Below the pieces are notes generated by a model. That model had not been told where the DNA came from. It made no database searches and saw nothing but the letters and a program-made list of their open reading frames with translations. Below, piece after piece: positions 1 through 64,000 of a stretch of DNA of 64,000 nucleotides. This DNA is from Torpedo marmorata. Taxonomy: Eukaryota. The position numbers and the translations under genes are program-made. The stretch spans positions 14,260,001 to 14,324,000 of the forward strand of contig OZ360230.1 in assembly GCA_977017645.1 (NCBI GenBank). Direction: 5' to 3'. Position 1 is the first letter of the stretch. Each line of letters opens with the position of its first letter.

Positions 1-146
1 TAGTGAGGGTGGGTTTAGATGGGGTTAGAATCACGGTAATACGAATTTTGTATGTATTGAATTTATTAATGTTTATTATGTACTTTGTACTATTTTGTAT
101 TATTGTGAAAAATTTGAAAATTTAAAATAAAATATTTTTAAAAAAG
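1..146 (+). mobile_element. 3' UTR/poly(A) end of an L1/Tx1-type LINE (continues left of the window)
   Basis: G-rich tract, AATAAA and an A-run, closely resembling the L1 tail at 9200-9380; abuts CR1 sequence. Confidence 0.55.
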
Positions 147-696
147 GAAAGTTTACGGTCATGCACTTTGGTAGAAGAAATAAACGGGCAGACTATTTTC
201 TAAATGGGGAGAAAATTGAAAATTCCCAGATGCAAAGTGGCCTGGGAGCCCTCGTGCAGGATAGCCTGAAGGTAAACTTGCATGTTGAATCGGCGGTGAA
301 GAAGGCAAATGCATTGCTTGCATTCATTTTAAGTGGAATATAAGAGCAGGGATATGATGTTAAGGCTTTATAAGGCACTGGTGAGTCCTCACTTGGAGTA
401 TGTTGAGCAGTTTTGGGCTCCTCTTTAAGAAAGGATGTGCTGACGTTAGAGAGGGTTCAGAGGAGGTTCACAAGGATGATTCCGGGAATGAAAGGGTTAT
501 CATACGAGGAATGTTTGACGGCTCTTAGCCTGTACTCGTTGGAATTTAGGAGAATGAGGAGGATCTCATTGAAACATTTCGAATGTTGAAAGGCGTGGAC
601 AAAATAGATGTAGAAAGGTTGTTTCCCATGGTGGGAGAGTAGAGGACAAGAGGGCACAACTTCAAATTGAAGGGCATCACTTAGAACAGAGATGTG
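147..696 (+). mobile_element. CR1 LINE, ORF2 C-terminal fragment (left part)
   Basis: MHFGRRNK..YFLNGEKI..VKKANALLAFI is typical CR1 post-RT sequence; continues at 9383. Confidence 0.85.
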
Positions 697-2883
697 ACTC
701 ATACACTTCCAGAATCTTTTTCTACAGCAATAATTACAGTAATACCAAAAAAAGATAGAGACCCAGTGAAACTTTCATCATATAGACCAATTTCATTACT
801 GAATGCAGACTATAAAATTGTAGCGAAAATCTTGGCCAATAGGATAACAAAACTTTTGCCAAAATTAGTAAATATGGATCAAACAGGTTTTATAAAAAAA
901 AGACAAGCAGCTGACAATGTAGCAAGGTTACTTAGTATTGTTCATTTAGCTCAAAAAAGAAAAGTATTAAGTGTTGCGGTGGCACTAGATGCAGAGAAAG
1001 CTTTTGTTTAAAGTATTGGAGAAATTTGGATTTGGGCAGACTTATATAGATTGGATTAAAGCATTATATAATGCTCCAAAAGCTAAAGTAGTGACTAATG
1101 GACAAATATCAACTTCATTTTGCTTGACAAGATCTAGTCGACAAGGGTGCCCATTGTCACCAGCTTTATTTATATTAGCTATAGAACCACTTGCAGAGGC
1201 AATTAGAAGTGACTCGGCAATTAAGGGATATACAGTTGGTCAAGAGCAACATAAAATCAGCTTATTTGCGGATGATGTTTTAAAATATATTTGACAGAGC
1301 CTGAGACCTCTCTGCAAAGATTGCATTTTAAATTGGAAGAATATGGGAAAGTTTCAGGTTATAAAATAAACTGGGATAAAAGTGAAATTATGCCTCTTAC
1401 AGAGGGAGATTATACTGTATGTAAAAGAAGTACTCCGTTTAAATGGCCACATAATGGGATAAAATATCTAGGGATTCGAACAGACAATAATTTAAAAAAT
1501 CTATATAAACTGAATTATATACCATTACTTAAAAAGATTAAAGAAGATTTGGAAAAATTGATTAATTTACCTATTACATTGATAGGAAGAGTTAATTGTA
1601 TTAAAATGAATATATTTCCAAGGATACAATATTTGTATCAAACTATACCTATTTTACTACCACAGGTTTTTTTCCAGGATTTAAATAAACAAGTGCGAAA
1701 ATTTCTTTGGAAAGGTAAAATGTCAAGAGTTTCTATGGAACATTTAACATGGAAATATGAATTGGGAGGTTTACAACTCCCTAATTTTAAAAATTATTAT
1801 CGAGCGGCACAAATGAGATTTGTTGCTTCTTTTTTTGAAAGTGAAGGAAGACCTGCATGGGTTGGAATAGAGCTTGGAGAAATAGGAGAGAAAGTACCAG
1901 AAGAATTTATGTTTAAATGGAACTCAAAATTACTGATAGGAGTTAAAGAAACACCGTTACTAAAACATTTGATTAATGCATGGAACAAGATTAATGATGA
2001 GATAGGGATGAAAGGAACTATATCACCTAAAATGTCATTGATACAGAATAATCTCATACCTTTTACAAAAGATAATCAATTATTAAATATATGGTCACAG
2101 AAAGGAATAAATAAGATAGAAGATTGTTATGAAGGGAAGCAATTGATGTCGTTTGTACAGCTAAGAAACAAATATGGAATACCGAATAACACTCTTTTTT
2201 GTTATTTTCAATTAAGAGGTTATTTAAGGGAAAAATTAGGTCCGGATATATTGTTACAAGATTGTAGTGAGGTAGAAACCCTTATTAGGAAAGGAAATAT
2301 TTTAAAAATTACTTCTATAATATACTCTTTGTTACAAAGGGGAGCCTTAAAACAAGGACTTCATAAATCTAGACAAAGATGGGAACAAGATCTTAATGTT
2401 ATAATTGATGAAAAAAGATGGTCGGATTTATGTCAAGATAGTATGACCTATTAATGTAAGATATAGATTAGTACAGTATAATTTTTTACATCAACTATAT
2501 CTTACATCACAAAAATTGAATAAGATAAAATCTACATTATCAAATAAGTGTTTTAGATGTGGTGAAGAGGAGGGAACTTTTTTACATTCAACATGGTTAT
2601 GCTCTAAGGTAAAACATTTTTGGATGGAGTTAGGGAATCTGTTAAAACAAATTACAGGTGTCACATTTCCACAGAAACCTGATTTATATTTATTAGGGAA
2701 TGTGGAAGGAACTAGACCAAAGTTGAAGTTATCAACATATCAACTGAAATTTGTAAAAATTGCTTTAGCAGTAGCAAGGAAGTGTATAGCAGTAACTTGG
2801 AAATCAGATACAAATTTAGGTATGGATAGATGGAATATAGAGATGCGGAGTTGTATTCCATTGGAAAAAATAACATATAATAT
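697..2883 (+). mobile_element. 5'-truncated L1/Tx1 LINE ORF2 (RT and C-terminal region), frameshifted
   Basis: YRPISLLNADYKI, DAEKAF, RQGCPLSP, LFADD motifs and a CFRC..HSTWLC zinc knuckle; 7-bp TSD agatgtg at 690-696 and 9383-9389. Confidence 0.92.
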
Positions 2884-3785
2884 TGTTATGGACCATGACT
2901 GACCATTTGGACTGCGGACGGTTATCAGGAAGGATGAATTCTTTTGGAGTATACACTGGGGCCAGGTACTGAAAGAGTTAACTTCCCCAGCTACTTGGTG
3001 TACCCAGACAAGATACATTGTTGCACACTTCTGGTGTACCCAGACAGAGAGAGACCAGAGAGAGACAGAGACAGGCTGAACAAGATACATTTGTTTCACT
3101 TCTGCAAAAAGCAGGGGCAGATCTCTGCAAAGCAGACAGTTGTGAGTTGCAAGGCTACAGAACACAGCCAGATCCAGTTTTGTGTGCAAAAGTCAGAGAA
3201 AGACTGACAGAATAGCACATGGCCTCCTGTCTTCAGAGAAAAATTCTGAGAAAAGCAACTTCTGTGGAGAACAGGCGTGAGATCAGCGAGACTAGCTGTG
3301 AGATTCAAGCATACGCCTAAATCAGTGGTATACTGATCTGGAACTTGCAATCCTTATGAACCTACAAGAAGGGGACGTCATCAGAGAAGAAAACAAGTAT
3401 TTGTAAGCATAATCAGTCATTGTCTCTCTCCAACGTTCATTCAGAAGTACGTCTACCAGACCCAGAGCTGAATTGAAGCCTGAACTTAGAGAGTGAATCT
3501 TGTGGACTGTTTATCTTTTTTTTGACTGACTTGTTTTTTTATGACTGACCTGGGGTTTTTGGGGAAAGTTTTTCCATTTTTACATAAGGGTTGGGCACAG
3601 ACTATAATGGTCTGGGCTTTACACACACACACATACACCTTTTAGATAAGAATAGAGTTTATAGACGTTTATAGTGGGGTTAATTGTTGTGAAATTATAT
3701 GTTTACTTGTGTTTAATAAATAATGATTTCAATTTTACCCCTTTTGCATTGCGTCTTCTGTCATTGCTGGTTTGATTCTGTAACA
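2884..3785 (+). repeat. 5' LTR
   Basis: tgttatgg...tgtaaca; about 7 differences (hand count) from the copy at 7982-8882. Confidence 0.95.
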
Positions 3786-3788
3786 AAT

Positions 3789-3807
3789 TGGGGGCTCGTT
3801 GCGGGAT
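3789..3807 (+). promoter_or_regulatory. tRNA-Pro primer binding site
   Basis: tgggggctcgttgcgggat versus canonical Pro PBS TGGGGGCTCGTCCGGGAT, 3 nt after the LTR. Confidence 0.85.
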
Positions 3808-3919
3808 TTGAATCAAAATCTATCTTGGTAATTGAAGGAATCCCAGTTTGGTTTAAGGCATTCCTTTTGGTAAAGCTAATTAAAAGCTAGTGTGTGTATA
3901 ACAAAAAAAACCAGCAACA

Positions 3920-6900
3920 ATGGATGTAGAACATTTTTTGGAATCACCTGAACCTGATACTTTAAAAAAGGCGAAAAAGGAACAGTTAGTGGCTATAGCA
4001 ACAGAGTTGGGCATTGCTTCTGTAAAACCATCTATGAAAAAGGCAGAGATTGGGAGAAAAATTGTCAAGTACTATATAAAAGAAAAAAAGTTTGAGGAGA
4101 GCATGTTAGAGCAGTTTCCCAAGGATAAACCTTCTGAAAACATACAATTGGAAATAAAGAAATTGGAATTGGAACAAAATAAATTGGAGGCAGACAGGGA
4201 ACAAAAGAACAGGGAATTGGAACAAAAGAACAGGGAATTGGAGGCAGACAGGGAACAAAAGAATAGGGAATTGGAACAAAAGAAATTAGAATTGGAACAG
4301 AGGAAATTAGAATTGGAGATAGCCAGGGAACAGAAGAGATTAGACTTAGAGAATGAGGAGAAAAATAGGATATATATGCTGGAAAAGATAAAGTTGGAAA
4401 ATGAGAGGAGACAAGAAGAGCGCCAAGATCAAATTCGTCATCCTGCTGAGGGGTTTTTGGCTAGTAGAGAAGTTAGGTTGGTTCCTCCATTTGAGGAGGC
4501 AGAAATAGATAAGTACTTCCAACATTTTGAGAAAGTGGCTGTGAAATTGAAATGGCCACAAGACCAATGGTCTCTTATGTTACAAAGTGTAATTAAAGGA
4601 AAAGCTCAGCAAGCTTATTCTACTCTTACCACAGAACAAGCTGCTGATTATGAAACGGTGAAGAAGGCTATACTCCAGGCTTATGAGTTAGTTCCAGAGG
4701 CTTATAGACAGAAGTTTAGAAATCTAAAAAGATCAGCAACCCAATCTTATACAGAGTTTGCCTATGAAAAAGTTGTGTGTTTTGACAGGTGGTGCACATC
4801 TAAGGAAGTAAACAATGATTACAATCAATTGAGAGAATTGATAATAATCGAGGAGATAAAAAGGTGTGTTCCTGAGGATATTAAGGTATACTTAGATGAA
4901 AAGGAGGTGAAAACTTGGCGAGATTCAGCTAAGTTGGCAGATGGATATGCTTTAACCCACAAGCCTAAGTGGACGTCAGGTAGAATTTTCCAAAAGGTCA
5001 CGGTGGATAATCAGAAGCAAGTGGAAAGTAAATTTGGAAGTGGTGTTAAGGAAAGGGATGAAGGAAAGTGAAAAAGGGAAAACAATTCGGGTCCCATTTT
5101 CCACTACTGTAGGAAGGAAGGTCATATGATAGCAAGCTGTCCAGTGTTGAAAAAGAAGAGAGAAAAGGATGCAACACCTAATGCTTGTATTCAGAGTGAG
5201 AAGATGCATAACACCCAGGTAGGAGATAAATTTACTGACCAAGTTAAAGATGTATTTAAACCTTTTGTGACTGATGGTTTTGTTTCAGTTAAGGCAGGAT
5301 CAAAACAAGTGCCAGTGAAAATCTTGCGAGATACTGGAGCTGCTCAGTCACTTGTGTTAGATAGTGTCTTGGAATTTTGTGAAGCTACTGACACCGGTGA
5401 CATAAATTTAATAAAAGGAATTGGTGGTGAGGTTGAGTCCATTCCTTTGCACAAAATAGTATTGAACTCAGACTTGGTGGAAGGACCAGTTATAATAGGA
5501 GTGAGATCAGAGTTGCCAGTAGAAGGAGTCTCACTGTTGTTAGGCAATGACTTGGCCAAGGGTAAAGTAGTTCCTGCAGTGCCAATGACCACTAAGCCAG
5601 TCATTGATAAGTCAGAGAAAGACTCTGATATTTGTCCGGCATGTGCCATAACCAGGGCCATGTCTAAGAAAAATGTCACTGTAGAGAAGGCAGTGGAAAA
5701 TAACTTGGAAAAAGAAAAAGAAACTGATAATCAAGAAAACCTGGAAAAGGTTGAGCAATCTCCTATGTTACACCCATCCACTGATAAGACACCTAAAGGC
5801 ACAGATTTGTCACTATCCCGACAGGAGTTAATAGCAAGGCAAAAGGACGATCCGGATCTTGCTGAGGTGAGGGATAAGGTTCTCTCTGAAGAGGAGATTA
5901 AAAAGGTGCCAGTAGGGTATTATGAAAAAGATGGGGTGTTGATGAGAAAGTGGAGACCACGTGATGTTCCTGCCAATGAAGAATGGGCAGTAGTGCAGCA
6001 GGTTGTGATCCCTAAAGTATATAGGGATGAAATAATAACTTTGGCTCATAGTACAACCTTAGGTGGTCATCTTGGGGTGAAGAAAACTATAAGTAAGATA
6101 ATGAAACAATTTTATTGGCCCAGTTTGAGAAGGGAGGTTGTAAGCTTTTGCCGGGCCTGTCACACTTGTCAGGTGGTGGGTAAACCTAATCAGGGTCCCC
6201 CGGTGGCACCCTTGCAACCTATCCCTGCTTTCAGTGAGCCTTTCTCGAGAGTAATTGTGGACTGTGTTGGCCCATTGCCCAAAACCAAAGCGGGGAATGA
6301 ATATTTGTTAACAATTATGTGTGCAGCCACCAGATTTCCAGAGGCCATTCCTCTGAGAAACATAAAAGCAAAGTCAATTGTAAAGGCTATGGTAAAGTTT
6401 TTCACCTTGGTAGGTTTGCCAAGAGAAATTCAATCAGATCAGGGCAGTAATTTCATGTCAGGCGTTTTCCAACAAGTGGTTGATGGACTAGGAGTTAAAC
6501 AGATTGTATCCTCTGCGTACCATCCAGAAAGTCAAGGGGCCTTGGAGAGGTTCCATTCGACTTTGAAAACCATGATTAGAACCTATTGTTGTGAGAAGGA
6601 AAAGGATTGGGATGAGGGGGTTCATTTGTTGTTATTTGCAGCGAGGGAGTCTGTCCAAGATTCGCTTGGTTTTAGTCCATTTGAGTTAGTTTTCGGACAT
6701 GAGGTGAGAGGTCCTTTAAGATTATTAAAAGAACAGTGGATTAATCGTGATGTGCATTTAAATCTGTTAGACTATGTTTCCAAATTTAAGGATCGGTTAC
6801 ATAGGGCTTGTGAGATGGCACAGGAGAATTTAAAGGCCACTCAACAGAGAATGAAGGTTTGGTATGATCGAAAGGCGAAGATGAGGACTTTTAAACCTGG

Positions 6901-7849
6901 TGAGAACGTATTAGTTCTGTTTCCCATCCATTCAAATCATCTTAGGGCTAGATTTTCAGGACCCTATAGAGTTAAGTAAAAAATTAATGATGTCACCTAT
7001 GTTATAGAGACACCTAATCGCAGACGAGACACACAGGTCTGTCATGTGAATATGATTAAGCCATATTTTGAACAGGTGCCACACAAAGGGACTGAAAATT
7101 TACCAGAGGTACTGGTTATTGACAGGGGTAAGGAGGAGACAGATAAAACCAGTTTCAGAGAGGGTCATGGGACTGTTAATTCTCGGGGTTATGTTGTAGG
7201 ACAGGGGAATTTGGCGCCAGTAGAGGCAAAGGTTGTCGCTATTTCCGAGTTCCCTGTTCCAACTGGTAAGAAAACTCTGAGGAGGTTCCTGGGAATGATT
7301 GGCTACTACCGCAAGTTCTGTAAAAACTTTGCTGATCTTGCGCTCCCTCTCACAAATTTGCTTAGAAAGAAAGAGAAATTTGTATGGTCTACAGGTTGTC
7401 AGGAAGCATTTGTCAAATTGAAAGCCATGTTATGCCACCAACCTGTGCTTAAGTCACCTAATTTAGAACAGTCGTTTTCTTTAGCCGTGGATGCGAGCGA
7501 TGAAGCTGTGGGTGCGGTGCTGTTACAGAAGAAGAACGAAGAGGACATTGACCATCCGGTATCCTACTTCTCGAAGAAGTTCAATGATCATCAAAGGAAT
7601 TATTCAACTATAGAGAAAGAGTTGTTGGCTCTTGTGTTGGCTCTACAACATTTTGATGTGTATATCTGTACAGCTCAAAAACCACTCATAGTGTATACTG
7701 ACCATAATCCATTGGTTTTTCTTTGTAAAATGAAAAATAAGAATCGACGGTTGTTGAATTGGAGTCTAATTTTACAAGAATATAATTTGGTAATCACTCA
7801 TATAAAAGGGAGAGATAATGTAATTGCTGATTGTCTTTCTAGATGTTAA
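3920..7849 (+). pseudogene. Gag-Pol polyprotein in one frame with two in-frame stops (5069-5071, 6977-6979)
   Basis: SCAN-like region YETVKKAIL..LRELIIIEE; protease ILRDTGA; integrase HHCC plus VDCVG/SDQG/LERFH; RNase H AVDAS..YSTIEKE..YTDH..ADCLSR; the three listed ORFs share one frame. Confidence 0.92.
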
Positions 7850-7969
7850 ACTTTATCAATGAAAATAGTTCATATTTTGTATTTGTGGATGAACATTGTA
7901 GATTTTGTTTATATTCTGACACCTCACTTACTTTCCTAAATTTTGTTCTTGCAGACCAAAATTTCCTTT

Positions 7970-7981
7970 GAGGGTGGGAGG
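7970..7981 (+). other. Polypurine tract
   Basis: gagggtgggagg immediately before the 3' LTR. Confidence 0.85.
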
Positions 7982-8882
7982 TGTTATGGACCATGACTGA
8001 CCATTTGGACTGCGGACGGTTAGCAGGAAGGATGAATTCTTTTGGAGTATACACTGGGGCCAGGTACTGAAAGAGTTAACTTCCCCAGCTACTTGGTGTA
8101 CCCAGACAAGATACATTGTTGCACACTTCTGGTGTACCCAGACAGAGAGAGACCAGAGAGAGACAGAGACAGGCTGAACAAGATACATTTGTTTCACTTC
8201 TGCAAAAAGCAGGGGCAGATCTCTGCAAAGCAGACAGTTGTGAGTTGCAAGGCTACAGAACACAGCCAGATCCAGTTTTGTGTGCAAAAGTCAGAGAAAG
8301 ACTGACAGAATAGCACATGGCCTCCTGTCTCAGAGAACAATTCTGAGAAAAGCAACTTCTGTGGAGAACAGGCGTGAGATCAGCGAGACTAGCTGTGAGA
8401 TTCAAGCATACGCCTAAATCAGTGGTATACTGATCTGGAACTTGCAATCCTTATGAACCTACAAGAAGGGGACGTCATCAGAGAAGAAAACAAGTATTTG
8501 TAAGCATAATCAGTCATTGTCTCTCTCCAACGTTCATTCAGAAGTACTTCTACCAGACCCAGAGCTGAATTGAAGCCTGAACTTAGAGAGTGAATCTTGT
8601 GGACTGTTTATCTTTTTTTTGACTGACTTGTTTTTTTATGACTGACCTGGGGTTTTTGGGGAAAGTTTTTCCATTTTTACATAAGGGTTGGGCACAGACT
8701 GTAATGGTCTGGGCTTTACACACACACACATACACCTTTTAGATAAGAATAGAGTTTATAGACGTTTATAGTGGGGTTAATTGTTGTGAAATTATATGTT
8801 TACTTGTGTTTAATAAATAATAATTTCAATTTTACCCCTTTTGCATTGCGTCTTCTGTCGTTGCTGGTTTGATTCTGTAACA
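7982..8882 (+). repeat. 3' LTR
   Basis: Direct repeat of 2884-3785. Confidence 0.95.
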
Positions 8883-9382
8883 ATATGAGAAATAAATATG
8901 GGGTCTTTTTGTAAATTTGGCGTCCATATATCCAATCATTAGGTATGAATATTTAAATGCGTTGCTCTACATCCTAGACCCTGTTGACTCTCTCAAATTT
9001 AAAGAATAAAAATACTGTTGAATACCATGCGTCGAGCTGTGGACCCAGCAGCGATCCATACAGATGTTTTAATAAGTAATACTAATACCTTCTTTTCTGT
9101 TTTCTTTTTTAGTTTTTAGTAAAGGGAGGGAATTAAAGGGAGGGGAGGGTGGAGGGTGGGGTAGAAACATTTAACATTTAATACTAAGTAATAATTTTAA
9201 TTGTAATGTTTGGAAGATATATGGGGTGGGGGGGGGTTAAGGGAAGGGATAGATACACTATGTAATACAAATTATGTTTTTTTTATTTACTGGAATTAAT
9301 AATGTATATTATATACGTTGTATTACTGTGTGAAAAATTAAAAAATTTAAAATAAAATATTCAAAAAAACCCAAAAAAAACC
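8883..9382 (+). mobile_element. L1 ORF2 end, 3' UTR and A-rich tail (continuation of 697-2883)
   Basis: Removing the LTR element restores KITYN-MRNKYGVF; G-rich UTR, AATAAA, A tail. Confidence 0.9.
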
Positions 9383-9620
9383 AGATGTGTAGGAATTTCT
9401 TCAGCCAGAGGGTGGTAAATCTGTAGAATTTATTGCCACAGGCAGTTGTGGAGGCTAGGTCACTGGGTGTCTTTAAGGCAGAGATTGATAGGTTCTTGAT
9501 TAGCCAGGGCATCAATGGTTACAGGGAGAAGGTCGGGCAGTGGGGCTGAGTGGGAAAATCGATCAGCTCATGATTGGGCTGAATAGCCTTTTTCTGCTCC
9601 TATGTCTTATGGTCTTATAG
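9383..9620 (+). mobile_element. CR1 3' end (right part)
   Basis: aggaatttcttcagccagagggtgg and a tcttatggtcttat-type tail; joins 147-696. Confidence 0.85.
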
Positions 9621-9651
9621 TCTTAAAGTGTCCATATTGTGACATTCATAT

Positions 9652-10220
9652 CTTCAAGATTCAAGGTTCAATTTATTGTCATAGTAATAAGACAGTGTCA
9701 TATTCCATGAAATTTCTTTTTGCCTGCTGCAAGGCAGACAGATTCGCCACCGGCAGAAATTGCCTAAGCGCCTCTAACATTCCTTACAGTCAGAGAAAGA
9801 GAAGGAAAAGAGAGTCCCCCCAGAGTCACCGAGTGTCCGTAGATTCGCATCCAGCGCTTCCGCAGCCTCCGCAGCCACACAGAGTCCAGTCCAAACCGTG
9901 GCAACCCAAGCTCCAGATCCGAACCTCCGACATGGTCAGGGCGCCCTCGGCACCCCCTCGCATCCCGGTTCCGATACCTGGTACTCCTCCAGCCAGTTCG
10001 ATCCAGCCTCCAGCAGCCCCTCACTGGTCCGCTGCCGTGGTCACCGTCCCGTGGGTCCGCTCCTCCTTCTCAGACGGGGGTGATCTTCCTGTCCTCTGGT
10101 GCCCTGCTCCAGTCCTCCGCTTCCCCGGAGTCTGCAGCCCCTCGTGGCTGCTGCCGGTTAAAAGGCGCTGCCACCTTGGGCACAGACCCAACAATTTCTC
10201 CAGCGCCCTTCCACGGTTCT
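9652..10220 (-). mobile_element. 3' portion of an unclassified LINE/SINE
   Basis: Minus strand reads aataaa followed by a (ttgaa)-type tandem tail; right boundary approximate. Confidence 0.45.
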
Positions 10221-10523
10221 AGGCCTGGAGTGAAGCAGGGTGGTCCCAAGCCAGCCTCATTTTTCTAAGAAAGAATTGTTACAGAAGACACCTACCAAGA
10301 CGATGATGGTATTCCGTAGACTCTCCAGAAGCAGCCCAGTAAGGCCAAGCTCTATAACCAATGGCAAAGCCGGATTCACCCTTCCTCATCCCCTCACATA
10401 TGATCTAGATCAGCCGATGATGTTGACAATGGGATAGATATTGACAATTCGCCTGCTCTTCTTGGAAATAGTACCTTCGGGTCTTTCATGTGCCATGTGT
10501 AAGGTAGTTTAGGGACAAGGTAT

Positions 10524-10613
10524 GATGAAGGGCTCAAGCCTGAAACATTGGTTATTTATCTTTATCTTTGCTATATAAAGTACACTGTTTGACATGCTGA
10601 GTTTCTCCAGCAT
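10524..10613 (+). mobile_element. Penelope-like terminal fragment with hammerhead-like motif
   Basis: tgatgaagggctcaagcctgaaac..gctgagtttctccagca matches the PLE ends at 23710 and 62760. Confidence 0.7.
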
Positions 10614-11029
10614 TGCCTTTTTACAATGAAACATTGGATTTCCTTGATTGTTACGCCTATTGTAAATTGTATTTGTTTTCTATCCCAGTGCCATTACTTC
10701 TTAACCAAAAGGTGCCAGGAGTAAAGTACTTCATGATACAATTTGTTAATCACTGTAGATTGCTTTGCTCATTTCCATTGTTGGAAAATGTGAGTAAGGG
10801 GATTCCTGAACCATTAGAGACCTATGTTAATATTATGATCCAAGCTTAGGAAATCAAAATGTAGAAGTGGTTTGGATGGAGGTGGACAGACCTTAACCAC
10901 AGGGTAGGACAGAGTATAAAGAAATAAATAATAGGAGCATGTCAAAAAAATATAGCAATAATCATGGGGATTTTAATCTATACAAAGAACGGAAAAATCA
11001 GATGAGCAAAATTAGCCTGGATGAAGTGG

Positions 11030-11290
11030 AGAGGTGGTTTCTCCCTCTACTGTCTCTCCACCTGCTACACCTTCTGAACTATACTCTATCACTTTTGGGC
11101 CCCTCCCCCAGCTTCTTTCCCCCTATAAATGCTATTTTATCTATTTTATCTTAGTCTTGATAAAGAGTTCAGACCCAAAACATTGACTGACCATTTCTAC
11201 CCATGTATGCTGTCTTACCTTTTGAGTTCCTCCAACAATTCTTTTGTCTACTCAAGATTCCAGCATCTGCAGCGTTTGTGTTCCTCTTTG
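11030..11290 (+). mobile_element. Old Penelope-like 3' fragment
   Basis: CT-rich tract, decayed cttgataaagagttcagacccaaaac, ttccagcatctgcag end. Confidence 0.5.
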
Positions 11291-11662
11291 GAGAAAAGTG
11301 AATTGGTGGAAATTGAAAGTAGGCATAAATGAGGATTTTTCTGGTGTGTAAAATGAGTGATTGCTGCAGGGATTAGAGATGGGGTTTCAATATTTTACAA
11401 TCCATATAAATAACAGAGCAAGGACTGAAGGTATGTTTGCTAAATTTGCTAATGACAAAAGGATAGGTTGAATAGCAAGTTGTGAAAGGGTATAATTAGA
11501 TTAAGTGAGGGGGTTAAAGATCTGGTCAGGTGGAGTATAATGTGGGAACATGTGAATTTGTCTATTTTGGGAGGCCTGGTGCATGATTTGAAAATAATTA
11601 GGGATATTATTTATTACAAAGGAAATTGAACGCAAAAGTAAGGAGGCATGTTTCAGTTATAT

Positions 11663-12246
11663 CAGCGTCCATTGGAGGTAAAAATATATTGCCGATGTTT
11701 CAGGCCTGAACCCTTCTTCAAGGAATAAGCAGAATAAGCCAGAAGCAGGATCTCAGAAAGTCTCAGAATTCAACCAATGCTGGCTGAGGGAGGAATCCAG
11801 ACCAACAAAGGGTGTTAATTGGATGTGATAAGGGATGAGGTAAGAATTTATCATGTTTGTGTGAAAGGAGATGGAAGGGAGAGGCAGAGATAGGGAAGGC
11901 GACGGGAGAAGAAGTGAGGGGGGGGTGGTTTTAATGAAAGCCAGAGAAGTCGATATTAATGCCATCCGGTTGGAGGGTTCCCAGCCGGAAGTTGAGGTGC
12001 TGTTCCTCCAATTTGCGGGTGGTCACAGTCTGGCAGTGCATGAGATCATGGACAGACATGTCAGCAAGGGAATGGGATGGAGAATTGAAATGGTGGCCAC
12101 TGGGAGATCCACGCTATGCGGTGGTGCTCAATAAAGCGATCTCCCAGTCTGCGTCCAGTCTCTCCGATGTAGGGGAGACCACAACGGGAGCACTGGATGC
12201 AGTAGATAATCCCCTGCAGATTCACAAGTGAAATGTTGCTTTCCAG
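11663..12246 (-). mobile_element. Penelope-like element, GIY-YIG end plus terminal repeat
   Basis: IYCIQCSRCGLPYIGETGRRLGDRF; approximate TSD ttYagttatat at 11652-11662 and 12247-12257. Confidence 0.85.
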
Positions 12247-12319
12247 TTTAGTTATATAGGGCATTGGTGAGTTGCATCTGGAGTACTGAGTACCATACTG
12301 ATCTCCTTATTCCTAGATA

Positions 12320-12459
12320 TATATGTGCATTAGCATGTTATAATTTTTTATTGTATTATGATATTTATGTACATCTGCCCATGGTCCTGGAGAAACGCTA
12401 TCTCGTCTTACTGTGTATATGGTAATGAACGACAAATAAAGGTGACTTGACTTGACTTA
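12320..12459 (+). mobile_element. LINE/SINE 3' end with (GACTT)n tail
   Basis: aataaaggtgacttgacttgactt. Confidence 0.5.
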
Positions 12460-13424
12460 TTGAAGGAAGGATGTAAATAAATATATTGGAATCAGTTCGG
12501 AGCTTTATTAGACTGAAACCTGGAATGGATCATTTGGTTTTTGAGGAAGTGTTGGACAGACTGGAAGAGTCGGGGTGACTGATTCAAACATGTGATATCC
12601 TGAGAGGCCTTGGCGGGTTGATTGTGAAGAAGATGGCAGAATCTAGAACTAGGTTTCACTGTTTAAAAATAAAGGGATGACAGGAATGTAGCAACATTTT
12701 TTCGTTCTTTCTCAAAGGGTGGTGGAAGCAGAGTCTTTGAATATTATAAAGAATAGGAAGATAAATATATGAAAAACTATGGATTGGGATGCGGGGATGA
12801 GATTACAATCAGTCAACGATGCTCTTATTATATATTGAACAGATTTGAGGGGCTAAGTCCTGCTCGTAATTTATATGTTTGAATGTTCACATCACTGCTC
12901 TGAAAATTCAAGAAATATGGGAACTTTATGCTTTCAACTAAAATCTGATAGTCTGTGCTCCTTGCTTTAGGCCAGGTTTTTAAATCAACATGAGAGAGGT
13001 CAAGTCACAAAGCTTACCTTCCACATCAGCAATCATTTGGTGCATAGAAGCACCTGTGCACCTCAATATGTTGCTATGGCTTCCTCTCTCAGGGCCAATC
13101 AGAGAACATGCACAGGGTAGTGCTTTACATCACTGTAGTTTTGCAGCAGAAAACTGATTCCTAACAAAATCTTGCATCATCTAACCAAGAAACACATCAC
13201 AATTGCTTGAAAAGTATAACACATTAAAGGAGAAAATTCTAAAAAGTATTCTCTGTCACATGGCATGAGACACTAAACTACACAGAGACAGAAAATTACT
13301 TGAGTTTTTTTTAACCAAACTTATTCTTATGGATTTCATGGATTTTTCCTTCAATAGGCCCCTTCAACGTAACGTGAATCTCTTCTCCTCTGTGAGAGAT
13401 GTCAACGGTGGTTCAGTGCCTAAA

Positions 13425-13468
13425 ATGTTTATGTGGTCCAAGCCACAACAGAAAGAGCAACCAGCAAG
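13425..13468 (+). CDS. KCNMB2: BK channel beta subunit (KCNMB2-like), coding exon 1: MFMWSKPQQKEQPA(R)
   Basis: MFMW matches the beta2 MFIW ball peptide; donor AG|gtaag; acceptor ttcaatag ends at 13357; phase fits the next exon. Symbol means family similarity; orthology not established. Confidence 0.8.
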
Positions 13469-14840
13469 GTAAGATTTAATTCCTGCCTTTCCTCAATTCT
13501 GTCAGGTAAATGGTAAATCAACAGCATATGGAAACTCAGCAATTTTGTTAACACTTAAGTTTAGTGATATAAGTTTTCACTTGAAGCAGAGCACATGAAA
13601 TAGTTTTCCACCTGAATGCCTTTCCTTTGATTGGAATAGATTTTTCTTTGATAAGATATATAAATATAATTTAAAGTTACAAGATAGCACAATTTAGAAC
13701 CTTTATGCCAGGAGTTCTCATAAAAGTCTGCAGTCTCAGATATTAAAAAATATATGATTATTTTAAAATATCAAATAAAAAGAATTAGTTTATATTTTAT
13801 AGATTGATTGATTGATTGATTACATTGATTTTGCCTAGAATGTGAATACATAAAATTTACTTGTTTGCTTCTGCTAACTTCAAACAGCATCAGAAAATGT
13901 TTGTTAACTGATAAAATCGACACGAAGCATGAGTCAGAGAAACAGGGGATATGGAACTTTTCATTTAACTGTTAATTTAGTGAAAGTTTTCTGTCTTGAT
14001 TGTCTGCTAGAAGTACAATTATCAGATGGACAATTTCAAATTATTTTCTTGTGTCACTGACTGAGAAAGAAGAGATAGAGAGCAGGAACACATCCTGACC
14101 TGTCTGCCTGCTTCCCATGTTCTGATTCCCTGTCATACCCAATGCAAATCGTCCAAAGAATTCTGGTATCTTGAACTCCATTTTCATTGTTGGAAGCCAT
14201 GTAGACAGATCAAATTATTTCCAAACTGCAAGATGCATGAGTGCAACTAAATTCTTTTTGGAGGATGTCTTCCTTGAATTGTGATAAAGATGTCTTTGTG
14301 ACAAGAGACTCGGTTGTCAAAATGATATTATTTTGAGCTTCAAATTGTGCCCCGCTGCTATGCATTGTAAGCACATAAGGGCTGTAAGCACCCCTCATAA
14401 AATCAGAAGAGATTTTTTTTGTTAACACGACATTTCTGCAAATATTTCACTTGGTTTTAAGGGAAAATGCATTTGGCTTTCACTGATAAATCCTCCATTT
14501 TCAATTCAATTGGTAGGAAGTAATAATTCAGGGTCTGCTGGAACCATTGGCCATTTGGAACATAACTGCTAATAGTGACGCACTCTGCAATTGACTAATT
14601 GACTTTTTTCACACACCTTCAACAATAAACAGATGAAACTGGCATCCACTGTGGGCATGGGGTAGAAATCACATTGCTATTGAAATAAATTAATGAAACC
14701 GTAAAGTGTTATCTGCATGTAGGCCAGAAGGCCTATCAAAGCTATTAATAGCTCTGTAAAGAGAGAACCAAAAACTAGCAAAGCAAAATTATTGTTTGCA
14801 AAGCTTTGTGAAGAAAAATACTGAATGTTATTACAAAATA

Positions 14841-15030
14841 CTAGCAATGCTTTACAGCACCAGCGACCCGGGTTCGAATCTGGCGCAATCTGTAAGGAGT
14901 TTGTAGGTTCTCCCTGTGTTTCTGTGGGTTTACTTCGGGTGTTCCGGTTTTCTCCCACCAGGGTTTGTAGGTTAATTGGTGTATTTGGCGGGCCCTGTTA
15001 CCATGCTGTATATCCAAATTTAAATTTAAA
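14841..15030 (+). mobile_element. tRNA-derived V-SINE (HE1-like)
   Basis: B box ggttcgaatc followed by the V-domain-like gagtttgtaggttctccctgtgtttctgtgggttt..tccggttttctcccac. Confidence 0.8.
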
Positions 15031-15765
15031 ATATACAGAGCTGTAGTGTAATGTGTCAGAGGAGTAAAGTTGAAAGGGAATAGAGGAATGTATGCCACAA
15101 TATTTCATAGTTTTAATAATTATGTAATATGTAGGTCAATTCTCCAAGTATTTAATCACAGGACTTGGTTATGTGGTACTTTCTAATGAAAATATTATAT
15201 TACAGCGTTTGTTATTAACCCCTTTCTTTCCCGCACTTTTGTTCTGCTGAAGTATAATATCACATAGCAGAAAGTTTCAGTGTGGGTGAATGATGCAATT
15301 GGTTTCTGAATGGACCACAAACAATGCCATACTGTTCTGCTGGAACAAATGTGGAATGGAATAAATACATGCCAGAACTTTGGAGGATGACATTTAAAGC
15401 AGAGAGCGTAAAAAATACATGTACATTGGAAAACTAGATGACACACAAGATCCATGAATGGAAATGGCATAGCTAAGTATAGAGCTGAAAGAGACCTCAG
15501 GAGCTCTGAAGATATGGGCCAAAGGATATGTAACTAATGGACAGGAGCTACCAGTAATCTTACAAGATGTTGAACTATACAACTAGCATGTGGGCTATCA
15601 GACAGAGGAGGTGATGATAAAACTACACAGTGCCTGGTCAAACCTCATCTAAAATGTGTCCCACTTGGGGTCGTGCAGAAAAAAATAATGAGGTTGATTA
15701 TCAATGTCAGCAACATAATTTATGGGGAAAAGCTAAATATCCTTGGCTGAAGATCCATGGATGTA

Positions 15766-16029
15766 AAAAGTAAACAGTAAACACGAAAATCTGTAGACAC
15801 CGTGGTTGAAGTAAAAAACACAAAAGCTGGAGAACTCAGCAGGTCAAACAGTGTCTTTTATGTAGCAAAGGTAGAAATACATAACCGACGTTTCAGACTT
15901 GAGCCCTTCATCAAAGTATGAGAAAATGCCGGCAGGCGTCCCGGCATTTTCTCATACTTTGATGAAGGGCTCAAGTCTGAAACGTCGGTTATGTATTTCT
16001 ACCTTTGCTACATAAAAGACACTGTTTGA
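15766..16029. mobile_element. Penelope-derived fold-back insertion
   Basis: Perfect 89-bp inverted arms at 15844-15932 and 15941-16029; 14-bp TSD gatccatggatgta at 15752-15765 and 16028-16041. Confidence 0.9.
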
Positions 16030-16299
16030 TCCATGGATGTACCCTGATTTGTTGAATCCCTCCAGCATTGTTTATTGCTCCAGTGAATTGGACAAATCAT
16101 TTACAAATCATTCCAATGTTGCAACTGATGCATGTATAGTCACCCCCACTGGAAGAAGGCAGATTATGACATCAATCACAGGCCACATTTATTTGATGCC
16201 AGCAATGTCAAATTAGAGTTCAATACTCCAGCTAATAGCATCACTTTACCTTGTGTTCAGCTGCAGTAAGGACCGGTCTCCTTTCCCCCTTATTTCTCA

Positions 16300-17380
16300 C
16301 CACCAGCGTAGTCATTTTTGCAATTTTACAATAGCTTGGCACTTTCCTGAGTTGCTGATAGTTTGCCACCTGTAAAGCATGCCCAATAATTTACAGATAT
16401 TATCTAATTAGCCTTGTATATTCCATTTATGCAATCTTCCATGTGCCTTTACTTGGCCCAGCACTCCAGAGGAGGATCAGTCGAGGCTGCAACATTGCTG
16501 GAGGAATGTTGACTTACAAGGAGGATAGCTGTGTGGAATAACCTTGATCAGTTTTGCACCAGAAGGCTCAGGCTGAGGTTGTAATGTTTCAGCAGACACA
16601 GCAGAGGTTTGAGCTGGGTGGTGAAGAGGCATCAGCCATGGCTCTGGTAAAAATGACATTGATAGGATGACAAATGCTGTGATCCTGAGAAAGGAACCAG
16701 TGACATTCCTCTGGGAGATGCCCCAGTGATCCTAATAATCCACTGGAGGACAAAATGCCAGACTACTGAACCATGGTATGTCGCGCCTTGATGTTGACAG
16801 CCCCCGCTCACATGAGTAAAGTCCAAACTTCCATTGATACACGGCTTCTAATTGAGCTGAAATGGACAGCAAAATATCAGGCGCTTCTGAGCCGAAGACA
16901 CATCCGCCACTTCTGAACTGGAAAAGATGGATTCCAAACTCAGCTGGACTCCATCTATCGCACAACAGCAGTAGGAGATCTTTGTGAGATGGAGACTCCT
17001 TGTTTCATCACCCCTAGCTTGATAACGACCAAACAGTTTAAATAGAGTGGAGCCAGTATTCCTGCCCAACAGCATGCAGAATTAGGATCCCTCTGAAGGT
17101 CCATATGTTACTTTTACTCTCATCTTGAGGGTGTATTAAGATGTCCTTTTGACACATATCCGGCAACCCTTCAGTGAGGCATCACACCAGACCTGGCATA
17201 CCACAGAGGCAGTTTTCTTTTTCACTCACTGGTGTGTGAGATTCCTCAGCTCATGAAGGCTAGAATAAATTGCCCCTGCATGCATTTGGTGAAATAACCA
17301 GCTGTGATTCCTTACACTTACACTGATATCATTGGTCTGTGGATCTTTGAGGTTACTAAGTTACTGTTTTATTCACTTCT
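16300..17380 (-). mobile_element. Ancient degraded LINE (endonuclease region)
   Basis: Weak resemblance to a CR1/L2-group APE-domain sequence; no intact ORF. Confidence 0.35.
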
Positions 17381-17519
17381 AATCTGCTTTTTAAATTTAA
17401 GACAATACTGACTTGTCAACTGACACCTGTGATTCCACAGGTTATAATGCAATCCACTGGCATCAGGGTTTCAATAAAGTGAAAGATAGGCTTTTCTAAT
17501 GTATCTGTTTACATTTCAG

Positions 17520-17690
17520 AAACATATATAAAAAGATAAGAGCACACGATATTCTGGACAAACGGAAAACAGCTACTGCTCTGAAAGCTGGAGAGAACAG
17601 GGCCATATTTCTGGGTCTGGCAATGCTGGTGTGTTCAATATTGATTGCCTTCCTTTTGGGAATAAAAGTGGTCCAACACAACAAGGAGAG
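17520..17690 (+). CDS. KCNMB2: KCNMB2-like coding exon 2 (N-terminus and TM1)
   Basis: NIYKKIRAHDILDKRKTATALKAGENRAIFLGLAMLVCS versus beta2 NIYQKIRDHDLLDKRKTVTALKAGEDRAILLGLAMMVCS; tttcag| and |gtagca; 171 bp. Confidence 0.93.
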
Positions 17691-17714
17691 GTAGCAGAGA
17701 AATAACTATTTGCC

Positions 17715-19492
17715 TTTTCTTTTTCTTTTTAAAATATTTTTATTGAGTTTCAACAATAAACATGTATACAGAGTAACAGAATTAAGAAAAACATTCCAAA
17801 AAATCAGCTGGTATTCATACATGTATATAAAAAAAACTAAGTAAATTGTCGTAATGAAATTCTGAATATAGGTTAAAACTCTAGTTCCGTATAATTATCT
17901 TAAAAAAACCCAATTGAAAATAAAATAAAAAGAAAGACAAAAAAAAACCCACTAATAACGAATCTATTCTAACCCCTCCCTCTAAGCAAGGTTACCTTGA
18001 TGTTGGTAAAAGGAAGGAAAAGACAAAAAAAGGTATGGATCCTGTAGCGACCTCCAAGCAATGGAGGTCAGTTTTGTTAATTCTTCCAATCATGATAGTA
18101 TTCAATGAATGGCCCCCAGCTCTTTAAAAATTGAAACTTTCTATCTTTAATATTATATCTAATTTTCTCCAAACTCAGATAGGACATTACATCTAGTAAC
18201 CACTGTCTATGTGTCGGTGATAACTCATCTTTCCATTTCAATAAAATTGCTCGTCTGGCAATCAACATGGAAAAAGCTAAAACTTTTTCCTGTGATGCAG
18301 ACAAAGGTTTGTTAAGTTCACGTGAAAAACCAAACAGAGCAATTATAGGACATGGTTCAATATTAATCTTAAAAATCAATGATAAAGTTTTAAAAATATC
18401 CTTCCAAAATCTCTCCAAATTGGGGCATTCCCAAAACATATGTATCAGTGAAGCTTCAAAAATTTTACATCTCTCACACAATGGATCTATGTCAGTGTAA
18501 AAACATGATAGTTTAAGTTTAGACATATGAATTCTATGCACCACTTTAAATTGTAATAAACAGTGTCTAGCACAAAAAGATGAGGCGTTAATTAGATCAA
18601 GAGCATTGTACCAATCTTGATCTGAAAATGTAACATTCAAATCACGTTCCCATTCATTCTTGATCCCCGTCATAGAAGCTACTCTGATTTCCAATAAATT
18701 ATTATATATACATGATGTTAATCCACGTTGGAAAAAGAAACGTATATTTAAAAAGTAAATCGAGAAAATTAGAACTTAAAATTCGAGGAAAATCTGAAAG
18801 CTTAGACTGAACAAAATGTCTAATTTGTAAATATCTAAAAAAATGTCTATTAGTAAGATTAAATTTATTGACCAATTGTTCAAAAGTGGCAAAACTATCT
18901 CGAATAAAAAGATCATTAAAACTATGAATTCCCAATCTATACCATTCCCTAAATCCTACATCCATCACAGACGGCTGGAAAAGGTGATTATCTATAATAG
19001 GACTAGCCACAGAAAAGCTATTAAATCCAAAAAATTTTCTAAACTGTGCCCATATTTTCAACCTATATCTCAATAACGGGTTATGAGTTAATTTAAAAAA
19101 TGAAAATGGTAAAAAGGATCCTAAAATTGCTAACATCGATGTTTTTTTTGAAAACTTCAATTCCATTTCCACCCAGGATGGGCGATTCTCTAACTTATCA
19201 AAATGCAATAACAAAAGCAAATTACGAATATTAATCGCCCAATAATAAAATCTAAAATCTGGAAGTGATAACCCTCCATTCCTTGTGATTTTTTGAAGAT
19301 GGGATTTATTTATACGTGGTTGTTTTCCCTGCCATATATATGAAGAAAGAATCAAATCTAATGAAGTAAAAAAGGTTTTAGGAATAAAATTGGTAAGGAT
19401 TGGAAAAGATATAAAAATTTAGGCAAAATATTCATTTTAATCGAATTAATACGGCCCATCATTGTAATTGATAAGGGTGACCAACCTGTTAA
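17715..19492 (-). mobile_element. 5'-truncated L1/Tx1 LINE in intron 2
   Basis: GGLSLPDFRFYYWA, CERC..HMFWEC, SLEKIRY; T-rich tail on + at about 17715. Confidence 0.9.
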
Positions 19493-20411
19493 TTGCAGGA
19501 CACTCAGTCGCGCCATGACGTAGAAAACTCAGTGAAAACGGGGGACACCACGAGAAGGTGTTGCTACAGACGCAGTAATGTAGGAGAGGCCATTTGCAGT
19601 GACCTCCTGCCTGGCAAGTCGGTCAGTGGCCACGCGGCGATCACTACACCGAGAAAGGAGAGGCGATATATTATGCGAGCACTTTCCCTGGGTGAGCGGG
19701 ACATCAGGCCCAGACCTCACCAACCCCCCAATATGACATACATCATGTATTAAACCATGTGTTTAATTTTTACTTAGCTATTTGCAATACAAACAGTTTT
19801 ATAAATTATTAAGAATAAAAATCATTCTAATTCAATCCACTCGTGCTATATTTTCTCATTTTAAATTTTAATGTGTAGGCTTAGCTTATAATTCAAAATT
19901 CTTCATAAAATGTGACGCATTCTGAAAATTCATTGTGAACATGTTTGGAAAATTAAATCCCATATCAAGCTCAAATTTAAGCTCTCCTACAGAGGAAACA
20001 ACAAACCATCTTGCCTACACATACCGAACGTATCTATTGAAATAGCTGCTTGTTACATCCATATGTTCACAAAATTTAAGGGTTTGATATTCTTTCTTAT
20101 TCCTGCCAGCCAGATTCAAATCCAGGAACTATCCAGGAATCTTGAATGTGAACTGCCACCAAGACAAGGATGCAGATTGGCATTTATAAAATATGCAATG
20201 CCAGTTAACATTGAAAATTCCAAATGTGAATTAATAATTCCTAAGAAACTGATTATTATTAGTATTAGATATCATGTACAAAAAAGCAAAATTCATATTG
20301 TGGAAGCAATGAAATGGATTCAGATTTTTAAATTAATTTTTAATTCTAATTACCTAACTAAAGATACAAATTATGTACCGGTATCTTGATATCCAGTTTT
20401 ATTTTTCTTAG

Positions 20412-20607
20412 TGCTTGGACAGAGGTGTCAAAATGCACTGTCATTGAAGCAAGAATTACAAACTGCAAAAACTGCACATTTAACTGTGGGCCAAATTGTT
20501 GGAAACCATCACAGTATGCTTGCCTACAGGTATATGTTAATTTATCCTCTTCAGGGATGAAGGTTCTGCTACACCAGTCAGAAGAAACTGTACGCTTCAA
20601 TTCTGAG
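20412..20607 (+). CDS. KCNMB2: KCNMB2-like coding exon 3 (extracellular loop)
   Basis: AWTEVSKCT..NCTFNCGPNCWKPSQYACLQVYVNLSSSG; cttag| and |gtaaga; 196 bp. Confidence 0.93.
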
Positions 20608-21648
20608 GTAAGAAACCTACCAGGGAATCCTATAAAGACTCATTAACTTGTCAGTTGAAATGAATGTAAACCAATCAAGTTTAGTGACCTTGATAGGAAT
20701 GAGGAGAAGGAAAAGATGGAAAGGCAACAGACCGATAATTGTGTGTCTAATGAAGATAATGCTTTGAGTGGTGATGTATGTGAATTAAAATAGCTGTATG
20801 TTGATTGTAAAGATGGATTTGCTTCTATTTTTGTGACTATGGAATGTTCCTCCTTCATGCAACTATCAATTACTGAACAGTTTTCTTCCATTGATTTTGA
20901 TGTTATCCTGGTTTGTTGTTTGAGTGGGTCGCCTACCAAGAACCTCCTCCAGGAAACTGATTCTATCCTGATAGATAAAGCCCTGTGTAACACCAAGCTT
21001 TCTGATTCTTAATCCTTTGAAATGGTTAAGCATACCTGGTTAAGATGAATGAATTGTTAAAGTTGTAACACAGCTTAAAATGTTTGTATCTGTCGCTAAT
21101 GTTTACCATTACTCAAAGCATTCAAAAGCAATACAAATTTATCACACTTTTTAGTTTTTAAACTGAAAATGAATTAAACGAATATTTTAAAAAAACATAA
21201 CACTTGGAAATACTTAAAAATAAAAAAAAATACATTTAAATTAACTCAATCATTTCAGAGTTATGTGTATATTCCTCTCCATTGAAATGGCTGTGCCAAA
21301 TCTTACCTGATGCAGAAGATTTCCTAGAGTAATGTAAAACAATAGGAGCTATAAACTTTGAGAAAATTGGGACTTGCATGTTCATGCATACTCGAGCAGG
21401 AGGTCCAATCACACCGCGAATTCTGACAGTTCCAAACAGCATTTTTGTGGAAATATTTGGCTATTCACATTATTAAGCATTATTAAGAACATATTATTAG
21501 AAAATTACTCCTCTAATGTAAAGTGGGAATAAAAGATTAAACTTATGGCTCAATAGTGCATATTTTCCATTTAAGATTTTCAAACATAACATAGAATCAA
21601 GAGTTTTCCATTTGTTGCCAAAGTATAGCCATTATGTGGATCAGTGGG

Positions 21649-21813
21649 CAAGCCACACAGTGGACACACAGATCAAGCCACACAGTGGACACACAGATCA
21701 AGCCACACAGTGGACACATAGATCAAGCCACACAGTGGACACACAGATCAAGCCACACAGTGGACACACAGATCAAGCCACACAGTGGACACACAGATCA
21801 AGCCACACAGTGG
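21649..21813 (+). repeat. 25-bp tandem array (about 6.5 copies)
   Basis: Unit gatcaagccacacagtggacacaca, near-perfect. Confidence 0.95.
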
Positions 21814-23842
21814 CCGAAGGCAGATGACACCTCTCAAGGCACCTCCTCTTACACCTTCAACAGGACCCCTCCCACCAAAACTCATCAAACCATCATCTCA
21901 CGCACTATCTCTGAACTCATCACTTCCGCTCATCTCCCTTCCACGGTCTCCAACCTTATTGTTTCCCATACTGCCCGGTTCTGCCTCCTACCCAAGATTG
22001 ACAAAACCAACTGTCCCAGTAGACCCATTGTTTCCGTGTGCTCCTGCCCAACCGAACTGGTATCCGCTTACTTTGACTCTGTTTTGTCCCCCCCGGTCCA
22101 GACCCTCCCCACATACATCCGGGATACTTCACATGCCCTCCACCACCATGGACATCCAATTGTTCTACACCTCCATCCCTCATACTGAAGGCCACAAAGC
22201 CCTTTGTTTCTTCATCGAAAACAGACCCAGCCAGTCCTCCTCCACCATCTGGCAGAACTTGTCCTCACCCTCAATAACTTCTCAATTGACTCATCCCACT
22301 TTCTCCAAGTCAAAGGGGTAGCCATGGGTACCTGCATGGGCCCCAGCTATTCCTGCTTTTTTGTTAGCTACGTGGAGCAATCCATGCTCAAGCCTGCACA
22401 GGCAAGGCTCCTCAAAGCTTCCTCCGCTTCATTGATGACTATATTGGTGCTCCATTATGCACCCATGATGAGTTTGTCGACTTTATCAACTTTGCTGCCA
22501 ACTTCCACCCCGACCTCAAATTCACTTGGTCCATCTCCAGCAACACTCTCCCCTTCCTCAATCTCCCTGTCTTCATCTTGGGAGACAAACTGAATATTTT
22601 CTACAAATCCACCAACTCCCACAGCTACCTTAACTACACCTCTTCACACCTTGACCCCTGTAAGAATTCCATTCCTTTCTCGTAATTCCTTCATCTCCAT
22701 CGCATCTGTTCCCTGGATAAGGTCTTCCATGTGAGATCATCCAAGATGTCCTCCTTCAAAGATCGTGGCTTCGCCTCTACTACCATCAACTCAGCCCTCA
22801 CCCACATAGCCTCCATTCCTCACACATCTGCCGTGGTCCCCTCTGTCTCCATACGGAACAAGGACAGCATTCCCCTTGTCCTCACCTACCACCCAACCAG
22901 CCTCTGCATCCAACATATCCTCCTCCACCATTTCCGCCACCTACTATGGCACATCTTCCCCGCTCCTCCCCTCTCCACCTTATTCAGGGACCACTCCCTC
23001 CATGACTCCCTCATCCACTCCTTCCTTCCCATCAATCGCCCCCTTGGCTTCTACCCCTGTGACCAAAGGAAATGTTACACTTGCGCCCACACGTCCTCCC
23101 TCACCACCATTTGGGGTCCCAATGAGTCCTTCCAAGTGAAGCAACACTTCGCTTTTGGATCTACAGAAGTCATCTACTGGATCCGGTGCTCCCATTGTGG
23201 TCTCCTCTACATCGGAGAGGCTGGACACAGACTGGGAGATCGCTTCATTAAGCACCTTCGCTCTGTCTGCTGCAATAGCGGGGATCTCCCAGTGGCAACC
23301 ATTTCAATTTCCACCTCATTCCCATGTCGTCATGTCTGTCCATGGTCTCATGAACTGCCAGTCTGGGACAACCCGCAAATTGGAGGAACAACACCTCATA
23401 TTCCATCTGGGCCCCCTCCAACCATATGGCATTTACTTCTCTGGTTTCCATTAGGCTCCCCCCATCCCTGCCCGACTCTCTCTTTCCCTATCCCGATGTC
23501 TCATTTCCTCTAGCGCTCTCTCTCTCTCCCTCTATCTCGTTTCCTCCAGCCACCCCTTCCCCCAATTAATTCTCACCTTTCCTCTCCAGTCCTCCTATCC
23601 ATGTCCAATTATCTCCTTTTTTCTTTTGGCCTGTGCTTCTCCCCCTGCCCTTTCTTCCCTCCTCCCCCAGCCTTTTTATTCTAGCGCCTGCCTGTATTTT
23701 GCTCATACCTTGACGAAGGGCTCAAGCCCGAAACATTGGTTATATATCTTTACCTCCTATGGACGCTGCAAGACCTGCTGAGTTCCTCCAGCATTTTTGT
23801 GCTTTTACTACAATCACAGCATCTAGAGACTTTTGTTATTTC
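21814..23842 (+). mobile_element. Penelope-like element (RT and GIY-YIG), frameshifted
   Basis: LPKIDKTNCPSRPIVS, GVAMGTCMGP, IYWIRCSHCGLLYIGE; terminal repeat with hammerhead-like motif at about 23710. Confidence 0.9.
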
Positions 23843-24076
23843 AGCCACACATATGTGTGCAACTGGTGTGAAGCGCCATTAGCTGCTTCAAAAATAGATA
23901 ACTGTAAAAGATGTTTTTTTTGGACTTGGTGGAGCAGAAGAAAATGGAAGAGCATTTGCAAGAGGTAACCCGTATTTTTACGCATATAACGCGCTATGCG
24001 TTTTTTTACAAACCAGGTACCCCCGCGCTTTATATGCGTGTGTGCACTATACGAGAATATTTTTACTTGCTGAAAC

Positions 24077-24340
24077 AACGCGCACAATTTATAGCGGGCG
24101 TGGGAAAGTCGCACCAGCAATTTATAGCGAGTGTGGGAATGTAATAGCGGCAATGAAAGAACGCGCACAATTAATAGCGGGCATGGGAATGTAATAGCGG
24201 CAATGAAAGAACGCGCACAATTTATAGCGGGCATGGGAATGTAATAGCGGCAATGAAAGAACGCGCACAATTTATAGCGGGTGTGGGAATGTAATAGCGG
24301 CAATGAAAGAACGCGCACAATTTATAGCGAGCGTGGGAAT
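24077..24340 (+). repeat. 50-bp minisatellite inside the MITE (about 5 copies)
   Basis: Unit aacgcgcacaatttatagcgggcatgggaatgtaatagcggcaatgaaag. Confidence 0.9.
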
Positions 24341-24349
24341 TGGGTACAT

Positions 24350-24500
24350 ACAAAATGGCAAAATTCAAAATTTTGTTCTTGGGAATATCTCTTTGGCCTG
24401 AGTGCCATGGTATTCCGAGAAAAAGGATATTCTGGCTAGGGCACTGCACCTTATCAATGTTAATTGCCCAGACCCGTCCCCTGAGGGAGGAGATTAACAT
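24350..24500 (-). pseudogene. Retroviral (ERV-L/class III-like) RT fragment
   Basis: RVWAINIDKVQCPSQNILFLGIPWHSGQRDIP resembles recalled ERV-L pol [31 protein letters not shown]. Confidence 0.6.
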
Positions 24501-25556
24501 ATCAAGTGCCTCTGATCTGAGACAACATTAGGATGATTCTGCCCTATGGCATCAGTTTAATCATCCTCATTACATCAAATCAAACCATAAATCTCTCAAT
24601 TCCACACTATTTTTAACAAGATAAGGTTTCTTTGAAAGAAAGGTTTTTTAAATCATGACAGAATTAAAATCCTGCTTAACTCTGAAGCCTGTCTTCAATC
24701 TATTTAATTGATTCCTCTCCAAAGCTTGTTAATGTGTTGCAGGAGGATATCATCGAAATAATGGGCGATTGACACCGGGGAAGTTGAATGGGTGTAAATC
24801 GTGGGAGACTAACTGTGGCAGATAGTGGGACTATGAAATGTGTTTTGTCTCATGTTCCAAGTAAATGCAAATTGCTCTTGTGAGTCGGAATGTAGAATAC
24901 TACAACCACGCGTTATATGCGTGTGAGCTATACGAAAATATTTTTACTGTTTATGATTTTCTGCACGTTATATGCATGTGCGCATTATATGAGTGAAAAT
25001 ACGGGGTACTTTATATTGTGAAAATTACCTAGAATGATGTCGAATGTGATCAGGCCAATATGGTTTTGTTTAAGTAAGTATTTTTTCTTAACCTTCATAG
25101 TTTGCTCTTCATTCCACCACCTCATTGTAACTTTTTTTGACAGGGTGAACTTGATTTTGCTTTGGGTACATTGATGGGTTCTACTCATAAAAGTATGGGT
25201 CATTTCAGGAACATCTTGGATTAACTTGCCAGTGCAACAACATTTTTCCGGCACACGCATTCAAGTACATTATCCAGAGACAGATGGAGAAAGTTTAAAA
25301 ATGAAATGTAGTAAAAATGGGTCTGTGGAAATTATAAATATAGAAAGCAGGCAAGCTGGTGTCCAAGGATTCTACTGTATTTTTCAAATCTTACGCTGTT
25401 GACTTTTTGCCTGAAAGTGGAGAGATCAGTTCATAAAAACCGGAGAAACTCACCTTAGCGACTGTACATCTTGTACAACTCCAAGTGGGCAACAGACCAT
25501 TCACATGTATCTGTGGGATCATCAAAACTATATCTAATCGGAACTTTTTACCATTA

Positions 25557-26159
25557 CACTGGACAACGAAGATTTTGCTTCCTGAACATTTTATGGATTT
25601 TGGGCTGCAGATCACGAAAATCACCTTAAAATTTTCCTATCACTGACCATTTTTTAGATATAACCTATTTTTGTGATTTCCTGTCATATTTTAAGCATGC
25701 TTCAAGCATACAAAACCATGAAGTGCAACATGTCATTGAAAATTCATTTTCTGCATTCGCACTTGGACTTCTTCCCTGCTTATCTTGGTGCAGTCAGTGA
25801 CGAACATGGTGAAAGGTTTCACCAGAACATTGCAACCATGGAAAAGCGGTATCAGGGCAACTGGAATCCATCAAAGATGGCCGACTATTGTTGGACACTG
25901 ACACGAGAGGCATCAGATGCTGAGTACAAATGAAAATAAGCGGCAAAACATTTTTAGATCAGTTGAACTCGCGCAATGTGTCAGCATCATTATGCAATTA
26001 AACATGCTAAATTCAATAAAAGTTAATTTAAATTTTCTCCAATTTCCTGCGTGATACAGAAATTCTGAAATTATCTTTGTGTTCAGCTTGAAGTTGTCTA
26101 TCATAATCCCCAATTTTTTTTCAGGAAGCAAACCTTTTGAAAAAAATTGTTGTCCAGTG
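25557..26159 (+). mobile_element. Chapaev3 (CMC) DNA transposon, internally deleted
   Basis: TIRs cactggacaac/gttgtccagtg; transposase C-terminus CNMSLKIHFLHSHLDFF..SDEHGERFHQ..MADYCWTL at 25673-25933; flanks tta/ttt. Confidence 0.85.
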
Positions 26160-26507
26160 TTTTCAGCCAATAATGATAATTTTGTACCACCAATAGACAG
26201 ACCATGTATTGTGTAAAACTTAAACTTTGATGGCCACAGCATAAATTAGTCCCAAACAATATTTACCAGTAATCTACCTCCATAAAACATAGCAGCTCCC
26301 AGTTAATTATGCAAGTTATGCAAAAAATAAATAATTCAACACAACCTTTTTTCATCTCTCGTTTCCTAACCCATCTATCTTCGCATTACAGAAAATCACG
26401 CAAATCCCCATGTTCCAAATGCTTAACTTACCCCCTCTGCACTGTCACACTGGGTGTTCTAAACCAAAAGGTTAAAATTAATTGTCTCTTTTTTTTTTCT
26501 TTTTCAG

Positions 26508-26837
26508 TGTTTCTGCACTACAAATTGTAAAAGGAATCATTCTGAAAATAAAATGATATTAGCTTCTTTTAAAGAAAACATCACACAGTTTCAGTCTTTT
26601 CCATGTTATTATGATCCAAAAGGAAGACAAAGGAATGTTCTCTTGGCAAGATTTAATATGTTTAATGCTTGGTATTGTGCAATGCTCTGGCCTTCTTGTA
26701 TGTTTTTTGGTGGACTTGTACTTGTAATCCTGGTGAGGCTGACACAGTACCTGTCTCTGCTCAGTGAACAGTCACAGGAAGAAACTGAAAAGATTGCAAC
26801 AAGTTGCCAATATTCTTCAAAGTTCCTTAAGAATTGA
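26508..26837 (+). CDS. KCNMB2: KCNMB2-like coding exon 4 (loop end, TM2, C-terminal tail, stop)
   Basis: Long polypyrimidine tract then cag|; CFCTTNC..FPCYYDPKGRQ..LWPSCMFFGGLVLVILVRLTQYLSLL; spliced CDS 741 nt = 246 aa. Confidence 0.93.
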   Translation, partial: CFCTTNCKRNHSENKMILASFKENITQFQSFPCYYDPKGRQRNVLLARFNMFNAWYCAMLWPSCMFFGGLVLVILVRLTQYLSLLSEQSQEETEKIATSCQYSSKFLKN

Positions 26838-26923
26838 CATATGCATTGTACCAAGATGTTACCAGAAAAATTACAGGTCTTTGTTATACAATTTCAAAAA
26901 GCTTTCTGAAACTTCTGTCAGTT

Positions 26924-26929
26924 AATAAA
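26924..26929 (+). terminator. Candidate poly(A) signal of the KCNMB gene
   Basis: AATAAA about 90 nt after the stop; alternative at 27096. Confidence 0.45.
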
Positions 26930-27452
26930 TACAATACATGCAAACAACATAAAGTACTCTGAGTACCTCAAAATTAAATATTATGTTAAAAGTTGCCATG
27001 AAGAGTTAGCACAGAGAGTTCAGCAAATTCAATTTAGCCCAAATAAGAGATACATACTCATGATAAATAACTACGTTCTAAGGATAATTTTAGCAAATAA
27101 AAGCAATGCTGTGCAAATATTTACACTATTAAGTTCAAGTTTATTATCACATGTACCAAGATGCAATGATAAAGTTTATTTTGCATGCAGTCTGGCAAGA
27201 TATCTCATACATAGTACAGCAAGACATGGTTAAAAAGTGCAGGGTTACAGAAGAGATCAGTTAAAGGCAAAGCAAAGTCAGCACCATTTTACTATTTTGA
27301 GGTTCATTCAGAAATATAATAACGATGGGAAAGAAACTGTCCTTGAATCTGGTGGTGCATGATCTCATACTCATGGAAGGAGGATGAAGAGAATGTGGCT
27401 GGGGTGGGATGATTGTATTATTGATATTCACTTATCCCAGCTGAATCATCTT

Positions 27453-27749
27453 TTTATTTTTTATTTTATTTTATTTAAACTTTTAAATCACAAAATACAT
27501 AAGATAAAATATAAAATTATCAAAATACATGTGATACATTTTCACCCCCCCACCCTCCCTCCCCTCCCCAACCCCCCCCCCCCATCCCCACTAATCAAGT
27601 AAAATTAAAATAAAAGTAAAAATAGAAAAAAGAAAGAAAGAAAAAGATAGAATAAGGGGAATACCATCTATAAACTAATTCTACTATGGAGGTCAAATGT
27701 GCCAGTAGATCCGATATCCCGAGATCTTCAAATCCTTAAACCCACAGCT
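27453..27749 (-). mobile_element. Very short L1 3'-UTR insertion
   Basis: 16-bp TSD ccagctgaatcatctt (27437-27452, 27750-27765); T-rich tail and C-rich tract on +. Confidence 0.85.
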
Positions 27750-28600
27750 CCAGCTGAATCATCTTCTCATAAAGGTGAGTTCCACATTTTAAGGTGAAAA
27801 TAGCCGTTTTAACATATTTTAAATAATGTTCCTTCAATCTAATTTTTACATATTGTCAAAATAATTGTAAACAACTAGTAGATTGAGGGAGCTGAGATTT
27901 TGGTAATTTTCCTTTTTACAAAGTAAAATGATGCTGCAGGTGCAAATGAACACGGAGATGCAGGTTAATTCCATATGACACAGTAATGGTGGAAGTATTA
28001 TTATTTTTTTACATTTCTATTCTTGATGCAGGTACAATGCCCTCCATAATGTTTGGGACAAAGATACTTTTTTCCTTTATTTGCCCCTGTGCTCCACAGT
28101 TTAAAATTTGTAATCAAACAATTCACATGTAATTAAAGTGCACATTCCAGATTTTATTCAAGGTTATTTGTGTACATTTTGGTTTGACCATGTAGAAATT
28201 ACAGCACTTTTTATACATAGTCCCCTCATTTCAGGGCACCACAATGTTTGGGACATTTGGCTTCACAGGTGTTTGTGATTACTCAGGTATGTTTAATTGC
28301 TTCATTGGTGCAGGTATTAGAGAGCTCGGCTTGCTTCTAAGCTTTTGATCTCCTTGGAGTCTGTAGTTGCCATTTTTCAACATGAGGACCAGAGTTGTGC
28401 CAATGAAAGTCAAAGAAGCCATTATGAGGGTGAAAAACAAGTATAAAACAGTAAGAGACATCGCCCAAACCTTAGGATTACCAAAATAAACAGTTTGAAA
28501 CATTATTAAGAAGAAAGAGCGTACTGGTGAGTTTAGTAATCGCAAAGGGACTGGTATTCCAAGGAAGACCTCCACTGCTGATGACAGAAGAGTTCTTATC

Positions 28601-30292
28601 CAAAGCTAAATTAAATAATAAAGGGCTAAGAGGACAACCCTGTCTAGTTCCTCAAAATAACCTAAAAAGTGAAGATTTTTGATTATTCGTAATTACAGCA
28701 GCGTTTGGAGCTTGATAAATCAAGTTAATCCAAGAGATAAAACCAGGGCCGAAAATAAATCTTTTCAAAACTTCAAACAGATATTTCCATTCCTCTCTAT
28801 CAAAAGCCTTTTCTGCATCTAACGACACTACACATTCTGGAGTTTTAAGCGATGGGGAATAAATTATATTCAATAATCTACAGATATTGAAATGTGAATA
28901 TCGATTCTTTATAAATCCTGTTTGGTCTATAAAGATAATCTGAGGAAGAATATTTTCCAATCTATTAGCTAAAATCTTGGAAAGAATTTTAGAATCAACA
29001 TTCAATAATGATATTGGTCTGTAGGAAGCGCAATCAGAAGGGTCTTTATCCTTTTTAGGAATTAAGGAAATTGACGCTTCATAAAATATCCGTGGCAAGG
29101 TTCTAAAAAGATTAGAATCACTAAATACCTTACAAAGTTAGGGGGGGGTGGTGGTGGTGGGGTGGGGTAAGTATATCAGCAAAACATTTTTAAAAAAACT
29201 CAATGGTATAACCATCCGGGCCTGGGGCTTTGCCAGACTGAAGGGAGGAAATTGCTTTAAAATTTCCATCTCTGAAATTGGAGCTTCCAATAAAAGTTGA
29301 TCATTAGGAGAAATTTTAGCGATATTCAACTGTTAAAGGAATTTATCCATAGAGACAGAATTGTTGGGAATCTCAGATTTATATGAATCAGAATAGAATT
29401 CCTGAAATGTCTTATTAATTTCAACATGATCAAACACAATGCTACCATCTTTTTTACAAATTTTAGTAATCTGTCTTTTGGCCATAGCTGATTTTAATTG
29501 ACTAGCTAACAATTTACCTGGTTTATCCCCATGTACATAAAACTGACTTTTAAGTTTAAGGAGTTGGCTTTCAAATAGGGTATGTTAAAAGTAAATCATG
29601 TTGCGTTTGAAGTTCTACCCTTTTCTTATAAAGATCAGCATTAGGCATCCTTGAATATACTCTATCAATTTCTTTAATCCTATTATTCAGTAGCAATAAT
29701 TCTTCCTTTGTACATTTTCTTAACCCAGCTGAATAGGAAATTATTTGTCCCCGAAGGTATGCCTTAAACGTATCCCAGACAGTTTTTTTTTCATTTTTAA
29801 CAAACAATAAAACAAAATACTTCAAAAACAGATATCATATTATATAGTAATACAATAAAAGTAACATATCTAATAAAAAAAACAATTACCACAAACCTCC
29901 CCCCACCAAAGAAAAAAATCTAAACAAAACAAATGGTCGACAATGTTTATATAATTACTAATTTCAAATATATAAAAGAAAGAAAAACTCCAAGGCTTCC
30001 TGGCAACAGGGCTTATCGCGTGAAGGAACCCAAAACAAATTAATAGCAAATCTTCTTTAATTTAATTTATCCTGACGCCAAATAATCTAAATAAGGTTGC
30101 CAAATTTTATAAAAAATAACCTGTTTGTTTTTAATGATATACATAATTTTCTCCAATGGATCCCAGACAGTTAAACTCGACATTTCCTCAGTTAAATTCG
30201 TTAAGAAAAAATAAGAGATTTGCTCCTTAATAAAATCTACAAATTTTTCATCTTGAAGTAAGGTCGAATTAAACTGCCACTGCTGGGCTCCA
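28601..30292 (-). mobile_element. Inverted 5' part of a twin-primed L1
   Basis: Minus strand runs from WQFNSTLL through YRPISLL to RQGCPLSPLLFNLAL, contiguous with EPLAIAL at 30293 on +. Confidence 0.88.
29785..30159 (-). mobile_element. Short L1 3' end inserted into L1
   Basis: 13-bp TSD atcccagacagtt (29772-29784, 30160-30172); PLEKIMY..IWQPYL. Confidence 0.85.
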
Positions 30293-32317
30293 GAACCCCT
30301 AGCAATAGCACTTCAGGATTTTAGTCATATTCGGGGAATTAATAGAGGAGATGGAATTCACAAAGTATCTTTATATGCAGATGATCTTTTAGTATATATT
30401 TCAGATCCTGAGAAATCTATTCCTCCAATGTTGTCTTTGCTTTCCCAATTTGGTAGTTTCTCTGGATATAAATTGAATCTTTATAAGTGCGAATTATTCC
30501 CAATAAACATGCATGTACCTGTTTATAATCACATACCTTTTAGAGTGGTTAAAGATCATTTTATCCATCTTGGGTTTAAAATTACCAAAACATTTAAAGA
30601 TCTATATAAATTTAACTTTCTTCCTTTGGTAGATTATGTGAAACAATCACTTTCTAAATGGTCTCCTTTGGCCTTATCTTTAATAGGTCGTATTAATATG
30701 ATAATCTTACCTAAATTTTTGTATGTATTTCAAGCAATTCCAGTTTTTATTCCAAAATCCTTTTTTGATAATATTGACTCTAAAATATCTTCTTATATTT
30801 GGAATAAAAAGAATGCCAGATTGAGTAAATTCCATCTGCAGAAATTAAAGAAAGAATTTTAAAGAAAGATGGTGGTATGGCTTTACCTAATCTTAGACTC
30901 TATTATTGGGCAGTTAACATTCGTTATATTATTTTCTGGATCTACTATTCTGATAAATTTGAACGCCCTTATTGGGTAGATTTGGAATTGAATTCCGTGC
31001 AGAGGTATTCAGTAGCCTCTTTATTGGGAGCAGCTCTTCCTTTTACACTTTCCAAGATTAGTAGGCATACCTTCAACCAAATATTTAAACATACATCACG
31101 GATTTGGTTTCAATTTCGGAAGTTCTTTGACCTTCTCATTTTGGAAAGTTAAAGGAATCGTCTCTTTTTCAGATTTGATTATAGATGGTAGCTTAATGTC
31201 TTTTGAACAATTATCCAATATAACTAAGTCACATTTTTTAGATACTTCCAAATTAGAAATTTTCTGAATACTGCCTAACTTTCCAACATTGTACCAACTG
31301 GATTTGATTGATACTTTTTTTCATTTGAACCCTTCTCATAAGGGTTTAATAGGTAACATTTATAATAAGTTATTAAGATTGCAATCAAATTCTAATGACA
31401 AAATTAAAAGGGCCTGGGAAGAGGAACTTCAGTTACATCTTCCAGAGGAATCATGGGAGAAGATTTTGGATTGCTTAATACCTCTTCAATATGTGCTCGT
31501 CATTCTTTGATTCAGTTTAAAGTGGTACATCGGGCTCAGATGCCGAAAGACAAATTGGCCCATATTTTTTCTAACGTTAGTCCTATTTGTGATAGATGTA
31601 AATCAGAAGTTGCTTCTCTAACTTATATGTTTTGGACATGCCCTATGTTGGAGAGGTATTGGACAGATATTTTGAGACTTTGTCAGCTATACTGGATATT
31701 AGTTTGCAACCGAACCCATTCACTGCTCTTTTTGGAATTATAGTTCCAGAAATGGGACGAATTCCCACTTCTACACATCGGGTTGTAGCCTTTTCTACAT
31801 TGTTGGCTAGAAGAGCTATTTTATTTAAATGGAAAGATTCTAATTCACCTACTTTGACTCAATGGTTCTCTCAAATTATGCCATGTTTAAGTTTAGAGAA
31901 AGTTAGGAGTCGTACATTTGATACTTCTGTTAAATTTGAAGAGACTTGGCGACCTTTTATAAATTATTTCCACATGACTTAATACGTATAATTATTTTCC
32001 CTTCCAGACTATATTTAATTTTATTTATTTTCTTTTTGTTGGTGAAGACCAGACAATTAATTTTATTAATAAATTCTCAGGATAGGCTGCCCAGTCTTTT
32101 TTTTGTGTTTTTTTTTTTAGATCAGGTGGGGTTCTATATAATAATTTTATTTTTTAAAAAAATTTCAATTTGAGGAGTTGAGAACATATTCGTTAATTGT
32201 GGTGTAATGCAATATGTTATATCATATGAGTCATATAGTGATTTTTTTTCTTCTTGATTATGTACTCCTACTCTCCTCATGTATTGTTTACTTATAATAT
32301 GATTAATAAAAAGATTG
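30293..32317 (+). mobile_element. 3' part of the twin-primed L1 (tail resumes at 37373-37384)
   Basis: SLYADDLL, GYKLN, CDRC..MFWTC, aataaaaagattg tail; 15-bp TSD at 28586-28600 and 37385-37399 (2 mismatches). Confidence 0.9.
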
Positions 32318-35300
32318 TGTTACAAACTCAAACCAGCAATGACAGAAGACGCAATGCAAAAGGGGTAAAATTGAAATTTATATTTATTAAAGACAATCAA
32401 ACATATAATTTCACAACAATCAACCCCACTATAAACATCTAAAAACACTATTCTTATCTAAAGAGTGTGTGTGTGTGTGTGTGTAAAGCCCAGACCATTA
32501 CAGTCTGTGCCCAACCCTCAAGAAAAAAAATAGAAATCCTTCCCCAAAACCCCAGGTCAGTCATAAAAATAAGTCAGTCCCAAAAATACAGTCCACAAAA
32601 ATCACTCACTATGTTCATGGCACGAAGGACTTCTTAATGAACATTGGAGAGAGAGACAATAACTGTTTAAGCTTACGAATGCTTGGCCTGCTTTTCTTCC
32701 CTGATAACTTTCCCTTTTGGTAGGTGCACGAGGACTGCGATTCCAAATCAGTATACCGCTGATTGAGGCGTATACTTGGATTTCACAGCCTGTCTTGCTG
32801 ATCTCACGCCTGTTCTCCACGAAAGTTGCTTTATCTCAGTATTTTGCTGATACAGGAGGCCATGTGCTATTCTCCCAGCCTTTCTCACTGGAATGCACAA
32901 GCCTGTTTCTGATGTTGTTGCTTCAGCCTTTTGCAACTCCAGACTGAATGCTTTTTGCAGCGGTTTGCACCTGCTTTTGCAAAAGTGCAACAAAGTATCT
33001 TTCCACAGCCTGTCTCTCTCTCTCTCTGAGTACGCCAAGTCCTGGGCAAGTTAACTCTTTCAGTACCTGGTCCCAGTGTGTACTCCAAAAGACTTCATCC
33101 TTCCTGCTGACCGTCTGCAGTCCAAATGGTCAGTCATGGTCCATAACACCTCCCACCCACAAAGAAAATTTTGGTCTGCAAGAACAACATTTTGGAAATT
33201 AATTGAGGTGTCACAATATAAACAAAACCCACAATGTTCATCCACAAACACAAAAATATGAACTCTTTTCATTTATAAAGTTTAGCATCTAAAAAGACAA
33301 TCAGCGATTACATTATCTTTCCCTTTTATATGTGTTATCATTAAATCGTATTCTTGCAAAATTGGACTCCAATTTAACAACCGTCGATTCTTATTTTTCA
33401 TTTTACAAAAAAACCAATGGATTATGGTCAGTATATACTATGAATGGTTTTTGAGCTGTACAGATATACACATCAAAGTGTTGTAGAGCCAACACAAGAG
33501 CAAACAACTCTTTTTCTATGGTTGAATAATTCCTGTGATGATCATTGTACTTCTTCAAGAAGTAGGATACCGGATGGTCAATGTCCTCTTCGTTCTTCCT
33601 CTGTAACAGCACCACACCCACAGCTTCATCGCTGGCATCCACGGCTAAAGAAAATGGCATTTCTAAATCAGATGACTTAAGCACTGGTTGGTGGCATAAA
33701 ATGGCTTTCAATTTGACAAATGCTTCCTGACATCCTGTTGACCATACAAATTTTTCTCCCTTTCTAAGCAAATTTGTGAGAGGGAGCGCAAGATCTGCAA
33801 AGTTTCTACAGAACCTGCGGTAGTAGCCAATCATTCCCAGGAACCTCCTCAGAGTTTTCTTACCAGTTGGAACAGTGAACTCGGAAATAGTCACAACCTT
33901 GGCCTCTACTGGCGCAAACATAACCCAAATAAGTAACAGTTCCATGACCCTCTCTGAAACTGGTTTTATCTGTCTCCTCTTTACCCCGGTCGATAACCAG
34001 CACCTCTGGTAAATGTTCAGTCTCTTTGTGCGGCACCTGTTCAAAATATGGCTTAATCATATTCACTTGTCTGCGATTAGGTGTTTCTATGACAGAGGGT
34101 GACCTCATTAATTTTTGACTTAACTCTATAGGGTCCTGAAAATCTAGCCCTAAGAGGATTTGAATGTGTGGGAAACAGAACTAATACATTCTCACCAGGT
34201 TTAAAAGTTCTCATCTTGGCCTTTCGATCATACCAAACCTTCATTCTCTGTTGAGTGGTCTTTAAAGTCTCCTTTGCCATCTCACAAGCTTTATGCAACC
34301 GATCCTTAAATTTGGAAACATAATCCAACAGATTTAAACACACATCACTATTAATCCACTGTTCTTTTAATAACCTTAAAGGACCTCTCACCTCATGTCC
34401 GAAAACTAACTCGAATGGACTAAAACCAAGTGATTCTTGGACAGAGTCCCTCGCTGCAAATAACAACAAATGAACCCCCTCATCCTAATCCTTTTCCTTC
34501 TCACAACAATAAGTTCTAATCATGTTTTTCAAAGTCGAATGGAACCTCTCCAAGGCCCCTTGACTTTCTGGATGGTACGCAGAGGATACAATCTGTATAA
34601 TTCCCAGTCTATCAACCACTTGTTGGAATACGCCTTGCTGTGTGTTTTGTTACAGAAGGTGCCACTGCCTGACATGAAATTACTACCCTGATCTGATTGA
34701 AGTTCCCTTGGCAAACTTACCAAGGTGAAAAGCTTTACCATAGCCTTTAAAATTGCCTTTGCTTTAATGTTTCTCAGAGGAATTGCCTCTGGAAATTTGG
34801 TGGCTGCACACATAATTGTTAACAAATATTCATTCCCCGCTTTGGTTTTGGGCAATGGGCCAACACAGTCCACAATTACTCTCGAGAAAGGCTCACTGAA
34901 AGCAGGGATAGGTTGCAAGGGTGCCACCAGGGGACCCTGATTAGGTTTACTCACCACATGACAAGTGTGACAGGCCCGGCAAAAGCTTACAACCTCCCTT
35001 CTCAAACTGGGCCAATAAAATTGTTTAATTATCTTCAGTATAGTTTTCTTCACCCCAAGGTGACAACCTAAGGGTGTGCTCTGAGCCAAAGCTATTATTT
35101 CATACCTATATACTTTAGGGATCACAACCTTCTGCACCACTGCCCATTCTTCAGTGGCAGGAACATCACATGGTCTCCACTTTCTCATCAACACCCCATC
35201 TTTTTCATAATAACCCACTGGCACCTTCTTAATCTCCTCTTCAGAGAGAACATTATCCCTCACCTCAGCAAGATCAGGATCCTCCTTTTGCCTTGCTATT

Positions 35301-37372
35301 AGCTCCTGTCGGGATAGTGACAAATCAGTGACTTTAGGTGTCTTATCAGTGTATGGGTGTAACACAGGAGATTGCTCAACCTTTTCCAGGTGTTTTTGAT
35401 TATCACTGACTTTTTCTTTCACCAATTTATTTTCCACTGCCTGCTCTACAGTGACATTTTTCTTAGACATGGCCCTGGTTATGGCACATGCCGGATAAAT
35501 ATCAGAGTCCTTCTCTGACTTATCAATGACTGGCTTAGAGGTCATTCGCACTGCAGGAACTACTTTATCCTCAGCCAAGTCATTGCCTAGCAACAGTGAG
35601 ACTCCTTCTACTGGCAAATCTGATCTCACTCCTATTATAACAGGTCCTTCCACCAAGTCTGAGTCCAACACTATTTTGTGCAAAGGAATGGACTCAACAT
35701 CACCCCCAATTCCTTTAACTAAATTCATTTCACCGGTGTCAGTGGCTTCACAAAATTCCAGGACACTATCTAACACAAGTGACTGAGCAGCTCCAGTATC
35801 TCGTAAGATTTTCACTGGAACTTGCTTTGATCCGACCTTAAATAAAATAAAACCATCAGTCACAAAAGGTTTAAATACATCCCTAACTTTGTCAGTAAAT
35901 TTGTCTCCTTCCTGGGTGTTACGCCTCTTCTCACTCTGAATACAAGCATTAGGTGTTGCATCCTTTTCTCTCTTCTTTTTCAACACTGGACAGCTTGCTA
36001 GCATATAACCACCCTTCCTATAGTAGTAGCAAATGGGACCCGAAGGGTTTTCCTTTTTCCGCTTCCCTTCATCTCTTTCCTTAACACCACTTCCAAATTT
36101 ACTTTCCATTTGCTTGGGATTATCCACAGTGCCCTTTTGGAAAATTCTGCCTGACGTCCACTTAGGCTTGTGGGTTAAAGCATATTCATCTGCTAACTTA
36201 GCTGAATTTTGCCAAGTTTTCACCTCCTTTTCATCTAAGTATGCCTTAATATCCTCAGGAACACACCTTTTTATCTCCTCAATTGGTATCAATTCTCTCA
36301 ATTGATTGTAATCATTCTTTACTGCCTTTAATGTGCACCACCTGTCAAAACCCACAACCTTTTCATAGGCAAACTCTGTGTAAGATTGGGTTGCTGATCT
36401 TTTAAAATTTCTAAACTTCTGTCTATAAGCCTCTGGAACTAACTCATAAGCCTGGAGTATAGCCTTTTTCACCGTTTCATAATCAGCAGCTTGCTCCGTG
36501 ATAAGAGTAGAATAAGCTTGCTGAGCTTTTCCTTTAATTACACTTTGTAACATAAGAGACCATTGGTCTTGTGGCCATTTTAATTTCACAGCCACCTTTT
36601 CAAATCAACCCCACTATAAACGTATATAAACACTATTCTTATCTAAAGAGTGTGTGTGTGTGTGTGTGTGTGGGTAAAGCTCAAACCATTACAGTCTGTG
36701 CCCAACCCTCAAGAAAAAAGTAGAAAACCTTCCCCAAAACCGCAGGTCAGTCATAAAAATAAGTCAGTCCCAAAAATACAGTCCACAAAAATCACTCTCT
36801 ATGTTCAGGGTCCAAATTCAGCTCTGTGCGCTGGCACAAAAGACTTCTTAATGAACGTTGGAGAGAGAGACAATGACTGTTTAAGCTTACGAATGCTTGG
36901 CCTGCTTTTCTTCCAATGGCTTTTCCTTTTGGTAGGTGCACGAGGATTGCGATTCCAAATCAGTATACCACTGATTGAGGCATGTACTTGGATCTCACAG
37001 CCTGTCTCGCTGATCTCACGCCTGTTCTCCACGAAAGTTGCTTTATCTCAGTATTTTGCTGATACAGGAGGCCATGTGCTATTCTCCCAGTCTTTCTCAA
37101 TGGAATGCACAAGCCTGTTTCTGATGTTGTTGTTTCATCCTTTTGCAACTCCAAACTGAATGCTTTTTTCAGCGGTTTGCACCTGCTTTTGCAAAAGTGC
37201 AACAAATTACCTTTCCACAGCCCGTCTCTCTCTCTATGTGTCTCTCTCTCTGAGCACAGCCAGTCCTGGGCAAGTTAACTCTTTCAGTACCTGGTCCCAG
37301 TGTGTACTCCAAAAGACTTCATCTTTCCTGCTGACCTTCCGCAGTCCAAATGGTCAGTCATGGTCCATAACA
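32318..37372 (-). mobile_element. Second Gmr1-type Gypsy copy (different LTR subfamily), RT core missing, with a deletion of U5/PBS/5' gag
   Basis: TSD attg (32314-32317, 37373-37376); 3' LTR 32318-33148; partial 5' LTR about 36603-37372. Confidence 0.93.
33282..36602 (-). pseudogene. Gag(SCAN)-PR-IN-RH, frameshifted
   Basis: Highly similar to 3920-7849 at protein level. Confidence 0.9.
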
Positions 37373-38226
37373 ATTGAAAAGGAAAGAAGAATTCTCATCA
37401 TAATGAAGAAAAACCCCCAAACGTATGTCCGACATATCAGAAACACTCTTTAGAAGGCAGGTGTGGATATGTCAATGACTACCGTCCGCAGAAGACTTCA
37501 TGAAAAGAAATACAGACGCTACACTGCAAGATGGCAAAGGTGGTATGCTTTGGACCTTGAGCTGTTCCTTTGAGCCACCACACTTTGCTCTTACAATCAC
37601 TCTGATAAAGGTTAAACTTGGTCTCATCTGTCCACAAGACCTTTTTCCAGAATTCTGCTGGCACTTTTAAATACTTCTCGGCAAACTGTAATCTGGCCAT
37701 CCTTTCTGTGGCGAACTAATGGTTTGCATCAAACCGTCTTTGTCCCAAACATTATGGAGGGCACTGTAAATACCACTGTTAACGGTTGTTGGAATGCATT
37801 CCAATCAAATTGCTTTGTTCTGGACCATCTGGGAACATTGGTAAATGGGAGCAACAAAGTATTTTGTTTGAAATTAATGAGAATGAATAAAGGAATAACG
37901 AAGAGTCAGGTGAATTAAAACTGTGAATCCAATGTCAAGGAAGGCATGGAAAGAGAAATTCATATTGGATTAAGAGTAGGAAAAAGGAAAAACATTTAAA
38001 AATGTAACTTTTTAACATTTTTATAACATTAATATTTCACCACCAGTATGAATAAGACTGAAGACTTATAATTATTCATTACCCAGGTCAGGAATATTAC
38101 TTGGACTTATACGCTGTTATTAGTAAGTAAAAACTTCTGTGACATCTAATAGTCAACTAAAGTGCGCAAGTTGACACCATCCAAAATACAGAAAGGATAA
38201 ACATAAATGGTACTTATGTTAAGTTA

Positions 38227-39180
38227 CCGTATATACTCATGTAAAAGTCGACCACCTATTTTTGTCCAAAAAATCTGGAATTTTCCATATACAGTATTTC
38301 ATGTAAATGTCGACGTTAGACTCTCACCTCGGCCCCGGCTGACCCCAGGCCGGAGCTTCCGACACCTCGGCCCCGGCCGCCCGCCCATTGGAGCTCCTGA
38401 TGCCTCTAACATGGACTATCGCCTCAGCCCCAGCCGCCCACCCATCGGAGATCTTGATGCCTTGAACGTGGACTCTCACCTTGGCCCGGCCGCCCGCCCA
38501 TTGGAGCTGCTGATGCCTTGAACGTGGACTCTCACCTCGGCCCTGGCCGCCCGCCCATCAGAGCTCCTGATGCCTTGAACGTGGACTCTTGCCTCGGCCC
38601 GGCCGCCCGCCTATTGGAGCTGCTGATGCCTCGAACATGGACTCTCACCTCGGCCCGGCCGCCCGCCCATTGGAGCTCCTGATGCCTCTAACGTGGACTA
38701 TCGCCTCAGCCCCAGCTGCCCACCCATTGGAGATCTTGATGCCTCGAACGTGAACTCTCGCCTCAGCCCCGGCCGCCCGCCCATCAGAGCTCCTGACGTC
38801 TCAAATGCGAACTCTTGCCTTGGCCCTGGCCACCTGCCGATCGTAGTTCCTGATGCCTCGGTCACGAACTCTCGCCTCAGCCTCGGCCGCCCGCCCATCG
38901 GAACTCCCGATGCCTCCGATGATGCAGATACGTACTGCGGTACTGACCTCCCCCCGTAGTAGGACGTGTGTTTTGATGTTCAGACTCTGTATTATTACTT
39001 TAATTGTGTTTTTGTTCTTTATTCGTTTAGTGATCATTTGGACTTCTGCTACTGATATGGTATTTTGGATTCTAGTGTGAATTTCAGCCTCTCAAAAGTA
39101 GTATCCATGTAATAGCCGACCCCATAAAATTAACATTAAAAATGGTCTGCAAAATTCGACTTTTACACGAGTATATATGG
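38227..39180. mobile_element. Non-autonomous Tc1/pogo-type DNA transposon (MITE)
   Basis: TIRs ccgtatatactcatgtaaaagtcga / tcgacttttacacgagtatatatgg; TA flanks. Confidence 0.85.
38310..38920 (+). repeat. GC-rich 57-bp minisatellite (about 10 copies) inside the MITE
   Basis: Unit aacgtggactctcacctcggccccggccgcccgcccattggagctcctgatgccttg. Confidence 0.9.
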
Positions 39181-40544
39181 TAATAGCAAATTGTACACTT
39201 CATCCAACATCTGATGAAATTTGTCATTTATTGGGCTTCACTTCCTCTTGATAGGCTAATCTAAACATTGGTAATTTTATTCATCCTTCATACAGCATTA
39301 CTTTTTCAGAAAATTCCATCCCACTTATTCAACCTCCCTGCATTTATCAGGTTATACATAATGTTTTGGTTCAAATAATACATGCAAAAAACTCATAGTT
39401 GCTATTTATTTTATTTTGCAGAGCACTGAAATCTCATCTGTCATTTATATATTATAAACAACTTATGGGTCAACAGACAGAATACTTAATATGATAAATC
39501 TTATTCAGAGGAGGAAAGATCAGCTTCTGCCTTGCCTTCAATAACTAATATTGTCCCTTAGATGCAATTCATTTGACAAATAAAATGTCCTTGGATGCAA
39601 TTAATTGTTCTTTAGAATTTCACTTCCTGGAAAAATTGTGTTTGATTTGCATTAAATCAGTTTGAATTTCCTCTATTATTAACTAAGGGCAATTAATTTA
39701 GCAGCACAGGATCCAGAACAGTTTGAAGTTCTGACTGAGTGAAAGGAAATCCATGGAAATATAAATCAGAAGATGTAAAATGGGTGGCTGATGCATATTA
39801 TCCTCAGGCAGTTACAGGAGTTGCAAGAATCTGTATTCTGTGGCGTACTTGATATGTGTGTATTGAATACATGTCGTAGGGCAAAATTTAAAATGTGTAG
39901 CTCTAGCCCCCAGGACATATTCTCCTTGTAATTTTAAAACTTATTTATCAACAGGGTCATTAAAATGAAATAATTTTTCTGAAAATCAATCATGGTAATG
40001 ATTTTGAAACAGGTTTTAAGTAGATTTGCTCTGGGTTTACACGGGGCACACTCAATAATGGAAAGAAGCTGTAATTTTGAAAGCTCTTTCTCATCCACAG
40101 AGTCACAAAGATCTAAGCATGCCCCTACAGGTTACAGTGCTTATGGCAGTTCACTGGAATTCTACAGATCTGAACAAAATGGTTTGTAACTCAGCAATAA
40201 TGAGGCCTATCCCAAGAGAATATGTATGTTGAATTGTACTCCCCATCATCAGAGTTATGCCTAGATAAATGAATTATTTTAATTTGATTTATTTCTCACA
40301 ACACAATCAGAAATTGAACCATTAAAAGCCAAATGACCCTTGGGAGTGATAACCAAATGATACTGTAGCTTTGTGAAATTCTTAAAGAATGTGGATTAAC
40401 TTGTTCAATGCGCAAAGATGTAATTCATGCAAAATTCTGAACTCTACTTTCATACAAGATACAATAATAATGTTGTATTATTATTTATAGCTTTGAAGCA
40501 AAAAAAAACCCAGATTTGGATAGCAGAAAAATGGCACCAGCTGT

Positions 40545-41055
40545 TGGGCAAACAATATGGGCCATACTAAGGGAGTGGCCAGGCCAACAATGGGACAATA
40601 CCATGTAAATAGCCACACTGACATCAGGCAGCACTCGGGGAGAGTTGGGCCAACATCTGGGCATGAGCGAGGAAACGGCAAAGCCGGGCAGACCATTATC
40701 GAGCAGCTCTCAGGGAAATACTGGGCCAGCATCTGGCTGTACCAGGTTAACGATGGGGCAGCACTGAGAGAATGACTGGACTGAGATTAAGGCAGCATCC
40801 AGGGAATGGTAAATATGAGGGAATAACTTGGCCAACATCTGACAACACCAGAAGAGCAACTAAGCTAACATCAATGCAGCACCAAGGGAATGTTATGGCC
40901 AACATCTGTGTAGCCTGAAAGTAATGGCCAATTGAACATCTAGGCAGCACCAAGGGAATGGCCAGTTCAACATCTGGGCAGCAGCAAGGGAATGTCCTGG
41001 CTAGCATCTGTGTGAACCAAAGAAATGACCAGGTCATCATTTGGGCAGCACCAAG
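40545..41055 (+). repeat. Degenerate tandem repeat with a period of about 40 bp
   Basis: Recurrent ggccaacatctgggcagcaccaagggaat core. Confidence 0.65.
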
Positions 41056-41129
41056 TTTTGCTACTTTTCAGGGAAGTCAGGGAAGGAATGGACAGGGAAA
41101 AGTGAATATCTCTGAGAGGATGAGGCTGA

Positions 41130-41498
41130 GACCACTGCAAGAAACTGTAAAGGGTTGTGAATGTGGCTCAGGCCCTCCCCTCCATCGACACCTCCCACTG
41201 CTTTGGAAAAGTAGCCAAGATATTAAAAGACATCTCATCCCAACAACACACCTCTCCCATCAGGAAGAAGATTCACAAATATAAGACATTTTCTTTCCTG
41301 CCATTATCATACTTCTCAATGAACCTCATAATAGTAAAACTGTGCTGCCTTTGCTCCATACCAACTCATCTCTCTCTGTAACTCTGCACTTTTGAACTGT
41401 GTTTTACTTGTACTAGATAAGAGATGTCTAATTGGTCTGCTTGCAAGACAATCGCTATCACTGCATCTTGGTACATTACAATAAACTTGAACTTGAAA
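41130..41498 (+). mobile_element. Degraded LINE 3' end (Rex/L2-type tail)
   Basis: aataaacttgaacttgaa tail. Confidence 0.55.
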
Positions 41499-42205
41499 GT
41501 TCATTGAATATGGATGTTGGAGAGGTGAAAGGTGAGGATTATGGAATCTCTTTCCTGGCTCTGTCCAAGAGAAGAAGGCTTGATAATATACAGTCAAGGG
41601 AAAGGAGACCATAGTTCAAGAAGAAAGAGATTTCAGATGCACCTGTGTGGAAAGTCTCACCTGGAGCACAGAAATGATGGAGATAGGGCAACTAGGACAA
41701 TGAAATAAAATCTTTCCAGTAGGTTTTGTGAGATGAAGAATCAAGATAGCTGGGGGGAGTCTGTGGGTATGTACTATATTATGTATATAAATGATGTATG
41801 TTGCTGATTAATTTCCTTTCTGCACTATCACTGAGCTGCATCAATGCAGAATTACATTTTCTTGCCTCATTGATTTTGATCAGTTTCAGTTTTATTCATT
41901 AGTAGCAATCTCTCGGAGCAAAATATATCTCCAGGTTATGAACGGGTTTTATTTTTACAGATATCCACAGGTCAATATTTTCCATGAGTCAGAAAGTACA
42001 TAAGATCACTTGTTTACTCCACAGTATTGTGACTCTGCCACTAAGCCACTGGAGATTGAAGTCTTTATTCAGCACAAGCCAGTATTCTGGAGAATCAATT
42101 TCTCCTCTCCTTTCCCTTTCATGACATTGCAGTACAATGAAGATTTATACTTTTCAAACACAAAAACAACAGTACATGATTAAGTACAGTTTTGAAGGTT
42201 ATAAT

Positions 42206-42903
42206 CAGTAAACACACCGAAATGCTGGAGGAACTCAGCTGGTCTTTTCAGCATCTATAGGAGACAAAGATATATTGCCGACGTTTCAGGCCTGAGTACT
42301 CCTTCAAGGAAAAAAAATCAGAAAAGGCAGCAGCAGGATATATCAGAAAGTCTCAGAATTCAAACAATGGGGGAGGAATCCAGACCAACAAAAGGTGTTA
42401 ATTGGATATGATAAGGGACTAGGTAGAATTTATCATGTCCCAGTGGCCACCCATTTCAATTCTCTATCCCATTCCCTTGCTGACATGTTTGTCCATGGTC
42501 CCATGTACTGCCAGACTGAGACCACCCGTAAATTGGAGGAACAACACCTCATCTTCCGACTGGGCACCCTCCAACCGGATGGCATTAATATTCACTTCTC
42601 TGGCTTTCGTTAAACCCACCCCCTTGCTTCCCCCGTCATCTCTCCATTCCCTGTCTCCTTTCGCAGACATGATAAATTCTACCTAGTCCCTTATCATATC
42701 CAATTAACACCTTTGTTGGTCTGGATTCCTCCCCCATTGTTTGAATTCTGAGACTTTCTGATTTTTCCTTGAAGAAGGGCTCAGGCCCGAAATGTCGGCA
42801 AAATATCTTTGTCTCCTATAGATGCTGAAAAGACCAGCTGAGTTCCTCTAGCATTTCGGTGTGTTTACTACAATCACAGCGTCTGCAGCCTATCGTGTTT
42901 CAC
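42206..42903 (+). mobile_element. Penelope-like insertion with an inverted 5' copy of its terminal repeat
   Basis: Arms at 42207-42439 and 42666-42869; GIY-YIG C-terminus PVATHFNS..RKLEEQHLIFRLGTLQPDGIN between them; 13-bp TSD tgaaggttataat. Confidence 0.9.
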
Positions 42904-42949
42904 TGAAGGTTATAATTGCCCACTTAAGTTTAACAATTTGGGCATGGAC

Positions 42950-43470
42950 AGGTAACATTGCAGAATTTTCTAATTTCAGGGAATGAGTCCCCTCTCTCTT
43001 TTCTGCACCCCTTCTGCTCTTTCTCTGTCCCCTTTCCCAACCACCTCCACTCATTCTCATCCACCCTCCTTTTTGGTTCCATCCCCCTCCACCCCCATTT
43101 TCCCCACTGGATTCCAACACTCTCTCCATTCCCTCCCTTTGGTCTTTTACACCTCCATTCTCACCTTCTTATCAGGTTCCATGTCTTCTAATCACCCACT
43201 GTACCCGGTATGACTCACCTTCCTCCACCTGACAACTGTATTTTTTGCCGCTCTCTCCCTTTGTCTGCCATCTGCCAATCTACTTCATCTGTCCATCATG
43301 TTTCACCAATCCTTAGAGGCACCTGTTCCACCCCTCCTACTCTGTCCACTTTACACCAGCTTCTCTTCTACATTTAACTAGTGCTGATGAGAGTTTTGGC
43401 TTGAAACGTCGACCATTCTTTTTCTCCAAATGATGCTGCTTGACCTGTGGAGTCCCTCCAGCAGATTGCA
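42950..43470 (+). mobile_element. Old Penelope-like 3' region
   Basis: CT-rich tract, then ctgatgagag..gaaacgtcgac and tgatgctgcttgacctg. Confidence 0.6.
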
Positions 43471-44139
43471 TCTGGCTTCAAATACTGGTGACTGTTGCAA
43501 GCGGTTTTGAACACAGAACCCCAGACACCCATAATATATTTATTTTGTTCACTGGTGAGGGATGGCTCCCTGGATATGCAAACAGCTAGAATATTAATTA
43601 ACAAAAAAAGTCATGAACTGTGTATTAAGTGGAAGTTACATGTTTTTAATGATAGATTAATACAGGAAATGACCACTTAATGCCTTCACTGATCACATCA
43701 TGGGGGTTTCAATGTGGCCCAAATATTGCCTTCCCCAGTCTAGTTAGAAAAATATAGAATCAGGATATCCAAGGCTCAATGGCAAGTTTCAATGGTCTTA
43801 AAGTATCAATGGATGTTACATTGTTTAACAGAATATCATTGCACGTATCAAGTGTGGATTACTTTGTCAGTTTCCATAGCCAATCTCTTAAGTGGCCTCC
43901 TATGGGGAAATTGGCAGACAGTGTTTTTAAGAGACAATGGTGTCTGTTTACTGTGAGGAGGTGACATGTAGACAGGTTTTATTTAAAGACTGGGACTCCT
44001 TTGAATTAACCAGTTGCTCCCCAATTCTGTAACTCCAGATGTCATATGGTTATCAATGCCTAAGAAATGGCATCAAAAGTACAATACAACACCATTTTGT
44101 AAAAGTTAAACCACAAGAAAGAACAATTACTAAAACCAG

Positions 44140-44860
44140 AAGTGTACGATCGAGTGATCATTGGGGGATCAGAGGTGGAGAGAGTGAGCAAATTTAAGTT
44201 CTTGGGAGTCACCATCTCGGAGGATATTTCCTGGACCCAACACACTAATGGCATTGTGAAAAAAGCACGTCAGTGCCTCTACTTCCTCAGGAGTTTGGGA
44301 GGTTGGTATGACATTGGAAACCCTGCCAAATTTCAACAGATGTGTGGTGGAAAGTGTGCTGACCGGCTGTATCACGGTCTGCTATGGGGACACCAATATC
44401 CCTGAGCGTAAAGCTCTGCAAAAGGTAGTGGTCACAGCCCAGGGCATCACAGGCAAAACCATCAAGAACATCGACTGGGAACGCTGCCGTCAGAGAGCAG
44501 CAGTAATCATCAAGGATCCATACCACCCAACACATGCTCTGTTCTCGCTGCTATCATCAGGGGAAAGAGATATAGGGGCTACAAGACTCGTACCACCAGG
44601 TTCAGGAACAGTTGTTACCCCTCCTCCATCAGACTCCTCAACAACAAACTCAATCAGGGAATAATTTAAGGACTCTTGCACTTTATTGATTTTTTTTTCC
44701 TCCCTGTATTGCACAGTTTGTTTACATTTCTTTATTTGTTTACATGTGTACTTTTTTTTGCACTTCCATTAAGTGGTAATTCTGCCTGGCCCACAGGAAA
44801 AAGAATCTCAGGGTTGAATGTGATGTCATGTATGTACTCTGACAATAAATCTGAAATCTG
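44140..44860 (+). mobile_element. Rex1/Babar LINE 3' fragment
   Basis: VERVSKFKFLGVTISEDISW..KKARQCLYFLR, ESVLTGCITV; tail aataaatctgaaatctg. Confidence 0.85.
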
Positions 44861-45439
44861 GAGAGAGAGAGAGAAAACTAGTTCTGCCATTCATAGGAAT
44901 GCAAGTATAAATGTACACTAGACTTCTGAATTTAAGACAGGCAAGCCCGGCATTACAGCCATTCAAATGACAAAAATTCACCCTGGGACAATTCATAAAT
45001 GACTACCCAAAAATTTGAGATACGGAATAAAATTCACACAGCATTTCTGTGAAAAAGGTAAGCAAATAATCAGAACATTTACTTTTTCAACTTCTGTTCG
45101 TGACACATGCAGATGATGCGACCTAGTCTTTCCAGAAACATTATCAAGTTTTTTGTCATCTGATTGCACAGGTACAACGCAACGAAACAGCTTTCTCCGA
45201 TCGTTGGTGCAAAACATGCACACACACAACCAGACATACAATACACATGCAGGACAAGTATTCATATATACAAATATTGTTTTGTGTTTCGTGAATATGA
45301 GAGTCTTATGAGACCTCATTCATACGTATGAGTGCCCGTAAATTGAGCATTGGTAATCTGGAGGGGCTGTAAGTCTATGTCTCCTAGCACTTGATACTTA
45401 TGGCAATAGTTCTGTCTTTGGTGTTCATGGTTTTGAATG

Positions 45440-45904
45440 TCCACATTAGATATCTTTATAAGTACAAGTAGAACAACCCTTGCATCACCAGACTATTCAC
45501 ATAACCAAAGCCCGTCTTGCCTGGAATTTATAAATCCATTGTGCATCCTCTCTAAATGTTTTTCATCTTTCCTAGGTTTTGGCTTGCAGCCTGGAACTGA
45601 ATGCAATAATCCAATTGCAGCCAGTGTTTTATAAAGGTTCATTGTTACTTCCTTGCTCTTGTACTCTATGCATCTAAATATAAAGCCAAGGATCCCAAAT
45701 GCTTTTCCAATTATTTTCTCCTCATGCCAAACTGCTTTCAATGGATCCTGCACACATTCCCCCAAATCTCTCAGTTCTTGTGTCCCTTTTAGGATTGTAC
45801 CCTCTGGTTAATATTGCTTCTTTTCATTCTTTCTACCAAAATGTAACATTCCCTATTTGTAAACTGTAACTTTCATCTACAATATCTTTACCCATTCTAC
45901 TACC
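45440..45904 (-). mobile_element. Degraded CR1 fragment (continues at 56201-56750)
   Basis: KAFGILGFIFRCIEYKSKEVTMNLYKTL. Confidence 0.7.
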
Positions 45905-46205
45905 TGATGAGCCCATCAATAACTCCAAAAGACTAGAAGTTACACAAGAACTGAAAGGCTTTTATTAGCAAAAGAATGGAGCTACATTCGTGCTGGTGAT
46001 CTGTCCCGGACTGGGGGAGGAGCCGTGGCACAATGGCCTTTATTCAAGGGGGTTTGTGGGAGGAGCCACCGGGACAGTCAGCAGGGCATGTCCAGACTTA
46101 TCGCCTAGCCCACAATCCATATACAGTGGTTTACCACATTCACCCTTCCTTTTTAAAAGAGTCCAGCGGGGTGAAGTGTATAATAACATTTACAAGAGAT
46201 TAACA

Positions 46206-47252
46206 TTACAGATCGAGTCGATCAGGCGGTCGAGTTTGCCCTTGTGATCGGCGCAGTACTTGTGGTGATGGGGCAGGTGGCGGAGCTACCTCCTGCCTGA
46301 TCTGGGGTACTGCCACGTCTGGTGATCGCGAAAATGCTGGTGCGTGTGGTGTCGTGCTGGAATTGAGTGGTGCCTCAATGGTAGGCAAGGGGGTAACCGT
46401 AACAAGGGGGTGTTCGAGGGCAGGTTCCAGTGCTCCTGCGGGCGCCAGGTCCCGGATGGAGACCGTGTCTTCCCGCCCATCAGGAAAACCCACGTAGGCG
46501 TACTGGGGGTTTGCATGTAATAATTGGACCCTCTCGACCATTGGGGCGTATTTATTGCTCCTGACATGTTTGCGGAGCAGCACTGGCCCTGGGGACGTCA
46601 GCCATGCTGGTAGGGTAGTCCCGGTGGTCGACTTCCTGGGGAAGGAAAAGAGTCTCTCATGAGGTGTAGCATTGGTGGATGTACATAGCAGGGATCGGAT
46701 AGAGTGGAGTGCCTCGGGAAGGACTTCTTGCCAGCGGGAGACTGATAATCCCTTAGACCTGAGGGCTAAGAGTGTGGCCTTCCAGACCGTGGCGTTCTCC
46801 CTTTCTACTTGTCTGTTACCCCGTGGATTATAGCTCGTGGTCCTGCTAGTGGCGATTCCCTTGGCCAGCAGATATTGTCGCAGCTCGTCACTCATAAATG
46901 AGGACACCCGGTCGCTATGGATATAGCAGGGGTATCCAAACAACGTGAAGAGTTTGCGGAAGGCCTTTGTGACTGAGGTGGTCGAGGTATCGGGGCAGGG
47001 AATGGCGAAAGGGAACCGCAAGTACTCATCAATAACGTTGAGGAAGTACACATTGCGGTCAGTGGAGAGAAGTGGGCCCTTAAAGTCGACGCTGAGTCAC
47101 TCAAATGGGCGGGTTGCTTTTATTAACTGTGCCCTGTCAGGACGGTAGAAGTGCGGTTTGCACTCTGCGCAGACTTGGCAGCTGCTGGTCATCGTCCTGA
47201 CCTATTCCAGGGAGTACGGTAGATTACGGGCTTTCACAAAGTAAAAAAGCCT
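46206..47252 (-). pseudogene. Gypsy integrase (portion 3' of the BEL insertion)
   Basis: CQVCAEC, VDFKGP, IHSDR, QVEREN; contains stops. Confidence 0.9.
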
Positions 47253-50200
47253 TGTAGCGACTTCAACCAATAAAAATAGTCGCTTGGAGGCTAAGTTAGG
47301 CGTTTGTCTGCGACGCGTTTTCATTTATTTCCAATACAAGTTCAGTTGTATTTAAATTCTTTATTTTTAACACACAAAACTTGTAACCATCTTCTTTAAT
47401 GTTCTATGAAAAGTCTTTAAGTAACGTTCTATGTGGCTGATTCTTAATAACAAAATATTCATATAAAAGTTAACGTGGCTTAACGATGCTTAACGATCTT
47501 TAACGATGTTCAACGATATTCAACATAGTTCAACGATCTTTAACGTCTTGATGATGCTTAACTTTCTTTAACGCTGGCTTGACGTGTTTTAAAGGTGTTT
47601 TAAACGTTCGACAGAAATTGTCGACACCTAACTTACCCTCCTCAGATTTCCAACTGCCCATGCACGCGGGGGAACCTATATTTAAATGTACGAAGATCCC
47701 ACCCGCGCATGCTCCGTTGTGCACGCGCTGGCCCTGGCTCCAACCGTTCGCTGCCAGCACTGAGCCAAGTGCACGTGTCGACCCAGTCCATGGCGCATGC
47801 GCACTGGCGGATGCGCCAGCCCCGGCTGAAGCCGCTGCCGCTGAACCAACCGCGCATGCGCCGCCACGTTCCGGCTCCGTAAGTGGTGCCGGCCCTCGCG
47901 CATGCGGCCTACGGGAAGAGGCCTACGCACCCTGGGACACCGCCAGTGCCCGAGGCCAAAACAGCAGGTAAGTACTGAGCCTATGGCTCTTACACCGGCC
48001 CCTAATTATTATAATGAGATGTAACGTCTCTAATAATAATTACATAACTATAATCTATTATATATAACAATTAACTACATAACATTCGAACGTTACACAG
48101 GTCTCTTTTCATCTTCACTTCCACTCTGAAGTCCGTATAGTGGGCAAAGTACAAAACACAAAAATCCAACAAAATAAAGTCAGTTTGTACTTATTAAAGT
48201 TCCTCCGTCTACTGTAGAATCCATGAGCCAAACCGTTGACCAGCAAACCTCAGATCTTCCTCAGACAGAATAGACACAGCTTTCCTTTTGAATTTAACAC
48301 AAGGCACTTCTTCAACATGTCGTTTCACTTTATTTCTTTTTTCAGTATTCCACTTCTCATGTGAAGAATTTAAACTCTTAGAACTGGAATTTGAATATTT
48401 ATTTGATCCTTTCGATTTTAAACAGGTCTGTTTAACCACTCTGGTTTCTATTGCCTTTTCCTGCAATTCCAAATCCAATTTTGCAACTTTCAATTCGGTC
48501 TCAGTTCTTTCCGAGAAATTAATAATTTGATCTGAAGTCAAAATATCATGTGATACGTTGATATTTCTATTGTCAATCCTGTTGCGACAAACTTGAAATT
48601 TTTTAATTTCTTCATCTTGCTTGTTACATTTCTGCAATGCAATATCACATTCTTTCTGCATTGTTAATTGTTTTGTGTTATTAATCAATAACTTGTTCTC
48701 TTTCAAAACATTAATCTCTTCCTCCAACCTTTTACATTTTGATAATGCTGAATCTCTTTCCTCGATAACTGTATTCATTTCTTCAGCAGTTATTCTTTTC
48801 TTCTGCTTTCTGACTTTGCGAGTTTTACTTACAATTAAATCTTTCTGTTTACTGTTTTCTTGATTATCTAATATTTCCAATTCCCCTTTCAACATTTTGT
48901 TCTCTGAATTCAATTGCATTAAATTATCATTCACATTATTCTTTATTCCATCAGTACAGTTTTCTGTGTTTTCCAGGTTTACATCACATTGTAATATTTC
49001 TTCATTAGCTTTGTCTGTTGTATTCTCTGAACTACAAAATTTACATTCAGATTTGTTTTCAGTCACTTGTTTTATTCCTGTATTGGATTCAATTACACAT
49101 GAATGATCAATAGTATTATTTGCAACATTTTCTAATACTTCACTTTCATCCATTTCTGACGAAATTAATTCCTTCAGTGTTGTTTTAAATACCATTGATT
49201 TATTTTCACATTGATCTGTTTTCTTTTCTTCAAAAGTGATTTTCTTATTCACAGTTTTTTGCTCTTCGCTTAACTCTTCAACTTTCACAACCGAAATTCT
49301 ATTAATATTTATCGCTAACTGTTCCTGAGCAATATCATTATTTCTTTCCAGTGGTCCATTGATTGTCCAACCAAACTTGGTTCTAATAGCGTAAGGTCCA
49401 TTCCTTTTACTCTCTATTACTTCTTTCGGTTCCAAAACCTTTGGCACATCTGAACCAATCAGCATTTCTATCTCAGAATTAATTTCAGGTAAATAAACCT
49501 TCCACAGATAAGCTAAATGATGGATATCCCTTTGATGAGGAATATTTCCTTCATTCACAGGCATAGTCTTCTGAGTATATACACTTGGAAGATCACAAAT
49601 TTTTTTGTCATCCAATCCAGCAACCTCTAAGCCTGAAACAATGTTAGTTTCAACAACCTTTTCTTGTCCCATTGTTCTTAACATAATTCTTGATCTTCTT
49701 CCTTGAATATTAAGTTTATTCATTAGTCCTTCCGTGCAAAAGGATGCAGTGCTGCCTGGGTCTAAAAATGCATATGTTTTTACTATTACATCCCCTTTCT
49801 TGGCCTTGACTTGTACAGGCACTATTGAAAGTTTGAAGTTATCCACACCGGCCCCAGTAAGACCACTTGTCTGAACCGAGGTTATAACATTATTTTCTGT
49901 TGTTTCCTTTGTTTCTGTTTGCTCTTTTCCCAATTCCTTGTTTCTGTTATGGATATGCAAAATTCTAGGATGTTTCAAATTGCATATGTTACAATTAATT
50001 CGCTTCTCGCAGTTTTTACTGATGTGTCCTTTACACAAACAGCTAAAACATATTCCATTTTCCTTTAAGAAAGCGATCTTTTCCTTATGTTCCTTCTTTT
50101 CCAATCGTAAACACATTTCCAAAGCATGTCCACCTTTACAGAACAAACAACTTTTTTCATTAGGCAAACTTTCCTTTTCCTTATTTACTTTGTCATTTTC

Positions 50201-53183
50201 TTTACTTATAACTTGCACATTAGTAGCAAAAGTACTCCTTTTCACTTTCGAACTAGACTGTGTGTTAGACTTCTTTACATCTTTGCCCATTGAATTATCT
50301 CTGGTATTTCCATATAGTGGATCTGTTTCAACGTACACCCGTCGTTCAAGAAAATTTACCAAATCCTTTAAGGTAATTTTTCGACCGAAATCTACTTGTA
50401 AATCACAAGCCAAATTTCTCCATCTATCCCATAACTTGTAAGGTAATTTTTCTAAGATGATTCGCATATTACTATGCACATCCAGCTCACGAATATTATC
50501 GATTTCTTCCATAGCATTACAACATCCTCGTAAAAACAGAGTATATTCTTGCAGAGCCTTTACATCATTTTGTTTTATTGATGTCCAATTAAGAGCTTTA
50601 TCCATATAAGCTAAAGCAATTCGATGCTTGTTGCCAAAATATTGTTCCAATAAAGCCTTAGCTTTGTCTAATCCTCTTTCTGAAGACATTTGTTTACAAC
50701 TCTTTACCAGTTCTTTTGGATGTCCCTTTGTAAACATTTCCAAATAATAAAGACATTCATCACGATCTTGGCATTTATCTTCAATATTGCGTTTGAAAGA
50801 TCTCATAAATGATTGATATTGAAGTGGATCACCATCAAAAGTTTGTATCTCTTTCTTGGGTAAAGAAGAGAGAGACTGTAACTGAAACAATGATGCAGCA
50901 ATTTCATTTTGTCTTTCCTTGGATGACAATACATTGCTCTGTTCACCCTCTCTTGTTGCATGCAATGTATCTGGAAACCTCACTGGTGTCGTTTCTTCCA
51001 TATTTCTGATGCTTGACTCATATAACAAAGAAGCTGCTTCGTTCGACCGAACCCAAGCCGCAGCTTTGCTTTCAGATGTTATCATTGGTACATGTGACTC
51101 GATACCAATATGCTCTTGAAAGGTTTATCCTTGTATATGTAAGTTTTGTATCCTTGGTTCTAAAATATCTATCCTTTTCGTTGGTTTCTTTTCCTGTGAC
51201 TCCTTTTTTAAATATGACCTTTTATTATCAGACAATTTAGATAATTTACTGCTAGCACCAGATACCATTGAGCCTTCTATTGCTTTCTTTTCTGCCTTGG
51301 CAATAGCAATGTTTGCTTCTAGCTCCTGCTGTTCTTTTCTCTGCCTTAGTTGCTCCTTCTCTTGTCTTAGCTGCTTCATTAGCTACTTCTCATTTTGTCT
51401 TAGCTGCTCCTTTAGCTGTTTCTCATTTTGTCTTAGCTGCTCCTCCTCTTGTCTTAGCTGCTCCTTTAGCTGCTCCTCCTTTTGTCTTAGCTGCTCCTTT
51501 AGCTGCTCCTCCTTTTGTCTTAGCTGCTCCTCCTCTTCTTCCAAAATATACTTATCCTTAAGCGTTTTTTGTTGTGCAAGAAGAGCGGCCAATCTAACAT
51601 CAATCTTTATACGTGACGATGCAGAACCTGAAGTACGAGAAACTCTGGAGCTCGAACCAGAACTTCTTTTGCTTCTCCTGCTTTCAGCATTTGAGACACT
51701 GTCACTTGCTTGTATTTCGTCCTGCAGTTCATATGTTGTCTTCATACTTACCTCTTTATCCAATTCAAATTGTATATCCTTTGCATCTTTAACCACTTCA
51801 ATTTCTTTATCATTTGTTGACACAATTTCAGCCATTTCCAAGTTATCTTCTTGTTCATTTAATGAAGCTGCCTCTTCATCCTTTGCCTGCTTCAATCTTT
51901 CGATAAGAACCCTTTTATTTCCTCTTATGTCCTTTTTCAGTCACTTCAATTCTTCTTTAATATCCAAAACCTTCATGTCTTCAATACGTTGGTCCTCAAC
52001 AGCAACATCAGCGGTTGCTGCGCCAGCTGCTGATATATCAGTAGCTGCTGTATCAGTGGCTGCTGCGGCCATTTTACTCGTCTTGTTCCTCTTTCCTTCA
52101 AGCATACACAATACCAGCCAAACAACAGTCCCCAATGGACCAGCGGCAGCAATTCCAATCTGTGTTCTTACTTACTAAAGATACACAGAAGGAGTCCACA
52201 GACTTATGCCAACCACTTCAAATGACTGTAATGTGCTGCAATCCACAAACGAGTTTTTTTTATCTTCTTTCCTTCTATTTTCTGTTCCAAACAGCCAGCT
52301 CTTTATTGACTATGTAGATTGCGGTGACTTCGTTCCAACGTTGGTCACCTGGAGGCTAAGTGTGGTCCTTATGTATCTGGAAACCTCACTGACCGTCCTA
52401 ATATCTCCTTCCTATTCTATTTTCCGTTTCAACAACAATTTCTGTCGACTTATTTTAGCGACTTCAACCAATAAAAATAGTCGCTTGGAGGCTAAGTTAG
52501 GCGTTTGTCTGCGACGCGTTTTCATTTATTTCCAATACAAGTTCAGTTGTATTTAAATTCTTTATTTTTAACACACAAAACTTGTAACCATCTTCTTTAA
52601 TGTTCTATGAAAAGTCTTTAAGTAACGTTCTATGTGGCTGATTCTTAATAACAAAATATTCATATAAAAGTTAACGTGGCTTAACGATGCTTAAAGATGT
52701 TCAACGATATTCAACATAGTTCAACGATCTTTAACGTCTTGATGATGCTTAACTTTCTTTAACGTTGGCTTGATGTGTTTTAAAGGTGTTTTAAACGGTC
52801 GACAGAAATTGTCGACACCTAACTTACCCTCCTCAGATTTCCAACTGCCCATGCACGCGGGGGAACCTATATTTAAATGTACGAAGATCCCACCCGCGCA
52901 TGCTCCGTTGTGCACACGCTGGCCCCGGCTCCAACCGTTCGCTGCCAGCACTGAGCCAAGTGCACGTGTCGACCCAGTCCATGGCGCATGCGCACTGGCG
53001 GACACGCCAGCCCCGGCTGAAGCCGCTGCCGCTGAACCAACCGCGCATGCGCCGCCACGTTCCGGCTCCGTAAGCGGTGCCAGCCCTCACGTATGCGGCC
53101 TACGGGAAGAGGCCTACGCACCCTGGGACACCGCCAGTGCCCGAGGCCAAAACAGCAGGTAAGTACTGAGCCTATGGCTCTTA
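47253..53183 (-). mobile_element. BEL/Pao LTR element, non-autonomous (no RT, RH or IN)
   Basis: LTRs of about 740 bp at 47253-47994 and 52454-53183; PPT aggggccgg; inserted in the Gypsy IN zinc finger (HPGVT|RLFYF). Confidence 0.92.
48209..52135 (-). pseudogene. BEL Gag (3 zinc knuckles) - aspartic protease - novel coiled-coil tail with MIPOL1-like segment; one frame, three stops in the N-terminal part
   Basis: FDGDPLQY, CLFC..H..C, CFSC..H..C, CNIC..H..H, AFLDPGS, GWTING; the four listed ORFs share one frame; the last 958 codons are open. Confidence 0.85.
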
Positions 53184-53185
53184 AT

Positions 53186-55099
53186 GGTGACTCCAGGGTG
53201 GCAGAGGTCACAGTGGAGGGCATATAACCGGTCCATCTGTGCGCTAGCACACGTCCCCCGGGATAGAGCGTCGGAGGGCTCATTGAGCTTCCCGGGCCGG
53301 TACATTATATCATAGTTATAGGTGGACAGTTCGATTCTCCACCTCAGGATTTTATCATTTTTGATTTTACCCCGCTGTTGGCTGCTGAACATGAATGCGA
53401 CTGAGCGTTGGTCAGTCAGCAGAGTAAACCTTTTTCCGGCGAGATAGTGCCTCCAGTGCCTGATAGCTTCCACTATGGCTTGGGCCTCTTTCTCCACCGC
53501 TGAGTGCCGAATTTCTGGGCCTTGAAGGGTACGGGAGAAGAACGCCACCGGTCTTCCCGCCTGGTTGAGGGTAGCAGCCAGTGCGAAGTCGGACGCGTCA
53601 CTCTCTACTTGAAAGGGAGTGGACTCGTCCACAGCGTGCATTGCTGCTCTAGCAATGTCCCCTTTTATGAGGCTGAAAGCCTCACGTGCCTCCGTTGTAA
53701 GGGGAAAAGTGGTGGACTTGACTAGGGGGCGGGCCTTGTCTGCATAATTAGGGACCCATTGAGCATAGTACGAAAAGAAGCCCAAGCACCTTTTGAGGGC
53801 TTTGAGGGTGTGGGGAAGCGGTAGTTCCAACAGGGGGCGCATGCGGTCGGGGTCGGGGCCGATGACCCCGTTCTTCACAACACACCCCAGGATAGCGAGT
53901 CGGGTGGTTCCGAACACGAACTTGTCCTTGTTATAAGTTAGATTAAGTGCTTTGGCCGCCTGGAGGAACTTCCGAAGGTTGTTGTCGTGGTCCTGGCGGT
54001 CGTGACCGCAGATGGTGATATTATCTAAGTACGGGAAAGTGGCCTTTAAATTGCATTGGTCCACCATCCTGTCCATCTCCCTCTGGAAGACGGATACCCC
54101 ATTTGTAACCCCAAAGGGGACGCGCAGGAAATGATAGAGCCTGCCGTCCGCCTCGAAGGCGGTGTAAGTGCGGTCCTCCCGGCGAATGGGGAGCTGGTGG
54201 TAGGCAGATTTGAGCTCTATGGTGGAGAAGAGCTTATATTGAGCTATCTGATTTACCATATCTGCAATGCGTGGTACGGGGTACGCGTCAAGCTGCGTGA
54301 ACCTATTGATGGTCTGACTATAATCTACCACCATCTTGTTTTTGTCCCCGTTCTTGACGACAACCACCTGGGCCCTCCAGGGACTTGTGCTCGGTTCAAT
54401 GATCCCCTCCCCAAGCAATCGCCTCACCTCTGACTTAATTAATGCCCTGTCCCCTGCGCTATATCTCCTGCTTTTGGTCGCCACAGGTTTACAATCAGGG
54501 GTCAGGTTGGCGAATAGCGATGGGGGCGGGATCCTGAGGGTGGATAGACCGCAAGTAGTGTGGGGTGTGTTTTTAAGGAATTGGTGATTACCGACAGTAA
54601 TCGGTGGGAGGGGCCCGTCATACTCCATAGTCACACTTTGGAGGTGACTCTGGAAGTCGAGCCCTAGTAGTACAGGTGCACACAGTCGGGGCATGACCAA
54701 TAGCGTGAAGTCCCGGTATTCCGTGCCCTGTACCACTATCGTCGCTACACAACCCCCCCGGATGTCTGTTGTGTGCGACCCGGAAGCCATGGCAACCCTC
54801 TGGCTTACCGACTGTGTCGTGAGACCACATCGCTGTACCGTGTCTGGGTGGATGAAGCTCTCTGTGCTGCCTGTGTCGAACAGGCAGTTTGTCCTGTGTC
54901 CCTCGACCAGAATGTCCATCATTGACCTCGCTAGTTGATGGGGTGCACTCTGGTCGAGTGCGACTGACGCCAACGTTGGGTCGCTGTCGTGCTCCGACAT
55001 CGCGATGGGGTGCCAGTTGTTCCGGGGTGGCGGCACCAATGGGTCGCTGTCTTGATCTGACGTCGCGATGGGGTGCCTGCTGTCCCGAGATAGTGGCAC
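53186..55099 (-). pseudogene. Gypsy pol: protease, RT, RNase H, start of IN
   Basis: LFDTGS, PFGVTN, YLDN, ESDAS, VEKEA, LTDQ, SDALSR. Confidence 0.93.
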
Positions 55100-55329
55100 C
55101 CTGTGTCAGCTCGCTGGTGTGGAATAAAATGGCCGCTCCCATGACTCGCACGTGTTGGCGGCAGGTAGGTAAGATGGCGGCGCCGGAAGTGACGAAACCC
55201 AAGATGGCTGCCCCCATACCTCGCACGTGTTGGCCGCGGCGGCGGGTAGGTAAGATGGCGGCGTCGGAAGTGACGACACACAAGATGGCCGCCCCTGAGT
55301 CTCGCACGCGGCACTGCTCGAACCCGCTC

Positions 55330-55943
55330 GCGGCTTTGATCAGCAGACCTTAGCGAAGTGGCCTTTCTTCCCGCAGCTGGAGCAGGTCGCTTCTCAGGCC
55401 GGGCAACGTTTTCGGGGGTGCTTCTCAAGCCCGCAGAAATAGCATTTCTCGGGCTCGCGGCTGATGGCGGCAGTGGTTGATTCACTAGCATGGTGGGTGG
55501 TCGGCATCCACGGAGCCTGCTGGAGATCGCACGCTTGGATAGCATCCGAGTTCTGTAGCGCGGCCTCCAGCGTGTCGGCCAGTTCGACGGCGGAACGGAA
55601 GGTGAGGTCAGCTTGTTCCAGCAGCCGCTGGCGCACATATACTGACCTGGTCCCTGTGACAAAAGCGTCTCTCCCTAGGAGCTCTGCGTGCTGTTCAGCC
55701 GTCAGTCCCCGGCAGTCGCACGCCCGCACGAGCGTTTGTATGGCCCGTACGAACTCCGCGTTCGACTCCCCGAGCCGCTGCTGCCGCATCGCTAGCCTGT
55801 GCCTTGCATTTTTCGGCGTCTTCTTGCACCTTGATCTCCCCCAGGAACGATTCGAAACAGACTAGCCAGCGTTCGAAGGCATTGCCAGCGTCCGGTGTTT
55901 GTGGGTCGATGTCCAGTTTGTCGGGTCTCTAGATGTTCTCCAT
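55330..55943 (-). pseudogene. Gypsy gag, disrupted
   Basis: ATG at 55943 (MENI*RPDKLDIDP); knuckles CYFCGLEKHPRKRC and CSSCGKKGHFAKVC. Confidence 0.8.
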
Positions 55944-57287
55944 GTTTACAGTTTTGCTAATAAAATTGATGAGCCCATCAATGACTCCAAAAGACTAGAA
56001 GTTACACAAGAACTGAAAGGCTTTTATTAGCAAAAGAATGGAGCTACATTCGTGCTGGTGATCTGTCCCGGACTGGGGGAGGAGCCGTGGCACAATGGCC
56101 TTTATTCAAGGGGGTTTGTGGGAGGAGCCACCGGGACAGTCAGCAGGGCATGTCCAGACTTATCGCCTAGCCCACAATCCATATACAGTGGTTTACCACA
56201 CTACCCTACCTATATCTTCTTAAAAGTCTATTTGGAGTTTACACCTCCAAATTGTTTGTCACCTGCAAATTTGGGAACCCAAGTCCAAGTCCTTAGTATA
56301 GATTAAACGTCCATTAATCACTGAAGAGCATTTCTGTACATTTTATGCCAGTTTGAAAATCAACCTTTCACTATATTCCATTTCCTCTCACTACAATTTT
56401 CCAGCCATGTTATCACAGTTCCTTTTACACCATGGACTTCAAGCATGATGATGTCAACTATTCGGCAATTTATCAAACGCCTTTATGAAGTTTATGTAAT
56501 CATATTTCCCTCACAACTCTCTCTATTAACTTTAACAATCCATTTTGGGTTTCCTGAATCAACTCAAACTCATCCAAGGGGCTGTTAATTTTATCCCTGA
56601 TTATTGTTTCTTGAACTTTCCCATAATGAAATTAAATTTATTAACTTGAGTTTAACTCTTTTTGAACAAGCATGTACCATTTCAAATTTCCAGTTTTCAG
56701 ATTCTTCTCCTGAATATTCAGATGTTTGAAAGATTACAAGGTGTGACTTGGCCTTTCTAATACCAACTTTCCAATCTTTTCAGCCCATCCAAAATCTTAA
56801 CCACAATAGTTTTCAATAACAAGTTTAAGATTATTTTCATGTTGTGGTTTGAAATCAAGACACTTTGCCTGCATAAGATTTTAAAAGTGAATTTGTCAAT
56901 CTGAAAAACCACCAAATGTCATGGAGGAAATAAAGTAACAGTCAAAAAGCGGGAAGGAACCCTGCGGGTCATGCAGCATCCATGGAAGTCAATGTTTCGA
57001 GCCTGAACACTTCATCAGGATGACTCCTGGAGGAAAAGCAGCTTTACTGTTAATTTTGGAAGCTATTTTTGTCCAACATTGCCCTCTTGTGCAAATCTGA
57101 CAAATTGCAACAGTCCCACAAAGATGGACTGCAAGTTGATCCATGATGGAAAAGTGTTGCAAGTTTCTGAGAACAAAGGAATTTACTACCAATGATGTTA
57201 GTACATAGTTACTTGTTCTCTCAATAGTATGCTATTTAAGTGACATAATATTGACAGTTTCAACAACATTTCTCGATAACAAGGTCT

Positions 57288-57606
57288 ATAAAGCCAAGGA
57301 TCACAAATGCTTTTCCAATTATTTTCTCCTCATGCCAGACTCAATGGATCCTGCACACATTCCCCCAAAACAGTTCTCATGTCCCTTTTATGATTGTACC
57401 TTCTGGTTAATATTGCTGCTTTTCATTCTTTCTACCAAAATGTAACATCCCCATTTGTAAACAGTAACTTTCATCTACAATCTTTACCCATTCCACAACC
57501 TTACCTATTTCTTCTTAAAGTCTATTGCTATCCTCTCAAACTTTACACCTCCAAATTGTATGTCACCTGCAAATTTGGGAACCCGTCCAAGTCATTAGTA
57601 TAGATT
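57288..57606 (+). repeat. Local duplicate of the pre-insertion (empty) Gypsy target region
   Basis: Matches 45679-45904 joined to 56206-56305 without the LTR element. Confidence 0.85.
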
Positions 57607-57624
57607 GCATATGAATATACGCAA

Positions 57625-58690
57625 TGACTATAATGATTGACTGCATATGAACCAGAAAGAACAGCAAGGCTGCTGTGGTCTGGTGAATACAGAAACCTGG
57701 CTCCAAAACTCCATTCCAGTTTCAGCGATCCAGCTGGATGGCCTTATTTCCATCAGGGAAGACAAAGATGCTGCTACTTCTGGAAAGACTTGAGGAGGGG
57801 GTCTGTTCATTTACATTAATGAGAACTGGTGCACAAATGTCTCTGATATAAAGACCTTCTGCTCAGCAGAGATAGAGTACCTGATGGTGAAATGCAGACC
57901 CTTCTACCTGCCCAGGGAATTTACTGCCATGCTGATTAATGCTGTTTACGTTCCACCTACGGCGAATGAAGGTAAAACAATGAGAGAGCTTCATGGTGCC
58001 ATCTGCGAAGCCCAGACGTCCGACCCTGACAGTGCCATGATTGTAGCTGGTGACTTCAATCACGCCAACCTGAAAGCAGTTCTATCATGGTTTCAACAAT
58101 ATGTCAACTTCACCACCAGAGAACACACTGGATTGAGTGTACACCATTGCCCCTCGCCCCCACCTCAGATACTCGGATAATACATCAGTCCTGCTAACCC
58201 CGGCATACAGACTGCTGGCCATACGAACAAAGCCACTTCGCAGGGAGATCAGGACGTGACCAGTGGGAGCACAGCAGCGCTACAGGACAGCTTTGAGACC
58301 ATGGACTGGAGCTGTTTCGGGGAGGTGGCCACCTACAACGGTCACGTTAACATAGAGGAGTACACGAGCTCAGTGACTGGCTACACCAGCAAGTGCATTG
58401 AGGATGTCACTGAGATCAAATGCTTCGCAACCAGGGCTAACCAGAAACCATGATTGAATGCAGAGGTCTGGGCACTTCTCAAAGCTCGTAATGCTGCTTT
58501 CAGGACAGGAGACAAGATGGCACTAAGATCAGCCAGGGCTGAACTCTCCTGTGCAATCCGGAAGGCAAAGCATGGAAGATCCATAGGGACCTGTGTGACA
58601 CGAGGCGCATGTGGCAAGGGATCAAAACTATAACAGACCACAAGACAACCTTGGGAGTCAAAGACAATGACGCCTCCCTTCTGGACAGAC
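57625..58690 (+). mobile_element. Rex1/Babar LINE endonuclease-region fragment
   Basis: VKCRPFYLPREFT..AVYVPP..IVAGDFNHANLK; [12 protein letters not shown]. Confidence 0.85.
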
Positions 58691-58694
58691 AGAA

Positions 58695-60277
58695 CAGACT
58701 CGCTTCCACAGCCACGTGTCTTTCCTGGCTACTTGCCTCCGCCGCCATCTGGTGCAACGTGGATTCCAGCTCCGGTTCCAAGCCTTCCAGTTTGGCCCCC
58801 ACCGGGATCTCAGGTACCTGCGCTGCATTGACTCCTGCTCTCTTCACTTCTCCCGCCGTATCCTGCGGACTACCCTCAGCTTGATGCGCAGGTACCAGCG
58901 GACCCTCGTTCTCTCACTACCACAGCTCCGTACCTCACTCGCCATGATCGGCCACGGACCTCTCCTACATTTCATCCTCCGCCGGATCCACGCATTCAAC
59001 CGCCGAATCTACGCACACCTGGCATCCATCAAGGATTGGAAGCTCGCGTCCCTGGAGACTGCCGCCTCGGGGACCCCCCACCTGGGTCTCCACTTTGGCC
59101 CTGGCGGTTTACAGGACCGAGCTCCTGACGTGGGTCTCTACCTTAGCCCCGGTGACCTACAGGACGGAGCTGCTGACACGGGTCTCCACATTGGCCTCGG
59201 TGACCTACAGGATCAAGCCCCCGACATGAACTTTCACCCTGAACCCGCCGGCCCACAGGACCGAGCTTCACACGCGGGTCTCCGTTTCGGCCCCGGCGAC
59301 CTACAGGATTGAGCCTCCGACATGAACTTTCACCCTGAACTCGGTGACCTACAGAACCGAGCTTCAGACGCAGGTTTCCACCTTGGCCCCTGCGACCTAC
59401 AGGACCGAGCCTCCGTCGCGAACTCCCACCCTGGCTCCGGGAGCGCACAGGCCTTTCTCTCTCCATCCTCTGACTTTCCTAACCCTTCCCATCCTCCCTT
59501 GGACCCGTCCTACCTTCCACCTCCTGATCCACCCCATCCTCCTCTCCTCCCTGACCACCCTCCACCTCATTGAACCTCCCCCTAACCCCTGCCTGGTTTT
59601 CACCATCCCCTCCGACCTTCCCACTCGGAGACTGAACACTCTGTCCTCACTGGAGGCCTCATCTTCATCCCCCTTCGCCCACACCTTAACGAGTTCCGCG
59701 CATGCCATGATGTTGAACTCTTCTTCTCCATGCTTACTTCCACAACCACGATTCTCCACCCCCCACTACAGATCCCTTCTCCCGCTTTAAAACGTCTTCC
59801 TCCTCCTGGACACCTCGTTCCGGTCTTCTACCTGCTCTGGACCTTTATATTTCCAACTGCCGCCGTATCAACTTCACTACTCCCCTCACTCATTCCAATC
59901 TCACCCCCTCGGAATGCCTGGCCCTCCACTCTCTCCGCACCAATCCAAACCTCACCATCAAACCTGCAGACAAGGGTGGCACTGTTGTGGTCTGGCGCAC
60001 TGACCTCTATCTGACCGAAGCCAGACGACAACTCTCAGATACCTCCTCTTACTTACCCCTCCAACAGGACCCCACCAAAACTTATCAAACCACTATATCA
60101 CGCACCATCTCTGATCTCATCACTTCTGGTCACATCCCTGGCACGGCCTCCAACCTTGTTTCCCAACCCCGTACCGCCCGTTTCTACCTCCTACCCAAAA
60201 TCCACAAACCCAATTGTTCCGGCAGACCCATCGTGTCCGCGTGCTCCTGCCCCACCGAATTGGTCTCCGCTTATCTT
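58695..60277 (+). mobile_element. Penelope-like element, 5' ORF part (resumes at 62472-62730)
   Basis: FLATCLRRHLV.RGFQL, IKPADKGG.VVVW, RFYLLPKIHKPNCSGRPIVS. Confidence 0.88.
59060..59430 (+). repeat. 48-bp coding tandem repeat (about 7 copies) in the PLE ORF
   Basis: 16-aa unit such as GDLQDRAPDVGLHLGP. Confidence 0.85.
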
Positions 60278-62471
60278 TTTTAAAAATATTTTATTTGTAT
60301 TTTTTTTAAAAAGCCAAACATATTATCAATAACAAAAATAATACATCATCAAATATAATATTCTTCTGTTGACTATTATACTAAAAAACAACAACAAAAT
60401 TACAAACAGAGAAAAACCCACCCACCCAATTCCCCCCTAAAAGAAAGAAAGGAGAAGAATAGAATGAGAAAAGGTTGAAGTAGAAAAGGAAAGAAGACAT
60501 TGGAGGTTCGTCGTCCACCCCGCAGGCTTAAATTACTTGGCATACTCGGATTTTTAAAGAGGAAATGGACATAGGTCTTGGAGGAGTGGAGGGGCCTAGC
60601 TATAGATTTACAGCCATATATTGTAAATATGGAGTCCAAATGTTTAAAAATATATCATATCTATTTCTAAGATTATAGGTAATCTTCTCAAGGGGAACAC
60701 AGCTGTACATTTCCTCATTCCATCTTGTCATACCTAGATGGGAATCAGACTTCCATGTGACCTCTATACATTTCCTGGCCACCGCCAATGCGATCTCTAC
60801 AAATTTTATTTGGAATTTTGACAGCCTCATCTTAGGTCTTACGCCAGAGATATTGCCCAATAGAAATAATTCTGGGAGTTGTGGGAACTGAATTTCTGTA
60901 ATTTGTTCTAAGAGTTTCCCTAAATCCGTCAGGAAAGGTTTTACCTTGGGGCATGACCAGGTTAAATGAAAAAACGTTCCTATTTCTTTGCTGCATCTAA
61001 AACATTTATCTGATATTTCTGATTTAAAGTTATTCAATTTTTGCAGCGTGAGATATAACTGGTGCAAAAAATTATATTGTACCAGTCTGTATCTCACATT
61101 TATTGTATTTTTCATACTGTCCCGACATAAGGCGGACCAGTTTTGTTCATTAATTATTATATCCAAGTCTGATTCCCATCTCTGTCTAGATCTATGTAGC
61201 CCCTGTTTATGGGTTCCTTTTTGTAGTAAAAGATGGGCTGCTGAAATAAACTTCTTTGTGATCCCCTTTTGAATCAAAGTCTCCACTACACTGCATTTCA
61301 GTAAGGTCATTGATGGGCCCAATTTATCCCTTAAGTAAGATATCAGCTGGAAATAGCAGAAGAGTGTGTTGTTCACAATACCATACTTATTTTTTAATTG
61401 TTCAAATGACATGTTGTCCCTGCACATAGCAATCCTCGACACATCTGATCCCTTCTGGGACCAGTCGTCCAGGATCTTATTATCCATTGTAAAAGGTATA
61501 CACCTATTTTGAGCCAGGGGCGTTTTTGGAGATAACCTCCCCTTATTCCCAATCTGATCATTTATTTTATGCCAGATATCAATTGTGTGTTTCAACAGAG
61601 GGGTTTCTTTCACACCGGATATTAATTTTTTATCCCATTTGTATATAAAGTCTTCTGCTATCCTCTCTCCCAACTTATGCAGTTCCATCTTTACCCAAGA
61701 GGACTTGTCTCCCCTTTCAAAAAAAGGTGACAAATTTCATTTGGGCTGCCCAATAATATTTTTTAAAATCTGGGAGTTGTAAACCACCTAGTAAATATCT
61801 CCATGTTAATTTTTCAGTGGAGACTCTGGCTACCTTACCTCTCCAAATTAACTTCCTGATACATTTATTTAAATCTTGAAAGAACCTTCAGGCAATGGTA
61901 TAGGTAGTGTTTAAAAAAGGTACTGGGCCCGTGGCAATATATTCATTTTTATACAGTTCACCCTACCAATAAGTGTTATTGGCAGTGCCGTCCATCTATT
62001 AAGATCCTCTTCAGCTTTTCTAAGCAAGGGGAGGTAATTTAACTTATACAAATCTTGTAAGTTATTATTTGTTTTGATACCTAAATATTTTATCCCATTT
62101 GCCGGCCACTTAAAATTAGTATTCCTTTGGTATTGAGTGTAATCCCCACCCGTAAGTGGCATAATACCGCTTTTGTCCCAATTTATTTTATAACCCGAAA
62201 TTTTCCCATAATCTTCCAATTTTAAGTGCAATTTTTCTAATGAAACTGCTGGTTCTGTCAGGTATATCAGTACATCACCGCATATAAGTTAATTTTGTGC
62301 TCTTCCTGGCTAATCCTGAATCCCTTAATGTCTGGATCTCGCCGAATAGCTTCCGCTAACGGTTCTATAACCAAAATAAAGAGAGCTGGAGACAGTGGAC
62401 AGCCTTGTCTAGTAGATTTGGATAGTGGGAATGCTGAAGAAATTTGTCCATTGGTCACAACTCTAGCTTGA
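60278..62471 (-). mobile_element. 5'-truncated L1/Tx1 inserted in the PLE (same family as 697-9382)
   Basis: RQGCPLSPALF, GYKINWDKS, PLEKITYNLRN; 16-bp TSD at 60262-60277 and 62472-62487 (2 mismatches). Confidence 0.92.
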
Positions 62472-62732
62472 GGTCTCTGCTTGTCTTGACTCTGTTTTGT
62501 CCCCCCTGGTCCAGTCCATCCCCACCTACATCCGGGACACTTCACACACCATCCATCACTTCAACAACTTCCAGTTCCCTGAACTTAATCGCCTCACGTT
62601 TACCATGGATATCCAATCCCTATGCGCCTCACGTTTACCATGGATATCCAATCCCTATTTCCCATACTGAAGGCCTCAAAGCCCTTCGTTTCTTTCTGGA
62701 CAATAGAACCAACCAGTCCCCCTCCACCATCA

Positions 62733-63790
62733 ATAAATCACAAAAATATGTAGACACCGTGGTTGAAGTAAAAAACACAAATGCTGGAGAAACTCAGGAG
62801 GTGTAGCAAAGGTAGAAATACATAACCGACGTTTCGGGCTTGAGCCCTTCATCAAAGTACGAGAAAATGCCGGCAGGCGTCCGAACAAAAGAGTGAGGGG
62901 GGGAAAGGGGGGTGGCAAAGGCAGGAGATGATAGGTGGAGAAAGTAGGGAGGGGACAGCAGCAAAGAGGGGGAGGAGGGATGGCTGGGTGGATGGAAAAA
63001 AACTGGAAGGACAGGTAAGGGGGGAGGGGAAGGAAAAGGCAAGCAGGGTTAGTGGACAGCAGAAAAGTCAATGTTAATGCCATCGGGTTGGAGAGTGCCC
63101 AGACGGAAAATAAGATGTTGTTCCTCCAATTTGCGGGTGGTCTGGGTGGGATAGCACATAAGGCCATGGACAGACATGTGAGTGTGGGAGTGTGACTCGG
63201 AATTGAAATGGCTGGCTACTGGGAGGTCGCTGTTGTTGCAGACGGAGAGGAGGTGCTCAGTGAAGCGATCTCCCAATCTACGACCGGTCTCTCCACTGCA
63301 GAGAATGCCACAAAGGGAGCACTGGATGCAGTAAATAAGTTCTCTGGATGTACAAGTGAAGTGTTGCTTCACTTGAAAGGCCTGATGGGGCCCCGGACCG
63401 TGGTGACGGGGGAGGTATGGGCGCAAGTGTTGCACCTCCTGCAGGCACAGGGGAAGGTGCCGGGGGTGCGATGGGTGGGGAGGGATTAGTGCACGAGGGA
63501 ATCGCAGAGGGAGCAGTCCCTGCGGAAGGCCGAGAGGGGAGAAGGAAAAATGTGTCTGGTGGTGGGATCCTGTAGTAAGTGCCGGAAATTCCGGCGGATA
63601 ATGTGTTGGATGCGGAGGCTGGTGGGGTGGTAGGTGAGGATGAGGGGGATTCTGTGTTTGTTGCGTCTGGGGGCAGAGGGGACCAGGGCAGATGAGCAGG
63701 AAATGGAGGAGATGCAGGTGAGGGCTGAATTGATGGTGGTGGAGGGGAAGCCACATTTGTGGAAGAAGACAGACATTTCAGAAGATCTGG
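62733..63790 (-). mobile_element. Penelope-like element 3' part (GIY-YIG plus terminal repeat)
   Basis: IYCIQCSLCGILCSGETGRRLGDRF..RKLEEQHLIFRLG; terminus near-identical to 15780-15940. Confidence 0.9.
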
Positions 63791-63791
63791 A

Positions 63792-64000
63792 CTGAAGCAA
63801 CACTTCACTTGTACATCCAGAGAACTTATTTACTGCATCCGGTGCTCCCTTTGTGGCATTCTCTACATCAGAGAGACCGGTCGTAAATTGGGAGATTGCT
63901 TCGCTGAGCACCTCCTCTCCATCCGCAACAACAGCGACCTCCCAGTAGCCAACCATTTCAATTCCGAGTCACACTCACATGTCTGTCCATGGCCTTATGT
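63792..64000 (+). mobile_element. Inverted duplicate of the adjacent PLE GIY-YIG segment
   Basis: Reverse complement of about 63158-63374; runs off the window. Confidence 0.85.

Follow-up and report, generated by a model that had tools for sequence, protein, structure and literature searches.

Among plant LTR retrotransposons, the semi-autonomous families TR-GAG, RLG_Sabrina/WHAM (with Wilma) and RLG_Quinta (with Cereba) are described as high-copy, coding elements that lack reverse transcriptase (RT) and are mobilized by autonomous partner elements (PMC9744471, PMC11302176). In sugar beet, 15 families with Pol remnants are termed partly decayed (PMC13570524). In mouse IAP 1-delta-1 elements, an internal deletion creates a single cis-acting fusion protein; these elements need proteins supplied in trans and are the source of most new IAP insertion mutations (PMC6466679, PMC7411935). 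The Gmr1 clade is distinguished by a SCAN-type gag, a single Gag-Pol frame and an integrase located upstream of RT and RNase H (PMC3587641, PMC11117352, bioRxiv 10.1101/2025.03.03.638093). The Ty3 RT, finally, is a dimer in which subunit A provides the polymerase and subunit B the RNase H, the thumb and RNase H of subunit B having to shift by ~40 Å (PMC5371799).

Here we analyzed a 64-kb stretch of the Torpedo marmorata contig OZ360230.1 (the window), which contains a young Gmr1-type LTR retrotransposon at 2884-8882 (copy 1) and an older, decayed relative (copy 2). We favor the reading, to which we assign a probability of about 0.68, that they represent a semi-autonomous, RT-less subfamily of a Gmr1-like (Ty3/Gypsy) LTR retrotransposon that is mobilized in trans, the missing RT probably being borrowed from rarer intact relatives. 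The features of the two copies are as follows.

2880..2883, + strand: left target-site duplication (TSD) of copy 1, ATAT
2884..3785, + strand: 5' LTR of copy 1, 902 nt, TG...CA, identical to the 3' LTR at 895/902 positions
3789..3806, + strand: primer-binding site (PBS) of copy 1, from position and sequence
3920..7849, + strand: Gag-PR-IN-(RT core missing)-thumb-RNase H in one frame, ATG at 3920, 1309 codons, two stops in copy 1
4694..4963, + strand: SCAN-like capsid C-terminal domain of gag (Pfam PF02023, E 9e-11)
5069..5071, + strand: premature stop 1 of copy 1, after gag; copy 2 is open there (its ORF 34529-36604 reads through)
5324..5341, + strand: protease active-site motif LRDTGA, from the motif, with no Pfam match
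6008..7063, + strand: integrase with HHCC finger, D-D-E core and GPY/F C-terminal domain (Pfam PF17921, PF00665, PF22938 and motifs)
6977..6979, + strand: premature stop 2, in the integrase C-terminal domain, atypical of the family (depth at 6978 in runs X1, X4, X7 and X9)
7070..7173, + strand: first part of the integrase-RT linker, kept and containing a hydrophobic stretch; the copies differ by 6 synonymous and 2 non-synonymous changes
7163..7174, + strand: deletion junction, break after 7173 (loose ends past 7173 in 21 X1 contigs; X4 record 14 begins at 7163)
7174..7846, + strand: palm end, thumb and RNase H; all four acidic active-site motifs are present, and the segment matches residues 257-475 of Ty3 RT
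7970..7981, + strand: polypurine tract (PPT)
7982..8882, + strand: 3' LTR of copy 1, 901 nt
8883..8886, + strand: right TSD of copy 1, ATAT
32318..37372, - strand: copy 2, older decayed member, junction at ~33939, TSD CAAT
36603-37372, - strand: 5' LTR of copy 2, truncated
32318-33148, - strand: 3' LTR of copy 2

Copy 1 is bounded by LTRs that both carry TG...CA ends; 6 substitutions and a single 1-nt gap separate them across 902 positions, in agreement with an earlier estimate of about 7 differences in 900. A first-pass annotation of this DNA had described a recent Gmr1 insertion devoid of an RT core, and the LTR match, the TSDs, the absence of an RVT_1 match and a short integrase-to-RT spacing all bear this out. 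The PBS is presumably of the tRNA-Pro type. Copy 1 shares with Gmr1-like Ty3/Gypsy elements the SCAN capsid, the single fused Gag-Pol frame, the integrase upstream of RNase H (Pfam order SCAN, integrase, RNase H), the TG...CA LTRs, the PBS, the PPT and the TSD, but it lacks the RT fingers and palm and comprises 1309 codons as compared with 1506-1634 aa for Gmr1-4 (PMC11117352). All catalytic motifs of the kept domains are retained, which at ~5% divergence is weakly informative. Gag, protease, integrase and RNase H had been said to remain in frame; they do share one frame, but the stops at 5069-5071 and 6977-6979 interrupt it in copy 1, and copy 1 itself is dead. By eye, copy 1 seems to have inserted into a LINE ORF2-like frame at its 3' end (1276-2883 and 8887 onward), and this frame resembles the ORF at 60600-61736.

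Pfam analysis of the three ORF pieces of copy 1 identified SCAN, Integrase_H2C2, rve, Integrase_p58_C and RT_RNaseH, and the RT polymerase core with its YxDD motif, the mark of an autonomous Gmr1 element, is absent. A tblastn search with the RT core of P0001, an RT-intact protein of Pristis, gave no significant match in copy 1 or copy 2, its sole significant match in the window being an unrelated Gypsy element at 53912-54496. The integrase-end and RT-end motifs are separated by 48 aa in copy 1. Both landmarks are present in 116 of 120 homologues, where the distance is 209-326 aa (median 302.5). When copy 1 is aligned with P0001, the alignment stops at residue 1052 of copy 1 and restarts at 1082, where P0001 jumps from 916 to 1197; about 255 codons, comprising the RT fingers and most of the palm, are missing in frame. 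The match of the kept C-terminal part to Ty3 RT has an E value of 3e-36, and the Ty3 catalytic residues D151, D213 and D214 (PMC5371799) lie upstream of the matched region.

The junction itself required one revision of the earlier description, in which the protein resumed at the end of RT with the residues GHG. Loose ends of contigs from the public run X1 continue from the linker past 7173, which places the breakpoint after that position and assigns GHG to the integrase-side linker and not to RT; among the X1 rows listed, no loose end from the RT-end side matched the junction. We infer, partly from homologue proteins, a short look-alike stretch common to the linker and the RT end at this point. 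In the third place of the equivalent RT-end motif, both window copies have G before T-V as opposed to A in 96/112 homologues, indicating that both crossed over on the same side of the homology, and this mildly favors a single origin. The deletion could in principle stem from misassembly or from splicing out of an intron that skips RT, given that spliced gene models mimic RT loss at the protein level and that P0141 looks like one. We regard this as very improbable, since two diverged copies on opposite strands carry the deletion, an independent contig of run X4 (record 13, 6907-7226) bridges the junction without gaps, and the first letters lost after 7173 are AC and not GT, for which reason a splice origin of the window junction was rejected. 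The X4 bridge, from another organism, is one contig of depth 7.5 and may be trace carry-over; the long X4 contigs all resemble one near-uniform sequence, a pattern equally expected of trace DNA of a high-copy host.

As the first-pass annotation had proposed, copy 2 carries, as read from the sequence, the same junction peptide as copy 1, and both copies have TSDs. These are CAAT in copy 2 and ATAT in copy 1. Its own LTRs are 0.056 apart (K2P) and it has acquired six internal indels. The 5' LTR end, the PBS and the gag N-terminus are missing, a loss that postdates insertion because the 3' LTR is complete. Between the two copies, the K2P distance is 0.072 in the internal region and 0.137 in the LTRs, and neither stop of copy 1 occurs in copy 2. 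The common junction of two copies with an internal K2P of 0.072 supports the favored reading. They are the only two family members within the 64-kb window, and both are RT-less.

To place these copies within the wider family, we turned to public sequencing runs, 20 of the 23 listed containing part of the stretch (18 organism codes); four of them (X1, X4, X7 and X9) were aligned to 5800-7981. In X1, 108,377 contigs aligned, with a summed depth of 1.2-3.0 million across all 30 bins; the junction bin has a depth of 1.84 million, and no depth gap occurs there. Dividing the X1 depth by 31 overlapping words and by a single-copy depth near 30 suggests a family of a thousand copies or more, summed depth being distinct from copy number. 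At 6978, 98.5% of the X1 depth and all of the X4, X7 and X9 depth has another letter, so stop 2 is not typical of the family. Among the pieces listed, X9 has low-depth pieces on either side of the junction and none across it. From X7, which we guess to be RNA, long contigs were obtained on 5800-7981 at a depth of about 800-1,100, close to copy 1 and open at stop 2, and none of the X7 pieces listed bridges the junction. The exact junction had 0 matches in metagenome contigs.

The X1 contigs also offer a view of the putative partner. Partial fits number 1,295, and the share of contigs that run on into unlike sequence rounds to 0. Of all 108,377 aligned contigs, 21 depart after 7173, the largest loose-end group among those listed and similar in size to a group of 17 contigs departing at 7459. 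Past 7173 their loose letters, only 30 in number, read in frame by eye as T-Q-K-L-I-S-P-R-L-E followed by N or K. This peptide fits the motif [RKH][LVM]xN[SQ], which occurs within 95 residues after the integrase in 102/119 RT-intact homologues, at a background rate of 242/2,380 windows. We read these 21 contigs as the likely RT-intact partner, which seems scarce when contigs are counted: with each contig covering 31 letters or more, an average X1 position is covered by at least about 1,500 of them, so that the intact type makes up a few per cent by count, with the caveat that contig counts are not copy counts, loose ends come without depth, and a young, uniform RT-intact subfamily would yield few high-depth contigs.

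That RT-intact copies nevertheless form the bulk of the family, with the RT-less form a minor derivative seen twice in the window by chance, appears improbable. It would be in keeping with the poor alignment of short contigs that leave the reference and with the position of the lowest of the 30 X1 bins (7187-7259), which adjoins the 3' side of the junction, although the odd bases of copy 1 near 7178-7186 may explain that bin. It would also agree with the state of Gmr1 elements elsewhere. In metagenome and genome collections, an alignment to the thumb-RNase H region retrieved 88 loci, 68 of them with an integrase end and a thumb and 20 without a usable pair; full RT is present in 68/68 informative loci, at a spacing of 287-342 codons as compared with 47 and 49 in the window copies. 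Against it stand the negligible share of X1 contigs running on unlike, a junction group comparable in size to that at 7459, and the RT-less state of both family members in the 64 kb. Of the two outcomes that had been named beforehand as counting against an RT-less lineage, an RT-intact majority was not seen in X1 by contig count, and neither was an overall dN/dS of about 1 (see below).

Three further observations come from the same collections. Gmr1-like loci L080-L085 lie in bacterial or archaeal genome bins, with full RT in L080-L083 and L085, and are probably animal DNA carried over. Loci L004-L008 comprise several Gmr1 copies at intervals of ~6 kb on a single 35.6-kb contig, which points to a tandem array. 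Locus L051:1740-2411 comprises thumb-RNase H, and its upstream part within the contig has neither integrase nor RT homology.

At the protein level, no relative of more than 78% identity was found. Both landmarks are present in 196 proteins. Of these, 16 are devoid of PFG and YxDD and have a spacing of at most 168; 173 have a spacing of at least 300, 171 of these with YxDD. The query favors matches that keep the thumb, so that the common boundary of the RT-less proteins is biased. In a tree of the thumb-RNase H region (43 rows, all of Gmr1 order, with no outgroup, the RT core being unusable), copy 1 groups, with a support of 98/97, with two ray proteins whose RT is intact, P0001 from Pristis and P0003 from Hypanus. 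The 8 RT-less rows of this tree require 8 changes, at least 4 of which are forced by well-supported branches. Single RT-less proteins (P0157, P0140, P0295, P0142, P0185, P0149, P0204, P0461 and P0346) may stem from individual deletion events or be products of spliced models.

The sea urchin Diadema setosum presents a more substantial case. Ten of its gene models (P0136, P0404-P0411 and P0416) have the organization Gag-PR-IN-thumb-RNase H without PFG or YxDD and share one common junction on 9 contigs that differ in length, the nine cluster members being 94.6-99.2% identical to P0136. Nine of the 16 RT-less proteins are from this species, and the tenth model, P0405, equals P0136 in length and landmark positions. 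The alignment of P0407 with the RT-intact P0417 is complete apart from the RT gap, and the 120 best matches include no D. setosum protein that is near-identical and RT-intact. In contrast to the window element, these models have a different breakpoint, lie on a separate tree branch and are known from predicted proteins alone. They likely represent an independent RT loss of a similar kind at the protein level, with spliced models a possible source.

To assess constraint on the retained frame, we compared copy 1 with copy 2 only; dN/dS is quoted for equal rates and for kappa 4. Over all 1,090 aligned codons it is 0.36/0.52 (p 7e-12 / 6e-6; bootstrap 0.27-0.48 and 0.40-0.69). By region, it is 0.22/0.34 in gag, 0.36/0.52 in integrase and 0.24/0.38 in RNase H (p 9e-4 / 0.02), and within 300 nt on either side of the junction it is 0.31/0.43. 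The PR-IN spacer is neutral-like (0.88/1.28), and neither the thumb (0.52/0.72) nor the zinc knuckle with protease (0.55/0.77) falls significantly below 1. The selection on retained domains that the first-pass annotation had suggested as possible is supported for gag, integrase and RNase H. Values of dS (0.107-0.143) are near the LTR divergence of 0.137. Because neutral decay after insertion is included, raw dN/dS understates the constraint; subtracting that decay (0.031, from the LTR pairs) gives an overall 0.18/0.32, a rough correction to which we prefer the raw values. Family-splitting sites show a synonymous excess of 10:2 (38 coding rows among the best 40 of 286), which is biased because rows were picked by support across runs. 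The retained gag, integrase and RNase H frame thus appears to be under purifying selection, in a two-copy comparison that fits selection on RT-less ancestors and selection on intact ones equally. RNase H is the last domain of the frame, so its constraint does not serve to reach a later domain.

The low dN/dS could instead have been earned by RT-intact ancestors, the RT-less form being a plain parasite with a functionless coding sequence. In that case, either several intact subfamilies would each have undergone the deletion at the short homology, or continued template switching would import domains from intact partners on both sides of the junction. The homology makes recurrence plausible, a likely intact partner with a common linker is seen, both window copies are broken, and recombination between partner lineages is described in RLG_Quinta (PMC11302176). 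Yet the signal persists in the linker and in the 300 nt flanking the junction, the crossover lies on the same side of the homology in the two copies, and the apparent rarity of intact-type contigs (21 as compared with at least about 1,500 per average position) implies that most co-packaged RNAs are RT-less. We consider this account unlikely, though it is the more serious of those weighed here. The proposal that an RT-less lineage borrows RT in trans gains from the abundance of the family, the absence of a junction gap and the 21 RT-continuing contigs, and it is recurrent deletion or recombination that qualifies it.

For the favored reading, a semi-autonomous subfamily mobilized in trans, we propose the following course. 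One in-frame deletion of ~255 codons would have removed the polymerase catalytic core, probably by a template switch at the short stretch in which the integrase-RT linker resembles the palm end of RT. What is left comprises the LTRs, the PBS and the PPT, together with gag, protease, integrase, thumb and RNase H in one frame. The RNA would be translated into a Gag-PR-IN-thumb-RNase H polyprotein that could build particles and package its own RNA. Integrase may be freed at the kept hydrophobic linker, which we infer to hold a possible protease site; the hydrophobic stretch is present in 161/204 RT-intact proteins. The polymerase would come from the co-assembled protein of the rarer RT-intact partner. 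Integration is normal, with TG/CA ends and 4-bp TSDs. Copies supplying working protein would replicate better, which would keep the frame under purifying selection. As to why RNase H is kept, we would give somewhat more than half of the weight to a need for a folded C-terminus and an open frame for cis preference, as in IAP 1-delta-1, under a third to the supply of RNase H in trans, and the small remainder to carry-along by recombination.

Comparison with the described systems shows what sets this element apart. In the plant families, as described, integrase is missing along with RT, and gag or gag-protease is what remains (PMC9744471, PMC11302176), whereas copy 1 keeps the integrase with its HHCC and D-D-E motifs, as well as the thumb and RNase H, in frame. 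IAP 1-delta-1 is retrovirus-derived and has lost part of gag and pol through a 1.9-kb deletion, whereas in copy 1 gag and protease are whole and the polymerase core alone is lost. Subunit B of Ty3 is a full-length RT; copy 1 keeps the thumb-RNase H fragment, that is, its mobile part. A search of the main texts of openly accessible literature found no account of this architecture, and curated repeat libraries may already contain such a non-autonomous entry. Non-autonomous deletion derivatives are common. This one seems distinctive in that the loss is narrow, the deleted form apparently dominates, the terminal RNase H is constrained and a sea urchin offers a likely parallel.

A bolder and doubtful extension is that Gmr1 elements repeatedly yield successful lineages without a polymerase core, in which the thumb and RNase H would act as a stand-alone, minimal "subunit B" for a helper RT. 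If this is true, two elements evolving together would divide reverse transcription between them, and the arrangement would have arisen independently in the Torpedo host and a sea urchin. Apart from this extension, the semi-autonomous LTR families known to us from the literature retain gag, with or without protease, and a family that loses the polymerase core alone while integrase and a terminal RNase H stay under amino-acid constraint shows which Pol functions are worth supplying in cis. Such a family offers a natural way of testing whether polymerase and RNase H are contributed by different RT subunits, as found for Ty3. Surveys that require an RT domain, as in the full-length definition of PMC11117352, would overlook such families entirely.

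The window contains several other repeats. An LTR element at 47252-53184 has repeats of ~740 nt that are 96.9% identical. Its 971-aa ORF contains DUF1759, which we take to be a BEL/Pao-type gag, and a protease-like motif. No ORF of at least 100 aa within it has YxDD, and it is possibly another non-autonomous element. It splits a Gypsy element on the - strand (45905-56212; 246-nt LTRs, 98.4% identical) whose RT reads YLDN for YxDD. A perfect 89-nt inverted repeat with an 8-nt loop lies at 15844-16029, and tandem arrays are located at 38316-38939, 21624-21848, 24071-24367 and 59080-59415, with periods of 56-57, 25, 50 and 48 nt, respectively.

Follow-up and report, generated by a model that had tools for sequence, protein, structure and literature searches.

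The window studied here, a stretch of 64,000 nucleotides from the ray Torpedo marmorata, contains an LTR element with the Gag and protease of a BEL/Pao retrotransposon, in which the reading frame runs on, at the point where reverse transcriptase (RT) should begin, into a tail of a different nature. The question raised by this locus is which sequence has taken the place of pol, how it was acquired, and why its frame has been kept open. A first-pass annotation proposed the capture of an intronless host mRNA, resembling MIPOL1, as a Gag-protease fusion analogous to oncogene transduction. In the present analysis, pol has been replaced in frame by pieces of three host genes: BRCA1, MIPOL1 (across a back-splice junction) and Elongin A. 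As a complete explanation, to which a probability of about 0.7 can be given, it is proposed that template switching would have joined host pieces inside a BEL/Pao element, that helpers would drive its spread, and that the tail would be kept as filler.

Anatomy of the element

The features of the window copy are collected in Table 1. A Pfam scan of this copy detected the Gag domain DUF1759 (PF03564) at 25.9 bits, the cut-off being 25.4, and gave a weak aspartyl-protease match, while the three Cys-His motifs were read from the Gag translation, as in BEL/Pao Gag. The same scan matched no RT, RNase H or integrase domain in the element and nothing at all in the tail, the frame of which is open, so the in-frame replacement of pol after Gag and protease is confirmed. 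The uninterrupted frame covers 48209-51124 (-), and the longer one extends from the ATG at 52072 to the stop at 48209. However, in-frame stops are present at 51941, 51383 and 51125, in the Gag N-terminus, and because of these three upstream stops the Gag-tail fusion is broken in the window copy.

Table 1. Features of the BEL/Pao-derived element in the window (positions counted from the first nucleotide of the window)
Feature	Position	Strand	Remarks
Whole element, LTR to LTR	47253-53185	-	BEL/Pao, internal pol absent
5' LTR, 732 nt	52454..53185	-	First bases unlike the TG start of the family
Gag-protease part	49264..52072	-	Frame from ATG 52072; LDPGS protease motif, three Cys-His knuckles
Gag DUF1759	about 50417-50839	-	Pfam profile
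BRCA1-derived piece	48835..49263	-	Two spliced host exons, normal order
MIPOL1 late exons 6, 7 and 8 (our own numbering), spliced	48582..48842	-	
Back-splice-type junction, MIPOL1 exon 8 end to exon 2 start	48581..48582	-	
MIPOL1 early exons 2 and 3, after the late exons	48428..48581	-	81-nt in-frame deletion
Elongin A-derived piece	48219..48437	-	Two exons remaining of five
Integrase C-terminal tip and start of 3' leader	48167..48218	-	
Stop TAG of the tail frame	48209-48211	-	Five codons ahead of the helper-type stop
Polypurine tract	47995..48003	-	Identical to that of the helper
3' LTR, 742 nt	47253..47994	-	TG...CA
Recipient Gypsy element	45905..56200	-	Identical LTRs, own 5-bp duplication

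The recipient Gypsy element has LTRs that are 100% identical over 234 nt, in agreement with the proposed insertion into a young Gypsy. The window copy has neither a target-site duplication nor a 5' TG. At its insertion point (53176-53185 / 47248-47252) the Gypsy frame runs on across the inserted sequence. The LTR pair of the inserted element differs more (12 mismatches in 738) than that of the surrounding Gypsy (0/234).

The tail derives from three host genes

In a protein search with the tail, of about 360 aa (best E 2.8e-17), the top matches were MIPOL1 of rays and sharks; among the 120 matches listed, of 182 in total, all belonged to the MIPOL1 Pfam family and those carrying a name were nearly all MIPOL1. 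These matches spanned 16-39% of the window tail, a second match being out of order. Thus, the resemblance to MIPOL1 noticed earlier is gene-specific, but it is confined to about 48428-48842, the remainder being derived from BRCA1 (about 48835-49263) and Elongin A (48219-48437).

The three sources were recognised through older relatives of the window element. When a ray MIPOL1 was used to search the genome (6.2 Gb) to which the window belongs, many loci presented residues about 340-473 followed directly by residues 210-300, and these scrambled loci are the older relatives. Ahead of MIPOL1 they match a BRCA1 homolog (E 6e-42), and behind it they contain the Pfam domain Elongin_A (E 1e-15), which is found in older copies only, having been deleted in the young subfamilies. 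The most complete older copies encode Gag, protease and a pol linker of about 50-60 aa, followed by four BRCA1 exons, by MIPOL1 exons 6 (part), 7, 8, 2, 3 and the start of 4, and, after a linker of 18-21 nt, by five Elongin A exons and the tip of integrase. They share about 90-98% DNA identity with the host exons, every intron having been removed, with three exon joins in BRCA1, five in MIPOL1, counting the back-splice, and four in Elongin A, and each piece is in its native reading frame. Generic coiled-coil similarity is ruled out by this DNA identity together with the gene-specific matches. Each donor is present as a single host locus: BRCA1 on contig C61, MIPOL1 on C40, where it extends over about 320 kb, and Elongin A on C41. 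Over the stretches searched, identity between the host proteins and their Narcine bancroftii counterparts is 82-96%.

The order of the pieces is almost invariable, BRCA1 preceding MIPOL1 in 29/29 non-host loci found by BRCA1 DNA and MIPOL1 preceding Elongin A in 29/30 loci found by Elongin_A. No clear one- or two-gene intermediate was seen among these partly overlapping sets of 29 and 30 top-hit loci, a type of sampling that rare intermediates could escape, and no annotated chimeric protein was found in the protein collection searched. At the BRCA1|MIPOL1 and Elongin A|integrase switch points, short runs that may be shared are visible by eye, the parent sequences having diverged since.

In older copies (e.g., L019:2135-2153), the linker that separates MIPOL1 from Elongin A, and that the window copy has lost by deletion, resembles the very start of an older LTR (18/21 to L168). 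Since this join falls at the terminal TG of the LTR, an integrase-made or strong-stop junction is suggested, and the mosaic may have been assembled in more than one step.

Two further candidates were discarded. A BRCA1 gene model that merely contains the element is ruled out for the captured part, because the host locus is single and has canonical splice sites. A second Elongin A-like gene with introns (L123, G000:C25:175.32-175.34 Mb) is rejected as donor, being more distant (73-77% to the captured exon). The public BRCA1 model of Narcine apparently starts, by eye, with retrotransposon Gag-like sequence (P0122, residues 1-180), which is probably an annotation error.

A back-splice junction in the MIPOL1 piece

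In the host, MIPOL1 exon 8 is followed by a GT donor and, 206 kb upstream, exon 2 is preceded by an AG acceptor; it is exactly these two exon ends that are joined in the element. A 28-nt probe for this junction was found in 29/29 older loci (≤5 mismatches), chosen as MIPOL1 matches independently of the junction, whereas a linear exon 8-9 probe was found in 0/29. In young copies the back-splice probe was recovered in 6/37 (≤9 mismatches), because of their divergence, and the linear probe in 0/37; their exon order rests on exon alignments, which give the same scrambled order in all 21 window-type copies aligned. Exons 2-8 total 780 nt, a whole number of codons, and no MIPOL1 exon outside this range has been captured in the copies examined. 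A present-day tandem duplication of MIPOL1 exons is rejected: over about 320 kb, the host locus has a single copy of every exon, all in normal order.

Taking into account that the MIPOL1 piece carries a back-splice join, its source was very probably a circular RNA rather than a linear mRNA, this being the simplest origin of an exon 8-to-2 join. The alternative is that a linear RNA was scrambled by RT jumping at the AG|C identity of 3 nt, by trans-splicing, or by a past genomic exon duplication; AG followed by C is indeed common to both junctions, and Dong et al. give further routes to non-colinear junctions (PMC4897178). However, such an origin is improbable given that the join coincides precisely with a splice donor and acceptor, that nothing beyond exons 2-8 was captured, and that every host exon is single and ordered. 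The first-pass annotation had suggested the capture of intronless host mRNA, and in this the loss of introns holds, as captured MIPOL1 spans exon joins including the exon 8-to-2 one; nevertheless, the donors are three and the MIPOL1 source was probably circular.

Family size and mobility

A search with the MIPOL1-like DNA of the window gave 988 first-look candidates, and the 40 scored were all 99-100% identical. Both LTRs were found in 18 of 29 window-type loci examined; 13 of these 18 have an exact 5-bp target duplication, one has 4 of 5 bases, and four, the window copy among them, have none. Their LTR pairs differ at 3-20 positions. TG...CA LTRs, the polypurine tract and the 5-bp duplication are of BEL/Pao type at the level of the family, the window copy itself deviating from this. 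A full open frame from start to end is present in 1 of 20 copies read.

Copy number was estimated from two samples. Five tails in forty 10-kb stretches at fixed positions correspond to about 78,000 copies (95% Poisson 25,000-181,000), and four tails in 395 kb of host-gene regions to about 70,000 (95% Poisson 32,000-134,000). Chimera-like parts make up 4.4-4.8% of the sampled bases, helper gag-protease included, and with 1.1-1.6 copy-equivalents of helper pol per sample the chimeras exceed helper pol by about 4 to 1. The tail is also contained in sequencing runs labelled as other organisms, which may be mixed samples, covering 30/30 bins in three runs at high depth and 27/30 in a fourth at low depth. 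A single-copy accident or an assembly artefact is ruled out by the copy counts, the genome samples and this coverage.

The element is therefore a family of non-autonomous BEL/Pao LTR retrotransposons, non-autonomous because the gag-protease-RT-RNase H-integrase frame is absent from it and present in related helpers. The mobility and multiplicity that had been supposed for it are thus corroborated by exact target duplications and by tens of thousands of estimated copies.

Helpers and exchange with the chimera

The genome contains 6,618 candidates for Pao RNase H, several of them in frames above 2,000 aa. Among six long-frame candidates that were retrieved, five encode 2018-2134 aa (about 2050 aa) in one frame, and two have 100% identical LTRs; one helper scanned with Pfam contains RT, Peptidase_A17, integrase and DUF5641, Pao RNase H being also present in the helpers. 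Over a gag-protease core of 1,587 nt, window-type chimeras are 94% identical to helpers and 77% to older chimeras, the identity between element and helpers in gag-protease being 90-94%. In a gag-protease tree (FastTree, rooted on a distant helper, with 10 of 27 window-type rows after dropping those under 55% coverage), helpers interleave with young chimeras. A helper-type integrase end of about 180 nt (76-96%) is present in ten young chimeras and in 0/11 older chimeric loci tested.

These alignments indicate that chimera and intact helpers have exchanged gag-protease and 3' ends. Because the BRCA1-to-MIPOL1 junction is common to 29/29 loci, it would be a single tail that has been handed on by repeated recombination with helpers, a process that would imply joint packaging of chimera and helper. 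The spread of the family is very probably driven by helpers, from which RT and integrase would come in trans, and Gag and protease would still be the chimera's own.

Some features of individual elements can be added. The LTR of the window subfamily (47253-47994) has very little in common with those of helpers (about 70% over 120 nt), and the LTRs of other young chimeras are helper-like (up to 89-96%). The window LTR bears three GCGCATGCG-type motifs, which we take to be NRF1-like. Helper Gag opens with a SAP domain (L155 ORF, residues 45-76), and the matching stretch is also found in the window element.

Selection on the tail

Codon columns from 34 older, 21 window-type and 9 other young copies were compared, with host exons as coordinates; the expectations for stops and dN/dS came from a 12-rate substitution model in which C>A and G>T were kept apart. 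From old to young copies, the tail (315 codons) accumulated 17.5% nucleotide change; it was halved through in-frame deletions and drifted toward A/T, its GC content passing from 0.39 to 0.30.

Along the replicating lineage no stop was gained in the tail, against 12.0 expected; the model over-predicts on control (private) variants (66 stops vs 100 expected, dN/dS 0.87-1.01), which makes about 8 the more realistic figure. First-position C>T changes occurred at 1 of 18 stop-yielding codons, that one becoming Trp, and at 10 of 27 elsewhere (Fisher p 0.016). The shared deletions that reach 24 nt or more, namely of 24, 45, 81, 87, 111, 120, 195 and 291 nt, are in frame in 8/8 cases, two of them only after correcting a private 1-nt gap in the reference copy. 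Since private indels, in frame in 32/90 overall, are already so in 23/41 at 4 nt or more, the deletion test weakens to about p 0.01; these counts leave out events private to the reference or located at the 5' edge of the alignment. Two 1-nt shifts are each common to 3-4 copies, and stops in young tails are confined to the last codons, at a distance of about 200-420 nt from the polypurine tract. The idea that the fusion stayed open despite divergence is thereby upheld for the tail, but not for the gag of the window copy, with its three stops.

The borrowed amino acids show a different picture. Tail dN/dS is 0.92 (0.7-1.2) from old to young, or 0.81, 1.09 and 0.79 in the BRCA1, MIPOL1 and Elongin A pieces, and gag-protease gives 0.48 over the same interval (p 7e-6). 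Thus, the open frame has been selected, and most of the borrowed amino acids have not. No retained host-protein function is seen under selection, and the analogy with oncogene transduction is weak, because dN/dS is near 1 for the borrowed residues and young subfamilies have lost the Elongin A domain; selection for the frame without the sequence likewise argues against an oncogene-like function.

The main rival to a filler role is a property-level role of the tail protein, as a working module (a charged coiled-coil Gag spacer or a decoy for a host partner) whose general properties, not its exact sequence, are selected. Hints of protein-level constraint are given by the shared variants of the young window subfamily, with dN/dS 0.32 on 19 codons (p 0.017), and by a shortage of aromatic residues (8 vs 17.8 simulated). 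Moreover, the frame is kept, about 350 aa having survived 17% divergence, deletions have affected the MIPOL1 coiled-coil core least, and no tail-less gag-protease element occurs among six sampled gag-protease loci (five chimeras and one helper). However, this proposal is rather unlikely in view of the near-neutral dN/dS of all three pieces, amino-acid changes no more conservative than neutral (BLOSUM62, p 0.28), the deletion of the sole Pfam domain, Elongin_A, and a tail end that differs among subfamilies.

The drift of the tail along the lineage is strand-biased (C>T 0.42, C>A 0.29, G>A 0.26, G>T 0.03), which suggests loss of C during replication; a similar fall in GC is found in gag-protease.

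A proposed mechanism

It is proposed that host RNAs were packaged in the particle, one of them probably a 780-nt circular MIPOL1 RNA, and that RT, by template switching, would have joined the pieces into the frame of the element, as in the capture model of Tan et al., so far as the accessible text sets it out (PMC5131818). The resulting chimera would then spread using the RT and integrase of helpers. The presence of the back-splice inside the frame of an LTR element, between other captured mRNAs, points to packaging and template switching.

With regard to the permanence of the tail, retroviral RNAs with a long 3' UTR after the gag stop attract nonsense-mediated decay, according to the accessible text of PMC5580461. 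In BEL/Pao helpers, a single long frame would avoid this fate, and in the chimera the tail would act as translated filler that lets ribosomes proceed until about 200-420 nt remain before the polypurine tract, which would probably spare the RNA from decay, the protease likely cutting the tail off afterwards. From the analysis of selection, we lean slightly towards such a protective role. The fullest version, in which a circular RNA was copied into a BEL/Pao frame and the resulting chimera outnumbers its helper, occupies about 4% of a 6.2-Gb genome, is renewed by helpers and gains in replication from translation of its tail, is put forward as tentative.

A camouflage effect, by which silencing the element would also hit BRCA1 or Elongin A, so that small-RNA control would have failed against the chimera and its numbers would have overtaken those of the helper, as described for plant elements in the available part of PMC13317346, would suit early copies about 3% from the host genes and the excess of chimeras over helper pol, yet it is very improbable, since young tails differ from the host exons by about 18%, which makes cross-silencing weak now while young families are abundant, and it leaves the open frame unexplained.

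These proposals give the family a wider interest. It can be regarded as a genomic fossil of a germ-line circular RNA, and, with its tens of thousands of copies serving as replicates, it offers a natural experiment in which selection for an open frame is separable from selection for protein sequence. In practical terms, its copies overwhelm any search for MIPOL1 or Elongin A homologues in the T. marmorata genome and could be taken for genes or circRNA reads.

Relation to known systems

Acutely transforming retroviruses carry gag-onc fusions, with intron-less host sequence in place of pol, and are replication-defective and helper-dependent. Unlike them, the element described here has three donors, no envelope was seen in it, and host protein function has apparently not been kept.

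In the LTR-mediated retrocopies of Tan et al. (2016), as given in the accessible text, spliced partial mRNA replaces part of the internal frame, with shared short sequence at switch points, multi-gene chimeras and secondary non-autonomous spread, and one mosquito case has a flanking BEL element (PMC5131818). Like those, the present element holds intron-less host sequence in place of an internal frame. However, the cases in that text are young or low-copy and the older ones have mostly lost their frame (14/21), whereas here the chimera is a major repeat family with a frame open through 17% divergence; the main text of Tan et al. does not use the word circRNA (PMC5131818). Maize Bs1 is an LTR element whose single hybrid frame combines parts of three unlinked host genes, with switch points common to all copies; in the available portions of the two sources it has 1-5 copies and one piece out of frame, and is a proposed host gene (PMC5131818, PMC13317346). 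The present family, in contrast, is found in a vertebrate, with tens of thousands of estimated copies, three native frames and one back-spliced piece.

Mouse circRFWD2 pseudogenes have an inherited non-colinear exon junction, with 33 copies near LTR sequence (Dong et al. 2016, PMC4897178). As in these circRNA-derived pseudogenes, the non-colinear join lies here at the exact donor and acceptor, with no exons beyond the putative circle. Nevertheless, the circRFWD2 copies were called pseudogenes and the mechanism of circRNA retrotransposition was left open (PMC4897178), whereas the junction described here belongs to the coding frame of a replicating element that is itself defined and whose helper has been identified.

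Thus, three-gene capture (Bs1), multi-gene LTR retrocopies and circRNA pseudogenes near LTRs were known already, and their in-frame, high-copy combination did not turn up in the literature search. The literature search, which left most subscription papers and repeat databases outside its scope, found no report of a BRCA1-MIPOL1-Elongin A family and no back-splice junction inside the frame of a replicating element, although the supplements of Tan et al. and Dong et al. could hold a small comparable case.

Other elements in the window

The window also contains two Gypsy-type copies, at 2884-8735 (+) and 32708-37372 (-), in which a SCAN-like Gag, protease and integrase are followed by RNase H. 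No match to the RT core was found in either copy, and this integrase-first Gypsy-type element is probably non-autonomous as well.

Follow-up and report, generated by a model that had tools for sequence, protein, structure and literature searches.

A BEL/Pao retrotransposon of Torpedo marmorata whose primer-binding site pairs with its own LTR, with relatives in which the predicted primer is split by an intron

The window analysed here, 64,000 nucleotides of the Torpedo marmorata contig OZ360230.1, contains a non-autonomous BEL/Pao element whose primer-binding site (PBS) pairs with a segment of its own LTR, and for which the likely primer of reverse transcription is a fragment of the element's own RNA, in the manner of Tf1, a reading to which we give a probability of about 0.78 from sequence comparison. 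An earlier note on this DNA had proposed tRNA-independent self-priming in a BEL/Pao lineage, and the proposal is supported by covariation between the paired sites, by a negative tRNA screen covering 11 anticodons and by relatives in which the predicted primer is interrupted by an intron.

Results

Structure of the window element

The element is a BEL/Pao LTR retrotransposon that encodes Gag-protease only (Table 1), with two LTRs identical at 718 of 741 positions. As the ends of the 5' LTR are damaged in the window copy, in which an intact target-site duplication is absent, the LTR ends were defined from sister copies (family A), which have TG..CA LTR ends, a TTAA spacer and the 5-bp target duplications expected of BEL/Pao. 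The coding region contains a BEL-type Gag, with DUF1759 and three Cys-His motifs, and a protease, and matches residues 1-1007 of the 2130-aa polyprotein of an autonomous family of the same genome (family B) at 84%. In family B the protease is followed by RT, RNase H (PF05380) and integrase, none of which was found in the window element or in the complete sister copies that were read. The open reading frame 3' of the protease (window 48209-49300, about 340 codons) is A-rich, common to the sister copies and without a match to the family-B polyprotein. A U5 end and PBS of family-B type remain in the leader (within window 52301-52370), and family A looks like the product of a new LTR put in front of an older LTR end.

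The BEL insertion sits within a Gypsy element (window 45905-56211) whose LTRs are 98% identical. Two further, related Gypsy elements in the window (2884-8883, plus strand; 32318-37374, minus strand) have a SCAN domain and carry integrase upstream of the RNase H region, an order that we take to be Gmr1-like. At 15844-16029 an inverted repeat of 89 nt, perfect in both arms, encloses a loop of 8 nt.

Table 1. Features of the BEL/Pao element, in element sense (window coordinates)
Feature	Position	Strand	Basis or remark
5' LTR, termini damaged in window copy	52454..53183	-	97% identity to 3' LTR
TATA-like box TTTAAATATA	52868..52877	-	sequence, survey; putative function
Candidate start site: initiator-like GCAGTT (several sister copies have TCAGTT)	52843..52848	-	sequence
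Splice-donor-like GTAAGT upstream of paired site	52822..52827	-	similar GTRAG in families A, B, D, E
Candidate self-primer within the LTR, complementary to PBS, then CGTTT	52798..52812	-	sequence, survey
AATAAA, candidate poly(A) signal	52561..52566	-	sequence; would put paired site inside R
U5 hairpin adjoining LTR end	52457..52485	-	fold z -2.0; stem covariation between families
4-nt spacer (TTAA in most sister copies)	52450..52453	-	sister-copy comparison
Non-tRNA PBS, GTCGACAGAAATTGT	52435..52449	-	sequence, survey, tRNA screen
Family-B-type U5 end and PBS remaining in leader	52301..52331	-	sequence; complement absent from family-A LTR
Splice-acceptor-like tract before gag, candidate	52175..52188	-	sequence
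BEL Gag-protease gene and unrelated tail, interrupted by stop and frameshift	48209..52105	-	DUF1759
Polypurine tract region TAGGGGCCGG	47995..48004	-	sequence; near-identical in relatives
3' LTR	47253..47994	-	LTR comparison
3' LTR copy of paired site, last base changed	47607..47621	-	LTR comparison

The PBS and its LTR complement covary within the genome

It had been stated from the letters of the window that no TGG-type PBS follows the 5' LTR, and this holds, as on the minus strand the LTR end at 52454 is followed by the spacer and then by GTCGACAGAAATTGT. The perfect 15-nt complement described inside the LTR is likewise exact in the window element (52449-52435 against 52812-52798), while across families the conserved core shortens to about 11 nt. 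When the LTR was shuffled 20,000 times, none of the shuffles matched the 25 nt that follow the LTR over 15 nt, and 173 did so over at least 10 nt. A perfect run of at least 15 nt is kept at 24 of 30 family-A loci, and the family has two PBS variants at positions 9-10, with the copy's own LTR site matching in all seven variant copies that have a readable site (fold-back products excluded). In several family-A variants (L158, L172, L181, L218, L224) spacer and PBS are tandemly duplicated.

Covariation of the two sites, proposed beforehand as a check, was strongly positive both within the genome and across distant relatives. Family B, with 11,939 LTR-PBS junctions in the genome, has the PBS GTCAATAAAG matched by CTTTATTGAC in its LTR, and at locus L034 letters are changed on the PBS and LTR sides alike. 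Families C and D carry different matched pairs of 10-13 nt, and family E, for which the LTR end was fixed from its 3' LTR copies, has a 15-nt match in unrelated letters and an identical layout. The stem letters of the U5 hairpin also differ in step between families of the genome, clearly so in several of them. The LTRs of families B and E (L036, L041, L046, L048, L072-L080) end in TA rather than CA and are flanked by 5-bp target duplications; in the young form of family B the PBS follows the LTR directly, with no spacer.

The pairing extends to distant relatives

Scanning metagenomes yielded 66 loci, with the LTR end unplaceable in 25 (10 of these without a gag end), and the run after the LTR pairs with the LTR over at least 9 nt in 38 of the 66 and partially in three (L113, L128, L135). 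A curated set was assembled from 8 elements of this genome and 31 from other contigs. In this set, 36 of the 39 elements pair over 9-15 nt (mode 11) in one register, 25 of them contiguously and 11 across an intron; the misses are L069, L128 and L135. The PBS decamers of the set come in 32 versions, each with a match in the LTR of its own element. When PBS and LTR were combined across families that differ in PBS, 4 of the 1,436 combinations reached 9 nt, as did 14 of 3,900 shuffles. The LTR ends of 22 of the 39 elements were picked by motif and best score, which biases the count towards hits; 15 of the 17 elements with an end fixed independently of the pairing (by an LTR pair, by 3' LTR copies or by a contig end) also show it.

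The 3' end of the predicted primer always falls 0-6 nt from the LTR end. Across elements, positions 3-11 are occupied by two to four different Watson-Crick pair types, and the terminal pairs are conserved (C:G in 35 of 36, A:T in all 36). Even L290, at 40% RT identity, retains a 10-nt match. The U5 stem-loop folds with z below -1.5 in 13 of the 39 elements. Elements L289-L293 are BEL retrotransposons on contigs filed under prokaryotic metagenome-assembled genomes and are probably animal DNA; a search of viral contigs found no relatives.

Position of the paired segment and intron-split primers

The TATA-like box that had been placed about 60 nt upstream of the LTR site was confirmed at a distance of 63 nt, and in the window element the initiator-like motif lies 34 nt above the site. 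Of the 39 elements, 8 have a TATA-like box 40-79 nt above the paired segment and one has it at the Tf1-like distance of 20-39 nt. From these positions the paired segment may be internal, 10-45 nt inside the RNA, unlike that of Tf1. A primer in that position would call for one more cut, or for a stop, neither of which is required in Tf1. The paired site stands upstream of the candidate poly(A) signal, so that both RNA ends would carry it.

In the 11 intron-split elements the LTR offers a complement only when a predicted GT-AG intron within it is removed, with 4-8 nt before a GTRAGT donor and the remainder after a pyrimidine-rich AG acceptor, the intron measuring 67-372 nt. The predicted pairing in these elements covers 4-7 nt unspliced versus 10-14 nt spliced. 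L127 is a further split case of 13 nt with a GTAGGT donor, spotted by eye. A complement that is split by a predicted intron implies that the primer would be RNA, lying downstream of the start site and within the transcript. As splicing of the 3' R copy would remove the intron from the progeny, we infer that only the cap-proximal R copy is spliced. Retrocopies in which the donor-like motif of the LTR would be spliced to the acceptor-like tract of the leader were searched for, with 0 matches, and one run of contigs of uncertain type contained no splice joint, an uninformative result.

The split families also bear on a variant of self-priming in which the primer is supplied not by the cut 5' end but by another source, be it the R copy at the 3' end, a further RNA packaged alongside or a short transcript from abortive initiation. 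Presence of the site at both RNA ends would allow such a source, and the TATA positions, which suggest a leader ahead of the paired segment, point the same way. In the split families, however, the 3' R copy would have to stay unspliced for the intron to be inherited and so could presumably not be the primer, and we regard a primer from elsewhere than the cut 5' end as improbable, at roughly one chance in ten.

On an RT-RNase H tree (a quick version of 46 rows, with four loci without a long RT match left out), the split or contiguous label requires two changes, compared to a mean of 11.1 in shuffles, none of 500 of which was as low. The window family is placed in the contiguous group through the Gag-protease kinship to family B. 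We lean, with some reserve, towards the view that self-priming is general in this one BEL/Pao clade, which reaches from marine samples to vertebrates, that the ancestral primer was built by the host spliceosome and that contiguous forms arose by at least two intron losses; because the root of the tree is unsure, the two losses are a reading of the tree and not a result.

Footprints of reverse transcription at the paired site

In 40 consecutive young copies of family B, position 11 past the LTR-proximal PBS base is variable (G in 26, T in 7, A in 6, C in 1), and positions 12-38 are nearly invariant. This position, just beyond the 10-nt PBS, accounts for 13 changes on the tree, the most of any of 835 columns. 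Such a hotspot fits plus-strand strong-stop DNA that would end after a primer of 10-11 nt, and is consistent with a short primer. In addition, the 3' LTR of L082 is separated from the target duplication by the spacer and the first 1-2 bases of the PBS, which a start of minus-strand DNA at the spacer would predict. The search for such unprocessed right ends returned 41 matches with one clear case (L082/L171) and one probable (L166), most of the candidates being target duplications or 5' LTRs whose PBS has decayed.

At 130 family-B and 10 family-A places the PBS is continued by LTR sequence from upstream of the site in reverse complement. Of 30 such family-B loci that were read, four lie after 3' LTRs, and the end points vary (16-79 nt or all of U3), with many reaching the LTR start. 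These read-through products show that the two sites pair during replication; as their end points vary, they fit a DNA fold-back and point to no single primer 5' end or start site. Among the first 100 of 1,270 rows no recurrent foreign tail follows the family-B PBS, nearly all being leader variants.

Several insertions have related structures. L157 (1058-1897) is an integrated mini-element consisting of LTR, PBS and inverted U3 with a flanking 5-bp duplication, and there are many fold-back insertions like it in family B. At L163, L164/L165, L168, L230, L233 and L236 the target duplications differ only at the first U5-side base, which matches the spacer; these possibly reflect unprocessed donor ends, in a search whose pattern selected for that base.

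The pairing might instead serve as a structural helix between R and leader, in packaging or translation control, with priming by something else nearby. The predicted leader fold includes this helix, and the donor-like motif upstream of the paired site in the families of this genome would suit such a role. Against a purely structural helix stand its end, always 0-6 nt from the LTR end, and the conservation of its terminal pairs; the hotspot just past the helix and the extended end of L082 mark it as a cDNA boundary, and the tRNA screen of 11 anticodons found no other primer site. We hold this explanation to be unlikely, a little more so than a primer from elsewhere than the cut 5' end.

Screens for tRNA and other primers

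A tRNA-primed element would have a PBS that starts with TGG and is complementary to a tRNA 3' end; TGG stands at the PBS in 0 of the 39 elements. The comparison with host tRNAs that had been suggested beforehand was negative over a set of 52 genes, which comprise 39 distinct sequences and 11 anticodons: the seven PBS of this genome that were compared match at most 7 nt anywhere and at most 2 nt at the 3' end within these 11 anticodons. Searches against Rfam gave nothing above chance.

Priming by a small RNA of the host, whether a whole tRNA, half of one or some other species, with the LTR complement as a by-product, has a precedent in the half-tRNA priming known in Copia groups (according to the available part of PMC6317226), and the host tRNA set was screened in part, at 11 anticodons. 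Against it stand these short best matches and the 32 PBS decamers, each with a match in its own LTR and some of them only across an intron, which argue against a fixed host primer and make this explanation very improbable. Chance, or a local inverted duplication in the window copy, for which the GTCGAC palindrome in the paired site could be cited, is refuted for practical purposes by the shuffling result and by conservation with changed letters across the family and the clade.

Discussion

In the mechanism that we propose, the paired site in R near the RNA 5' end would fold onto the PBS, and a cut at the 3' end of the site, after GAC in most families, would free a 3'-OH. For the window element the cut would probably be made by RNase H supplied in trans from the autonomous family B. 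Minus-strand DNA would copy the spacer and U5, and the lost 5' part would return from the 3' R at the first strand transfer. Plus-strand DNA would copy 10-11 nt of the primer, thereby rewriting the PBS from the LTR every cycle, which would keep the PBS and the LTR site in step. In the intron-split relatives the primer would be a product of splicing, which probably acts on the cap-proximal copy of R alone, and with the intron inside R splitting the primer, only a spliced 5' end could start reverse transcription.

The closest parallel is the Ty3/gypsy group of Tf1 and Tf2 of S. pombe, Tj1, Tf1/sushi and Tcn1, which according to the available text of PMC7175516 and PMC4600332 have an approximately 11-nt complement between the PBS and the element's own LTR, no tRNA site and a U5 stem-loop adjoining the PBS; the window clade resembles them in the first two and, with its predicted U5 hairpin, may do so in the third. 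In Tf1 the RNA's initial 11 bases pair and RNase H cleaves between base 11 and base 12 (PMC7175516, in the part available). The Tf1/sushi group has Ty3/gypsy chromovirus enzymes, whereas the window clade has BEL domains and belongs to another superfamily; and, unlike the split BEL/Pao relatives, the group has no intron-built primer mentioned in the available portions of those two papers. Outside Gypsy, self-priming was likewise predicted from sequence for the plant Ty1/copia elements TAR, Houba and Osr-1, for which the accessible part of PMC6317226 does not mention a splice-built primer. Fungal GalEa elements, with their Conserved Hairpin Site, and the bivalve biv-TRIM are similarly without a tRNA PBS, but their repeats lie within the internal region, unlike those of the window element (PMC5445492 and PMC6934838, as far as available), and the GalEa authors did not find an inverted repeat in U5 with which the hairpin site could pair (PMC5445492, in the same partial text).

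Among BEL/Pao elements (Belpaoviridae), Suzu, Sinbad, Sparrow, Surcouf and Dan are alike in domain content and aquatic hosts, as compared by description in the available parts of PMC3118150 and PMC6238403. The terms primer, priming, PBS and tRNA do not occur in the main text of the BEL/Pao papers PMC554778, PMC3118150 and PMC6238403. Neither self-priming nor a splice-built primer in BEL/Pao was found in the literature searched, which took in the available portions of PMC3601003 and PMC8220671 and had Repbase, GyDB and subscription papers outside its scope.

Taken from the sequences, the most likely explanation is Tf1-like self-priming outside the known groups, with a pairing that is real and clade-wide. 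This would be a known mechanism in a new setting, and the splice-built primer would be its newest part. If true, BEL/Pao would be the third LTR superfamily with tRNA-independent priming, and a large BEL/Pao group without a recognisable PBS would be explained. With the intron-split form, the onset of reverse transcription would be tied directly to splicing by the host, a connection absent from the literature searched, and both the predicted exon junction and the predicted cut site can be checked cheaply in ordinary RNA data. With a primer and a PBS that the element itself encodes, and with the PBS likely renewed from the LTR in every cycle, neither the supply of tRNAs nor tRNA fragments would serve to control such elements.
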